A DNA stretch of 32,000 bases. Origin: Candidatus Saccharimonadota bacterium (GTDB taxonomy: Bacteria > Patescibacteriota > Patescibacteriia > 2-12-FULL-60-25). Both the position numbers and the translations under genes were made by a program. The stretch is from assembly GCA_016699205.1 (NCBI GenBank), contig CP064964.1, positions 900,001-932,000 of the forward strand, in the 5' to 3' direction. This document shows positions 1 through 32,000 of the stretch, in pieces; within the stretch, counting starts at the first letter, position 1; each line of letters begins with the position of its first letter. The notes beneath the pieces are model-generated. The model saw only the letters and a program-made list of their open reading frames with translations, did not search any database and was not told the origin of the DNA.

Positions 1-208
1 CAAGGACCAGGAGCGTATGCCAGGTTCGATCGGTGCCGGTGGTCCGCAGCACGTATTCAAGGGACGCCGCATGGCTGGTCACATGGGTGACGAGCGCGTG
101 ACGATCAAGAACCTTGAAGTCGTCGAGATCCGTGAGGGCGGCATTATCGCTCTCAAGGGTGCGGTACCAGGTGCGCGCCACGCCATTATTGAAATCCACT
201 CCGCCTAA
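1..208 (+). CDS. rplC: 50S ribosomal protein L3, C-terminal fragment (5' end upstream of window)
   Basis: Frame open from base 2; ...PGSIGAGGPQHVFKGRRMAGHMGDERVTIKNLEVV... matches the conserved L3 C-terminus; directly precedes rplD. Confidence 0.9.
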   Translation, partial: KDQERMPGSIGAGGPQHVFKGRRMAGHMGDERVTIKNLEVVEIREGGIIALKGAVPGARHAIIEIHSA

Positions 209-209
209 T

Positions 210-836
210 ATGACGAGCATTTCTATCTACAACCAGGACGGCAAGGCCGTTGGTGAACTCGCTCTCAACGAGGCGTTGTTTGGTATCAAGCCTAACAAGG
301 CATTGGTACACGAGGTCATGGTTGCCCAGCGCAACAATGCCCGCCGCGCGATTGCTAACACCAAGACCAAGGGTGAAGTACGCGGTGGTGGTAAGAAGCC
401 GTGGAAGCAGAAGGGTACGGGCCGCGCTCGTCAGGGTTCCATCCGCAACCCGCAGTGGATTGGCGGTGGTATCGCTTTTGGTCCAACTTCCGAACGCAAT
501 TTTTCCCAGAAAGTAAACAAGAAGGCCAAGCGCACAGCGCTCCTCATGGCTTTGTCTGACAAGGTTCTCGACAAGAAGATGATTGCTATTGAAGCGATCA
601 AGACCGACGCGCCTAAGACCAAGGTCATGGCCGAGATGATCAAGAAGTTGCCGCTTGATCGCAACACGCTTTTGGTTGCATCCGCTTCCAATCCGTCCTT
701 GCTCCGCATGGTCCGCAACATTCCTAACGTTAAACTCGTGACCGCTAACAGCGTGAACTTGAATGACGTTCTTACCTATCGCTCGGTCGCCTTCCTCAAG
801 GACGCGGTCGCTGCGTTTGAGAAGATTTACGCCTAA
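210..836 (+). CDS. rplD: 50S ribosomal protein L4
   Basis: ATG at 210, 1 nt after the rplC stop (TAATATG); GGGKKPWKQKGTGRARQGS L4 signature; the upstream part of ORF 114..836 overlaps rplC and is rejected. Confidence 0.95.
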   Translation: MTSISIYNQDGKAVGELALNEALFGIKPNKALVHEVMVAQRNNARRAIANTKTKGEVRGGGKKPWKQKGTGRARQGSIRNPQWIGGGIAFGPTSERNFSQKVNKKAKRTALLMALSDKVLDKKMIAIEAIKTDAPKTKVMAEMIKKLPLDRNTLLVASASNPSLLRMVRNIPNVKLVTANSVNLNDVLTYRSVAFLKDAVAAFEKIYA

Positions 837-840
837 TCCT

Positions 841-1266
841 ATGCCACTTCTCGACCGTTTCCTCAAAAAGGACGACGCTCCGGCTAAAAAGCCGGCTGCC
901 AAGAAGGCTCCAGCCAAAAAGGTTGCAGCCAAAAAGGCAGAAGCGACATCGGATAAGCCGGCCGTCACAGGCAAGGCCGACGCGATGGCGATCCGTCTTC
1001 TTACCAAGCCGCATGTCAGTGAAAAGGCTGCTCGCCTTGCTGACACTGGTACGTATGTCTTTGATGTTCCGATGAGCGCCGAAAAGGTGTCCATCCGCAA
1101 GGCTGTTGAATCGCTTTACAACGTTCATGTTGAAGGCGTCCGCATTATCCGCGTCGCCGGTAAACCGATGCGCCGCGGTAAGCGCGTCAGCTTCCGCCGC
1201 GATGTTAAAAAGGCTCTTGTCACCTTGAAGAAGGGTGAGACGCTTAGCCTGTACGAAGGAGTCTAA
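841..1266 (+). CDS. rplW: 50S ribosomal protein L23 with Lys/Ala-rich N-terminal extension
   Basis: ATG 841 in a TAATCCTATG junction; C-terminal part ...YVFDVPMSAEKVSIRKAVESLYNVHVEGVRII... is L23-like; conserved position between rplD and rplB. Confidence 0.9.
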   Translation: MPLLDRFLKKDDAPAKKPAAKKAPAKKVAAKKAEATSDKPAVTGKADAMAIRLLTKPHVSEKAARLADTGTYVFDVPMSAEKVSIRKAVESLYNVHVEGVRIIRVAGKPMRRGKRVSFRRDVKKALVTLKKGETLSLYEGV

Positions 1267-1270
1267 TCCT

Positions 1271-2110
1271 ATGCCTATCAAGAAAATCCGCCCGAATCAC
1301 GCCGGGTCGCGAAATCTCTCGGTGCAGAGCTTTGCCGACGTCACCTCGACGGAACCGGACAAGTCTCTCATCTCATTCCGCAAATCCAATGCGGGTCGTT
1401 CGCTTGGAAAAATCGCTGTCCGTCATCAAGGCGGCGGTGCTCGTCGCTATCTTCGTGATGTCGACTTCAAGCGCACCCGTTTTGATATTCCGGCTACGGT
1501 GAAGACCATCGAGTACGATCCGAACCGCGGAGCGCGTATTGCGTTGATCAACTACAAGGATGGTGTGAAGAGCTATATCCTTGCTCCGGAGAATTTGAAG
1601 GTGGGGGATGTTGTCGTCTCCTCGATGAACGAGGCAGAAATCAACGTTGGCAACCGTTTGCCGCTTTCCAAGATTCCGCTGGGTGCCTTAGTGCACTCCG
1701 TTGAACTCGCTCCAGGTAAGGGCGGTCAGCTTGGACATGGTGCCGGTTCACGTATTGAGTTCATGGCCCTTGAAGACGATTGGGCTGCATTGAAACTTCC
1801 ATCCGGTGAAGTGCGCCGCGTTCCTAAGACCTGTATGGCCACGATCGGTACGGTATCCAACCCGGACTGGCACTTGGTCCGATGGGGTAAGGCCGGCCGC
1901 ATGCGCCATCGCGGCATTAAGCCGACGGTTCGCGGTAAGGTCATGAACCCGGTTGATCACCCGCACGGTGGTGGTGAAGGTAAGCATCCGATCGGTATGA
2001 AGTACGCCAAGACCAAGTGGGGCAAGCACGCCCTCGGCGTCAAGACACGCAAGCGCAATCTCTCCAGCAATAAACTCATTATCTCGCGCCGTAAGGGTAA
2101 GACCCTCTAA
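1271..2110 (+). CDS. rplB: 50S ribosomal protein L2
   Basis: ATG 1271 in a TAATCCTATG junction; MPIKKIRP..., ...VMNPVDHPHGGGEGK... L2 signature. Confidence 0.97.
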   Translation: MPIKKIRPNHAGSRNLSVQSFADVTSTEPDKSLISFRKSNAGRSLGKIAVRHQGGGARRYLRDVDFKRTRFDIPATVKTIEYDPNRGARIALINYKDGVKSYILAPENLKVGDVVVSSMNEAEINVGNRLPLSKIPLGALVHSVELAPGKGGQLGHGAGSRIEFMALEDDWAALKLPSGEVRRVPKTCMATIGTVSNPDWHLVRWGKAGRMRHRGIKPTVRGKVMNPVDHPHGGGEGKHPIGMKYAKTKWGKHALGVKTRKRNLSSNKLIISRRKGKTL

Positions 2111-2119
2111 TCCACGCCT

Positions 2120-2440
2120 ATGTCACGAAGTCTCAAAAAGGGCCCGTTCACCGACGAGAAGCTTCTCGCCAAGGTGAAGAAAGCCGGCCCCGGATCCAAG
2201 ACCGTCATCAAGACCTGGTCGCGCGCATCCACGATTACCCCAGAAATGGTCGGTATGACGTTTGGCGTACACAATGGCAAATTGCACATCCCGGTGCATG
2301 TCGTTGAGAACATGGTCGGCCATAAGCTGGGTGAGTTTTCCCTGACGCGCAAGTTTACCCGCCACGGAGGCAAGTTGGCCAAGACCGACGCTGCCGCTCC
2401 GGCTGCTGCCGCTGCTCCGGCTCCGGCTGCCAAGAAATAA
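2120..2440 (+). CDS. rpsS: 30S ribosomal protein S19 (Ala/Pro-rich C-terminal tail)
   Basis: [10 protein letters not shown]...GVHNGK...GHKLGEF; conserved operon position. Confidence 0.95.
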
Positions 2441-2446
2441 ACGAAT

Positions 2447-2851
2447 ATGGATGTACACGCTTCCCTCCGTTTTCTCCGCATGTCGCCCCGCAAGGTCCGA
2501 CTCGTGGTTGATGCTGTCCGCGGCATGTCTGTTATGGCTGCCGAGACCAAGCTCACATTCTTGCCAAAGCTCGCTGCTACTCCGGTACACAAGCTTTTGC
2601 GCTCCGCTATCGCTAACGCCGAGCACAATTTTCATCTTAAGCCAGAGGATCTCTTCATTAAGACCATCGTCGCTGACGGCGGTCCGACTTTGAAGCGCTC
2701 CCGCGCCCGCGCCTTTGGCCGTGCGGCTCCGATCCGCAAGCGCACGACGCACATCACGCTCGTGCTCTCTAACGATGCACGCGAAGTAAAGGCAAAGAAG
2801 AAGGCACCGGCCAAGGCTAAGAAGGCCCCGGTTAAGACGGAAACCAAATAA
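2447..2851 (+). CDS. rplV: 50S ribosomal protein L22 (Lys/Ala-rich C-terminal tail)
   Basis: ...LRFLRMSPRKVRLVVDAVRG... L22 signature; operon position. Confidence 0.95.
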   Translation: MDVHASLRFLRMSPRKVRLVVDAVRGMSVMAAETKLTFLPKLAATPVHKLLRSAIANAEHNFHLKPEDLFIKTIVADGGPTLKRSRARAFGRAAPIRKRTTHITLVLSNDAREVKAKKKAPAKAKKAPVKTETK

Positions 2852-2855
2852 TCCT

Positions 2856-3656
2856 ATGGGACATAAAGTAAATCCTAAAGTTTTCCGCCTCGGCACTACG
2901 GTCACTTGGCCGTCGCGCTGGATGGCTCGTGACGATGCGTATCGCGCCAACTTGCGCCAGGATTTGGCGATCCGCGACTTCCTCAAGAAGGATCTCAAGG
3001 ATGCAGCGATTAGCCGTATTGAAATCGAGCGCTCGCGCGGCACGATGGCTGTAACGGTGCACTCGGCTAAGCCGGGTCTCGTGATCGGCCGTTCCGGTGA
3101 AGGCGCTGACGGACTCAAGAAGAAGCTTCTCAAGAAGTTTTTCCCGAGCAAGGCCAAGAGCGTCCAGCTCGCCGTTAACGTCGTCGAGATCGGACGTCCG
3201 TCTCTTGATGCCGCTCTCGTCGTCCAGGGCGTGATTGCCGACCTTGAGCGCCGCATGCCATTCCGCCGCGTCCTCAAGATGTCGATCGAACGCGTGAAAA
3301 AGGGCGGAGCCCTTGGCGTGAAGGTTGCCGTCTCCGGCCGTTTGAACGGTGCAGAAATTGCCCGCCGCGAATGGTTGGCTTGGGGCAAGATTCCGCTCAC
3401 GAACCTCCGCGCTGATATCGACTACGCTGCTGATGCCGCCCGCACGATGGCTGGTGCTATCGGTGTAAAAGTCTGGATCTATCGCGGCGACGTGTTTGCC
3501 CAGGATCGTTTGAACCAGTATCAGCCGACAACTCCTTCCCGTGGCCGCGGTGGTCGCGATGGAGATCGCGGACCTCGCTCCGCCCCGCGCGCTCCGCGTG
3601 GTGAAGCCGCTTCATTCGCCCCAACGGATAAGCCGGAAACGGCTCCCGCTGCCTAA
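2856..3656 (+). CDS. rpsC: 30S ribosomal protein S3 (Arg/Gly/Pro-rich C-terminal tail)
   Basis: MGHKVNPKVFRLG... KH domain; ...GAEIARREW... ; operon position. Confidence 0.95.
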   Translation: MGHKVNPKVFRLGTTVTWPSRWMARDDAYRANLRQDLAIRDFLKKDLKDAAISRIEIERSRGTMAVTVHSAKPGLVIGRSGEGADGLKKKLLKKFFPSKAKSVQLAVNVVEIGRPSLDAALVVQGVIADLERRMPFRRVLKMSIERVKKGGALGVKVAVSGRLNGAEIARREWLAWGKIPLTNLRADIDYAADAARTMAGAIGVKVWIYRGDVFAQDRLNQYQPTTPSRGRGGRDGDRGPRSAPRAPRGEAASFAPTDKPETAPAA

Positions 3657-3669
3657 TTAACCCACTCGT

Positions 3670-4080
3670 ATGTTGATTCCAAAAAAAGTCAAACACCGCA
3701 AGTGGCACAAGGGCCGCGCGCGTAACATCCGCACAGCGACAACCAAGCTTGAACTCTCGTTTGGAAGCTTCGGCCTCAAGGCGATGACGCCAGCCTGGCT
3801 CTCGAGTCAGGAGATCGAAGCAGGCCGCCGTGTTCTCACTCGCTACATCAAGAAGGGTGGAAAGGTCTGGATCCGCGTTTTCCCGGACAAGCCGATCACC
3901 AAGAAGGGTAACGAAGTGCCGATGGGATCCGGTAAAGGTGCGGTTGACCACTATGTCGCCGTCGTCCGACCGGGCACCGTGATTTACGAAATGGATGGTA
4001 TTCCGGCCGATCAGGCTAAGATTGCACTTCAAAGTGCGGCCTATAAGCTCTCGCCGGTGTGCAAGTTCATTAGCAACTAG
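3670..4080 (+). CDS. rplP: 50S ribosomal protein L16
   Basis: [16 protein letters not shown]... L16 N-terminus; operon position. Confidence 0.95.
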
Positions 4081-4083
4081 TCT

Positions 4084-4287
4084 ATGTCTAAAGAACTTCA
4101 GCAGAAGTCCGCCGCCGAGCTTAGCCGCGACGCCGCCGACCTGCGCAGCTCGATCCGTGAACTCCGGTTCAAGATCGCGACCCGTCAGCACGGAAAAGTC
4201 CGCGACATGCGCCTCAAGAAGCGCGACCTCGCACGACTCCTCACCGCTCTCGCCACAAAGCCAAAGTCCGAGATCACTCTTGCCTAA
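4084..4287 (+). CDS. rpmC: 50S ribosomal protein L29
   Basis: 67-aa helical protein between rplP and rpsQ; ...ELRFKIATRQ... pattern. Confidence 0.9.
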   Translation: MSKELQQKSAAELSRDAADLRSSIRELRFKIATRQHGKVRDMRLKKRDLARLLTALATKPKSEITLA

Positions 4288-4290
4288 CGT

Positions 4291-4572
4291 ATGAAATCCA
4301 CTAACACACAACCTTCCGCGAAAGCCGAAGGCCAACCACGCCGCCTCCAAGGTGTTGTCGTTTCCACGGCAATGCAGAAGACGGCTGTGGTCCGCGTGGA
4401 TCGCCGCGTGGCTCATGCGAAGTACGGCAAGTACTTCACGATTTCCAATAAGTTCAAGATCCATGACCCGGAGAGCGCTTGCAAACTGGGTGATGTCGTC
4501 GAGTTCCAGGAAACGCGTCCGATCTCCAAGGACAAGCATTTCAAGTATTTGTCCACGGTTTCCGCTGCCTAA
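4291..4572 (+). CDS. rpsQ: 30S ribosomal protein S17
   Basis: ...[30 protein letters not shown]... S17 OB-fold signature. Confidence 0.9.
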
Positions 4573-4573
4573 T

Positions 4574-4945
4574 ATGGTTCAACATCGCTCTATGCTCGCC
4601 GTGGCAGACAACACGGGAGCCAAACTCCTCCAGGTGATCCAGGTCACTGGCGGTTACAAGAAGCGCTACGCCGTACTCGGTGACGTTGTGACGTGTGTCG
4701 TCAAAATTGCCGACCCGCGTGGCACCGTAAAGAAGTCGGATGTCGTTAAGGCGGTTCTCGTGCGTACGCGCAAAGAGACGCGCCGCCCGGACGGCACATA
4801 TATTCGTTTCGATGAAAACGCCGGTGTTATCGTCGATCTCAAGAACAAGGAACCCAAGGGTACGCGTATCTTTGGACCTGTTGCGCGTGAATTGCGCGGT
4901 CGTGGCTATGCCAAGATCGTGTCGCTTGCGCCGGAAGTCCTCTAA
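4574..4945 (+). CDS. rplN: 50S ribosomal protein L14
   Basis: ATG 4574 (TAATATG junction); [17 protein letters not shown]...; the longer ORF from 4352 overlaps rpsQ and is rejected. Confidence 0.95.
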
Positions 4946-4951
4946 GCCTTT

Positions 4952-5224
4952 ATGATCAAACTCCAACTCAAAACGGGTGACGAAGTCATCGTCATTGCCG
5001 GAAAGAACAAGGGGAAGAAGGGGAAAGTCGTGCAAACGCTTCCCAAGCTTAACCGTGTCGTGATCGAAGGCGTGAACATGACCAAGCGCCACATGCGCTC
5101 GCGTCGTTCCGAGGACAAAGGCCAGGTGATCGAGTTTGCCATGCCGATCCACGCTTCAAACGTGCAGCCCGTTGGTTCCAACGGTAAACCGATGCGCCAC
5201 TCCAAGGCGCGTAAGACTGCCTAA
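4952..5224 (+). CDS. rplX: 50S ribosomal protein L24
   Basis: ...KTGDEVIVIAGKNKGKKGKV... KOW motif. Confidence 0.9.
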   Translation: MIKLQLKTGDEVIVIAGKNKGKKGKVVQTLPKLNRVVIEGVNMTKRHMRSRRSEDKGQVIEFAMPIHASNVQPVGSNGKPMRHSKARKTA

Positions 5225-5227
5225 CCT

Positions 5228-5764
5228 ATGACACTTCAAGAACGCTACAATAAGGAGATCGTTCCGGCTCTTACCAAGGAGTTCGGAATCGAGAACCGCA
5301 TGGCCGTCCCGAAGGTCACGTCGGTTACGGTTTCTGTCGGCTTGTCGCAAGGCATCAAGGATCCGAAGGTGCTTGAGATGGTTGAGGCAACGCTCCGCCG
5401 CATCACCGGACAGAAGCCGGTGAAGACCAAGGCAAAAAAGTCCATCGCGAGCTTTAAAATCCGTGAAGGTATGATCGTCGGTATGATGGTCACGATTCGC
5501 GGCAAGCGCATGTGGGATTTTCTCACCCGCTTCACCCAGTTCACATTCCCTCGCATCCGCGACTTCCGCGGTATTTCAAAGCAGGGCATTGATGGCCGCG
5601 GCAACTTCTCGATCGGCTTCCGTGAGAACCTCGCGTTCCCGGAAATCCGCCCGGATGAAGTCGAACGCGTGCATGGCCTCCAAGTCACCGTGTCCACCAC
5701 GGCCGGAACCCGCGAGCGCGGCGAAGCGCTCCTGCGCGCTCTCGGTTTCCCATTCAACAACTAG
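5228..5764 (+). CDS. rplE: 50S ribosomal protein L5
   Basis: MTLQERYNKEIVPAL...FPEI... L5 signature. Confidence 0.95.
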   Translation: MTLQERYNKEIVPALTKEFGIENRMAVPKVTSVTVSVGLSQGIKDPKVLEMVEATLRRITGQKPVKTKAKKSIASFKIREGMIVGMMVTIRGKRMWDFLTRFTQFTFPRIRDFRGISKQGIDGRGNFSIGFRENLAFPEIRPDEVERVHGLQVTVSTTAGTRERGEALLRALGFPFNN

Positions 5765-5767
5765 TCT

Positions 5768-5953
5768 ATGGCTACTCAAGCGCAAATCGCCAAGTCACTT
5801 CGTAAACCGAAGTTCTCTACACGTGAGGTCCGCCGTTGCTGGCGCTGCGGCCGTAAGCACGCTTTCATGCGCGACTTCGGCATCTGCCGCATCTGCTTCC
5901 GCGAACTGGCCAACCGTGGCGAGCTTCCGGGTGTGACCAAATCGAGCTGGTAA
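5768..5953 (+). CDS. rpsN: 30S ribosomal protein S14, zinc-binding type Z (61 aa)
   Basis: [23 protein letters not shown] = CxxC...CxxC; short form; between rplE and rpsH. Confidence 0.95.
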
Positions 5954-5957
5954 TCCT

Positions 5958-6350
5958 ATGTATACCGATCCAATTAGCGACTTTCTGACCCGCATTCGCA
6001 ACGCGTATGCGGCCGGACTCGACACGATGAGCGTGCCGGGTTCGCGTATCAAACTTTCGATCGCCAAAGTGCTCGAGCGCGAAGGTTTTATCGCCAGCGT
6101 CAAAGAATCTTCCGAAGGACCAAAGAAATCCTTGGAAGTGACCTTGAAGTATGACGGTAAGGTTCCAGCACTCCGATCGATCGACCGTATCTCCACGCCA
6201 GGTCGCCGCGTGTATTCCAAATCGATTGAACTGCGTCCGGTTTTGTCCGGCCAGGGTATTGCGATTCTGTCGACGTCGGCAGGTATCATGACCAACCGCG
6301 AGGCTCGCCGCCGCAAGCTCGGTGGAGAAGTTCTCTGCGAAGTTTCCTAA
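5958..6350 (+). CDS. rpsH: 30S ribosomal protein S8
   Basis: MYTDPISDFLTRIRNA... S8 N-terminus. Confidence 0.95.
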   Translation: MYTDPISDFLTRIRNAYAAGLDTMSVPGSRIKLSIAKVLEREGFIASVKESSEGPKKSLEVTLKYDGKVPALRSIDRISTPGRRVYSKSIELRPVLSGQGIAILSTSAGIMTNREARRRKLGGEVLCEVS

Positions 6351-6360
6351 TCTCTATTCT

Positions 6361-6909
6361 ATGTCTCGTATTGGCAAAAAACCGATTCTCCTGCCCTCGG
6401 GCATCGACCTCACGGTCGAGGCTGGGAAGGTGATCGTGAAGGGCCCCAAGGCTTCACTCACGGTTCCGCTTCCTCCGCACTCTTCTGTTTCTCTTGAAGC
6501 AGAACCCCGAAGCGCCGTCGTGAATGTTGAACAGCCGGATAACGTCTATCAGCGCGCCATCTGGGGTCTTACTCGCCAGCTCATCGCGAACGCGGTGGAA
6601 GGTTTGCAAAAGCCTTACGAGAAGTCTTTGGAATTTGTCGGCGTCGGTTACAAGGTCGCGCTTGAAGGCAAGACCGTTGTGATGGACGTTGGTTTTTCTC
6701 ACAGCATTAAATTTCCGCTTCCGGAAGGTATCGAGGGCAAAGTTGAAAAACAGGTGCTCACGATCTCCGGTGCCGATAAGCACATGGTTGGCGAAATTGC
6801 AGCCCAGATCCGCCGCAAGCGTCCGCCAGAACCTTATAAGGGCAAGGGTGTGAAATACACCGACGAAACGATTCGCCGCAAAGCCGGTAAGACGGCTAAG
6901 ACTGCCTAA
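6361..6909 (+). CDS. rplF: 50S ribosomal protein L6
   Basis: ATG 6361, MSRIGKKPI...; the longer ORF from 6322 overlaps rpsH and is rejected. Confidence 0.95.
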   Translation: MSRIGKKPILLPSGIDLTVEAGKVIVKGPKASLTVPLPPHSSVSLEAEPRSAVVNVEQPDNVYQRAIWGLTRQLIANAVEGLQKPYEKSLEFVGVGYKVALEGKTVVMDVGFSHSIKFPLPEGIEGKVEKQVLTISGADKHMVGEIAAQIRRKRPPEPYKGKGVKYTDETIRRKAGKTAKTA

Positions 6910-6918
6910 TCCACTCCT

Positions 6919-7278
6919 ATGTCTCTCAACACTTCCAACGCCCGAGCCCGCCGCATCGCACGCGTGCGCGCCAAGGTCACCGGCTCGAACGAGCGTCCGC
7001 GTCTCGCGGTTGCCCGTACGCTCGCGCATATCTATGCGCAGGTTATCGATGACCGTGCTGGCAAGACGATCGCCGCTGCAAGCGACGCCGATCTTTCCGA
7101 CGCCGACCGCAAGGGTAAAACCAAGTCCGAGATCTCGACATTGGTGGGCAAGCTCGTCGCCGAGCGCGCCAAGGCCAAGGGCATTTCGTCGGTCGTTTTT
7201 GACCGCCGCGACAAGCGTTATCATGGCCGCGTAAAAGCCGTCGCTGACGGTGCGCGTGAAGCCGGATTGACTTTCTAA
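6919..7278 (+). CDS. rplR: 50S ribosomal protein L18
   Basis: ...[12 protein letters not shown]...[17 protein letters not shown]... L18 signature. Confidence 0.95.
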
Positions 7279-7281
7279 TCT

Positions 7282-7959
7282 ATGAACGAAGAAACAAACA
7301 AGCCGAACCCAGAAGTCGCCGCTCCAGCACCTGCTCCGAGCGCTGCTGCTCCTGCTGGTCGCGGAGGTTTCCGTGGTCAGGGTGGCCGCGGTGGTGATCG
7401 CCGTGGCGGTCCGGGCGGCCAAGGCGGCCGCGGTGGACGTGCCGGAGGCGGTCGCGACCGTCGTCCGCGTATGGATGTCCCGGCTGAAGCCGACTACGAA
7501 GAAAAGAACATTGAAGTCGCCCGTGTTACGCGTGTGACCAAGGGTGGTAAGCGCATGCGCTTCCGCGTCTTGACCGTTATCGGTAACCGCAAGGGCCGTG
7601 CCGGATTTGGCTTGGCCAAGGGCGTGGACGTTGCCGGTGCTACTGCCAAGGCAACGACTCAGGCTCGTAAAGCTCTCTTCACTGTTCCGCTTGTCAAAGG
7701 AACGATTCCGCATGCCGTAGAAGCCAAGTTTGGCGCCGCGTATGTGATCTTGAAGCCAGCTCCGGAAGGTACGGGTGTGAAGGCCGGTGGCGCTGTGCGC
7801 ATCGTGCTTGAACTCGCTGGTGTTCCGAACGTCGTATCCAAGATTCTTGGTTCCAAGAACAAGACCAACAACGTCAAAGCGACGTTTGCTGCCCTCCGCA
7901 AATTGCGTTTGTCCACTCGCACGGCAGCCGCTCAGGCTCCTGTAGAGAAGACCGCCTAA
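7282..7959 (+). CDS. rpsE: 30S ribosomal protein S5 with about 70-aa Ala/Pro plus RGG-rich N-terminal extension
   Basis: Core ...ARVTRVTKGGKRMRFRVLTVIGN... is S5; the N-terminus is GRGGFRGQGGRGGDRRGGPGGQGGRGGRAGGGRDRR. Confidence 0.95.
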   Translation: MNEETNKPNPEVAAPAPAPSAAAPAGRGGFRGQGGRGGDRRGGPGGQGGRGGRAGGGRDRRPRMDVPAEADYEEKNIEVARVTRVTKGGKRMRFRVLTVIGNRKGRAGFGLAKGVDVAGATAKATTQARKALFTVPLVKGTIPHAVEAKFGAAYVILKPAPEGTGVKAGGAVRIVLELAGVPNVVSKILGSKNKTNNVKATFAALRKLRLSTRTAAAQAPVEKTA

Positions 7960-7963
7960 TCCT

Positions 7964-8401
7964 ATGTCTCTTACTCTCAACAACCTCGCGCCCAAGTTTG
8001 GCTCGCGCTCCAAGCGTTTCCGCATTGGTCGCGGTGCTGGTAGTGGTCGCGGCAAGACCGCAGGTAAAGGTACGAAGGGTCAGAAGTCCCGTACTGGCGG
8101 TACGCACAAACTCAAGCTCAAGGGCTTGAAGCAGATGCTGCTGTCCTTCCCAAAGAGCCGCGGTTTCCTTAGCCGCTACGCAAAAGTCGCTTCCATTCCG
8201 CTCAAGCGTCTTTCTGTCTATGCTAGTGGAGATACGGTTTCTATCGAGACGCTGCGCGAGAAGGGACTGATCAACCGTATCGATCTTGAGGCCAAGATTG
8301 TCGGCAACGGATCGTTCGACAAAAAGCTTACCGTTAGCGGCGTTGCTGTGACGGCAGGTTCCAAGGCAGCGATTGAAGCAGCAGGCGGTTCGGTCAAATA
8401 A
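7964..8401 (+). CDS. rplO: 50S ribosomal protein L15
   Basis: ...GRGAGSGRGKTAGKGTKGQKSR... L15 signature; follows rpsE after 4 nt, leaving no room for rpmD. Confidence 0.93.
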   Translation: MSLTLNNLAPKFGSRSKRFRIGRGAGSGRGKTAGKGTKGQKSRTGGTHKLKLKGLKQMLLSFPKSRGFLSRYAKVASIPLKRLSVYASGDTVSIETLREKGLINRIDLEAKIVGNGSFDKKLTVSGVAVTAGSKAAIEAAGGSVK

Positions 8402-8422
8402 ATCTTCCTTCCTTTTCGTCTT

Positions 8423-9700
8423 ATGTGGGAAAAGCTCATGCAAGCTTGGCGTGTGAAAGAGGTGCGCAATGGCCTCCTCTTTGTGCTCGGAATGATGATC
8501 ATCTTCCGCGTCATGGCCAATATCCCGCTGCCGGGAGTCGATCTTATCGCGCTCAAGCGTTTCTTTGAGGCGAACCAGGTTCTCGGTCTCCTGAACTTGT
8601 TCTCGGGCGGTACCATTGAAAACTTCAGTATCGTGGCACTGGGTGTCGCTCCGTATATTACGGCGTCGATTATTTTCCAGTTGTTGGCGATGATTTTTCC
8701 TCGTCTCGAGGAAATCCAGAAAGATGGAGAGGCCGGACAGCGCCGTATCAACCAGTGGACGCGCATGCTAACGATTCCGCTCGCCATCATCCAGTCATTC
8801 AGCTTGCTGCAATTGCTCGGTCAGTCGGCGACCCCGATTTTGACCAATGCCGATCCGCTGCACATCGTGATGATTATCGCGACCGTGACCGGTGGAACCA
8901 TGTTGCTCATGTGGATGGGTGAATTGATGAGCGAGAAGAAAGTCGGCAACGGCATCTCGATGCTTATCTTTGCCGGTATTATTGCCGGATTGCCGAGCTC
9001 GCTTTCGCAGCTTTTGGCAACGACGGACACCTCGCAGTGGTTGACCTATGTGCTGTACGCCGCCGTGGCGATCGGTATGGTTGCCGGTGTCGTGTTTGTG
9101 TCTGAAGGCCAGCGCAATGTGCCGGTGCAGTATGCCCGTCAGTCGCGCGGTTCTAGCGGTTCGATTGGCGGCGTCGGTTCATCGCTTCCGTTGCGCGTGA
9201 ACTTGACCGGTGTTATTCCGATCATTTTTGCCATCTCGCTCTTGCTCTTCCCGTCGGTGATTGCCCAATTCTTTACGCAGGCGCGTACGGTTTGGATCTC
9301 ACAGGCTGCGACATGGGTGATCGTGACCTTGCAGAATCAGACGGTATACGCCGTGCTCTACTTCTCGTTGGTCGTGATCTTCACGTACTTCTACACGTCG
9401 ATTGTGTTCCACCCGGACCGTATCGCCGAGAACATTCAAAAGCAGGGCGGATTTATTCCGGGTATTCGCCCGGGTAAGCCGACGGCCGAGTATCTCCAGA
9501 GCGTTGTGAATCGCATCACGCTTGGCGGAGCTCTCTTCCTTGGTCTTATTGCCGTCGCCCCGTTGATTGCGGAGGCGGCACTTGGTACGCAGTTGATCGC
9601 CCTTGGCGGTACATCGATTTTGATCGTTGTTTCCGTCGTCGTTGAATCGATTAAGCAGATCCAGTCACAGATCACGATGCGCGAGTACGACGTGTACTAA
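8423..9700 (+). CDS. secY: preprotein translocase subunit SecY
   Basis: 425 aa, about 10 hydrophobic segments, ...GVAPYITASIIFQLL... SecY signature; canonical position after rplO. Confidence 0.95.
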   Translation: MWEKLMQAWRVKEVRNGLLFVLGMMIIFRVMANIPLPGVDLIALKRFFEANQVLGLLNLFSGGTIENFSIVALGVAPYITASIIFQLLAMIFPRLEEIQKDGEAGQRRINQWTRMLTIPLAIIQSFSLLQLLGQSATPILTNADPLHIVMIIATVTGGTMLLMWMGELMSEKKVGNGISMLIFAGIIAGLPSSLSQLLATTDTSQWLTYVLYAAVAIGMVAGVVFVSEGQRNVPVQYARQSRGSSGSIGGVGSSLPLRVNLTGVIPIIFAISLLLFPSVIAQFFTQARTVWISQAATWVIVTLQNQTVYAVLYFSLVVIFTYFYTSIVFHPDRIAENIQKQGGFIPGIRPGKPTAEYLQSVVNRITLGGALFLGLIAVAPLIAEAALGTQLIALGGTSILIVVSVVVESIKQIQSQITMREYDVY

Positions 9701-9713
9701 AGCATCAAGCAGT

Positions 9714-9772
9714 AAACATGGAACATAGAGCATCTGAGCGGTATAATGCTCCAGGCTCTATGTTCCATGTTT
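9714..9772 (+). terminator. 18-bp perfect inverted repeat hairpin (AAACATGGAACATAGAGC / GCTCTATGTTCCATGTTT) with 23-nt loop containing TATAAT, followed by a T run
   Basis: Arms at 9714..9731 and 9755..9772 are exact reverse complements; the loop has a nested GAGC/GCTC stem around GGTATAAT; TTTT follows. Confidence 0.5.
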
Positions 9773-9779
9773 TATAGCT

Positions 9780-10430
9780 ATGGCACGTGTACGCTTACGA
9801 GCCCTTTTGTTTGGTCCCAATGGGGCCGGCAAGACCACGCAAGGCCAACTTTTGGCCGAGCGTTATAGCGTTCCATTTGTGTCTGCCGGAAATGTTTTGC
9901 GGGCAGAGATCGCTGAGAAAACGGCGATTGGAAAAATGGTTGAGTCGTATGTGGAAGCGGGTATGCTTGCGCCGGATGAATTAGTTGATGCGATCGTGCT
10001 TAAGCGGCTCAAAGGGTTGGCCATGGAACGCGGTTATGTACTTGATGGATTTCCGCGTAATGTGGAGCAAGCTGTGGCGCTCGATAAACTATTAAAACCG
10101 AATCTTGCCATCCAGTTAAAGCTGTCGGATGCCAGCGCGCTCAAACGGCTGAAGGGGAGATTTGTTTGCGAAGGATGCCGAAGTGTTTTTCATCGGGAAT
10201 TTGGGTTGGAGGATATGTTGTGTACGGTTTGCGGAGGAAAGCTTGTAACACGTAAAGATGATGCCGAGGATGCGGTGCGGCGCCGGCTCGCGGTTTATCA
10301 TTTTATGACCGAGCCATTGGCGGCGCATTATCGACAGAGAGGAATTTTGCTTGCCGTTAATGCGGATCAGTCGATTGCGGATTTACATGAAGAGTTGTGC
10401 AAGAAAACACAGAAGCTCGGATTCGCCTGA
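9780..10430 (+). CDS. adk: adenylate kinase (Cys4 zinc lid)
   Basis: P-loop GPNGAGKTT; lid CEGC...CTVCGG; canonical position after secY. Confidence 0.93.
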   Translation: MARVRLRALLFGPNGAGKTTQGQLLAERYSVPFVSAGNVLRAEIAEKTAIGKMVESYVEAGMLAPDELVDAIVLKRLKGLAMERGYVLDGFPRNVEQAVALDKLLKPNLAIQLKLSDASALKRLKGRFVCEGCRSVFHREFGLEDMLCTVCGGKLVTRKDDAEDAVRRRLAVYHFMTEPLAAHYRQRGILLAVNADQSIADLHEELCKKTQKLGFA

Positions 10431-10433
10431 TCT

Positions 10434-11216
10434 ATGTCCATGATTAAAACGCCGGAAGAAATTGAGGCGCTACGCGAAGGCGGAGCGCTGCTTTCACGTA
10501 CGCTCGCGGAAATCCGTAAGGCGTGTGTGGCCGGTGTTACAAGTGAAGAGCTTGATGCGATTGCGATCAAGCGTTTTGCGGAAGCCGGAGGGGAGCCGAG
10601 TTTTCTTGGGTATAAAATCGACAAAGACGGCTCGGCGTTTCCGGGGGCGCTTTGTGTTTCGATCAATGATGAAGTCGTGCACGGACTGCCGATTCCGGCG
10701 CGTGTGATTAAAGAAGGAGATATTGTCGGACTTGATATCGGGGTTTGGTATAAGGGTTTGTGTACGGATATGGCGACGACGGTTATTGTCGGGAAGACGG
10801 ATGAGAAGACGCGGAAGCTTGTCGAGGATACACGCGAGTCGCTTGTCCGTGCGCTTCAGGAGGTGCGTGCTGGAAAATTTGTGCACGATATCAGTAATGC
10901 AATCGACGATTATTTGACGCCAAAGGGGTACGGTATTGTCAAAGATTTGGTTGGCCATGGCGTTGGACATGCGGTTCATGAAGAGCCTCAGATTCCGCAT
11001 TATCGTGAACGCCGTGCGCCGCGGATTAAGTTGGAGAAGGGTATGGTTCTTGCGATTGAACCAATGGTGACGCTTGGCGATTGGCGCGTGTACATGAAGG
11101 ATGATCAGTGGACTATCGCAACGGAGGATGGGAGTACGTCGGCGCATTTTGAGGTGACAGTGGCGGTCACGGATACGGGATATGAGCTCATTACCCCTTG
11201 GCCGGATCAAGGGTAA
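10434..11216 (+). CDS. map: type I methionine aminopeptidase
   Basis: Metal-ligand pattern GLDIG...CTDMA...GHGVGHAVHEEP...LAIEPM...AHFE; alternative ATG at 10440. Confidence 0.95.
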   Translation: MSMIKTPEEIEALREGGALLSRTLAEIRKACVAGVTSEELDAIAIKRFAEAGGEPSFLGYKIDKDGSAFPGALCVSINDEVVHGLPIPARVIKEGDIVGLDIGVWYKGLCTDMATTVIVGKTDEKTRKLVEDTRESLVRALQEVRAGKFVHDISNAIDDYLTPKGYGIVKDLVGHGVGHAVHEEPQIPHYRERRAPRIKLEKGMVLAIEPMVTLGDWRVYMKDDQWTIATEDGSTSAHFEVTVAVTDTGYELITPWPDQG

Positions 11217-11219
11217 CGG

Positions 11220-11248
11220 TTGACAAAACGTCAAAAATTTGCTAAGTT
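11220..11248 (+). promoter_or_regulatory. sigma70-like promoter: TTGACA - 17 nt - TAAGTT
   Basis: TTGACA at 11220..11225, 17-nt spacer, TAAGTT at 11243..11248; GGAGG at 11266..11270 lies 8 nt before ATG 11279. Confidence 0.4.
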
Positions 11249-11278
11249 GAGCCTACGGAATTTACGGAGGTACTTTTC

Positions 11279-12406
11279 ATGTCGGCAGTGGCGTTTTTCG
11301 ATTCCCGTCTCCAGCGTCCGATTTCTCTGCGCGTTTCTGGTGAGGTGATTCGTCGTCAGGCGTATCCCTTTCCCGATCCCAAGCTCGTCGTCATCGCCGA
11401 GTCGGCGGGGGATGGGCGTACAGGCAAGGCGATTCTGCACTCGAAGGAGCTCAAGACGCGCACCAAGGGTGCGACCGAGCATCTCGAGATCTCCAACTCG
11501 TTCCGACTGCAGTCCATGCTCGAGCACATCGATCAGGGCGGCGTCTCGGAAGAGGAGCGGCTCAAGCGCCGTATCGACGAGCTCAGGACCGCGAGCGACT
11601 ACCTCATGCGCTCCGGTAAGCTCAAGGATGGCGATGCCAAGGAGATCACGCATCTCCTGCGTGCCATCGAGAACGATTTGGCGGCGCCCAAGCGCAATCC
11701 GCACAAGCTTGCGGCGAGCCGCAATGTCGGTAGCGGGCTTGGGTATCGGTCCCCGAAGGCGGGGAATCCGGTCGGGCCTGTGATCGCCATCGCGAGCCGC
11801 GGAGCGATCAAGCGTCTCGAGTCCCGCATCGCCGAAATTCTCGGTGTTCGGAGCTTTGCGAATCTGCGCCTTGCGCTTGTCACGGCCTTCAATCGCGAGG
11901 CCGAACAACTCTTCAAGGCTCTCAAGGAAGAGAAGGACATGCGTAACGGGGAGTTCCCGAAGCTGGTCGAGGAGCTCCGCTACATGCGCCTTCAGCCTTT
12001 CGAGGCTCCGTCGCGGCGCATCGAGCAGCTGTATGAGGAGTTTCGCTACGGCGATGCCAGCGAGATCGATACGTTTGCGGCCATCCGCCGCGAGCTGCAC
12101 GCCGTGCTCCTCGTGTGCGTGGTCGAGCGGCAGGTCATTCGACGGCTCTCGTACATGACGCATCGCTCGCTCGAGGAGAGCAAGATGAAGGAGCATCGCG
12201 AGGCCGCGATCCACTCGATCGTCAAGATCGCCAAGCATGTTGCGGCCTGCAGCTCGTTCAGCCAGGATGCGCGGAGCATCGCGGCGACCAAGCTCGAGCA
12301 TGCGCGCAACATCCTCGCTCAGGAAGACCTGTTCGAGACCCCCAAGAAGCGCCTCAAGAGCGCCGACAAGATTCTCAAAGAGCTGACGGCGATTCTGCCC
12401 GTCTGA
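11279..12406 (+). CDS. hypothetical protein (375 aa, charged, probably helical, no motif recognised)
   Basis: Long ORF with promoter and SD; GC3-rich codons; about 65% GC in three sampled 60-nt lines versus 42-53% in sampled adk/map/fpg lines; the co-extensive antisense ORF is judged a shadow. Confidence 0.7.
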   Translation: MSAVAFFDSRLQRPISLRVSGEVIRRQAYPFPDPKLVVIAESAGDGRTGKAILHSKELKTRTKGATEHLEISNSFRLQSMLEHIDQGGVSEEERLKRRIDELRTASDYLMRSGKLKDGDAKEITHLLRAIENDLAAPKRNPHKLAASRNVGSGLGYRSPKAGNPVGPVIAIASRGAIKRLESRIAEILGVRSFANLRLALVTAFNREAEQLFKALKEEKDMRNGEFPKLVEELRYMRLQPFEAPSRRIEQLYEEFRYGDASEIDTFAAIRRELHAVLLVCVVERQVIRRLSYMTHRSLEESKMKEHREAAIHSIVKIAKHVAACSSFSQDARSIAATKLEHARNILAQEDLFETPKKRLKSADKILKELTAILPV

Positions 12407-12411
12407 CACCT

Positions 12412-12450
12412 GCGACCCTCGATGCTAACTGGCGTCGGGGGTCGCTTCTT
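12412..12450 (+). terminator. possible intrinsic terminator (GCGACCC...GGGTCGC, then TTCTTGTT)
   Basis: 7-bp GC-rich stem 12412..12418 / 12439..12445 followed by T-rich sequence. Confidence 0.35.
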
Positions 12451-12465
12451 GTTAAGGTCGTTTTT

Positions 12466-13276
12466 ATGCCGGAATTACCAGAAGTCGAGACTGTAAGACG
12501 TCAATTACATGCCGGTTTGGCGGGCAAAATGATTGTATCGGTGACGCTTTTGAAGTCGGGGAGGGAGAAGCCGGTTGGGAAGCGATTTGTTGAGGTTGTT
12601 GTCGGGAAAACAATCGAGGGTGTTGAGCGGCGTGCGAAGCTGCTTGTTTATCGATTTACCGATGGAACGGCGATGACGGCGCATTTGAAAATGACGGGGA
12701 AGTTCGTTTTTGTTGATGACGAGTATGTATCGACCAAAACATGATCGAATGATTTTTGAATTAGGAGATACGCGATTGGTTTGGAATGATGTAAGGCGAT
12801 TTGGTTTTGTGCATTTTGTTTCCGGAAAAGAGCTGGAGGAGATTTTATCGAAATATGGACCGGAGCCGCTGGAGTCGCATGTCACGCTACTCGCGACACG
12901 CTTCATCAAGCCAAAGACGAGAATGGTGAAGGCGGCGCTTTTGAATCAGGCGGTGATTGCAGGAGTTGGGAATATTTATGCGGATGAAGCGTGCCATCGA
13001 GCGGGGATTTTGCCGACGAGACGATTGGGAAAGATGAAAGAAGCGGATCGAATAAATTTAATAAAGCATTTGAAAGAGTTGCTGGATGAAGCGGTGAAGC
13101 AGCGGGGGACGAGTGCGAATGATTATGTGGATACGGAGGGGAAAAAGGGAGGGTTTTTATCGCTGTTGCGGGTGTATGGGAGGGAAGGAGAGAAGTGTTT
13201 GAATTGCGGAGGTGCGATCAAGAGAATAGTTGTGGCGCAGAGAGGGACGCATTATTGCGGAGGGTGTCAGAAATAA
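12466..13276 (+). pseudogene. mutM: formamidopyrimidine-DNA glycosylase, interrupted by a frameshift
   Basis: MPELPEVETVRR... (catalytic Pro2/Glu3) in frame 1 stops at 12744; ...KHDRMIFELGDTRLVWNDVRRFG...CLNCGG...HYCGGCQ zinc finger continues in frame 2; removing one A from the A4 run 12736..12739 restores ...DDEYVSTKHDRM... Confidence 0.85.
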
Positions 13277-13282
13277 AAATGT

Positions 13283-13316
13283 AAAAACCCTCCGACTCAG
13301 TTGTCGGAGGGTTTTT
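13283..13316. terminator. bidirectional intrinsic terminator (14-bp stem, 6-nt loop)
   Basis: AAAAACCCTCCGAC (13283..13296) / GTCGGAGGGTTTTT (13303..13316), between convergent genes. Confidence 0.7.
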
Positions 13317-13333
13317 AAGAGCAAGACCGAGCT

Positions 13334-13558
13334 TCAGCGCAGGAGGCTCATTGCTAGGAAGTAGAATCCGAGGAAGAAGCCGAGCATCAGTAGACCGGCG
13401 ATCGTGAAAGCGATCCAGCCGAGCGCTGTCTTGGGCTCCGTATCTGCGGGTTTGGGTGGTTCGATGCCCTGGGCACGTAGCTCGGCTTCCTTGCGCTTGC
13501 GCTCTTCACGTTCGAGCTTGGCGTCGATCTCTGCATCGGCACGGGTGATTCTGGTCAT
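13334..13558 (-). CDS. small C-terminally anchored membrane protein (74 aa)
   Basis: GGAGGA SD 5 nt upstream of the ATG; charged helical N-terminal part plus one C-terminal TM segment (WIAFTIAGLLMLGFFLGFYFLAM). Confidence 0.6.
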   Translation of the reverse strand: MTRITRADAEIDAKLEREERKRKEAELRAQGIEPPKPADTEPKTALGWIAFTIAGLLMLGFFLGFYFLAMSLLR

Positions 13559-13661
13559 CAGCTTCCTCCGAAGGAGCGGGTTTTTTGCTATCGAAATCTT
13601 GGCTTTTATCGAGGGTTTTTGTCAATAAATGTTGGTTTTTTGGCTAAGATCGATCTCCGTC

Positions 13662-13713
13662 TAAAAACCTTATAAAAACTTTGTTTTTGCTTATTTACTT
13701 TATCTGTAAAAAC
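13662..13713 (+). promoter_or_regulatory. three direct copies of TAAAAAC upstream of the response-regulator gene
   Basis: Copies start at 13662, 13673 (11-bp spacing) and 13707 (34 bp further). Confidence 0.25.
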
Positions 13714-13729
13714 GCTACTCTTGGCCTGT

Positions 13730-14401
13730 ATGCGATTACTTGTCGTAGAAGATGATCGCCAGGTTTCACAAGCGTTAAAGGATGTTCTTACGAAACAGTC
13801 TTTTAGCGTTGATACGACGGCGACGGGGGAGGATGCTTTGCGTTTAGCGAACGATGTTGCTTACGATGTCATTCTACTTGATTATGTCTTGCCTGGTATT
13901 GATGGAAAGCAAGTTTGCAAGATATTGCGCGAGCGCGGATTTCATACGCCGATCTTGATGTTGACTGTCCGATGCGAGACATCGGACAAAGTCTGCGCTT
14001 TGGATGAAGGTGCGGATGATTATTTGACCAAGCCGTTTTCAACGGATGAATTGGTTGCGCGCGTGCGTGCATTGCTGCGACGTTCGAAGGCGTTCCAGTC
14101 GGATACGTTTCAGTTGGATGATTTGGTTATCGACGGCAAACGTCAGCGTGTTGTTCGTGGTCAGCGCGAGATTTATTTGACTCGAAAAGAATTTGGTTTG
14201 TTGGAGTATCTCATGCGCAATCAGGGCGTTGTGCTTTCCCGTACGGATATCATGGAGCATGTTTGGGATAAGTCGGCTGACCCTGGATCGAATACGATCG
14301 AGACGCACATGATGACGCTTCGTAAGAAGGTCGATGAGGCGGGGAAGTCAAAACTTATCCACACGGTACAAGGGCGTGGTTACAAGATAGAAGTGCAGTA
14401 G
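13730..14401 (+). CDS. OmpR/PhoB-family response regulator
   Basis: Receiver MRLLVVEDD...ILLDYVLPGIDG...TKPF; winged helix ...LTRKEFGLLEYLMRN...TVQGRGYKI; ATG 13730 preferred over TTG 13721. Confidence 0.92.
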   Translation: MRLLVVEDDRQVSQALKDVLTKQSFSVDTTATGEDALRLANDVAYDVILLDYVLPGIDGKQVCKILRERGFHTPILMLTVRCETSDKVCALDEGADDYLTKPFSTDELVARVRALLRRSKAFQSDTFQLDDLVIDGKRQRVVRGQREIYLTRKEFGLLEYLMRNQGVVLSRTDIMEHVWDKSADPGSNTIETHMMTLRKKVDEAGKSKLIHTVQGRGYKIEVQ

Positions 14402-14460
14402 AAGATAAAGTCTTTATATAGATTTTATACTTGTTAAGATTTGAATGTTGTACTGTAGAG

Positions 14461-14489
14461 TTGATTCGGGGTCGACGAATCAACATATT
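14461..14489 (+). promoter_or_regulatory. inverted repeat TTGATTCG-N7-CGAATCAA overlapping a possible promoter (TTGATT - 17 nt - CATATT)
   Basis: Arms 14461..14468 / 14476..14483; CATATT 14484..14489, T7 run 14488..14494; could instead be the regulator gene terminator. Confidence 0.3.
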
Positions 14490-14513
14490 TTTTTATCCAC
14501 GCACTATTATATT

Positions 14514-14627
14514 ATGAACAAGCTCATCGAGAAGGTTCTCTCGGACGCATCTGTGCGTACGAATGGATCAGCTGGCTCTGTAGCCATCGCACTCGCTTCT
14601 GAAGAGTTCGCACCTTGGGGCCACTAG
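14514..14627 (+). CDS. 37-aa mini-ORF MNKLIEKVLSDASVRTNGSAGSVAIALASEEFAPWGH, candidate signalling-peptide precursor
   Basis: In-frame ATG inside listed ORF 14445..14627; the preceding 23 codons are AT-rich and overlap the repeat/promoter-like sequence; lies between regulator and kinase and is followed by a hairpin. Confidence 0.4.
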   Translation: MNKLIEKVLSDASVRTNGSAGSVAIALASEEFAPWGH

Positions 14628-14630
14628 TAT

Positions 14631-14702
14631 AAAAGAGACGATCCTTGCGGAAATCATGTTTTTTACATACGTTAGTTTCACCGCATGAAGATCGTCTCTT
14701 TT
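14631..14702 (+). other. long-range hairpin (13-bp perfect stem) enclosing the kinase start codon
   Basis: AAAAGAGACGATC 14631..14643 / GATCGTCTCTTTT 14690..14702; additional TGCGG/CCGCA pairing 14646..14650 / 14681..14685; T6 run 14699..14704. Confidence 0.5.
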
Positions 14703-16071
14703 TTGTACCGATTTTTCATCTCGCCTGTCAGCGAAGATGAGGATGGTAAGCGCCAAGAGTATATTCTAAATATTCTCCTGGTAAGTGCTTCGGCGCTATT
14801 GTTTTGCTTGTTTTTGATCGTTTGTTTGCAGCAAGCCTTCATCAAAGGCTATCAAGGTATTTCACCTGTCATAGCGTTTTTAGCTACAGTATTTTTTTCT
14901 AGCTTGTTGCTTCTTTCGCGGAAGGGGTTTTCTCGTATAGCCTCGTATTCCATTGTTGGGATTTTATTTCTTTATATTTTTTATGCGAATTATTCCTGGG
15001 GGCCAGATTTGCCTATTACGTGGATCCTGTATTGCTTTCTTATCACTATTTCTGGAATTTTGATCTCATCGCGTTTTGCTTTTTTTGTCACCACTGCGAT
15101 CGCTTCTGCTTTGATCTGGCTTACTTGGATGTTGAATGGCGGATACCTCGTACTTGCTCGAGATTGGAAGCAAACAAGTTTTTTATCTGGAGACGCCGTG
15201 GCAGCTTCTATCGCGTTTGCTTTGATCGCTATTTTTTCTTGGTTAGCAAATCGCGATCTTCGCGCTTCACTTCAGAGAGCACGTGTTTCGGAAGCGGCAT
15301 TACAAGTAGAACGTGATCAGCTTGAAATTAAAGTAGAAGAACGCACCAAACAGTTAAAGGAAGCTCAGGAAATCCAGTTGGAGCAGATGACGCGTTTTGC
15401 CGAGTTTGGCCAGCTTGCGAGCGGCATCATGCATGATTTGGCTAATCCGCTTACATCAATGTCGATCAATTTGCAGATGGTGAAGGATCAGGTGCCAGAG
15501 GATGTGCGGGATACAAATACATATATGGACCAGGCGCTACAAGCGACGAAGCGCATGGAGGAACTGGTGCAGGTTGCGCGACAGCAGTTTCAAAAGAAGC
15601 CGGATACGATTCCGTTTTCTTGGTGATGAGATTGAGCAAGCGGTGCAATTGCTGCAATCCAAAGCTCGGCCAGCGCATGTTTCCTTTGATTTGATGGATA
15701 TTGAACGGATCGAGTCTGTCGGAAGTCCGTTGAAGTTCCATCGGGTTGTCATGAATCTTTTGGCGAACGCCATTGAAGCCTATGCCGAATCCGATGTCGC
15801 TTATGAAGATCGTCTTATTCGGGTAACCTGCCACGAGAACCAGGGTGATGCGGTTATTGAGATTATTGATAAAGCCGGAGGAATTTCAAGCGAGCATTTG
15901 GAAAAGATTTTTAATCCGTTTTTTACAACCAAGAAAACCGGTAGTGGAATCGGATTGCCGACCGTGAAAGAGATTCTTCAGAAAGATTTTTCTGCGACGA
16001 TCGATGCCACAAGTACCAAAGATCAGACGGTATTTGAAATTCGTCTGCCGATACGCAAGAATCTAACTTGA
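14685..16071 (+). pseudogene. sensor histidine kinase with about 6 TM segments, interrupted by a frameshift
   Basis: Polytopic N-terminal half, coiled coil, H-box ASGIMHDLANPLT in frame 0 stops at 15626; N-box VVMNLLANAIEA, G1 [16 protein letters not shown]2 GSGIGLP continue in frame 1; removing one T from T4 15615..15618 gives ...KKPDTIPFLGDEIEQAVQLL... Confidence 0.85.
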
Positions 16072-16072
16072 T

Positions 16073-16936
16073 ATGGATATCGGCATCCGTGAACGGCTAT
16101 TGAGCACGGTTCGAAATTCACAGGATGTTGACGGCGGATTTACCAGCCTGAGCTCGCCGGACCCGGTTCATTTTTTGTCGTCGAGCCAGGCTTATCGGAC
16201 GAGTTTTGTGGCGGCGCATGTTTTGATAGCGCTTGCATCGTCGCGGGTTGAGGGTGCGGAAGATATCAAGGAAAAGATTGCCAGCTTTCTCTTGCGGCAA
16301 ATTTCTGAAACGGGTGCCGTGAATTATTGGGCGAGAGATTCAATCGAGGCAAAAACGAAACCGTATCCTGATGATCTTGATGATACGGCTTGCGTGATTG
16401 CCGGCTTAGCTTTGCATGATAAGAAGATTTTGGACGGCGAGTTACTTGGAAAAATTGTCGCTGCTTTACTCGCTTGCGAAGTCCAGCCGGGCGGGCCTTA
16501 TCGAACATGGCTTATTTCTGCTGATGCGAATCCTGTTTGGCGAGATATTGATCCGACTGTGAACGCACATCTGGCTTTTGCTTTGGGGAGTATTGAGATT
16601 GATTTGCCTGGTTTGGATGATTATTTGAGTAGCGTTTTGAACGATCAACAACTCCAATCGCCTTATTATCCAAATGAACTTTCCGCACTGTCTGCTTTAT
16701 CGAGACGGCCTCAGGGGCGTGAATCTGCGATTGTCGGACGTGTTCTCGCGTTACGGAATGGATTGACATGGGGAAATCCTGTGGCTGACGCGCTGGCTTT
16801 GGGGATATTGTTGCGTTTGGGGGATGTGAGCGGTTCATGGGGGTCTGAGATTGAACAATTGGCTCGAGCGGAACAGAGCCCTGCGCCCTACGCTTTTTGT
16901 ATTGATCCATCGCAGAAAGGCGTGAAGCATTTTTGA
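16073..16936 (+). CDS. prenyltransferase / squalene-cyclase-repeat (alpha/alpha barrel) protein with class II terpene cyclase motif DxDDTA
   Basis: QDVDGGF repeat; PYPDDLDDTACV (16370..16390) resembles the squalene-hopene cyclase catalytic motif; starts 1 nt after the kinase stop; ends at TGA 16934..16936. Confidence 0.7.
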   Translation: MDIGIRERLLSTVRNSQDVDGGFTSLSSPDPVHFLSSSQAYRTSFVAAHVLIALASSRVEGAEDIKEKIASFLLRQISETGAVNYWARDSIEAKTKPYPDDLDDTACVIAGLALHDKKILDGELLGKIVAALLACEVQPGGPYRTWLISADANPVWRDIDPTVNAHLAFALGSIEIDLPGLDDYLSSVLNDQQLQSPYYPNELSALSALSRRPQGRESAIVGRVLALRNGLTWGNPVADALALGILLRLGDVSGSWGSEIEQLARAEQSPAPYAFCIDPSQKGVKHF

Positions 16937-16948
16937 GGAGCATCGGCT

Positions 16949-18001
16949 TTGACGGCGGCGCTTCTTCTCGAGGCGCTATCGCTGGTCAGCGTGGATACTG
17001 TTGTGCAGCCAAGTTATTCAAGGGCAGATGAAATACATGAGCGCATTGTTGAACAAGCGTATGTTTTTATACAGAGTCTTGCGCCTGAGTTTTCAAAAGC
17101 GGCTCGCGTAGCAATCGAGTTGGCTATAATAAAAGATACGAAACGCCAGATTACGCTTACGCCGTTTATGGCAGCTGGCTTACTCGGTGAGCGTGGAGAA
17201 AAGGTATCGGAGCGTGCGATTGAATCGCTTGGGCTTGCGAGTCTGTTTGGCTGGCTTTCGTATACGCTTTTGGATGATGTGATGGATGGAGATCGTGATG
17301 CGAGCGCATTGCCTTTAGCTTCGACCTTTTTGCGAAAGATGCAGAGCGTTTTTGATGAAGTGCTTCCGGAGAATACGCATTTTCATCGATGGGTGATGCG
17401 GATGATGAATCGCGTTGATGCTTCCAATGCTTGGGAATTATCTTATTGTCGTTTTCAAGTTAAAGACGGTCGGATTTTTTTGCCAGAAACCATTCCTTCA
17501 TTTCGCGAGGACTGGATGCTGTTTGGGCGATCGATCGGACATGCGATTGGTCCGGTTGGTATTTTGTGCGAGCTTGGAGAGTCGCCGGAGAATGTTGTTG
17601 GCCAAGAGATGCTTGCTCGTTATTGTGAATTAATTCTCGTCAAACAGATGCATGATGATGCGCATGATTGGGAGTCGGATTTGATGCGCGGTCAGATGAA
17701 TTCTGCAGGCGCTCGCGTGCTTGAGCGATGGTATCGATTGCATCCGGAGAAACGAGGGAGCCAAGTTCTTATCGATGAAGTCAGGGAAGAGTGGCGGACG
17801 ATTTTTTGGATGGAGATTCTGCCAGTGTATTCCCAAGAAATTGTGCAGCGATGTGAGCGTTCTATTGAAAAGCTGCGAAGGTCAGAGCATCTTGTTACGC
17901 CGGAGAATCTGATTCATGGCTTTGAACGAGTCGCTAAAGGTGCGCAGGAAGCGCTTTCAGGGCGCGAAGAAATGCTGAAGTTTCTGAAGACTTTGAAGTA
18001 G
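16949..18001 (+). CDS. class I isoprenoid-synthase-fold protein (two Asp-rich motifs), ComQ / polyprenyl-synthase-like
   Basis: YTLLDDVMDGD (DDVMD 17273..17287) and QMHDDAHDWESDLMRGQMN (DDAHD 17654..17668); TTG start 8 nt after GAGGAG; same reading frame as 16073..16936. Confidence 0.65.
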   Translation: MTAALLLEALSLVSVDTVVQPSYSRADEIHERIVEQAYVFIQSLAPEFSKAARVAIELAIIKDTKRQITLTPFMAAGLLGERGEKVSERAIESLGLASLFGWLSYTLLDDVMDGDRDASALPLASTFLRKMQSVFDEVLPENTHFHRWVMRMMNRVDASNAWELSYCRFQVKDGRIFLPETIPSFREDWMLFGRSIGHAIGPVGILCELGESPENVVGQEMLARYCELILVKQMHDDAHDWESDLMRGQMNSAGARVLERWYRLHPEKRGSQVLIDEVREEWRTIFWMEILPVYSQEIVQRCERSIEKLRRSEHLVTPENLIHGFERVAKGAQEALSGREEMLKFLKTLK

Positions 18002-18004
18002 CTG

Positions 18005-19159
18005 TTATGGAGTGTACTTTGCAGGTTCGTAGACGTTGCGTGCATTCCACAAGATCCAGCCGGAAGCTTTTGCATCGCGAGAAGCTTTAATCTGCGCTTC
18101 GATACGTGCGGCCGTGTAGACAGCACCGAGATCAAAGTCTTGGATCCAGGGACGGAATTTTGCACGGGACTCTGCCTCATCGATGAAGTGATCGGTTTTG
18201 AGGATTTCCGCACCTTTATCGAGAGAATATTTTACAACTTCATATGGATGCTCGGCTGGATTTTTGAAGCCTTGGAATCCTGTCCAATAATGCGAGGGGT
18301 ATACCATCGGAGAAATGTAGTCGGCGTTGGGATAGACGTCTTCCAAACGTTGGCCGATGCCAAAGTCTTCCGCTGTTAAAAAGGTCATGCCAAAAAGGTC
18401 AAAGGAAACGGGGATATCTTCTTTTTTCAGTGTGCCGCCGAGCGTATCAAAAAAAGCACGCATAATCTCTCCTTTGGTTCTGGTTTTTTCTGCTTCGGTT
18501 TTAGCGATTGCAGAGAGGACGCCGTCGGAAGCGTAGCGGATATAATCGAATTGAATTTCATCGAAACCCATTTTGTAAGCTTCACGTGCGAGGTTGAGTG
18601 CTGATTCAGCGACTCCCGGGTGTGCAGGATCGAGCCAGGCGGCTCCGGTTTTATCGAGCCAGAGTTTTCCGCTGGTTGATTTGATGGCCTGTTCCGGGTG
18701 GGCGCGGGCGTAGACAGAGTCGCGCATGACAGGAAGACGAGCGATGCGATAGATGCCGTCTTGGCCGAGTTTATCGATGATTGCCTGCGGTGGCATTACG
18801 ACTTCTCCATTATCCATTTTGACATCGATCACGACGGTATTTAATCCTGTTTTGAGCATGTAGGTACGGAGTTCCTCGGCACGTTTATTGCGAGCGGTTT
18901 CCGCGGTCCAGTAGATGCCTCGGACCTCCTTTGGTACGGGTACATGGGCAATGACTGGTTCTGGTGCCTCGACTTCACGCAGGGTGTTTGTTGTTACGTC
19001 GGCTGGTTCTTGCGCTGGTTGCGGGGTGCTTACTTGGGCCAATTGTGCGGATTGTAGCGCTTTAAATTGCTGAAGGATTTCAAATCCTCCTAAACCGGCA
19101 GCTACAAGAATCAAGGATACCGGTATGCCGATATAAAACACCCCACGCTTTGGAAGCAT
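18005..19159 (-). CDS. putative glycoside hydrolase, DUF4015/COG1306-like TIM barrel, N-terminal membrane anchor
   Basis: ...VRGIYWTA...NTVVIDVK...GFDEIQFDYIRY... resembles this family from memory; single N-terminal TM. Confidence 0.7.
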   Translation of the reverse strand: MLPKRGVFYIGIPVSLILVAAGLGGFEILQQFKALQSAQLAQVSTPQPAQEPADVTTNTLREVEAPEPVIAHVPVPKEVRGIYWTAETARNKRAEELRTYMLKTGLNTVVIDVKMDNGEVVMPPQAIIDKLGQDGIYRIARLPVMRDSVYARAHPEQAIKSTSGKLWLDKTGAAWLDPAHPGVAESALNLAREAYKMGFDEIQFDYIRYASDGVLSAIAKTEAEKTRTKGEIMRAFFDTLGGTLKKEDIPVSFDLFGMTFLTAEDFGIGQRLEDVYPNADYISPMVYPSHYWTGFQGFKNPAEHPYEVVKYSLDKGAEILKTDHFIDEAESRAKFRPWIQDFDLGAVYTAARIEAQIKASRDAKASGWILWNARNVYEPAKYTP

Positions 19160-19180
19160 GGGGTGAGTATAGCCCTTCTA

Positions 19181-19894
19181 TTATTTCTTGGCGACAAAAT
19201 CGATTTGAAGGGGGACTTCATCGGCGACATCGGCCAAGAAGGGGAAATCCGGGATAACGAGGCTGTAGTCACTACGCTTGACGGTTGTTTTTACGGTTGC
19301 GGATAGTTCCGTGTCGGAAGTGAATTTGCCGACACCCTCCCATATTGCGGGTTTTGTCGTTCCGGAGATGGTGAGATCACCGGTGATGCGGAATGCGAAT
19401 TCCGCATTCAGGTCAATGGATTGCTTATCCGTTGTGATCGTTATCGGTTTGAAGATAATGAACTCGTTTGCGTCGTCTTCCGTTTTGAGGATCATGCGGC
19501 GCGTGGCGTTGTCACGTTTTTCGTCGTCGGTTTTAAACGTGCGCGCGTTTACGCGGATTTCACCGATCGAGGCTTTGGAAAGGTCTGTGCGATCGACCTC
19601 AAAGGTTCCCATGACTTCACTTGTTGCACCGATCACGGTTACCGGTTTACCGCGGAGCATCTCAAAAATAGAATAGGTGGCTTTGGAGGATTCAGGGATA
19701 ATGCGATAGGTGCCAGTTGGGACGACGGCAGTAGGAGTAGCGGGCTCGACTGAAGGGGTCGGTGCAGGACGTTCGTCCGTGACTGTTGGCAGGGTACTAG
19801 GGGCCTTTGTTGGGGCTGTGAGAGCGTTGTAGGTGATGAAACCGCCGATGATAAGAACAAGGACGGAAATGATGGCAATAAGCGATTTTTTCAT
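19181..19894 (-). CDS. YceI-family (polyisoprenoid-binding) protein with signal/anchor sequence
   Basis: ATG 19894 gives MKKSLIAIISVLVLIIGG...; ...SKATYSIFE...VIGATSEVMGTFEVD...DEKRDNATRR...ITGDLTISGTTKP... YceI pattern. Confidence 0.85.
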   Translation of the reverse strand: MKKSLIAIISVLVLIIGGFITYNALTAPTKAPSTLPTVTDERPAPTPSVEPATPTAVVPTGTYRIIPESSKATYSIFEMLRGKPVTVIGATSEVMGTFEVDRTDLSKASIGEIRVNARTFKTDDEKRDNATRRMILKTEDDANEFIIFKPITITTDKQSIDLNAEFAFRITGDLTISGTTKPAIWEGVGKFTSDTELSATVKTTVKRSDYSLVIPDFPFLADVADEVPLQIDFVAKK

Positions 19895-19992
19895 AGGTTT
19901 GCCCGTATTACGCCGTCTGCGCCGATATCTTTCAACCCCGCTGGACAAGATGAATGGATTTCGTGTTTGATGCGTACTAAACATAGGCCTGC

Positions 19993-20562
19993 ATGACGAA
20001 CCATAACGTCACACGTGCCGACGAGGATATCGTCGGCGATGCCTTAGTGCATAAAGAGGTTTTTGCGCTTTTGGTCCTTCGCTATCAAGAACGGTTGGCG
20101 CGCTATTTGCGTCGCCTTGGCGTGATGCGGCGCGAGGATATGGAGGATGTGCTGCAAAACGTGTTTTTGAAAACGTATCGGAACTTGAACGAGTTTGATC
20201 GTCAGTTAAAATTTTCTTCGTGGATTTATCGCATTACGCATAATGAGGCAATGAGTTTTTTTCGTTCGACATCCTCGCGTCCCGAGGGTCATCCTGTTGA
20301 CGATGCGGAGCTTGTCCTCGAGCAGTTGAGCGGGTCGGCAGATACATCGATGGAGACGGAGCTCGGTTTGAATGCGTCGCAATTGACGGAGGCGCTAAAA
20401 AAGCTGGAATCAAAGTATCGCGATGTCATCGTTCTAAGATATTTTGAAGAGCGCGAGTACGCCGAGATCTCGGATATTTTGCGGATTCCGACCGGAACGG
20501 TTGCTACACTCTTGAATCGAGCCAAGAAACGTCTGCGCGATACGCTATCCCATCTTGTCTAA
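19993..20562 (+). CDS. ECF-type RNA polymerase sigma factor
   Basis: Region 2 ...DVLQNVFLKTYRNLNEFD...FSSWIYRITHNEA...; region 4 ...VIVLRYFEEREYAEISDILRIPTGTVATLLNRAKKRL... Confidence 0.9.
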   Translation: MTNHNVTRADEDIVGDALVHKEVFALLVLRYQERLARYLRRLGVMRREDMEDVLQNVFLKTYRNLNEFDRQLKFSSWIYRITHNEAMSFFRSTSSRPEGHPVDDAELVLEQLSGSADTSMETELGLNASQLTEALKKLESKYRDVIVLRYFEEREYAEISDILRIPTGTVATLLNRAKKRLRDTLSHLV

Positions 20563-20563
20563 T

Positions 20564-21436
20564 ATGAACGAAATCGAACTCAAACCCAACGGTTCTTCAG
20601 AAGACCTTGCCCACAAGGTTCTTGATCGGATTGAGGAAGAGCATGTGGTTCCACGACCCAAGTGGCAATTTACGGTAAAAGACCGTTTGTTCTGGGCGTT
20701 CTGGATTGTGTCTATCGTGCTCGGTTCATTACTCGCTGCCGTGCTGGTTTATTCGATTGTGAATGCCGGCTGGGAATATCGCTCGCTGACGCATAAGAAT
20801 TTGTTTGGATTTGTTTGGCAGGTATTGCCGCTCTTTTGGATTATCGCTTTGCTCGGTGCGCTTTTGCTTGCGTATGATAATGTTCGCCACACGTCGAGAG
20901 GTTACCGATTTCCTTTAACGGCGATTGTCAGTTTGAGTCTGCTCGTAACCGTTATCGGAGGATTTATTTTTTACGTCGCGGGTGCCGGCCGTGTTGTCGA
21001 TGAGGAGGTTGGGGGACGAATCCCGGCGTATCGACCCGTGATGAAGCGTCAGCAGCAGATGTGGTCTAAGCCGGAACAGGGGCTGTTGGCTGGAGAGGTG
21101 CTCGCATTTGATCGAGATCAGGCTTTGATGCGCTTGAAAGGATTCGATGGAAATCTGTATCTCATGGATACTCAGGATCTTGCGGACGACAGCCGAGATG
21201 TTTTGGTCGAGCGGGAATCGGTGCGCGTGATCGGGGTGTTCGCTAAGCCGTCAGATGGGCCTGATAAGCCTTATTTCCGCCCTTGCTACGTATTTCCTTG
21301 GGACCCTCAAAGCAAAAATTTGTTGAAAGTAAAATGCGACCCCGAAAGAACATTTGATGAGCCGCGTAGTACTGAATGTAAGGGTTTGATTCCTTACGAG
21401 ATTCTCAAGACGCTCCGCCGCGGTGCGTGCCGCTAA
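20564..21436 (+). CDS. membrane protein, candidate anti-sigma factor (by position only)
   Basis: ATG 20564 lies 1 nt after the sigma stop (TAATATG); short cytoplasmic N-terminus, 3 hydrophobic segments, extracytoplasmic C-terminal domain with Cys residues. Confidence 0.55.
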   Translation: MNEIELKPNGSSEDLAHKVLDRIEEEHVVPRPKWQFTVKDRLFWAFWIVSIVLGSLLAAVLVYSIVNAGWEYRSLTHKNLFGFVWQVLPLFWIIALLGALLLAYDNVRHTSRGYRFPLTAIVSLSLLVTVIGGFIFYVAGAGRVVDEEVGGRIPAYRPVMKRQQQMWSKPEQGLLAGEVLAFDRDQALMRLKGFDGNLYLMDTQDLADDSRDVLVERESVRVIGVFAKPSDGPDKPYFRPCYVFPWDPQSKNLLKVKCDPERTFDEPRSTECKGLIPYEILKTLRRGACR

Positions 21437-21458
21437 TCCCTTGTCTTGCTTTTTACCT

Positions 21459-21881
21459 ATGAAGTATCGTGCGTTATTTTATTCAACCGCCGTCGCTCTT
21501 CCGCTCGCCGCTCTCGCGTTAACCGGCGCACATGCTGCGACCATGGATACTACCGCTGGAATTTCCGATGCCCCTAAATGGGGGATGTTCCAGAAGGCGA
21601 ATCTCACCGATGCGCAGAAGGCCGCTGTAGAACAGGCAAAAGCTCTGCATGAGCAAGCGCGCGCTCTGCATGAACAGGCCGACGCGATACTCGAGAAAGC
21701 CGGTTTACCGGTTCATCGACCGGGGAAGATGAAACGTATCCAGTTAACGGATGAGCAGAAGTTGATACTCGAGCAGGCGAAGACTCTGCGTGAGCAGGGA
21801 AAGAATGATGAAGCGAGGGTTCTTCTTGAAACGTCGGGAATCCCAAAACCGTCTAGGGGTTTCATGCATCAAGTAAAGTAA
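21459..21881 (+). CDS. secreted LTXXQ-motif protein (CpxP/Spy-like)
   Basis: Signal peptide MKYRALFYSTAVALPLAALALTGAHA; two LTDxQK motifs (LTDAQK, LTDEQK) in helical repeats. Confidence 0.65.
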   Translation: MKYRALFYSTAVALPLAALALTGAHAATMDTTAGISDAPKWGMFQKANLTDAQKAAVEQAKALHEQARALHEQADAILEKAGLPVHRPGKMKRIQLTDEQKLILEQAKTLREQGKNDEARVLLETSGIPKPSRGFMHQVK

Positions 21882-21895
21882 GCCTCGGCCCAGTC

Positions 21896-21928
21896 AAAAA
21901 CGCACCATGCATGGAATGGTGCGTTTTT
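21896..21928. terminator. bidirectional intrinsic terminator
   Basis: AAAAACGCACCAT 21896..21908 / ATGGTGCGTTTTT 21916..21928, between convergent genes. Confidence 0.7.
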
Positions 21929-22433
21929 ATTTTGAGTAGATGTAGAGACCGTTACGTTTTTCTTTCAGCGTCCAATTTGGGAATTGGAAGCCGAGGGAAA
22001 TGACTTGCGATCCTGGTTTTAATTCGCGCTGCAATTTTTCTTCCAATCTTCCCATGATGTAGATGACGCCAAAGACGATGATGACGTCGAAATCGGAAAG
22101 ATCGGCTTTCCAGAGGTCTTTCCAATGTGTTTTCGCGAGATGATCGAGATGTAGTTGTTTACTTTTTCTACGTGACCACCAGACGAGTACGGGATTGATT
22201 TCAAAACCGTGCGCCTCGATTCCTTGTTTGGCGAGCGCGATGAGAATGCGGCCGTCTCCGGAGCCGATGTCGGCAATTTTAAGATTTGGACGCTTATCGA
22301 TGAGCTCGAGAATCTTTTCCACGCCTTCATGTTTTGTAGGGATAAAGGGCGCGCCCCTGTAGAGCAACCAGACGGCGCCCACATCGACCAAGATGAGGAG
22401 GGCGGCGATCCAGACCAATGGTTCTTGCAACAT
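21927..22433 (-). CDS. class I SAM-dependent methyltransferase with N-terminal TM segment
   Basis: Motif I IADIGSGDGRILIALA; N-terminal hydrophobic helix. Confidence 0.8.
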   Translation of the reverse strand: MLQEPLVWIAALLILVDVGAVWLLYRGAPFIPTKHEGVEKILELIDKRPNLKIADIGSGDGRILIALAKQGIEAHGFEINPVLVWWSRRKSKQLHLDHLAKTHWKDLWKADLSDFDVIIVFGVIYIMGRLEEKLQRELKPGSQVISLGFQFPNWTLKEKRNGLYIYSK

Positions 22434-22463
22434 CGCGTATCAGGTTATACTCTCCGTCGGAAT

Positions 22464-24098
22464 ATGGCCAAGAAATCGAGTACAAGTGCATTGACCAAGG
22501 AACAGCATGCCGCGCAAGACGCGCGCTATGCGGAAGGGCATTCCTACGATTATGTGATTATCGGGACGGGGAGTTCCGCGCTTACCGTCGGTGCTTTGCT
22601 TGCGAATGCCGGGCACAAGGTCTGCCTGATTGAGGCGCATGATATCCCCGGAGGTTATGCGCAGACGTTCCACACGGGCGATTATCATTTTTGTGCGCAG
22701 GTGCATTACATTTGGGGATGTGCGCCGGGTGGAAAGATTTACGAGTTTTTGAAGCGTGTCGGTTTGGAGAAGGATATTACGTTTGAACTTCTCGATAAAA
22801 ATGGGTATGACCACATGGTGATGCCGGATGGAAAACGTGTTCCTATTCCGTATGGTTGGGACAAGCTGATTGAGAACGTGGTTGCGGCGTATCCGGACCA
22901 GAAATCTACGATGGAAAAATTTGTCGCTGTTCTACGGAAGGTGCGCGAGGAATTCCGGACGTTTCCCGAGACGATCAAGCCGATTGACTATCTCAAGGCG
23001 TACAAATATCCGACGATTATCAAGTATCGAAACGCAACGGTGCAAGATTTATTTGATGAATGTGGTTTGAGCAAGGAAGCGCAAGCTGTTTTGTGCGCCA
23101 ATGCGGGCGACTACATGCTTCCGCCGGAGAAGCTCTCGTTGTTTATGTATATCGCTTTGTTTGGCGGGTACAATACGGGCGCCTATTATCCGACAAAGCA
23201 CTTTAAGTATTATATTCAGCGCTTGGCCGACTTTATTACGAGTCACGAGGGCTGCCATATTTATTACGAAACGCCTGTCGATAAGATTAACGTTGAGAAC
23301 GGCATTGTAACGAGTGTTGGAACGGCAAATGGCAAAACGTTTACGGCAAAGAACTTTATTTGTAACGGCGATCCGCAGACGATGGCAAAGAAAATCGGTT
23401 TGGAGAAGTTTTCTGCCGACGACAAAAAGAAACTATCGTATCAGTACTCGCAAGCCGGTGTTGTTGTGTATCTTGGATTGAAGGGAATCGATCTGCGTGA
23501 TTACGGTTTTGGCTCCTTCAATATCTGGCATCTTGAGGATTGGGATATGAATGAAATGTGGCGCCAGATGGGCGCAACCAATTTTGAAAAGCCATGGCTT
23601 TTCATGTCGACGCCAACGCTGCATACGGATGCGGGCGGTACGACGCCGGGACCTGATTGCCAGATTCTCGAGCTCGCATCGTACACAGAATACCAGCCAT
23701 TCAAGGATGCGCAGGACAAGAGTTACGCGGAATATATGAAGTTGAAGTTGAAGACGGCGGAAAAGATGATCGATCTAGTCGAGAAAAAATATGTGCCGGA
23801 TATCCGGAAGCATATAGTCGTGAAAACGATTGGGACATCGGTGACGAATGAGGATTTCTGTTTGGCTCCAAAGGGGAATGCGTATGGTTCGGATATGACT
23901 CCGGAGCAAGTCAGCAAGAATCGTCTCAAAGCAAAAACACCGTTTCCAAATTTTTGGTGGTGTAACGCGTCGAGCGGATGGGCGGGGATGTACGGAACTG
24001 TGTCGACAGGAATGGGGCTTTATATGGATTTAACCGGAGATCGGTTCTACGAGGGTCCAAAAGCACCGAGCGATGACGAGTTTATCCGAGCGCTTTAA
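22464..24098 (+). CDS. FAD-dependent oxidoreductase, phytoene desaturase (CrtI)-like family
   Basis: ATG 22464; YDYVIIGTGSSALTVGALLANAGHKVCLIEAHDIPGG dinucleotide fold; 544 aa; the upstream part of ORF 22209.. overlaps the methyltransferase and is rejected. Confidence 0.8.
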   Translation: MAKKSSTSALTKEQHAAQDARYAEGHSYDYVIIGTGSSALTVGALLANAGHKVCLIEAHDIPGGYAQTFHTGDYHFCAQVHYIWGCAPGGKIYEFLKRVGLEKDITFELLDKNGYDHMVMPDGKRVPIPYGWDKLIENVVAAYPDQKSTMEKFVAVLRKVREEFRTFPETIKPIDYLKAYKYPTIIKYRNATVQDLFDECGLSKEAQAVLCANAGDYMLPPEKLSLFMYIALFGGYNTGAYYPTKHFKYYIQRLADFITSHEGCHIYYETPVDKINVENGIVTSVGTANGKTFTAKNFICNGDPQTMAKKIGLEKFSADDKKKLSYQYSQAGVVVYLGLKGIDLRDYGFGSFNIWHLEDWDMNEMWRQMGATNFEKPWLFMSTPTLHTDAGGTTPGPDCQILELASYTEYQPFKDAQDKSYAEYMKLKLKTAEKMIDLVEKKYVPDIRKHIVVKTIGTSVTNEDFCLAPKGNAYGSDMTPEQVSKNRLKAKTPFPNFWWCNASSGWAGMYGTVSTGMGLYMDLTGDRFYEGPKAPSDDEFIRAL

Positions 24099-25368
24099 TC
24101 ACTTGCTCCGCGACGCGTTCTCCATTACGGAGCGCGCCTTCCGTCCACGGGCCGTTCAGATAGTCGCCGGAGAAGAAGACGTTGTTTGCGCCTTGACCGT
24201 CATGCATGAAGTTGCTGACGCGCTGCAGATGGCCGTGGGAGAATTTGGGCATCGCTTCTACCCAGCGTTCCAAATCATGGTTTTGTAGTTGATCGATCGA
24301 ATCGAACCATGGGCATACCTTGATCAGTTCGGGTTTTACGGCTGAGAAAATTTCTTCGTCTGTGTTTCCGATCAGTGTTTTTGCAAAATCTTCATGCAGC
24401 CATGCGCAGATCAATGTTTTTTCGCCAATGACCAGCTCTTCACCTTTCATCGCCTCGTTAACATATCCGGAAATTTTTGAGCTTTCCACAAACGGGACCC
24501 AGACGACGGCGGTGTCGGGGAGAAGGTTGCGATCGACGCGGAAGGCGATGCTGATCGACGAGGCGTATTGGGTATTCGTCAGTACATCGGATTGTTGTTC
24601 CGTCGGGTTTATATAGATCTTGCTGCTAACCGTGGCTTGAGAGGCGAGGACAACCGCGTCGAATGTTTGTGTCGTGCCTTTTGAGTCGACCAGGTTCACG
24701 TTCTCGCCGCCGACAATTTCTTTGACGGGGGAGTTGAGATGTATGTTGAGGCGTTCAGCAAATGCATTTGGCAACGCCTGCATGCCTCCTTTGGTGCGGT
24801 GAAGATGCCATCGACCCGGTTCTGTCTCAATGGATTTCATGATGCCTTTCAATGCGGCGACGCTGATTTCTTCCGCGCGGTGGAATTGATACGTTGAGGT
24901 AAATGCGTCGACGTAATAATCTGCGACGTCTTTTCCGGCCCAGCGGCGCATGTAGTCGTAAGCGTTGTCGGTGTCTTGTCCAGCGAGTTCGTCGAGATCC
25001 AAGAAATTGCCAATATTTTTTGCAAGGAAAAATTGCCACGTGAAACGCAGCTTGGAGAGCATGCCAACGGCGTCCGCAAACGGAACGAGTTCTCCCTTTT
25101 GGAAAATGGCGTATTTGAGAAAGCGCATCTTTTCCCATTCGATGCCAAATTCCTTACAGTAATATTTAATTCGATCGTAGAGGTCGCACAAATGGTCGGC
25201 GCCGAGGTCAAAGACGAATCCGTCTTTGGTGCGCGAGCTCATGCGCCCGCCGACGTAGGCGTTTTTTTCATAGACCGTCACCTCATAACCGTTTTGTTTT
25301 AACGTATAGGCGCAGGCGAGTCCGGCGATTCCGGCGCCGATGACGGCAATGCGTTTTTTCTCAGACAT
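24082..25368 (-). CDS. FAD-dependent oxidoreductase, amine oxidase / protoporphyrinogen oxidase / HpnE-like family
   Basis: KRIAVIGAGIAGLACAYTLKQNGYEVTVYEKNAYVGGR; C-terminal ...VFFSGDYLNGPWTEGALRNG...; 17-nt 3' overlap with the convergent gene. Confidence 0.8.
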   Translation of the reverse strand: MSEKKRIAVIGAGIAGLACAYTLKQNGYEVTVYEKNAYVGGRMSSRTKDGFVFDLGADHLCDLYDRIKYYCKEFGIEWEKMRFLKYAIFQKGELVPFADAVGMLSKLRFTWQFFLAKNIGNFLDLDELAGQDTDNAYDYMRRWAGKDVADYYVDAFTSTYQFHRAEEISVAALKGIMKSIETEPGRWHLHRTKGGMQALPNAFAERLNIHLNSPVKEIVGGENVNLVDSKGTTQTFDAVVLASQATVSSKIYINPTEQQSDVLTNTQYASSISIAFRVDRNLLPDTAVVWVPFVESSKISGYVNEAMKGEELVIGEKTLICAWLHEDFAKTLIGNTDEEIFSAVKPELIKVCPWFDSIDQLQNHDLERWVEAMPKFSHGHLQRVSNFMHDGQGANNVFFSGDYLNGPWTEGALRNGERVAEQVIKALG

Positions 25369-25437
25369 AGATGAGGCGCAGAGTATGATCCGACGGGTTG
25401 CTTGTCAATTGATAGGAGTTTGATACAACTAGGATAT

Positions 25438-25875
25438 ATGAAGATGATCAAACTGACGGCTTTATTTGGAATCTTGGCTTTGCTTGGCGGCGGTTGCGTG
25501 ATGCCTGGTACGCCGGTTGTTACTGCACCTACCGTCGATGGAAAGCCGGTGACGACGAAGTCTGCCATGTGCGCGCAGACGCCACAGGTATTCTTTTTCA
25601 ATCGATTGGCTTTTCGTGCCGCTGAGATCGATCAGATCAAGACAAACATTGTAGCGCCTTTGGTCGAGTACTATCGCACGACTCCACCGGATGGCGAGTA
25701 TCAAGTTGTCTCGATTACGATCGAGCGTACGGCTACCGGTATTTTGGTTGAAGCGATTGTCGATCAGCCGGATTCTGATGAACCGATTTCGCATGGATTC
25801 GTGCACAATCGCGCAAAGGACGGCAGTTATCCGATGTGGTATCCCGATGAGGTTCCGCCAGAGTATCGCGGGTAA
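25438..25875 (+). CDS. lipoprotein of unknown function
   Basis: MKMIKLTALFGILALLGGGC lipobox-like signal peptide. Confidence 0.7.
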   Translation: MKMIKLTALFGILALLGGGCVMPGTPVVTAPTVDGKPVTTKSAMCAQTPQVFFFNRLAFRAAEIDQIKTNIVAPLVEYYRTTPPDGEYQVVSITIERTATGILVEAIVDQPDSDEPISHGFVHNRAKDGSYPMWYPDEVPPEYRG

Positions 25876-25889
25876 TAAAAAAAACAGCG

Positions 25890-25923
25890 ACCGCCCCAAG
25901 AATAGAAATTCTGGGGCGGTTTT
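25890..25923. terminator. bidirectional intrinsic terminator
   Basis: ACCGCCCCA 25890..25898 / TGGGGCGGT 25912..25920; A8 run upstream (T run on the minus strand), TTT downstream. Confidence 0.55.
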
Positions 25924-25927
25924 GTAG

Positions 25928-26557
25928 TTAGGAATGGGGCTCGTGGGTGCGGAGCGCTTCCTCGGCTTGGTCGCATAGGGTTTCCAGTCTTCGTGCGTAC
26001 ACGGGGCAGGTGTTGCGGGCGATCGGGATGATGTATTCCCGTGTCTCGATGATGTAATTGCGCTTGCGCGGGATCTCGAATCCGTTCATGTCCGAGAGGT
26101 TGTCCTCGCGATCCGCGCACTTGCTTACGCGGACTTTGAAGTCGGCGGCAGCGAGTTTGGCAAAGTATTCCTCCGTCGACTTGGCGACGCGGTCGACAAG
26201 CTCGCCGGTGACAGGGTCAAACTTGGGGATCTTCTTGGAGATCGTCATCATGTCATCGCAGGTGCTTGCTCCAAAGAGGTTGAGGACGACTTTGTCGGGA
26301 GTCGTTGTATCCTCAAAGATGTCGTGGAGCAGGATCAGGATGATCGTTTGCGTATCGTGATAGCCGTTCTTGATGAGGCTGATCGCCGCTCGCCGCGGAT
26401 GCTCAAAGACGCGCTGGCCGTCGTCGCGGAACTGGTCGCGGTGCGCGGTTTTGCACAGCCAGTAGGCGAACTGGATAAGCTCGAGCTCCTGCGCTGTACG
26501 CGGAGGCAGCATGTGAAAGAACTGGTCGCGGTTCATGCAGCCCAACCTTTCTTGCAT
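25928..26557 (-). CDS. HD-domain protein, RelA/SpoT-hydrolase-like (small alarmone hydrolase candidate)
   Basis: ...AHRDQFRDDGQRVFEHPRRAA...ILLHDIFEDTTT... HD hydrolase pattern; no synthetase domain; alternative start 26536. Confidence 0.8.
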   Translation of the reverse strand: MQERLGCMNRDQFFHMLPPRTAQELELIQFAYWLCKTAHRDQFRDDGQRVFEHPRRAAISLIKNGYHDTQTIILILLHDIFEDTTTPDKVVLNLFGASTCDDMMTISKKIPKFDPVTGELVDRVAKSTEEYFAKLAAADFKVRVSKCADREDNLSDMNGFEIPRKRNYIIETREYIIPIARNTCPVYARRLETLCDQAEEALRTHEPHS

Positions 26558-26605
26558 CTAAGTTGTAACAATGTTTGCCGCACATCGTCAATCGACCATA
26601 ACCTC

Positions 26606-26634
26606 TTGCATTTTATGATGGTTTCGACTATATT
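26606..26634 (+). promoter_or_regulatory. possible tRNA promoter TTGCAT - 17 nt - TATATT
   Basis: TTGCAT 26606..26611, TATATT 26629..26634, 20 nt before the tRNA 5' end. Confidence 0.35.
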
Positions 26635-26654
26635 TATGCAGCAATTATTTGAAT

Positions 26655-26728
26655 AGGGGCGTCGTATAATGGTAGTACAACGGTCTCCAAAACCGTTAGC
26701 GTGGGTTCGATTCCCCCCGCCCCTGCCA
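26655..26728 (+). tRNA. trnW: tRNA-Trp (anticodon CCA), 3' CCA encoded
   Basis: 7-bp acceptor stem AGGGGCG/CGCCCCT; anticodon stem ACGGT/ACCGT with loop CTCCAAA (CCA at 26687..26689); T arm GGGTTCGATTCCC. Confidence 0.93.
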
Positions 26729-26730
26729 AC

Positions 26731-26761
26731 AAAAATCACCGCTGAAAGGCGGTGGTTTTTT
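26731..26761 (+). terminator. intrinsic terminator after the tRNA
   Basis: AAAAATCACCGC / GCGGTGGTTTTT stem, then T run. Confidence 0.55.
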
Positions 26762-26795
26762 GTGACGCGCCTGGATGGCTTTTCTCTCGGTCATC

Positions 26796-27359
26796 TTATA
26801 CAGACAAGCGAATTTTTTTTATCCATTTCTCTTTTTGTGTTTCGTTTAAAAAACGAACCCTTGAAATTTTTGTCACTTTCACTGTTTCTAGTCCGCAAAA
26901 TTCCAGGACAGCGTGCTTCATCATATTGATGTCGCTATTTTTGTATTTCCACCAAATCCATGATTGCGGAGCATCGGATGTTCGAATGATCTCTGCTTTT
27001 TTGCCGCTCAAGAGCTTGTCCCAAAACGGGTCGTTTTCATGGTATTTAAATGCAAAACCAGGATGCAGGGCGCGATCCAAGAATCCCTTTAGTATCGCTG
27101 GAATCGATCCCCACCACATTGGGTAAATAATAACCCATTTTTCACACCACAAAATATACTCTTGAGCCTTTTTTAGGTCGGGTTCCAGTTCCTGAATCGT
27201 TTTGTAACCCTTCCAGAGAACGGGATCAAACTTCATATCGCCTATACGCTGGATGCGTACTTCATCGCCCTTTGCGATGGCGGCATCATGGTACGCCTCA
27301 GCGATCTGACCATTGAATGTATCTTTATCAGGATGTGCAAGTAAAATATATATTTTCAT
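26796..27359 (-). CDS. NAD(P)H-dependent oxidoreductase, flavodoxin-like fold (NQO/KefF-like)
   Basis: ATG 27359 gives MKIYILLAHPDKDTFNG...; ...WVIIYPMWWGSIPAILKGFLDR... Confidence 0.8.
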   Translation of the reverse strand: MKIYILLAHPDKDTFNGQIAEAYHDAAIAKGDEVRIQRIGDMKFDPVLWKGYKTIQELEPDLKKAQEYILWCEKWVIIYPMWWGSIPAILKGFLDRALHPGFAFKYHENDPFWDKLLSGKKAEIIRTSDAPQSWIWWKYKNSDINMMKHAVLEFCGLETVKVTKISRVRFLNETQKEKWIKKIRLSV

Positions 27360-27394
27360 AACGATAAAAATATTATTTCTTTGATTAGAATTCT

Positions 27395-27658
27395 TTATTG
27401 CCCCAAGTTGATAGGCGAATCTTCTATTTCCCGAGATTTTGGATTGTGCATCGTACGTATATAGAGTTCCTCGACCTTCTCGCGTGCCCAAGGGGTCTTC
27501 CTTAGAAATACAAGGCTCGATTTGATGCTTGGATCTTTTTTAAAGCAGTTTATATTGATTTTTTGTGCGAGCCCTTCCCAACCGTGCTTTTCCAATAACT
27601 TTTCAAGAATCGCTTGAAGTGTTTTTCCGTACAGCGGGTCTTTTGGATGTTCGATCAT
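27395..27658 (-). CDS. DUF2132 / VF530-like small helical protein
   Basis: ATG 27658 gives MIEHPKDPLYGKTLQAILEKLLEKHGWEGLAQKININCFKKDPSIKSSLVFLRKTPWAREKVEELY, recalled from memory as typical of this family. Confidence 0.6.
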   Translation of the reverse strand: MIEHPKDPLYGKTLQAILEKLLEKHGWEGLAQKININCFKKDPSIKSSLVFLRKTPWAREKVEELYIRTMHNPKSREIEDSPINLGQ

Positions 27659-27707
27659 GAGAAGGAGTATACGTGAATGAACCATTGCAAGCGAGCTATT
27701 ATAGTAC

Positions 27708-27731
27708 AAAACCTGCCGAATGGCGGGTTTT
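27708..27731. other. 10-bp hairpin with GAAT loop between divergent genes
   Basis: AAAACCTGCC 27708..27717 / GGCGGGTTTT 27722..27731 (one G-T pair); T-rich on both sides. Confidence 0.3.
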
Positions 27732-27747
27732 GTGTTAGGGTCAATGG

Positions 27748-28239
27748 ATGAAAATATATCTCGCAGCATTGCTTGTCGTTGCGACTCTCGGTGCAGGCTG
27801 TTCTACAGCGCCGGCTGTTCCTACAAGGCCTTTGCAAGCTCCGCCTGTGGCACAGGAGCCATCGGGCACGACGACGCTTGATCTGAGCGGAAAGGGTCTG
27901 ACGTCGATCCCTGCGGACGTCTTTACGAGAACGGATCTTGAGCGGCTTGATGTTTCCGAAAATCGTTTGACGGGTGCTCCGCAGTCGCAGATTGGACAGC
28001 TTGAAAATTTGAAGTTTCTTGATTTGAGCAACAATTCGTTAACAGGTTTACCCGCCGAGCTCGGACGGTTAAGCAAGCTGGAGACGCTCGACGCATCAAA
28101 TAACAAATTGACCGGTCTTCCGATGGAGCTTGGTAATCTCAAGCAGCTGCGTGTTCTTGATGTTTCCGGCAACAACTACTCAAAACAGGATCTTGATCAG
28201 ATCGCGGCGAAATTACCGAATACGGAAATTCGCAGGTAG
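27748..28239 (+). CDS. leucine-rich-repeat lipoprotein
   Basis: Lipobox LGAGC; about five 23-residue LRRs (LxxLxLSxNxLTGLPxELGxL). Confidence 0.85.
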
Positions 28240-28252
28240 AATAGGTGTGTCT

Positions 28253-28753
28253 ATGAATGAATCAACAAAGGTCGCTGTGTTGGCCGGCGGATGCTTCTGG
28301 GGGATGGAGGATTTGTTTCGGAAGCAAAAAGGTGTGATTGATACCGAGACGGGGTATACGGGAGGTTCAAATGAGCATCCGACGTATCAGAGTCATCCGG
28401 GTCATGCCGAGGCTTTAAAGATTACGTACGATCCCAAGCTTACGAGCTACCCTGAATTGTTGGATTTCTTTTTCCGTATCCATGATCCGACGACGATGAA
28501 TCGACAGGGGAATGATGTTGGAAGCGCGTATCGATCGGCGATTTTCTATGGGTCGGAAGAGGAGAAGAAAGATGCGGAGCGTTTGATCGATCTTGTGAAC
28601 AAGTCTAAAAATTGGCCTGATCCGGTCGTGACGACGCTAGAGCCGCTTGGGAAATTTACACCGGCGGAACCGGAGCATCAGGATTATCTTCAGCAGAATC
28701 CCGGAGGCTATACGTGTCATTTTGTGAGAAGCGTACAAAGCTATCTTTCTTGA
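28253..28753 (+). CDS. msrA: peptide-methionine (S)-S-oxide reductase
   Basis: ATG 28253; [16 protein letters not shown]... catalytic GCFWG; ...[12 protein letters not shown]... Confidence 0.93.
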
Positions 28754-28770
28754 GGAGATACACAGTTAAA

Positions 28771-28802
28771 TATAAAAGACCTTCTGAAGAAGGTCTTTTA
28801 TA
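28771..28802 (+). terminator. intrinsic terminator (14-bp stem, 4-nt loop)
   Basis: TATAAAAGACCTTC 28771..28784 / GAAGGTCTTTTATA 28789..28802. Confidence 0.7.
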
Positions 28803-28868
28803 TTTAAAAACTTTATTAGTAATTTATTTATTGTGCACATTCGTTAGAGGATGGTCCGTGGTAGAGTA

Positions 28869-28896
28869 TTGAAAGTAGAAAGTATTTAATTAATAT
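28869..28896 (+). promoter_or_regulatory. possible promoter TTGAAA - 16 nt - TAATAT in an AT-rich spacer
   Basis: TTGAAA 28869..28874, TAATAT 28891..28896; only about 14 nt before ATG 28911, implying a very short leader. Confidence 0.3.
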
Positions 28897-28910
28897 TCTT
28901 TTCATAAGCT

Positions 28911-29474
28911 ATGAAAGAACAAACACTTGTTGCTTCTTCTGCGCTGATTCTTATTTTTTCCGTTGTTGTTTTTGCCGGTATTCAGCATGTCAATGCCGTT
29001 ACTGAAACAAGAACAAGCCGAGCCGTTGAGATGAAGCGTATTCGTATGAATGCTGCAGATCTTTCCGGCGCATCCAATGTTTCAGATCCGGATGGATCGT
29101 GTAGCGGCTTTGCCAAGCGCGTTGTGCTCGACACGATCCCGGCTGCCGGCCAAGTCACTTCTATCGTCACAAAGGTGCGTAATGTGTTTTCTGGTGCTGG
29201 TATTTCCCAGATTGGCGTTGTTGCCGTACGTGCCGAGCAGGGCGGTGTTCAGCTTTCCAGTGGGAACATAGCTGTTCCGCATACGGATTTGAAGGACACG
29301 TCTTACGTTGAGAACCGCATGCCTACGGTAGGCGAGTATGCTTTTTACGATGAGGATGCCTCTTGGCAAGTTGTGGCGTACATCTGTGGACGCGATGTGC
29401 TTGCTGATCCGATGAATATTTCAACGGTTACGACAGGTACTGCGGATTTCTATATCATGGAAACGAGAAATTAG
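28911..29474 (+). CDS. secreted/anchored protein of unknown function, paralog A (187 aa, 2 conserved Cys)
   Basis: N-terminal hydrophobic segment; strongly similar to the next ORF. Confidence 0.7.
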   Translation: MKEQTLVASSALILIFSVVVFAGIQHVNAVTETRTSRAVEMKRIRMNAADLSGASNVSDPDGSCSGFAKRVVLDTIPAAGQVTSIVTKVRNVFSGAGISQIGVVAVRAEQGGVQLSSGNIAVPHTDLKDTSYVENRMPTVGEYAFYDEDASWQVVAYICGRDVLADPMNISTVTTGTADFYIMETRN

Positions 29475-29484
29475 TCTGACCCTT

Positions 29485-30063
29485 ATGACCTTTTCCAAAG
29501 TGAATCGTCATAGTCTCGTCGCTTCTTTTCTTCTTTTGCTTTCAGCATCGGTCATTATTCTTTCCGGCATACGTTCGGCTTCTGCCGTGACCGTATCGAC
29601 GAATAATCGTACGACCGAGATGAAAAGACTGCGCATGAGTTATCTCGATGTGATTAACGCTTCGAATATTAAAGATCCGAATGGTACATGCGGCGGACTT
29701 GCGAAACGCGTTGTGCTCGACACGATCCCGGACGGCGGTCAGGTCAACTCTATCGTTACAAAAGTTCGTACGGCATTTAATGGACCGCTTGTTTCCCAGA
29801 TTGGCGTTATTGCCGTTCGTGCCGAGCAGGGCGGTGTTCAGGTCTCTAACGGCGATATCGCGACACCTCACACCAATTTGCAGGATACGATTTATATCGA
29901 GAACCGTATCCCTACGGTAGGCGAGTATGCTTTTTACGATGAGGATGCTTCTTGGCAAGTTGTGGCGTACATCTGTGGAAGCAACACTCTCGCAGAGCCA
30001 CTCGACATTTCTAGCCTGACGCAAGGTTCCGTGGATTTTTACGCGATTGAAACGAATAACTAG
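29485..30063 (+). CDS. secreted/anchored protein of unknown function, paralog B (192 aa)
   Basis: Collinear similarity to 28911..29474 along the whole mature part, e.g. AKRVVLDTIP, SQIGV.AVRAEQGGVQ, PTVGEYAFYDEDASWQVVAYICG. Confidence 0.7.
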   Translation: MTFSKVNRHSLVASFLLLLSASVIILSGIRSASAVTVSTNNRTTEMKRLRMSYLDVINASNIKDPNGTCGGLAKRVVLDTIPDGGQVNSIVTKVRTAFNGPLVSQIGVIAVRAEQGGVQVSNGDIATPHTNLQDTIYIENRIPTVGEYAFYDEDASWQVVAYICGSNTLAEPLDISSLTQGSVDFYAIETNN

Positions 30064-30075
30064 TTGCGTTTATAT

Positions 30076-30109
30076 AGCAAAAGACCGGTATTGAAACCGG
30101 TCTTTTGCT
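30076..30109. terminator. bidirectional intrinsic terminator (14-bp stem, 6-nt loop)
   Basis: AGCAAAAGACCGGT 30076..30089 / ACCGGTCTTTTGCT 30096..30109, between convergent genes. Confidence 0.7.
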
Positions 30110-30462
30110 TATCCAGTCTTTTTGAATGTGATCCGGAATACCGGTTCGTATTTCACGTCATTATCATCGGTGAGATCGAGTGGTTGGCCTTTCATCAGCA
30201 TCGTGAGTGAAAGATCGGTCAAGAGGATCTCGTCGGTCTTTACGTCGAGGGTGAGACGCTCTAATTGTTCCATTTCTTTACCAAAGTCGGCCCGGACCTC
30301 GCTCTCGATTTGAATTTTTTTTGCCTTGAGTTTTTTGAGTTCGTCGAGCACATCCTGATATGGCTTGGATTGGGCGAGAACGTCTTTGAAAATCGTATTC
30401 ACTTTCTTTTTCTCGTCTTTTTTGGCTCTGATTCGGGAGTGGATTTCTTTCAGGTCAGGCAT
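30109..30462 (-). CDS. hypothetical coiled-coil protein (117 aa)
   Basis: ATG 30462 gives MPDLKEIHSRIRAKKDEKKK...; Lys/Glu-rich heptad-like sequence; the longer listed ORF to 30588 would overlap the divergent gene region. Confidence 0.55.
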   Translation of the reverse strand: MPDLKEIHSRIRAKKDEKKKVNTIFKDVLAQSKPYQDVLDELKKLKAKKIQIESEVRADFGKEMEQLERLTLDVKTDEILLTDLSLTMLMKGQPLDLTDDNDVKYEPVFRITFKKTG

Positions 30463-30529
30463 AGGTCGGGTTAGGTCTCGGGAGTATAGCATCTCGCACC
30501 AGATCGTGCGGGCTGATAGTCTTGTGTGT

Positions 30530-31156
30530 ATGTTCGGCTTGACCACAGAAGAATTAAGGTTGCTTCGCCGGTTAAATTCTCCGCGCAAGGTTCAGGATTT
30601 TTTAAATACTCTTGAACAGAATCATGAGCCTGAAGGCGATACATGTCTTTCGCCGCGCCGAGTGATACGGGAAAAGCGTGCGCACTGCATTGAGGGAGCG
30701 ATGCTGGCTGCGTTGGCTTTTCGTCTTCAGGGTCAGAAGCCGCTTATTCTTGATCTTGAAAGTGCTTTTCATGATGTTGACCATGTCGTCGCGCTTTTTA
30801 AGCAGCATGGATACTGGGGAGCGGTATCCAAAACAAATCATGCGGTACTGCGATATCGCGAGCCTGTTTATCGTACGATACGGGAGCTGGTTCTATCGTA
30901 CTTCCATGAATATTTTGATAAGAATGGCTTCAAAACATTGAGGCGCTATTCACAACCTGTCGACCTTTCGCGTTTTGATAAGCAAGGGTGGATGACGAGC
31001 GAGGGGGACGTCTGGTTTGTTGCGCAATATCTTGTGGATGTAAGCCATGAAGCTTTATTAACCCGGTCGCAGATCGCGACGTTAAGGCGGGCCGATTCGA
31101 TCGAGATCAAGATCGGGGAGATCGTTGAGTGGAAAAATGGGAGGCGCGTTTCGTGA
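30530..31156 (+). CDS. hypothetical protein, possibly transglutaminase-like cysteine-protease fold
   Basis: ATG 30530 gives MFGLTTEELRLL...; ...RAHCIEGAMLAALAF...HDVDHVVALF... suggests a Cys/His/Asp arrangement; weak assignment. Confidence 0.5.
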   Translation: MFGLTTEELRLLRRLNSPRKVQDFLNTLEQNHEPEGDTCLSPRRVIREKRAHCIEGAMLAALAFRLQGQKPLILDLESAFHDVDHVVALFKQHGYWGAVSKTNHAVLRYREPVYRTIRELVLSYFHEYFDKNGFKTLRRYSQPVDLSRFDKQGWMTSEGDVWFVAQYLVDVSHEALLTRSQIATLRRADSIEIKIGEIVEWKNGRRVS

Positions 31157-31169
31157 TAACATTGGGTTG

Positions 31170-31888
31170 ATGTCTGAAAATCCTTTTTCACGTATTGAGC
31201 AGGATCGCGAGCGTATGCTTCGCAGCGTGGAGTATTTACGCAGCAAGTCCAAGATTTTATTTTTGACGACTTCCAATCGTTGGCTTGGGGAGAAGCAGGA
31301 CTTACCAAAAAGTACGATGCTCGCCAATAAGATGGCGGAGATGCTGGGTGATAAAGTGACGGTTATTGATGTTACGACGCTCAAAGTCTACCCGTGTGAA
31401 GGCAATGTTTCTACGGGGCGTGGAAATACTTGTGGGGAAAAAGGCGCGCTCCTCGATGATAAGGAAAAGAATCCTTCTGGCTGTCATCGATGTTATGCGA
31501 GCATGAATAATCCGGACGATGAACTGTGGGAAATCAGCAAACCGCTTTTAGAATCAGATGCCGTGGTATTTTTTGGATCCGTGCGATGGGGCCAGATGAA
31601 TGCGTTTTATCAGAAACTCATCGAGCGATTAACCTGGCTCGAGAATCGTCACTCGACATTAGGTGAGAGTAATGTGCTGGCGAATATTGATGCTGGGCTG
31701 ATTGCTGTCGGTCATAACTTGCGCGGGAAAGAGGTCGTGGATGCGCAAAAGAGGTTCACGGATTTTTTGGATTCAGAACACCGGGTGAACTTTATTGGAA
31801 TTGGTCTTTTACGACGCCCGAGGATGAGACGAATGTTTCGTATCAGGATGCGACTAAGGCATTTCGTGAGACGTTTATTGAGAGTTGA
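31170..31888 (+). pseudogene. flavodoxin-like-fold / NAD(P)H-dependent FMN reductase-like protein with 4-Cys insert, frameshifted near the 3' end
   Basis: ILFLTTSNR...AVVFFGSVRWGQMNAFYQKLIERL...; after about 31770 the listed frame becomes Arg-rich nonsense, while frame +2 reads ...FFGFRTPGELYWNWSFTTPEDETNVSYQDATKAFRETFIES to TGA 31886..31888. Confidence 0.6.
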
Positions 31889-31927
31889 TCTCTTATTTTT
31901 TCTTGATATTTGTGATATAGTCAGGCC

Positions 31928-32000
31928 ATGAACCTTGTGTTTCAATTCTTTTTACGTTTGCGAAAGAATAGCGTATTTTTTCTTGTCGTATTCGCTTCTT
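31928..32000 (+). CDS. possible 5' end of a further ORF (MNLVFQFFLRLRKNSVFFLVVFAS...), runs out of the window
   Basis: ATG 31928, open to the window end, hydrophobic; too short to judge. Confidence 0.2.
   Translation, partial: MNLVFQFFLRLRKNSVFFLVVFAS

Follow-up and report, generated by a model that had tools for sequence, protein, structure and literature searches.

The window, meaning the whole 32,000-nucleotide stretch of DNA that was analyzed, holds what has a somewhat better than even chance of being a self-contained peptide-signaling or RiPP cassette, composed of a regulator, a precursor peptide, a sensor kinase, and one bifunctional maturase. The best reading is that a Trp of the peptide would be prenylated, the prenyl chain would be cyclized, and the product would then be sensed by the adjacent kinase. 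A first-pass annotation had listed five co-oriented units, all of which are present and in the same orientation, and had proposed a ComQXPA-like prenylated-peptide or RiPP cassette with a cyclase-like barrel outside Firmicutes. The layout and the folds of that proposal stand, but its "isoprenoid-enzyme pair" is one fused gene in one frame, cut by a single TGA in the assembly. The features are as follows:

13730 to 14401, plus strand: OmpR-family response regulator, with receiver and winged-helix DNA-binding domains (Pfam)
14460 to 14494, plus strand: hairpin with a 9-bp stem followed by a T-run, a terminator-like match between the regulator gene and the mini-ORF
14514 to 14627, plus strand: putative precursor-peptide gene, 37 aa, with a leader (MNKLIEKVLSDASVR), a variable middle, the invariant Trp35, and then Gly-His
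14685 to 16071, plus strand: polytopic sensor histidine kinase, HisKA and HATPase_c (Pfam, in two frames)
16073 to 16933, plus strand: N-terminal domain of the fusion, predicted monodomain class II terpene-cyclase-like alpha/alpha barrel (AlphaFold2, Foldseek)
16934 to 16936, plus strand: in-frame TGA splitting the fusion gene, with the same frame on either side and a Cys codon in relatives
16937 to 18001, plus strand: C-terminal domain of the fusion, predicted all-alpha trans-isoprenyl-diphosphate-synthase (trans-IDS) fold (AlphaFold2, Foldseek)

The established part of this picture comprises the genes and their strict co-occurrence, their folds, catalytic motifs that are intact, and the way in which conservation is distributed along the peptide. 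The gene order, in which an OmpR-type regulator is followed by a mini-ORF of 34 to 41 aa, a six-helix HisKA kinase, and the fusion enzyme, is found again in 80 genomes that are labeled or syntenic as Patescibacteria. In a neighborhood survey of 83 related loci, the fusion is present in 82, the kinase in 81, and a regulator homologue in 71 (67 of 74 copies on the same strand); the regulator shortfall arises mostly because contigs end. The fusion family itself comprises 1835 clusters at 50% identity (threshold E<=1e-3). The same survey revealed no conserved protease or exporter near the cassette, which counts against the main reading.

The regulator contains Response_reg (E 1.3e-28) and Trans_reg_C (E 1e-25) domains, matches only general OmpR-type models in NCBIfam, every one of them under its cut-off, and is identical to the protein QQR60659.1. 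The hairpin that follows its gene is kept in three related loci (L084, L085, and L086), and its stem is retained in the centroid fold. Possibly, it serves as a terminator or attenuator, dividing the regulator from the mini-ORF/kinase/enzyme unit.

The mini-ORF encodes MNKLIEKVLSDASVRTNGSAGSVAIALASEEFAPWGH, whose Trp codon lies at 14616-14618. Homologous ORFs of 34 to 41 aa lie directly 5' of the kinase in all 79 sources having that DNA. When 84 sources were searched in six frames with a mini-ORF HMM (E<0.01), all 78 matches lay immediately 5' of the kinase and on its strand, with no match at any other place, indicating that the mini-ORF is beyond chance. Its conservation, a check suggested by the first-pass annotation, is complete in the readable relatives: the Trp is invariant in 79 of 79 peptides, preceded immediately by Pro in 55 (70%) and followed by 1 to 7 residues. 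The leader is conserved, with L9 and R15 near-invariant, and the middle is variable and, in several clades, strongly hydrophobic. This anatomy of conserved leader, variable core, and invariant Trp suggests a RiPP-like precursor. Compared with close relatives, the window mini-ORF has 5 to 8 synonymous and 2 to 3 non-synonymous codon differences. Two negative results count against the main reading: no leader-cleavage motif is visible in the 79 peptides, and neither the peptide nor the sensor region displays pherotype-like hyper-divergence among close relatives.

In relatives, the barrel and the 350-aa part form one protein of 600 to 670 aa. Close relatives, 84 to 96% identical, carry an intact fusion of 642 to 643 aa with Cys at the TGA codon, as in the closest, P0144 (96% identical), P0147, and P0151; the codon there is TGC or TGT. 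TGA also terminates two other genes of the window, those for adenylate kinase and the sensor kinase, and the sole tRNA-Trp of the window has the anticodon CCA; TGA is therefore a stop in the source organism.

The first-pass description of the barrel as cyclase-like agrees with its predicted fold, that of a class II terpene cyclase (AlphaFold2 pLDDT 93.6). In Foldseek, it is matched best by 9m7f, the class II domain of drimenol synthase (E 8.6e-8, TMq 0.72), by the small squalene-hopene cyclase 8pak, and by MstE (6sbc, E 2.3e-5). A catalytic-type motif, PDDLDDTA, is located at 16367-16390; none of its residues D100, D101, L102, D103, D104, and T105 varies among 65 sequences, many aromatic residues are likewise invariant, and 38 of the 65 family members have weak matches to Pfam SQHop_cyclase_C. 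MstE and the class II domain of the drimenol synthase AsDMS, among the best structural matches (TMq 0.66-0.73), have a DxDD-type acid motif in common with the N-domain. However, they are just 16-19% identical to it, act on small molecules rather than peptides, and are not fused to an IDS-fold domain. MstE cyclizes a prenyl chain on an aromatic ring, the chain having been attached beforehand.

The C-domain is modeled with similar quality (pLDDT 95.5). Its 50 highest-ranking Foldseek matches consist almost entirely of FPP, GGPP, and hexaprenyl diphosphate synthases and related isoprenyl diphosphate synthases, at E 3e-5 and weaker, TM 0.5-0.67, and 10-18% identity. The two Asp-rich motifs claimed for the 350-aa product of 16949-18001, LDDVMD and HDDAHDWESD, are indeed present, the first at 17270-17287 and the second (QMHDDAHDWESD) at 17645-17680. 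Among 114 sequences, D109, D113, R129, E163, Q233, D236, D240, W241, and D244 are invariant, the Gln sitting three residues ahead of the second motif. As to whether this is an ordinary synthase, the fold is that of a trans-IDS, but the domain has no sequence match in Pfam, NCBIfam, or the PDB, including the Pfam and NCBIfam prenyl-diphosphate and squalene/phytoene synthase families, and the family consensus, read by eye, lacks the Lys/Arg-rich motifs with which chain-elongating synthases bind IPP. Since the second motif is a full DDxxD, the domain could still bind a second metal, like synthases and class I terpene synthases, which counts against the main reading. From these models, we propose the C-domain as a candidate Trp prenyltransferase. 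In 16 of 83 loci, a canonical polyprenyl synthetase gene distinct from the fusion (PF00348, E 1e-58) lies immediately beside it, in many cases with a 4-nt overlap, which fits a supplier of prenyl donor rather than a redundant synthase. The 32-kb window contains no prenyl diphosphate synthase gene, a point against the main reading.

The two Pfam domains of the kinase lie in different frames, HisKA in the 5' one and HATPase_c in the 3' one. A 19-residue hydropathy scan bears out the predicted topology of about six membrane helices (residues 30-184), whose loops of only 3-10 residues indicate that there is no extracytoplasmic domain. The frame-repaired kinase is 462 aa, and L084 and L085 carry intact genes of this length. 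H250, N362, D396, and the G-box residues G400, G422, and G424 are invariant in the window and 73 orthologues, and G398 is present in 96%. In relatives, the kinase and fusion genes often share a 4-nt overlap.

Both the kinase gene and the maturase gene are interrupted in the window, which counts against the main reading; close relatives are intact. Including one in Fpg, three lesions lie within 5.3 kb: an extra A at 12736-12739 (Fpg), a T-run reduced from T6, as in L084, to T4 at 15615-15618 (kinase), and TGC changed to TGA at 16934-16936 (fusion). Together with the NCBI annotation, in which each half of the fusion is a hypothetical protein of its own (QQR60662.1 and QQR60663.1), these lesions make it possible, though unlikely, that the frameshift and the nonsense codon are genuine and that the cassette of this genome is a decaying pseudogene cluster in which nothing functions. 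However, the source record is a MAG consisting of a single contig of 1,082,254 bp, which we infer derives from long-read data, and assemblies of such data typically retain some erroneous indels at homopolymers. Both indels are in homopolymer runs, so at least the kinase indel is probably an assembly error. In addition, the housekeeping gene fpg is also affected, the lesion flanks are otherwise 87-96% conserved relative to intact relatives and without further decay, and the mini-ORF is intact.

The cassette resembles the Bacillus comQXPA locus in function and architecture, without sequence homology. Both systems have an IDS-fold enzyme, a short peptide with a near-C-terminal Trp, a polytopic kinase lacking an extracytoplasmic domain, and a response regulator in one co-oriented cluster. 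The differences already listed in the first-pass annotation, an OmpR-type rather than NarL-type regulator, another gene order (here regulator, peptide, kinase, enzyme), and a frameshifted kinase, are correct. Furthermore, the kinase is of the HisKA type with about six helices rather than the ComP type, there is an extra class II cyclase domain, and pherotype polymorphism is not seen among close relatives. Pfam, NCBIfam, and hhalign detected no homology of the C-domain to ComQ, which counts against the main reading; an hhalign comparison with a ComQ sequence aligned the first Asp-rich motif alone (E 0.16), and the second motif is DDxxD here versus the pseudo-SARM NDxxx of ComQ and StheQ. An IDS-fold enzyme paired with a near-C-terminal-Trp peptide is found in ComQ/ComX, in PalQ/PalX with the kinase PalP, and in StheQ/StheX (PMC10853753; bioRxiv 10.64898/2026.08.29.745113). 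PalQ and StheQ are ComQ-like Trp prenyltransferases adjoining their substrates; PalQ of Paenibacillus alvei has an adjacent histidine kinase (PMC10853753), and in StheX of Sphaerobacter thermophilus the prenylated residue is the Trp at the second position from the C-terminus (bioRxiv 10.64898/2026.08.29.745113). Unlike the peptides of 34-41 aa here, PalX belongs to the NHLP type of precursor and has its Trp strictly at the C-terminus, and StheX is 69 aa long; their enzymes lack a cyclase domain, and their hosts are Firmicutes and Chloroflexi.

As far as published descriptions allow, a closer precedent than comQXPA is provided by ChrPC-type maturases. ChrPC is described as a prenyltransferase domain fused to an MstE-like cyclase, which prenylates (C10-C20) a Trp in a ribosomal peptide whose gene lies nearby and then cyclizes the chain (Hubrich et al. 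2024, via PMC13290415). The trans-IDS-like and MstE-like class II folds and motifs seen here agree with that description; compared with it, a polytopic kinase (81/83 loci) and an OmpR regulator (71/83) are joined to the Patescibacteria cassette. In the Patescibacteria fusion, the cyclase domain is N-terminal, and the precursor, 34-41 aa, has its own leader.

From this evidence, we infer how substrate, chemistry, and ligand would be related to enzyme and receptor. The 37-aa peptide would be bound by way of its conserved N-terminal leader, the Asp-rich motifs of the C-domain would hold a prenyl diphosphate (C10 to C20), and the indole of the invariant Trp would be alkylated. The DxDD acid of the N-terminal cyclase would then protonate the attached chain at its distal double bond and cyclize it, giving a peptide that bears a cyclic terpenoid on Trp. 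After leader removal, the hydrophobic product would be released and partition into the membrane, where the six-helix, loop-less kinase would sense it and phosphorylate the OmpR-type regulator.

Two other readings concern the product. RiPP clusters often include an autoinducing two-component system, for example NisRK in the case of nisin, and Patescibacteria are mostly episymbionts. Thus, the modified peptide might act chiefly as an effector, a lipopeptide that is antimicrobial or directed at the host, with the kinase and regulator serving autoinduction or self-protection and not quorum sensing of cell density; a lipopeptide active on membranes could target the host, and the hydrophobic middle of the peptide in several clades would suit this role. 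We think this improbable, given that immunity, ABC-exporter, and protease genes are not conserved with the cassette and that the minimal four-gene layout is nearer pheromone systems (comQXPA, palPXQ) than bacteriocin clusters. Quite improbable, finally, is a bifunctional small-molecule terpene synthase, in which the class II cyclase works with an ionizing class I or chain-building domain to make a free cyclic terpenoid or membrane lipid and the mini-ORF product is a kinase-modulating small protein or unmodified signal, never the enzyme's substrate. Fusions of a class II with a class I domain are familiar from diterpene synthases, the DDxxD is complete, a loop-less polytopic kinase might equally sense a membrane terpenoid, and weak matches to Terpene_syn_C_2 in 8 of 63 members and Terpene_synth_C in 4 of 63 count against the main reading; however, enzyme and peptide are never apart (79/79), the C-terminal half of the peptide varies except for one invariant Trp, a pattern left unexplained without modification of that Trp, the best structural matches are prenyl diphosphate synthases rather than terpene synthases, and characterized IDS-fold enzymes beside a short Trp peptide all prenylate that Trp (PMC13290415).

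By its description, ChrPC (Hubrich 2024) is the nearest known enzyme, and the fusion architecture is thus already known. Three features appear to be new: the coupling to a kinase and a regulator, the family to which the precursor belongs, and the phylum. To our knowledge, the ultra-small Patescibacteria have no known signaling system of their own, and the cassette found in them looks like a ComX-style lipid-modified peptide signal.

The cassette comprises five co-oriented ORFs on the forward strand, all of which had been claimed by the first-pass annotation and all of which are present.

Features of the window, by coordinates and, for genes of the cassette, strand
13730-14401, + strand: OmpR-family response regulator (Response_reg, E 1.3e-28; Trans_reg_C, E 1e-25)
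14460-14494: hairpin with a 9-bp stem and a T-run, lying between regulator gene and mini-ORF
14514-14627, + strand: mini-ORF, co-oriented with the cassette, encoding MNKLIEKVLSDASVRTNGSAGSVAIALASEEFAPWGH
14685-16071, + strand: histidine kinase (HisKA and HATPase_c), split over two reading frames
16073-16936, + strand: N-domain ORF of the fusion enzyme, with PDDLDDTA at 16367-16390
16949-18001, + strand: C-domain ORF of the fusion enzyme, carrying LDDVMD and HDDAHDWESD
26655-26728: tRNA-Trp, anticodon CCA, the sole RNA-family match in the window

The last two ORFs, originally taken for a pair of isoprenoid enzymes and entered in the NCBI record as the hypothetical proteins QQR60662.1 and QQR60663.1, are in fact one gene interrupted by a stop codon. 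They lie in the same frame, a TGA at 16934-16936 is all that separates them, and their homologues are single proteins of about 600-670 aa that span both enzyme halves. The closest of these, P0144 (96% identical), P0147, and P0151, are 642-643 aa long and read KHFCGAS where the window has KHF(stop)GAS. [quoted passage not shown] At the other end of the cassette, the regulator gene is set apart from the peptide/kinase/enzyme unit by the hairpin and its T-run, which are also present in the close relatives L084, L085, and L086. This element may act as a terminator or an attenuator, or it may be a palindrome bound by a regulator; an Rfam search of the cassette gave no match.

Three contigs reached through homologues contain the regulator, the small ORF, the kinase, and the fusion all together, and when one genome of each species was scanned by pattern, 115 genomes proved to encode a relative. 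The best 80 loci are from metagenome-assembled genomes (MAGs) labelled as Saccharibacteria, Microgenomates lineages, Paceibacterota, Doudnabacteria, Colwellbacteria, and others. The same cassette also appears under Gammaproteobacteria, Vitreimonas, Bacillota, Methylomirabilota, and Sulfotelmatobacter labels (L009, L010, L016, L029, L033, L050, and other loci), with some of the contigs measuring 1.3-1.4 Mb, as a Patescibacterial genome would; these non-Patescibacterial labels are probably wrong. Clustering of ORFs from the 83 related loci showed the gene arrangement sought in relatives to recur: 82 loci have the fusion, 81 the kinase, and 71 the regulator, and no other ORF family is in more than 16. 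No conserved exporter or protease was found among the 83 neighbourhoods, and a tblastn search of 72,556 plasmids with the intact fusion gave no match.

The sole recurrent extra gene encodes a canonical polyprenyl synthetase (PF00348, E 1e-58), which adjoins the fusion in 16 of the 83 loci and lies directly downstream of it in 13 of those 16, frequently with a 4-nt overlap.

Examples of the adjoining polyprenyl synthetase gene, by locus
L005, 6962-7912
L021, 6911-7957
L024, 6826-7893
L018, 2253-3290

Its position fits a dedicated supplier of prenyl donor, which argues that the IDS (isoprenyl diphosphate synthase)-fold domain of the fusion itself does something else. The residue five before the first Asp-rich motif is Ser, Ala, or Gly in some clades and Phe in others, a variation that hints at different donor chain lengths.

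A short way upstream of the cassette, the window contains a ribosomal-protein/secY/adk/map operon (1-11216) whose synteny is common to L001 and L085. SecY is 100% identical between the window and L085, and the neighbouring YceI-like protein is just 59% identical. The + strand also holds a 375-aa ORF (11279-12406) that no Pfam model matches, although it is conserved and called in both L001 and L085; the 392-aa antisense ORF that mirrors it nearly end to end (11231-12409) is probably a compositional artefact.

The mini-ORF is conserved along with the rest of the cassette. A search of all 84 sources in six frames with a mini-ORF HMM yielded 78 matches at E<0.01, every one of them on the kinase strand and directly upstream of the kinase, with none elsewhere. 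When one weaker match is included, the peptide is present in 79 of the 79 sources that contain the region, a count that leaves out three sources without a mini-ORF, which start inside the kinase gene. The precursors are 34-41 aa long. Positions 1 to 16 form a leader with the consensus M-x-x-L-[LI]-K-K-[IV]-L-T-D-K-x-A-R, in which L9 is kept in 77 and R15 in 76 of the 79 peptides, and the middle is variable, being hydrophilic in some clades and strongly hydrophobic in others. A single Trp, preceded directly by Pro in 55 of the peptides, is invariant in all 79 and is followed by 1-7 residues to the C-terminus. The check for conservation of the mini-ORF in relatives came out in favour of the first-pass annotation. 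Codon differences among the three closest peptide genes are mostly synonymous (5-8 versus 2-3). With a recognition leader, a variable core, and a single fixed residue, the peptides are built as RiPP or pheromone precursors are. Between the window and an 88% relative, neither the peptide nor the sensor half of the kinase showed pherotype-like divergence in excess of the flanking genes, and so Bacillus-style pherotypes are not evident at the scale of close relatives.

An extra cyclase-like barrel had been proposed for the first of the two enzyme ORFs, and the predicted structure agrees. The AlphaFold2 model of the N-domain, built from a 127-row alignment, has a pLDDT of 93.6, and its best Foldseek match is 9m7f, the class II domain of the drimenol synthase AsDMS (E 8.6e-8, TMq 0.72). 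Further matches include 8pak, from the small squalene-hopene-cyclase-like enzymes, and 6sbc (MstE), with the classical squalene-hopene cyclase (1sqc) and drimenyl diphosphate synthase ranking below MstE. The model indicates that the N-domain is an alpha/alpha-barrel with the terpenoid cyclase/prenyltransferase superfamily fold of a monodomain class II cyclase. All 65 of 65 members share residues D100, D101, L102, D103, D104, and T105, many aromatic residues are likewise invariant, and the domain carries the DxDD general-acid motif of MstE-like class II terpene cyclases. The Pfam model SQHop_cyclase_C matches weakly in 38 of the 65.

The C-domain model has a pLDDT of 95.5, and nearly all of its top 50 Foldseek matches are FPP, GGPP, and hexaprenyl diphosphate synthases and related IDS. 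Identity to trans-IDS structures is 10-18% with a TM of 0.5-0.67. The model points to the all-alpha trans-IDS fold found in Trp prenyltransferases. Residues D109, D113, R129, E163, Q233, D236, D240, W241, and D244 are invariant. In the first Asp-rich motif (YDDxxD), D110 is at least 90% conserved, giving the DDxxD with which Trp prenyltransferases bind the prenyl donor. The second motif, with the consensus Q-L-N-D-D-A-H-D-W-E (Q-M-H-D-D in the window) and its invariant Gln233, is a complete DDxxD. On our reading of the family consensus, the Lys/Arg-rich IPP-binding motifs of chain-elongating synthases seem to have no counterpart. Neither enzyme half, queried singly or as a 63-member profile, had a significant match among Pfam, NCBIfam, and PDB sequences; polyprenyl_synt matches 3 of the 63 members, weakly. 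An exhaustive profile search places 1835 clusters (50% identity) in the family at a cut-off of E<=1e-3, of which 1296 remain at E<=1e-30. The best 150 of the 1835 are mostly 600-700 aa with the same domain order, along with a few shorter fragments containing just the C-domain.

The kinase is a member of a coherent orthologous family, and in many relatives its gene and the fusion gene are translationally coupled. In a 19-residue hydropathy scan, the repaired 462-aa product has about 6 membrane helices within residues 30 to 184. Since the loops connecting them are just 3-10 residues long, the kinase would have no extracytoplasmic domain, as had been proposed for it. The catalytic residues H250, N362, and D396 and the G-boxes are intact.

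The layout is functionally parallel to comQXPA, but the cassette is not a member of that family of systems. comQXPA uses a NarL-type regulator, ComA, and a ComP-type kinase, whereas the regulator here is OmpR-type, as the Trans_reg_C match bears out, and the kinase is HisKA-type with about 6 helices. Pfam and NCBIfam searches with the window protein revealed no homology to the ComQ family (IPR033965). An hhalign comparison with an approximate ComQ sequence, checked solely by its matching IDS models, gave E 0.16 and aligned the first motif alone; it serves as a lead. In ComQ and StheQ, the second motif is a pseudo-SARM, NDxxx (bioRxiv 10.64898/2026.08.29.745113), in contrast to the complete DDxxD of the cassette C-domain. 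Among trans-IDS-like Trp prenyltransferases, this motif is given over to Trp recognition and a conserved Gln stands shortly before it. IDS-fold Trp prenyltransferases are adjoined by their own peptides, with Trp at or near the C-terminus, and a short peptide of this form accompanies the cassette enzyme in 79 of 79 sources. StheQ and StheX, an IDS-fold Trp prenyltransferase beside its peptide, occur in a Chloroflexi bacterium. In the PalQ/PalX system, the Trp prenyltransferase is next to its peptide and the kinase PalP adjoins (PMC10853753).

The closest precedent for the enzyme itself is ChrPC. A review describes it as a trans-IDS-like prenyltransferase domain fused to an MstE-like cyclase domain; it attaches C10-C20 prenyl chains to an internal Trp, and cyclisation of the attached group follows (PMC13290415). 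The domain fusion is common to both enzymes, which are likened here by description, and the enzyme architecture is of an already known kind. For ChrPC, the review cites Hubrich et al. (2024, Chem 10:3224). What looks new is the fixed two-component coupling, the short precursor family, and the breadth in Patescibacteria. In full-text searches, none of the papers covered connected Patescibacteria with ComX-like peptides, with prenylated RiPPs, or with quorum sensing of their own.

From these comparisons we infer a substrate, a chemistry, and a ligand-receptor link for the cassette. The C-domain would prenylate the invariant Trp on the leader-bound peptide, and the N-domain would cyclise the attached chain, protonating it through the DxDD acid in the manner of MstE, whose substrate is a prenyl chain borne by an aromatic ring. 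The six-helix, loop-less kinase would sense the hydrophobic peptide, once matured, inside the membrane and would pass the signal to the OmpR-type regulator. The comparative data considerably strengthen the initial observation, and the proposal of a ComQXPA-like prenylated-peptide cassette outside Firmicutes is supported as a hypothesis, save that its pair of enzymes is one fused gene. We suggest tentatively, at somewhat less than even confidence, that Patescibacteria widely encode a peptide pheromone whose Trp is prenylated and whose chain is cyclised by one fused enzyme, and which is sensed by a dedicated intramembrane kinase; it would be ComX-like with a polycyclic terpenoid head, independent in its evolution of Bacillus comQXPA, and spread over more than 1,300 protein clusters.

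The fusion may instead be a free-terpenoid synthase with which the peptide has nothing to do, an idea consistent with the complete second Asp-rich motif and the weak terpene-synthase Pfam matches. However, this would leave unexplained the obligate pairing of the enzyme with a peptide containing one invariant Trp. It may also be that the modified peptide does not signal density and is instead an autoinducing effector, but immunity and export genes are not conserved with the cassette.

Three lesions distinguish the window from close relatives. The kinase, which had been described as frameshifted, does have HisKA and HATPase_c in different frames, with T4 at 15615-15618 versus T6 in L084. The formamidopyrimidine-DNA glycosylase gene fpg (12466-13276), which in L085 is intact and encodes 269 aa, has one A too many in the run at 12736-12739, and its frame is shifted. 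In the fusion, TGA replaces TGC. UGA recoding was considered for this codon and rejected: TGA is an ordinary stop in this organism, since the genes for adenylate kinase and the sensor kinase both terminate in it and the sole tRNA-Trp of the window has the anticodon CCA. The cassette copy in the window may be dead, but this is less likely than assembly error, which is favoured over decay, at least for the two indels, because the fpg and kinase lesions both sit in homopolymers of a single-contig MAG (presumably a long-read assembly).

Much of bacterial diversity belongs to the Patescibacteria, whose genomes are tiny and whose cells live attached to hosts; we know of no signalling system of their own. 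A conserved, pheromone-like cassette of four genes in such reduced genomes implies a function worth its cost, and it provides a concrete handle on how these bacteria sense one another or their hosts. For natural-product chemistry, the divergent prenyltransferase-cyclase fusions of the family, which number well over 1,000 and come with short putative substrates of their own, are a resource for peptide lipidation and for terpenoid-peptide hybrids, and the cassette would match a cyclic-terpenoid RiPP to a candidate receptor. If the pheromone reading is true, this would be the first cyclic-terpenoid RiPP with an identified receptor and the first dedicated cell-cell signalling system described for these ultra-small symbionts.

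Follow-up and report, generated by a model that had tools for sequence, protein, structure and literature searches.

Within the window, by which we mean the whole 32,000-nucleotide stretch of DNA analysed here, four genes follow one another on the plus strand. The first encodes an OmpR-family response regulator (13730..14401, +; Pfam Response_reg 1.4e-28, Trans_reg_C 1e-25), and exactly this protein is present on 5 public contigs. It is followed by a small open reading frame (sORF) of 37 codons, running from ATG to TAG (14514..14627, +) and translating as MNKLIEKVLSDASVRTNGSAGSVAIALASEEFAPWGH, in which a leader-like segment, MNKLIEKVLSDASVRT, precedes a variable middle and an invariant Trp35 within APWGH. 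The third gene encodes a histidine kinase (14685..16071, +) that has approximately 6 TM-like segments, lacks a large extracellular domain and continues with HisKA and then, in a second frame, HATPase_c (Pfam). The fourth, directly after the kinase, encodes an enzyme of ~645 aa (16073..18001, +), for which fold and motifs point to a class II terpene cyclase-like domain fused to a trans-IDS-like domain. Both of the latter genes are disrupted in the window: the loss of 2 nt from a T-run near 15615 splits the kinase, which is whole (462 aa) in the related loci L001 and L005, and an in-frame TGA at 16934-16936 interrupts the enzyme gene. The system of the window strain may be non-functional, or the assembly may be error-prone. 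Further downstream, on the minus strand, lies a gene for a YceI-like protein (19181..19984, -; Pfam YceI 5e-17), of a family named for polyisoprenoid binding. It adjoins the cassette in L005 too, and is possibly, though uncertainly, associated with it.

We next examined whether the sORF is a gene. The initial annotation had described it as occupying the sole gap between the regulator and the kinase, and both its sequence and translation and this placement (between 14401 and 14685) agree with our analysis. The same annotation had allowed that the ORF might have arisen by chance, which comparison with relatives refutes. The ORF is unchanged in L001, whose genome is 99.1% identical, while against L005 (~88% identical) 17 synonymous and 9 non-synonymous differences correspond to a dN/dS (omega) of 0.08 (Fisher p = 3e-7), which signifies strong purifying selection. 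Substitutions at codon positions 1, 2 and 3 number 3, 4 and 17, respectively, so that the third position accounts for 17 of 24. The frame is uninterrupted in all ~60 orthologous spacers, whose neighbouring proteins are 30-60% identical. Using a peptide HMM on 18,465 six-frame segments, we obtained exactly one match per locus, always on the same strand and just 5' of the kinase, except in L154, where the match lies directly 5' of the enzyme. A translation signal is also apparent: of 60 unique loci, 38 have a canonical Shine-Dalgarno sequence, AAGGAGGTGAT, ahead of the homologous ORF. The window ORF has none, which is uninformative because most genes of the same genome also lack one. These data indicate that the 37-codon ORF is a real, strongly conserved gene under purifying selection and not a chance frame.

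The frame stays open 5' to an ATG at 14445, which would give a 60-aa version. We ruled this start out on the grounds that its first 23 residues overlie a conserved non-coding hairpin, and it is also contradicted in L008 by a stop codon just 5' of that ATG; the alignments thus favour the 37-aa start as the conserved one. The description of the ORF as unannotatable holds insofar as the peptide, compared with Pfam and NCBIfam, matched neither ComX, NHLP, Nif11 nor any other family. It does not extend to the homologues, some of which are called by certain pipelines as hypothetical proteins of 31-60 aa. In the NCBI assembly of L001, the peptide ORF was left uncalled.

Structured elements flank the peptide gene on both sides. 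Upstream, the window and L005 hardly differ across the block 14441-14513, which includes a conserved hairpin with a GGGTCGA loop (14460..14484, +), detected by a terminator scan and followed by a T7 run (14488-14494). It could terminate the regulator gene, or else belong to the peptide gene as a promoter-proximal or 5'-UTR element. All ~17 loci that lack a Shine-Dalgarno sequence have a GGTCG motif 25-59 nt 5' of the sORF, often in a hairpin loop whose arms vary among lineages. A sigma-70 consensus scan of the plus strand 5' of the peptide ORF found no promoter. Downstream, a long hairpin with a U-run (14627..14708, +) reaches from the peptide stop codon, where its 5' arm starts, to kinase codons 2-6, which its 3' arm covers ahead of the U-run, with the kinase AUG (14685) inside. 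In keeping with the hairpin first noted 3' of the ORF, the region 14622-14712 has a folding energy of -28 kcal/mol (z = -5.35), equalled by 0/200 shuffles, and the arms of the hairpin covary completely in L005, L007 and L008. Half of the unique loci (21/42) have a structured peptide-kinase spacer (z < -2), and the structures differ: some are long hairpins with the kinase start inside them, others compact, terminator-like stem-loops. An Rfam search of the entire window at the gathering threshold returned only a tRNA (26655-26725), leaving the spacer without a known RNA family.

The arrangement of regulator, peptide, kinase and enzyme genes, contiguous and all on one strand, recurs in ~58 related loci. 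At every related locus with enough DNA a homologous ORF fills the gap between regulator and kinase, and the regulator lies 5' of the sORF in nearly all of them. Among 80 enzyme-anchored loci with enough upstream DNA, the kinase is directly 5' of the enzyme in all but L154 and the regulator was detected in most; peptide-anchored sampling gave the same layout. In L154 the two-component system is absent, yet the peptide gene is found directly 5' of the enzyme. In 16-19 loci the next gene 3' of the cassette is a canonical polyprenyl_synt gene (PF00348, 2e-57), and in 7 a gene for an ABC-type ATPase is near the cassette. Among the related loci we found neither a protease or exporter nor immunity genes conserved in the cassette, and literature searches for such a cassette in Patescibacteria (CPR) returned nothing relevant. 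These comparisons indicate that a cassette of regulator, peptide, 6-TM kinase and enzyme is conserved across Patescibacteria, occurring in hundreds of these tiny members of the candidate phyla radiation and always including the fused enzyme.

The peptide family was assembled from ~60 metagenome loci and comprises 80 unique peptides of 34-43 aa; the homology searches used a query lengthened with upstream in-frame residues. A 918-aa match from the representative search, P0129, was rejected as a chance match to EASVRTEGSVGT repeats. Conservation spans the first 16 residues across phylum-level divergence, with the N-terminal consensus M-K-K-L-I-K-K-V-L-T-D-K-x-A-R. Leu9 and one near-C-terminal Trp are present in 80/80 peptides and Arg15 in 79/80, and the Trp is the sole invariant residue of the C-terminal part. 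Pro precedes it in 60/80, and between 0 and 10 variable residues follow, the Trp being terminal in 2/80. Of the ComX-like C-terminus proposed in the initial annotation, the near-terminal Trp is thus retained throughout, whereas the W-G-x arrangement is not conserved, Gly following Trp in only 13/80. The conserved feature at this end is (P)W plus 0-10 variable residues.

The middle of the peptide varies. It is strongly hydrophobic (mean Kyte-Doolittle >1.5) in 11/80 members, which could be small membrane proteins, and net hydrophilic in 29/80, often being acidic in the examples read. Because of these hydrophilic members a TM helix is not a feature of the family, and a transmembrane small protein was dropped as its family-wide identity. 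The overall pattern of conservation, with fixed Leu9, Arg15 and Trp, a varying middle and a short tail, is that of a precursor.

We then analysed the enzyme. Single-sequence searches with the L005 and window proteins gave nothing significant in Pfam, NCBIfam or PDB sequences, and the assignment needed a family profile and predicted structures. The N-domain carries the motif PYPDDLDDT (DxDDT), and the family profile matched the class II cyclase domain of a drimenol synthase (AsDMS) at 3e-14, with PDDLDDT aligned to PDDLDTT. AlphaFold models of the enzyme reached pLDDT values of 94.4 and 95.7, the latter for the C-domain (window 16982-17998). Using Foldseek, we found that the N-domain matched AsDMS and SHC at 4e-9. 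The C-domain, which contains DDxxD twice, had 82 PDB matches at E <= 1e-3, of which the top 50 were all FPPS, GGPPS or hexaprenyl-PP synthases (E ~1e-5). Invariant residues of the family are D101, D103 and T105, D401/D405 and Q525/D528/D532/D536; the segments Y-D-D-F-L-D and A-R-Q-L-N-D-D-A-H-D-W-E show no or almost no variation across 50 enzyme sequences.

The N-domain is confidently assigned to the class II terpene cyclase fold and the C-domain to the trans-IDS fold, the latter on the basis of a predicted structure that matches at TM 0.5-0.65. PF00348 had no match at E <= 10 in the intact enzymes of L005, L087 and L089 and none in the window fragments. Comparison with the neighbouring canonical polyprenyl synthases by hhalign gave a probability of 1%; therefore, membership of PF00348 was rejected and the fold alone is claimed. 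The C-domain has a FARM and a conserved Gln just ahead of the SARM, which is not discriminating because canonical IDS also bear an FQxxDD motif. Since the second Asp-rich motif is intact, the enzyme could be a true chain-elongating synthase, and the C-domain could feed its own cyclase domain and never touch the peptide. The protein as modelled fuses a prenyltransferase-fold domain with a DxDD-type class II cyclase domain, and we regard it as a candidate peptide Trp prenyltransferase/cyclase.

Divergence between close strains is concentrated in two parts of the cassette. In the comparison of L001 with L005, identity is 90-99% in the flanks and 73% in the peptide gene. Within the kinase, the membrane domain is 50-70% identical (58% at the amino-acid level) and the catalytic half 92-96%; the N-terminal and C-terminal parts compare at 58% versus 95%. 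Sharp divergence is confined to the peptide core and the kinase membrane domain, and several further locus pairs show the same trend. This divergence of peptide core and receptor domain is pherotype-like. Kinase sensor domains often evolve fast, however, and such divergence is not specific to co-evolution with a ligand.

The cassette shares several properties with ComQXPA, in which four adjacent same-strand genes likewise encode an isoprenoid-fold enzyme, a Trp precursor, a polytopic kinase and a response regulator (PMC4008528). In both systems the Trp lies a few residues from the C-terminus of the precursor, there is no dedicated exporter, and divergence between strains is centred on the peptide and the sensor half of the kinase, where it defines pherotypes in ComQXPA. 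ComP, the peptide-sensing kinase, is also multi-TM without a large extracellular domain (PMC4008528). The ComX criterion of Dogsa et al. 2014 places the Trp within 5-10 residues of the C-terminus; here the distance is 0-10 in 80/80 peptides. The protein families, in contrast, differ. ComQ has a single domain, is ~300 aa long, belongs to PF00348 and has no SARM (PMC10853753), whereas the enzyme here is ~645 aa long, has an added cyclase domain and an intact SARM, and does not match PF00348. ComX has 52-73 aa and belongs to PF05952, which the peptides of 34-43 aa do not match. ComP has HisKA_3 (PF07730) and the kinase here HisKA (PF00512), with HATPase_c and the multi-TM architecture shared, while ComA has LuxR/GerE DNA binding (PF00196) and the regulator here is OmpR-type (Response_reg and Trans_reg_C). 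The gene order is A-X-P-Q instead of Q-X-P-A, and the hosts are Patescibacteria as opposed to Bacillus subtilis and other Firmicutes, outside which a 2014 census found no ComQXPA loci (PMC4008528). We interpret these family assignments as indicating an analogue of ComQXPA and not a homologue.

Other peptide prenyltransferases provide further points of comparison. Every characterised trans-IDS-like peptide prenyltransferase targets Trp (PMC13290415), and the Trp prenyltransferases ComQ, PalQ and ChrPC share the trans-IDS fold (PMC13290415; PMC10853753). Section 2.4 of a published article describes ChrPC (Hubrich et al., Chem 2024) as a fusion of a prenyltransferase with a cyclase, which first prenylates Trp (C10-C20) and then cyclises the attached chain (PMC13290415). 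Going by that section, ChrPC resembles the enzyme here in combining trans-IDS-like and class II cyclase domains in one polypeptide beside a Trp-containing ribosomal peptide. Its name would put P before C, the reverse of the cyclase-first order seen here; the likeness is drawn from the published description. In Paenibacillus alvei the PalQ/PalX/PalP cluster comprises a kinase, a precursor whose C-terminal Trp is conserved and a prenyltransferase, and PalQ offers a parallel as an isoprene-synthase-superfamily prenyltransferase that had earlier been annotated only as a terpene synthase and was found through its predicted structure (PMC10853753). It has no cyclase domain, unlike the enzyme here, and PalX has an NHLP leader of ~70 aa and an obligatorily last Trp, as against a 16-aa leader motif and a Trp that is last in 2/80.

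The closest solved relatives of the N-domain are AsDMS and monodomain class II cyclases (PDB 9mhs, 9m7d, 8pak), with which it shares the catalytic Asp context PDDLD(D/T)T. The substrates of AsDMS-type enzymes are free farnesyl diphosphate or polyprenes, and the enzymes occur as HAD phosphatase fusions or standalone, not fused to an IDS domain beside a peptide gene. ChrPC-type substrates in the work of Hubrich et al. 2024 are reportedly proteusin, Nif11-like and lasso-type precursors, unlike the ~36-aa family here, and ChrPC- and NctPC-type products are said to be natural products and not pheromones. We know of no dedicated two-component system reported for ChrPC-type systems.

On the whole, we consider it probable, without being sure of it, that the product of the ORF is the ribosomally made precursor of a Trp-prenylated peptide and that its four-gene cassette functions in the manner of Bacillus ComQXPA. 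The peptide is probably a lipid-modified Trp precursor because it is sited between a regulator and a sensor and beside a cyclase/prenyltransferase-like enzyme. The initial proposal of a precursor of a modified signalling peptide gains support from selection, intact frames, the invariant Trp and the linked cyclase/IDS-like enzyme, with the function itself deduced from sequence. The product would be a prenylated and possibly terpene-cyclised Trp peptide, whose modification, any processing or export, and signalling role are suggested by genomic linkage. In such a pathway, the conserved N-terminal segment would serve as the recognition leader and the trans-IDS-like C-domain would attach a prenyl chain, which in many relatives the adjacent canonical polyprenyl synthase could supply, to the single invariant Trp. 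Protonation and cyclisation of the chain by the N-terminal class II cyclase domain (DxDDT) may follow, a step that has been reported for ChrPC-type maturases. The lipidated peptide, released or membrane-bound, would be sensed as a ligand by the polytopic membrane domain of the adjacent kinase, with output through the OmpR-type regulator. The hairpin/terminator after the peptide gene may hold peptide transcripts above kinase transcripts, and in the window clade the same hairpin may also mask the kinase start codon.

An alternative that we judge unlikely is that the peptide is an unmodified small accessory of the two-component system that would bind its kinase or regulator, similar to MgrB, SafA and other small kinase modulators, and that the enzyme separately makes a cyclic terpenoid, either a membrane lipid or the true signal. 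The intact FARM and SARM together with the cyclase domain could indeed yield a terpenoid alone; however, a separate polyprenyl synthase is often adjacent to the cassette and would make a second chain-elongating domain redundant. Similarly, the hydrophobic middle, basic N-terminus and interfacial Trp of some members would suit a membrane accessory, a trait not shared by the family given its many net hydrophilic middles. The location of the peptide gene between regulator and kinase in ~60 loci is what such an accessory would predict, but in L154 it stays with the enzyme when the two-component system is gone. Finally, the sole invariant C-terminal residue is of the sole type that all characterised trans-IDS-like peptide prenyltransferases target (PMC13290415).

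It is also rather unlikely, in our estimation, that the enzyme modifies the peptide and the product is something other than a self-signal, such as an antimicrobial, a host-directed lipopeptide or a membrane anchor, with the two-component system regulating production or immunity. CPR bacteria live attached to hosts and a host-directed factor is therefore plausible, and both the ABC-type ATPase near 7 of the cassettes and the natural products reportedly made by ChrPC- and NctPC-type enzymes are consistent with this. Arguing against it are the tight placement of the peptide gene between regulator and kinase and the lack of conserved immunity or export genes among the related loci, as well as the co-divergence of peptide core and kinase membrane domain in near-identical strains, as in ComX/ComP.

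We give little credence to a third reading, in which the ORF acts in cis, as a leader or as an arrest peptide: its translation, with the ribosome halting at the stop codon, would open the hairpin over the kinase start or a terminator and thereby control kinase expression, the peptide itself being functionless. The position of the hairpin arms, at the ORF stop and on kinase codons 2-6 ahead of the U-run, and their covariation in L005, L007 and L008 would fit such a role, as would the conserved Pro-Trp near the stop, which presumably resembles arrest motifs. This reading was downgraded because hairpin geometry varies across the family while the peptide is conserved: many loci have a compact stem-loop well 5' of the kinase start, or none, yet amino-acid conservation covers the entire N-terminal 16 residues. 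A tail of 0-10 residues beyond the Trp is also unlike a fixed arrest register, and in L154 the peptide gene has no downstream kinase. That the ORF arose by chance in an intergenic spacer, as its mere 37 codons, the missing Shine-Dalgarno sequence in the window and its omission from the L001 gene calls might suggest, deserves practically no weight and is already refuted by the omega of 0.08 (p = 3e-7), the alignable and intact frames of ~60 loci and the Shine-Dalgarno sequences of 38/60.

Patescibacteria are ultra-small symbionts with ~1 Mb genomes, and we know of no cell-cell signalling in them. Extending the preferred reading of a Trp-prenylated signal precursor, we tentatively propose, as a possibility that we do not yet hold to be probable, that CPR widely carry a self-contained pheromone system, in which a ~36-aa Trp-prenylated, terpene-cyclised peptide would be made by one fusion enzyme and sensed by a dedicated 6-TM kinase and OmpR-type regulator, with pherotype diversification of peptide core and receptor at the strain level. 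If true, peptide quorum sensing or kin recognition would be known from CPR for the first time, and a peptide-cyclic-terpenoid hybrid would for the first time have a role in signalling. ComX-type prenyl-peptide signalling would then reach far beyond Firmicutes, into a large and mostly uncultivated radiation, and prenyltransferase-cyclase RiPP chemistry would be tied to a dedicated sensor pathway, suggesting a signalling role for cyclic-terpenoid peptides. A testable function would become available for hundreds of ~645-aa hypothetical proteins and for a peptide family often missed by gene callers. Moreover, the hypervariable peptide-receptor block could mark strains or pherotypes in metagenomes, and, because the peptide, enzyme and kinase are all reconstitutable heterologously, the cassette would provide an experimental handle on CPR biology.

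The frame at 14514..14627 (+) runs from ATG to TAG and encodes MNKLIEKVLSDASVRTNGSAGSVAIALASEEFAPWGH; the initial annotation had described it accurately, together with its regulator and kinase neighbours and the hairpin that follows. The gene before it encodes an OmpR-type regulator of the response-regulator class (13730..14401, +; Response_reg 1.4e-28, Trans_reg_C 1e-25), and the gene after it a histidine kinase (from 14685, +) with HisKA and, in a second frame, HATPase_c. Using the regulator protein, we found the same locus in L001, a 1.07-Mb contig of GCA_963851785.1 that shares 99.1% identity with the window and does not differ from it in the regulator–kinase spacer. A word-index protein search identified P0001, a called homologue of the peptide, on two ENA contigs (L005 and L006) whose DNA is ~88% identical to the window. 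In the DNA alignment with this relative, substitutions in the ORF numbered 3, 4 and 17 at codon positions 1, 2 and 3 (chi-square p = 5e-4), and Nei–Gojobori counting gave 17 differences at 26.5 synonymous sites against 9 at 81.5 non-synonymous sites. The comparison of synonymous and non-synonymous change, proposed earlier as a check, reveals purifying selection (omega = 0.08, Fisher p = 3e-7), comparable to that on the flanking genes (regulator 0.07, enzyme 0.10, kinase 0.15). At greater divergence, in loci where kinase identity drops to 57% and 35%, MEKLMQKVLSDASVRTENNAGAAVLAAEAYAPWYG and MANIIENILTNEDVRQKADIERLSLSEGEFEPWWS occupy the same gap.

A canonical AAGGAGGTGAT Shine–Dalgarno sequence lies 6–9 nt 5' of the peptide ATG in 38 of 60 unique loci. 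The window clade has none before the peptide gene, and most genes of the window genome likewise lack one, with starts at 8423 (secY), 9780 (adk), 10434 (map), 13730 (regulator), 14685 (kinase) and 16073 (enzyme) among them. Many related lineages of Patescibacteria (CPR), unlike the window genome, use a strong AAGGAGGTGAT ahead of their homologue of the peptide gene.

Across 80 unique sequences, the peptides are 34–43 aa long (median 36), with the consensus M-K-K-L-I-K-K-V-L-T-D-K-x-A-R-N ... (P)W-x(0-10). Leu9 and a Trp near the C terminus are present in 80/80, Arg15 in 79/80 and Thr10 in 66/80 (Ser in the window clade); 73 of the 80 contain a single Trp, and Pro directly precedes the Trp near the C terminus in 60/80. 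The W-G-x C terminus highlighted in the initial annotation is not a family feature, because Gly follows Trp in only 13/80. Between Arg15 and Trp, the family ranges from hydrophobic to acidic. In having a conserved N terminus, a core that varies and a single modifiable residue that never changes, the family follows the pattern typical of RiPP precursors and of ComX.

The gene after the kinase (16073..18001, +), absent from the earlier account, adds support to the modified-peptide reading. It was kept as a 642–648 aa protein in all loci first compared. Pfam and NCBIfam searches gave no match above threshold for the enzymes of the window, L005, L087 and L089 (related loci), and PDB sequences gave none for the L005 enzyme. 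A homology search recovered at least 340 relatives, all ‘hypothetical’, and those with names are labelled as Parcubacteria, Microgenomates, Levybacteria, Saccharimonadales, Paceibacterota or Patescibacteria. In a 50-sequence alignment, P-Y-P-D-D-L-D-D-T is invariant in the N-terminal half, as are Y-D-D-F-L-D and A-R-Q-L-N-D-D-A-H-D-W-E, 127 residues apart, in the C-terminal half. The family profile matched bacterial drimenol synthase (9mhs, 9m7d; E = 3e-14) over its class II terpene cyclase domain, aligning PDDLDDT with PDDLDTT. AlphaFold gave models of very high confidence, with pLDDT 94.4 over the whole protein and 95.7 for the C-domain from the window's own sequence. Foldseek matched the N-domain to drimenol synthases and squalene-hopene cyclases (4e-9), and the top 50 hits of the C-domain were all trans-isoprenyl diphosphate synthases (trans-IDSs; E ~1e-5, TM 0.5–0.65). 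The enzyme is thus predicted to join a class II terpene cyclase fold to a trans-IDS fold, an assignment limited to fold and motifs because a profile–profile comparison detected no homology in sequence to the bona fide polyprenyl synthases encoded nearby.

We then examined the cassette in 80 loci from metagenome contigs, retrieved by a scan with the enzyme alignment. Wherever upstream DNA suffices, the kinase lies directly 5' of the enzyme, with L154 as the sole exception; the regulator precedes the kinase in most loci, and each regulator–kinase spacer contains a short ORF of the peptide family. A peptide HMM run against 18,465 six-frame segments gave one match per locus, always on the same strand and adjoining the kinase on its upstream side or, in L154, immediately 5' of the enzyme. 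In 16–19 loci, the gene next to the enzyme on its 3' side encodes a canonical polyprenyl synthetase (PF00348, 2e-57). Alternatively, the enzyme might make a terpenoid by itself, with the peptide as an unmodified accessory of the kinase; beside the usual adjacency of peptide gene and kinase stands L154, where the peptide gene directly precedes the enzyme with no kinase or two-component system nearby. We judge that the peptide is probably, if not securely, the enzyme's Trp substrate. In L154 (2622..3451 and 3770..6085), the peptide–enzyme pair follows an HTH_3/IrrE-like (Peptidase_M78) pair, with SIR2-like and HNH genes close by.

Searching 1.8 billion representatives with the peptide profile gave 22 matches at E <= 1e-3, of which 21 are family peptides of 31–82 aa, mostly 31–43 aa; the remaining match, P0129, is a repeat protein hit by chance. 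Of four matches whose contigs were examined, two stand between a regulator and an ORF placed where the kinase lies elsewhere, with kinase domains on record only in L174; of the remaining two contigs, one stops at the peptide and the other begins there. L174 extends far enough for the enzyme, which is present. The layout from peptide-anchored sampling is that of the enzyme-anchored loci.

The cassette resembles ComQXPA (PMC4008528) in its isoprenoid-fold enzyme, Trp peptide, polytopic kinase and regulator on one strand. It is nevertheless an analogue rather than a member, because each of its proteins falls outside the corresponding Pfam-level criterion; the ComX comparison drawn earlier holds as analogy and fails as homology. 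According to a 2026 review (PMC13290415), the trans-IDS-like peptide prenyltransferases include ComQ, PalQ and, from ChrPC, the P domain, and Trp is the target of all characterised ones; the review describes ChrPC as a prenyltransferase fused to a cyclase domain that acts on the prenyl group once attached and cyclises it. The PalQ, PalX, PalP cluster comprises a kinase, a precursor with a C-terminal Trp and a prenyltransferase (PMC10853753). Likened to ChrPC by that description rather than by sequence, our enzyme agrees with the concept in fold and motifs. Compared with ChrPC, PalQ or ComQ, the cassette differs in that the cyclase domain comes first and the second Asp-rich motif is intact, and in its new 36-aa precursor family, dedicated two-component system and spread across Patescibacteria.

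About six hydrophobic segments fall within residues 1–190 of the kinase, which lacks a large extracellular domain. When L001, close to the window in sequence, is compared with L005, nucleotide identity is 90–99% over fpg, over the regulator and over the catalytic half of the kinase, 73% in the peptide gene and 50–70% in the membrane domain of the kinase; in protein sequence, the membrane domain is 58% and the catalytic half 95% identical. Divergence runs in the same direction in 3 of 8 other informatively diverged pairs. This may reflect a pherotype-like ligand–receptor pattern, a reading that is suggestive rather than conclusive because kinase sensor domains generally evolve fast. It resembles the ‘pherotype’ polymorphism known for comQXP in Bacillus (PMC4008528). 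The hypervariable block against L005 is sharply confined to 14526-15273 (peptide core and kinase membrane domain), and a second dip, to 74–78%, falls at 16974-17123 near the start of the IDS-like domain.

The hairpin 3' of the ORF (14622-14712; -28 kcal/mol, z = -5.35) folds better than all 200 shuffles. In the window clade, its basal helix pairs AAAGAGACGATC, from the stop codon onward, with kinase codons 2–6 (GATCGTCTCTTT), and a U-run comes next; in L005, L007 and L008 the arms are equivalent though wholly different in sequence. Family-wide, 21 of 42 unique peptide–kinase spacers are significantly structured, as long hairpins like that of the window or as compact terminator-like stem-loops directly 3' of the peptide gene. 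A small precursor gene followed by a leaky terminator is a common arrangement, and we read the hairpin in this way, additionally masking the kinase start codon in the window clade. A purely cis-acting leader-peptide role is unlikely because hairpin geometry varies while the peptide is conserved end to end.

On the 5' side, 14441-14513 is almost invariant against L005 though nearby synonymous sites have diverged, and contains a hairpin (14460..14484) with loop GGGTCGA. GGTCG(A) occurs 25–59 nt 5' of the ATG in all ~17 loci without a Shine–Dalgarno sequence at the peptide gene (the window, L005, L094, L008, L125, L126, L129, L146, L163, L116, L156, L162, L169, L170, L118, L098 and L172), in a hairpin loop in ~10 of them with arms that differ by lineage, and often 8–10 nt downstream of a TATAAT-like box. 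The block could be a promoter/operator or a 5' stem-loop.

Unlike the kinase, enzyme and fpg, the peptide gene of the window is intact. The kinase is split by the loss of 2 nt from a T-run near 15615 (~15611-15615), TGC to TGA at 16934-16936 interrupts the enzyme and an extra A in an A-run at 12736 splits fpg; all three are intact in L001. These lesions, within 7 kb, are either assembly errors or decay of this strain's cassette region. Changes relative to L001 also cluster densely in fpg at 12870-12920. Between fpg and the regulator, a 74-aa ORF (13334..13558, -), called as a gene in L001, L002, L004 and L005 and with a homologue in L007, encodes a product that is charged in its N-terminal part, has a hydrophobic helix in its C-terminal part and lacks a Pfam match. 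A conserved 375-aa protein between map and fpg (11279..12406, +), also without a Pfam match, holds the same position in L001, L089 and L090. Downstream of the cassette are a DUF4015 putative glycosyl hydrolase (18005..19159, -) and a YceI-like protein (19181..19984, -) of a family named for polyisoprenoid binding; in L005 and L089, too, these two genes are adjacent. Next come an ECF-type sigma factor and two ORFs without a Pfam match (19993..21881, +). Two convergent flavin amine-oxidase/phytoene-desaturase-like genes (22209..24098, +; 24082..25368, -), near a small methyltransferase (21927..22433, -), might be tied to isoprenoid chemistry. A tRNA (26655..26725, +) is the sole Rfam gathering-threshold match in the whole window.

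The proposal that the ORF is the precursor of a modified signalling peptide is supported, and strengthened by evidence unavailable when it was made, with modification, processing, export and signalling inferred from genomic linkage. That the modified product acts as a self-signal is a tentative suggestion, held with lower confidence than the substrate role. No description of the cassette in CPR turned up in a literature search. Most likely, the cassette is a new variant, found across CPR, of the prenyl-tryptophan peptide systems.

Follow-up and report, generated by a model that had tools for sequence, protein, structure and literature searches.

The interval 16073..18001 of the window, by which we mean the whole stretch of DNA analysed here (32,000 nucleotides of contig CP064964.1 from a Candidatus Saccharimonadota bacterium), is one enzyme gene of about 642 residues cut by a single stop codon. 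Reasoning by analogy with ComQ, PalQ and ChrPC, we consider it probable that the encoded protein is a tryptophan prenyltransferase fused to a cyclase, which would mature a pheromone-like peptide encoded in the same four-gene cassette of the Patescibacteria (Table 1). A sequence-only reading of this DNA had offered two possibilities, either a bifunctional class II/class I enzyme of roughly 640 aa with a nonsense break or a translationally coupled pair of proteins. The first of these stands in so far as the gene is a fusion broken by a change or an error; the class II/class I chemistry that it implied probably does not, given that a Trp-containing mini-peptide and a two-component system accompany the gene and that the diphosphate-binding arginines of the drimenol synthase AsDMS are absent.

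Table 1. Features of the interrupted gene and of its cassette in the window
Feature	Position	Strand	Basis
OmpR-type response regulator, intact	13721..14401	+	syntenic orthologues with Response_reg and Trans_reg_C
37-aa mini-ORF MNKLIEKVLSDASVRTNGSAGSVAIALASEEFAPWGH, putative precursor peptide	14514..14627	+	peptide-profile homologues
Membrane histidine kinase, frame-broken	14685..16071	+	HisKA and HATPase_c domains after 5-6 predicted TM segments
Interrupted cyclase-prenyltransferase fusion, one conceptual 642-codon gene	16073..18001	+	ORFs in one frame
Predicted class II terpene cyclase beta-domain barrel, minus last helix	16073..16933	+	family profile; Foldseek on the P0100 model
DxDD general-acid motif, DDLDDT	16370..16387	+	aligns with AsDMS D331/D333
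SPYYP motif	16658..16672	+	Y198/Y199 align with AsDMS Y426/Y427
Premature TGA	16934..16936	+	column A/S/H/G/N/C/V in relatives
Last barrel helix GASALTAALLLEALSLVS, stranded 3' of the stop	16937..16990	+	helix 292-307 of the P0100 model
Predicted all-alpha trans-isoprenyl diphosphate synthase-fold domain (start approximate)	17021..17998	+	AlphaFold2, Foldseek
First Asp-rich motif (FARM), DDVMD	17273..17287	+	74-sequence conservation
Second Asp-rich motif, Q-M-H-D-D-A-H-D-W-E-S-D	17645..17680	+	74-sequence conservation

A single gene interrupted by one stop codon

The gene comprises two open reading frames, ORF1 (16073..16936, ATG start, 287 aa) and ORF2 (16949..18001, TTG start, 350 aa), whose starts lie 876 nt apart and thus in the same frame, with the TGA as the sole intervening stop, exactly as the sequence-only reading had noticed. 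We found no called-gene record for the window's own ORF1. The earlier impression that the barrel carries on beyond the stop is borne out by the model of the intact homologue P0100, whose last barrel helix (H292-307) is matched by GASALTAALLLEAL, and this region is well conserved among the 142 full-length relatives (G289 in 137, L293 in 134 and T294 in 131 of them). The question whether orthologs are fused or split, raised at the same time, has a clear answer: all 142 of these database relatives are single fused proteins, and 79 of 80 species-level GTDB loci hold a single ORF, with a median length of 654 aa, the remaining one being cut short by the end of its contig. Two loci whose SecY is identical to that of the window, L091 and L092, carry the cyclase-prenyltransferase gene intact at 642 aa, at 17645..19573 in L092's own numbering. 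Read through the stop, the product of the window is identical to the L092 protein at 617 of 643 positions (96%) and shares 58.6% identity, end to end, with P0100 (644 aa); it retains 67 of the 75 family positions that are conserved at 90% or more, a number equal to that of intact relatives, and by this measure no secondary decay is visible.

The column occupied by the stop holds Ala in 82 of the 142 relatives, Ser in 26, His in nine, Gly in seven, Asn in six, Cys in four and Val in two, and aligns with F518 of AsDMS, an active-site residue of that enzyme (PMC12365925). The suggested derivation of the TGA from a Trp codon (TGG) does not agree with these relatives, none of which has Trp at this position; the closest ones have Cys, encoded by TGC in L092 and L002 and by TGT in L091. 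The TGA appears to derive from a Cys codon (TGC/TGT) by a single base change, just 5' of the last helix of the N-terminal barrel. An annotation should merge ORF1 and ORF2 into one gene marked as disrupted rather than list two proteins.

Origin of the stop codon

Judged against its relatives, the TGA probably arose either as an error of consensus or assembly or by mutation in the very recent past, and we lean slightly toward error. The histidine kinase and fpg genes next to the enzyme gene are also frame-broken, and only in the window. In the kinase gene the break falls at about 15615..15619, where the tblastn alignment passes from frame 3 (residues 1-313) to frame 1 (residues 314-462), and where TTT ATA CTT GGC of the relatives reads TTT T CTT GGT in the window, a net change of -2 nt; the fpg lesion is a +1 in an A run (12735..12738). 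The corresponding intact alleles would be AAA at 12735..12738, TTTATACTT at 15615..15619 and TGC or TGT at 16934..16936. If the lesions are real, the strain would recently have lost both signal maturation (through the TGA) and signal sensing (through the kinase frameshift), and would be a signal-null and signal-blind variant. Two of the three lesions do fall in the cassette, in the other ~19 kb that the window has in common with L092, fpg and the kinase aside, no indel has a net frame-breaking effect, and the kinase change (ATA to T) is no simple homopolymer slip. However, the unrelated fpg has been struck as well, by the +1 in its A run, the enzyme gene shows no secondary decay, and similar fragmentation is seen in other long metagenome contigs of the enzyme family, such as L005 and L004, so that we regard genuine lesions as quite possible but short of likely. 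A high general rate of indel error in the window is unsupported, the many paired 1-nt gaps against L092 being alignment artefacts in divergent codons.

It is very improbable, by comparison, that the break is functional, with translation stopping at the TGA and restarting at TTG 16949 behind GAGGAG, and the two fragments reassembling. The restart-like signal pointed out earlier is indeed present (16935..16940, 8 nt 5' of the TTG), the break falls in a loop directly before the last barrel helix, and the 67 conserved residues that are kept leave no sign of further decay. Yet no split orthologue exists among the relatives and loci surveyed, at 96% identity the gene is still whole in relatives, which have Cys at the stop position, a restart at the TTG would leave out G289 and S/A290, both near-invariant, and sever the barrel, and the neighbouring genes carry unrelated frame breaks. 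The signal itself has a simpler source, in that its GGAGCA core encodes a conserved Gly-Ala and is extended to GAGGAG by the same A that creates the stop. With orthologues essentially always fused and the identical-SecY relatives intact at 642 aa, the translationally coupled two-protein alternative of the sequence-only reading falls away, and the split does not appear to be an evolved two-gene design.

Decoding of the TGA, as selenocysteine or as Gly under genetic code 25, is scarcely credible: the codon aligns with the Cys codons of L002, L091 and L092 and has a hairpin 3' of it, but this hairpin does not stand out from shuffled sequence (z -1.65, with 12 of 200 shuffles equally good), the window contains no Rfam match to SECIS or tRNA-Sec, and the column is mostly Ala/Ser and no redox site, which leaves selenocysteine unsupported, while code 25 is ruled out because adk, like the kinase gene, ends in TGA at the orthologous length and TGA is thus a true stop in this genome.

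The N-terminal cyclase barrel

Single-sequence searches of both halves against Pfam, NCBIfam and the PDB gave no match, and the folds were resolved only by profiles and structure models. A profile of the family, searched against the PDB with hmmsearch, found the cyclase domain of AsDMS (9mhs, E 1.1e-15, chain residues 267-523; also 9m7d). The P0100 model (pLDDT 95.3) has an (alpha/alpha)6 barrel fold, with one barrel of ~310 residues and no gamma domain, and with this model Foldseek retrieved AsDMS (E 1e-8, rmsd 3.3-3.7 A), MstE (E 7.8e-6) and squalene-hopene cyclase (SHC; E 5e-4). The DxDDTA motif that had drawn attention to this half is present as DLDDTA at residues 101-106 (16373..16390). 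Its D101 and D103, Asp in 142/142 and 141/142 relatives respectively, align with D331 and D333 of AsDMS, whose D331A/N and D333N mutants are inactive (PMC12365925). Similarly conserved are the columns of Y198 (Tyr in 141 of 142) and Y199 (Tyr in all 142), the latter corresponding to AsDMS Y427, which hydrogen-bonds the catalytic Asp (PMC12365925). The structure and profile searches thus match a class II cyclase fold with its DxDD on the catalytic pair of AsDMS, and from this alignment we take the first half to be a class II cyclase domain, predicted to initiate cyclisation by protonation. The position of the DxDD near residue 101 was correctly noted before, though it is not the anomaly that it seemed, since no gamma insertion interrupts the single beta domain of the barrel, as is also the case in MstE and the AsDMS cyclase domain. 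The residues with which AsDMS binds the diphosphate (Y373, R378, R380, R425 and R513) are not conserved in the family, as would be expected if the substrate were a prenylated peptide rather than FPP.

The C-terminal prenyltransferase-fold domain

The AlphaFold2 model of ORF2 (pLDDT 95.2, pTM 0.89) is matched by Foldseek to FPPS, GGPPS and hexaprenyl-PP synthase (TM 0.6-0.73, E ~1e-4, 10-17% identity). The two Asp-rich motifs previously recognised in this half are confirmed as DDVMD and DDAHD (17654..17668). Across 74 sequences D109 and D113 of the FARM are invariant and D110 is conserved at 90% or more; in the second motif Q233, D236, D240 and D244 are invariant, and D237, H239 and W241 are conserved at 90% or more. 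The second half is accordingly modelled as a class I, isoprenoid-synthase alpha fold with both Asp-rich motifs conserved, and the full second motif may reflect a role in metal-dependent ionisation or in elongation. A Gln and the first SARM Asp have been reported for Trp recognition in PalQ, Ord1 and ChrPC-type enzymes (PMC13290415). The FARM DDxxD and a Gln just before the first Asp of the second motif are present here too, a feature that is shared with ordinary trans-IDS and is not discriminating.

PF00348 (polyprenyl_synt) gave no match for ORF2 up to E 10, nor for seven full-length relatives up to E 1, and conservation, as distinct from structural alignment, picks out only one near-invariant basic residue in the alpha domain, an Arg. 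A canonical polyprenyl synthetase adjoins the cassette at 14 of the 80 loci, the copy at L013 scoring 9.8e-59 to PF00348; the other 66 have none adjacent. The missing PF00348 match, together with a separate canonical synthase beside some of the cassettes, suggests that the prenyl donor comes from a separate enzyme. Neither the full-length relatives nor the mini-peptides match any family in Pfam or NCBIfam, and relatives of the enzyme are unnamed or only "hypothetical protein" in the sources checked.

A four-gene cassette with a tryptophan-containing mini-peptide

The enzyme gene is the last in a cassette with the order regulator, peptide, kinase, enzyme. In the window, the response regulator is 94% identical over 223 aa to its L091/L092 orthologues, the mini-ORF peptide has a conserved N-terminal leader-like motif and a Trp third from its end, and the kinase, whose TM segments were predicted from a hydropathy scan, corresponds to proteins that are intact at 462 aa in L002, L091 and L092. 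Peptides were sought with a profile built from 7 seed peptides, and the homologues counted lie on the same strand just 5' of the kinase. Among 64 loci, scored with enzyme, precursor and kinase on one strand and the regulator without a strand requirement, 63 have the kinase, 62 the peptide, 63 the regulator and 61 the complete set of three. Across the 75 distinct peptides, which measure 34-40 aa, L9 is invariant and R15 occurs in 74, and every one has a Trp 1-6 residues before the stop, as against 15.7% of control small ORFs. The cassette is present in at least 369 species-level genomes, across the Patescibacteria. No further conserved neighbours were seen among the 80 loci, and the cassette has no conserved protease or exporter there; DUF4015, YceI (polyisoprenoid-binding fold), a sigma factor and fpg were dismissed as partners, each occurring in only one of the 80. 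By analogy, the conserved neighbours suggest a function away from free-terpene synthesis and toward lipid attachment and cyclisation on a signalling peptide.

Proposed mechanism and alternative chemistries

We propose a scheme that builds on what was observed (the unity of the gene, both folds, the motif alignments and the conserved cassette) and borrows its substrate, its reaction order and its signalling role by analogy from ComQ, PalQ, StheQ and ChrPC. The C-terminal trans-IDS-fold domain would bind a C10-C20 prenyl diphosphate via its Asp-rich motifs and Mg2+, and, on the peptide, would alkylate the indole ring of the Trp conserved near the C-terminus. Next, the class II beta domain at the N-terminus of the enzyme would protonate the distal double bond through the DxDD acid and cyclise the attached prenyl chain. 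The adjacent kinase would detect the matured lipopeptide, presumably trimmed and exported, in the membrane and would signal through the regulator. A Trp mini-peptide and a two-component system that travel with the gene, and a cyclase from which the AsDMS arginines are absent, favour such a peptide Trp prenyltransferase and cyclase over other chemistries.

The best-placed competitor, although in our view an unlikely one, is a bifunctional terpene synthase that takes free prenyl diphosphates through a class II and then a class I reaction, whose beta domain would protonate and cyclise FPP or GGPP and whose alpha domain would ionise the cyclic diphosphate to give a terpene or alcohol, the peptide and two-component system being only regulatory. 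Both folds and all the catalytic-type motifs are present, D236, D240 and D244 are spaced i, i+4, i+8 and could be a metal-B site, a polyprenyl synthetase adjoins 14 of the 80 loci, and FPP is the substrate of AsDMS, the barrel's closest solved relative. However, the family does not conserve the arginines and the Tyr by which AsDMS holds the diphosphate of FPP, the alpha domain has its one near-invariant basic residue only, and regulation alone would leave unexplained why a 34-40 aa peptide with an invariant Trp is found at 62 of 64 loci; moreover, characterised fusions of both folds beside Trp peptides act on the peptide (PMC13290415).

Decidedly more doubtful is a prenyltransferase-cyclase of the fungal type, in which the alpha domain would be a chain-elongating prenyl diphosphate synthase feeding the fused cyclase, with no peptide substrate: although FPPS and GGPPS are its nearest structural neighbours and the FARM, the SARM and an FQxxDD-like Gln are intact, PF00348 is not matched at E 1-10 where the genuine synthase of the same loci reaches 1e-58, the basic residues for IPP binding are apparently missing (one conserved Arg, by conservation and not structural alignment), a separate synthase gene is adjacent at 14 loci, and the cyclase is without diphosphate-binding arginines of the AsDMS type.

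Implications for the Patescibacteria

Bacteria of the candidate phyla radiation (CPR) are ultra-small, mostly uncultured and largely episymbiotic. The cassette is compact, with one peptide, one enzyme, one kinase and one regulator. Our literature search turned up no report that connects terpene cyclases or ComX with Patescibacteria or CPR. If the Trp prenyltransferase-cyclase reading is true, the cassette would encode a so far undescribed peptide-pheromone circuit of the Patescibacteria (CPR), ComX-like signalling, known in Firmicutes and proposed for Chloroflexi, would extend to a large and mostly uncultured bacterial group, and a large and varied collection of enzymes for lipidation and cyclisation at peptide Trp residues would come into view. 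That the circuit is phylum-wide, that its prenylated and cyclised Trp is sensed by the kinase, and that the strain of the window has just lost both production and sensing is a composite picture that we put forward tentatively.

Comparison with known systems

In joining a class II acid motif and a class I fold in one chain, the enzyme recalls the bifunctional class II/class I diterpene synthases of plants and fungi. Unlike alpha-beta-gamma diterpene synthases, it has no gamma domain, its second motif is DDxxDxxxD rather than NSE/DTE, it stands in a peptide context, and its alpha domain resembles prenyl diphosphate synthases and not terpene cyclases. The closest solved relative of the barrel, AsDMS (drimenol synthase, HAD + TC-beta; PDB 9mhs and 9m7d; rmsd ~3.5 A), likewise has a single beta domain without gamma, and its catalytic Asp pair and Tyr can be aligned. 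It differs in its partner, which is a HAD phosphatase in AsDMS and a trans-IDS fold here, in its FPP-diphosphate Arg/Tyr cluster, which is absent here, and in its acid motif, DxDTT as against the DxDDT of the window's enzyme family. MstE (PDB 6sbc), a monodomain class II meroterpenoid cyclase, is a structural match as a stand-alone beta barrel and cyclises a prenyl chain already on an aromatic head group, its substrate being a small molecule; it uses DxD rather than DxDD (PMC12324236).

A trans-IDS-fold enzyme beside a small precursor with Trp near the C-terminus is also the arrangement of ComQXPA in Bacillus, of the precedent system PalP-PalX-PalQ in Paenibacillus (PMC10853753) and of StheQ/StheX in Sphaerobacter, where the precursor Trp is second from the C-terminus (bioRxiv 10.64898/2026.08.29.745113). 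ComQXPA and PalPXQ resemble the present cassette further in having a membrane histidine kinase next to them, the StheQ paper mentioning no kinase, and, as in a ComQXPA-type cassette, enzyme, precursor, kinase and regulator are mutually adjacent at 61 of 64 loci. The precursors, however, are unrelated in sequence to those of the ComQ, PalQ and StheQ systems, and those enzymes are without the cyclase domain carried here. Relative to ComQXPA, the regulator is OmpR-type (Trans_reg_C) instead of ComA-type (LuxR/GerE), and the order is RR-X-HK-enzyme instead of Q-X-P-A. ComQ and StheQ have a pseudo-SARM, N-D-x-x-D (N215-D216-x-x-D219 in StheQ), where the present family has a full Q-x-x-D-D-x-x-D (D236-D237-x-x-D240), and N-to-D mutants of ComQ and StheQ lose 90-98% of their activity (bioRxiv 10.64898/2026.08.29.745113). 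Because the full motif has Asp at the first position, where Asn is needed, the enzyme falls outside the ComQ family proper (IPR033965).

In ChrPC, a fused prenyltransferase-cyclase RiPP maturase (Hubrich et al., Chem 2024) reviewed in PMC13290415, the P domain is reported to prenylate Trp and an MstE-like C domain then to cyclise the prenyl group. As that enzyme is described there, both combine a trans-IDS-like prenyltransferase with an MstE-like single-barrel class II cyclase in one polypeptide, and in both the gene adjoins that of a Trp-containing precursor peptide. In the enzyme studied here the cyclase forms the N-terminal and the transferase the C-terminal half, an order that, to judge from the name "PC", may be reversed in ChrPC; its precursor is only 34-40 aa long, with a leader-like motif of its own; and its gene is locked, Patescibacteria-wide, into a cassette with a two-component system.

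One gene interrupted by a single stop codon

The window's ORF list and raw sequence place ORF1 and ORF2 in a single frame, with one TGA as the sole stop between them, and likewise confirm the GAGGAG lying 8 nt upstream of TTG 16949, the DLDDTA at residues 101-106 of the product and the two DDxxD motifs of ORF2. The sequence-only reading had taken this arrangement for either a broken bifunctional class II/class I enzyme or a translationally coupled two-protein complex. Homologues of ORF1 came from Patescibacteria and Saccharimonadales metagenome bins as partial proteins, and many of them continue from the DxDD barrel into the ORF2 motifs. A profile search of 1.84 billion representative proteins returned 2787 relatives, 1221 of them at E <= 1e-30, and of the best 150 almost all have a length of 600-700 aa and cover both halves. 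Scanning GTDB at one genome per species gave 369 relatives; among the best 80, whose loci were analysed, the orthologues proved to be fused rather than split, the gene being a single ORF (median 654 aa) in 79, while the 80th runs off its contig. Decisive for gene unity, at the level of sequence comparison, are two related loci that share an identical SecY with the window, L092 and L091 (on a contig of 1.02 Mb). In each of them the gene is intact and encodes 642 aa, just as many as the window's read-through, to which the L092 protein is identical at 617 of 643 positions.

An AlphaFold2 model of P0100, an intact 644-aa homologue encoded in the related locus L002, was obtained at pLDDT 95.3 and pTM 0.89. 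Here the sequence after the stop forms the last barrel helix (residues 292-307), followed by a short linker (308-318) and then the second domain; as modelled, the break does not lie at a domain boundary. Restarting at TTG 16949 would split the barrel and leave out a near-invariant Gly and Ser/Ala. The GGAGCA core of the GAGGAG codes for a conserved Gly-Ala; it is extended to GAGGAG by the same A that gives rise to the stop. Since the orthologues are single ORFs, the restart cuts the barrel and the GAGGAG core consists of Gly-Ala codons, the coupled complex is rejected; with its relatives fused and L091 and L092 intact, the broken fusion stands.

Within 142 full-length relatives the stop column falls in a strongly conserved Y-x-G-S-x-A-L-T-T-A and holds A (82), S (26), H (9), G (7), N (6), C (4) or V (2), never W. 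The corresponding codon is TGC (Cys) in L092, TGT (Cys) in L091, and TGC again in L002, the next relative at 58.6% identity, so that the proposed origin of the TGA from TGG (Trp) was mistaken. The adk gene of the window ends in TGA at 216 aa, the length of its orthologue, and the kinase has TGA at its orthologous end; judged from these two genes, TGA is a genuine stop in this genome.

Coordinates of features in the window and related loci
Feature	Location	Strand	Remark
fpg (formamidopyrimidine-DNA glycosylase)	window 12466..13276		extra A in A run at 12735..12738
fpg-regulator interval	window 13277..13720; L091:14887..15636
74-aa ORF	window 13334..13558	-	also in L002, L092
Peptide (mini-ORF)	window 14514..14627; L091:16474..; L092:16083..
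Histidine kinase	window 14685..16071		frame broken at about 15615..15619
ORF1	window 16073..16936	+	287 aa, ATG start
In-frame TGA	window 16934..16936
ORF2	window 16949..18001	+	350 aa, TTG start
CrtI-like oxidoreductase, first	window 22209..24098	+
CrtI-like oxidoreductase, second	window 24082..25368	-	Amino_oxidase E 5e-45
tRNA-Trp (CCA)	window 26655..26728		sole RNA gene detected
Leucine-rich-repeat ORF	window 27748..28239
MsrA (PMSR) ORF	window 28130..28753		overlaps the preceding ORF
PF00348 polyprenyl diphosphate synthase, examples	L013:6962-7912; L014:4444-5544; L044:6847-7914
Apparently degraded second mini-ORF copy	L004:9193..11009	-

Mutation or consensus error

Two neighbouring genes are also frame-broken, and in comparison with relatives only in the window: fpg, intact at 269-270 aa in L001, L091 and L092, and the histidine kinase, which reads TTT T CTT GGT for the relatives' TTT ATA CTT GGC. 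Along the approximately 19 kb shared with L092 there are no other net frame-breaking indels. Of 75 residues conserved in the family the broken fusion gene retains 67, as many as intact relatives do, so that the TGA lesion would be either of very recent date or an artefact. The occurrence of three lesions within five consecutive genes departs mildly from random (p about 0.05, from a simple placement argument), and, judged from assembled sequence rather than reads, we lean slightly towards a consensus error over a real mutation.

On two long contigs from other assemblies, L005 (ENA ERZ25039540 contig_12275) and L004 (ERZ25039549), the kinase, the fusion gene and even ftsZ are split into several ORFs, suggesting indel-rich assemblies; broken copies of this family in public data should be interpreted with caution, as they arise for technical reasons.

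Domain architecture of the fusion enzyme

As single sequences, ORF1 and ORF2 matched nothing in Pfam, NCBIfam or the PDB, and the full-length relatives matched no curated family. The family profile finds AsDMS, a bacterial drimenol synthase (PDB 9mhs, 9m7d), through its class II cyclase domain, TC-beta (E 1.1e-15). The P0100 model superposes on AsDMS (E 1e-8, rmsd 3.3-3.7 A), with a small squalene-hopene cyclase, the monodomain meroterpenoid cyclase MstE and SHC as further structural matches. The first half is thus a class II cyclase domain whose DxDD aligns with the catalytic pair of AsDMS: D331/D333 correspond to D101/D103 (D in 142/142 and 141/142 relatives), Y426/Y427 to the invariant YY of SPYYP, and F281 to a conserved Phe, while the residues that hold the FPP diphosphate (Y373, R378, R380, R425, R513) are not conserved in the mapped alignment of relatives (residue roles from PMC12365925). 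The window's stop aligns with F518, which lies in the active site of AsDMS. That the DxDD comes so early is explained by a single-barrel architecture without a gamma domain.

The model of the window's own ORF2 is all-helical (pLDDT 95.2), and in structure it comes closest to the diphosphate synthases for farnesyl, geranylgeranyl and hexaprenyl products (TM 0.6-0.73, 10-17% identity). Its motifs D109-D110-x-x-D113 and Q233-x-x-D236-D237-x-H239-D240-W241-x-x-D244 are invariant or nearly so; neither ORF2 nor the C-terminal domain of full-length relatives matched the polyprenyl_synt model.

A cassette with a tryptophan peptide

In the window and all related loci first examined, the fusion gene starts at, or within a few bases of, the stop of the histidine kinase. 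All of them also have an OmpR-type regulator close by, with a small ORF between it and the kinase; these small ORFs are homologous to one another. With a profile built from seven of them, a same-strand peptide copy was found just upstream of the kinase in 62 of the 64 GTDB loci with enough upstream sequence; kinase and regulator each occur in 63, and 61 loci have the complete trio. The peptides, of which 75 are distinct, measure 34-40 aa and share an N-terminal motif like M-x-x-L-x-x-K-[IV]-L-T-D-K-S-A-R (L9 invariant, R15 in 74). All 75 carry a Trp 1-6 residues ahead of the stop; it is the sole Trp in 72 and follows a Pro in 49. Among control small ORFs, only 15.7% have a Trp in the last nine residues. 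In the kinase 5-6 membrane segments are predicted, and an external domain is essentially absent.

Across the 80 loci no other conserved neighbour was found except a canonical polyprenyl synthetase (PF00348, E 1e-58), which stands beside the cassette in 14, in 10 of these following the fusion gene directly on the same strand, and is likely to supply the prenyl donor.

C-terminal peptide tails differ between very close relatives, here the window, L091 and L092 (the tails being ...EEFAPWGH, ...EEYAPWGH and ...EAYAPWF), and cassette DNA is more diverged from L091 than the ribosomal operon, itself a biased comparator (84.7% vs 92.7% identity); by analogy, this is reminiscent of pherotype variation at comQXP. 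L004 holds, downstream of its main cassette, a second, inverted and apparently degraded mini-ORF copy together with pieces of a kinase and a regulator. It is flanked by a block of PAS kinase, receiver and glycosyltransferase genes in inverted duplication. The fpg-regulator interval also differs between close relatives, with two 115-aa ORFs in L091 and a 74-aa minus-strand ORF in the window.

Other features of the window

Two convergent genes encode FAD-dependent amine-oxidase/CrtI-like oxidoreductases; as this family includes phytoene desaturases, an isoprenoid link is possible. The leucine-rich-repeat ORF overlaps the start of the MsrA ORF on the same strand in a different frame, probably through an over-extended TTG start call for msrA and not a frameshift.

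Comparison with known tryptophan prenyltransferases

Fused prenyltransferase-cyclase RiPP maturases and Trp-prenylated pheromones are both already known. The literature searched and curated family libraries yielded no description of the CPR-wide (Patescibacteria) distribution, of a domain order with the cyclase first, of the conserved family of very short precursors or of the near-obligatory link with a two-component system. The original 2024 publication on ChrPC reportedly speaks of widespread cryptic enzyme families, and may already cover the CPR fusion proteins.

ComQ of Bacillus and PalQ of Paenibacillus (PMC10853753), as well as StheQ of Sphaerobacter (bioRxiv 10.64898/2026.08.29.745113), are enzymes with a trans-IDS fold; each prenylates a Trp close to the C-terminal end of an adjacently encoded small precursor, and a histidine kinase adjoins ComQ and PalQ (PMC10853753; bioRxiv 10.64898/2026.08.29.745113). 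The fusion enzyme was not filed under the ComQ family: the functionally important, defining Asn in the second motif of ComQ and StheQ (the latter from bioRxiv 10.64898/2026.08.29.745113) is replaced by Asp, and the cassette differs from comQXPA in regulator type and gene order.

According to a 2026 review (PMC13290415), the trans-IDS-like P domain of ChrPC uses C10-C20 donors to prenylate Trp, the MstE-like C domain fused to it cyclises the prenyl group afterwards, and the indole is recognised in PalQ, Ord1 and ChrPC-type enzymes by the first Asp of the second Asp-rich motif and a Gln that precedes this motif. As far as this description goes, our family resembles ChrPC in its two folds, the Gln/Asp feature and the Trp peptide, and the lack of AsDMS-type diphosphate-binding residues in its cyclase domain is consistent with the prenyl group being cyclised once it is on the peptide. 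Of the chemistry first proposed, the class II and class I folds with their motifs hold, whereas free terpene synthesis probably does not, since the Trp peptide is conserved and the diphosphate binders are not; peptide pheromone maturation is the more likely role. Likened to ChrPC by description, the enzyme would be filed as working like a ChrPC-type prenyltransferase-cyclase inside a ComQXPA-like circuit.
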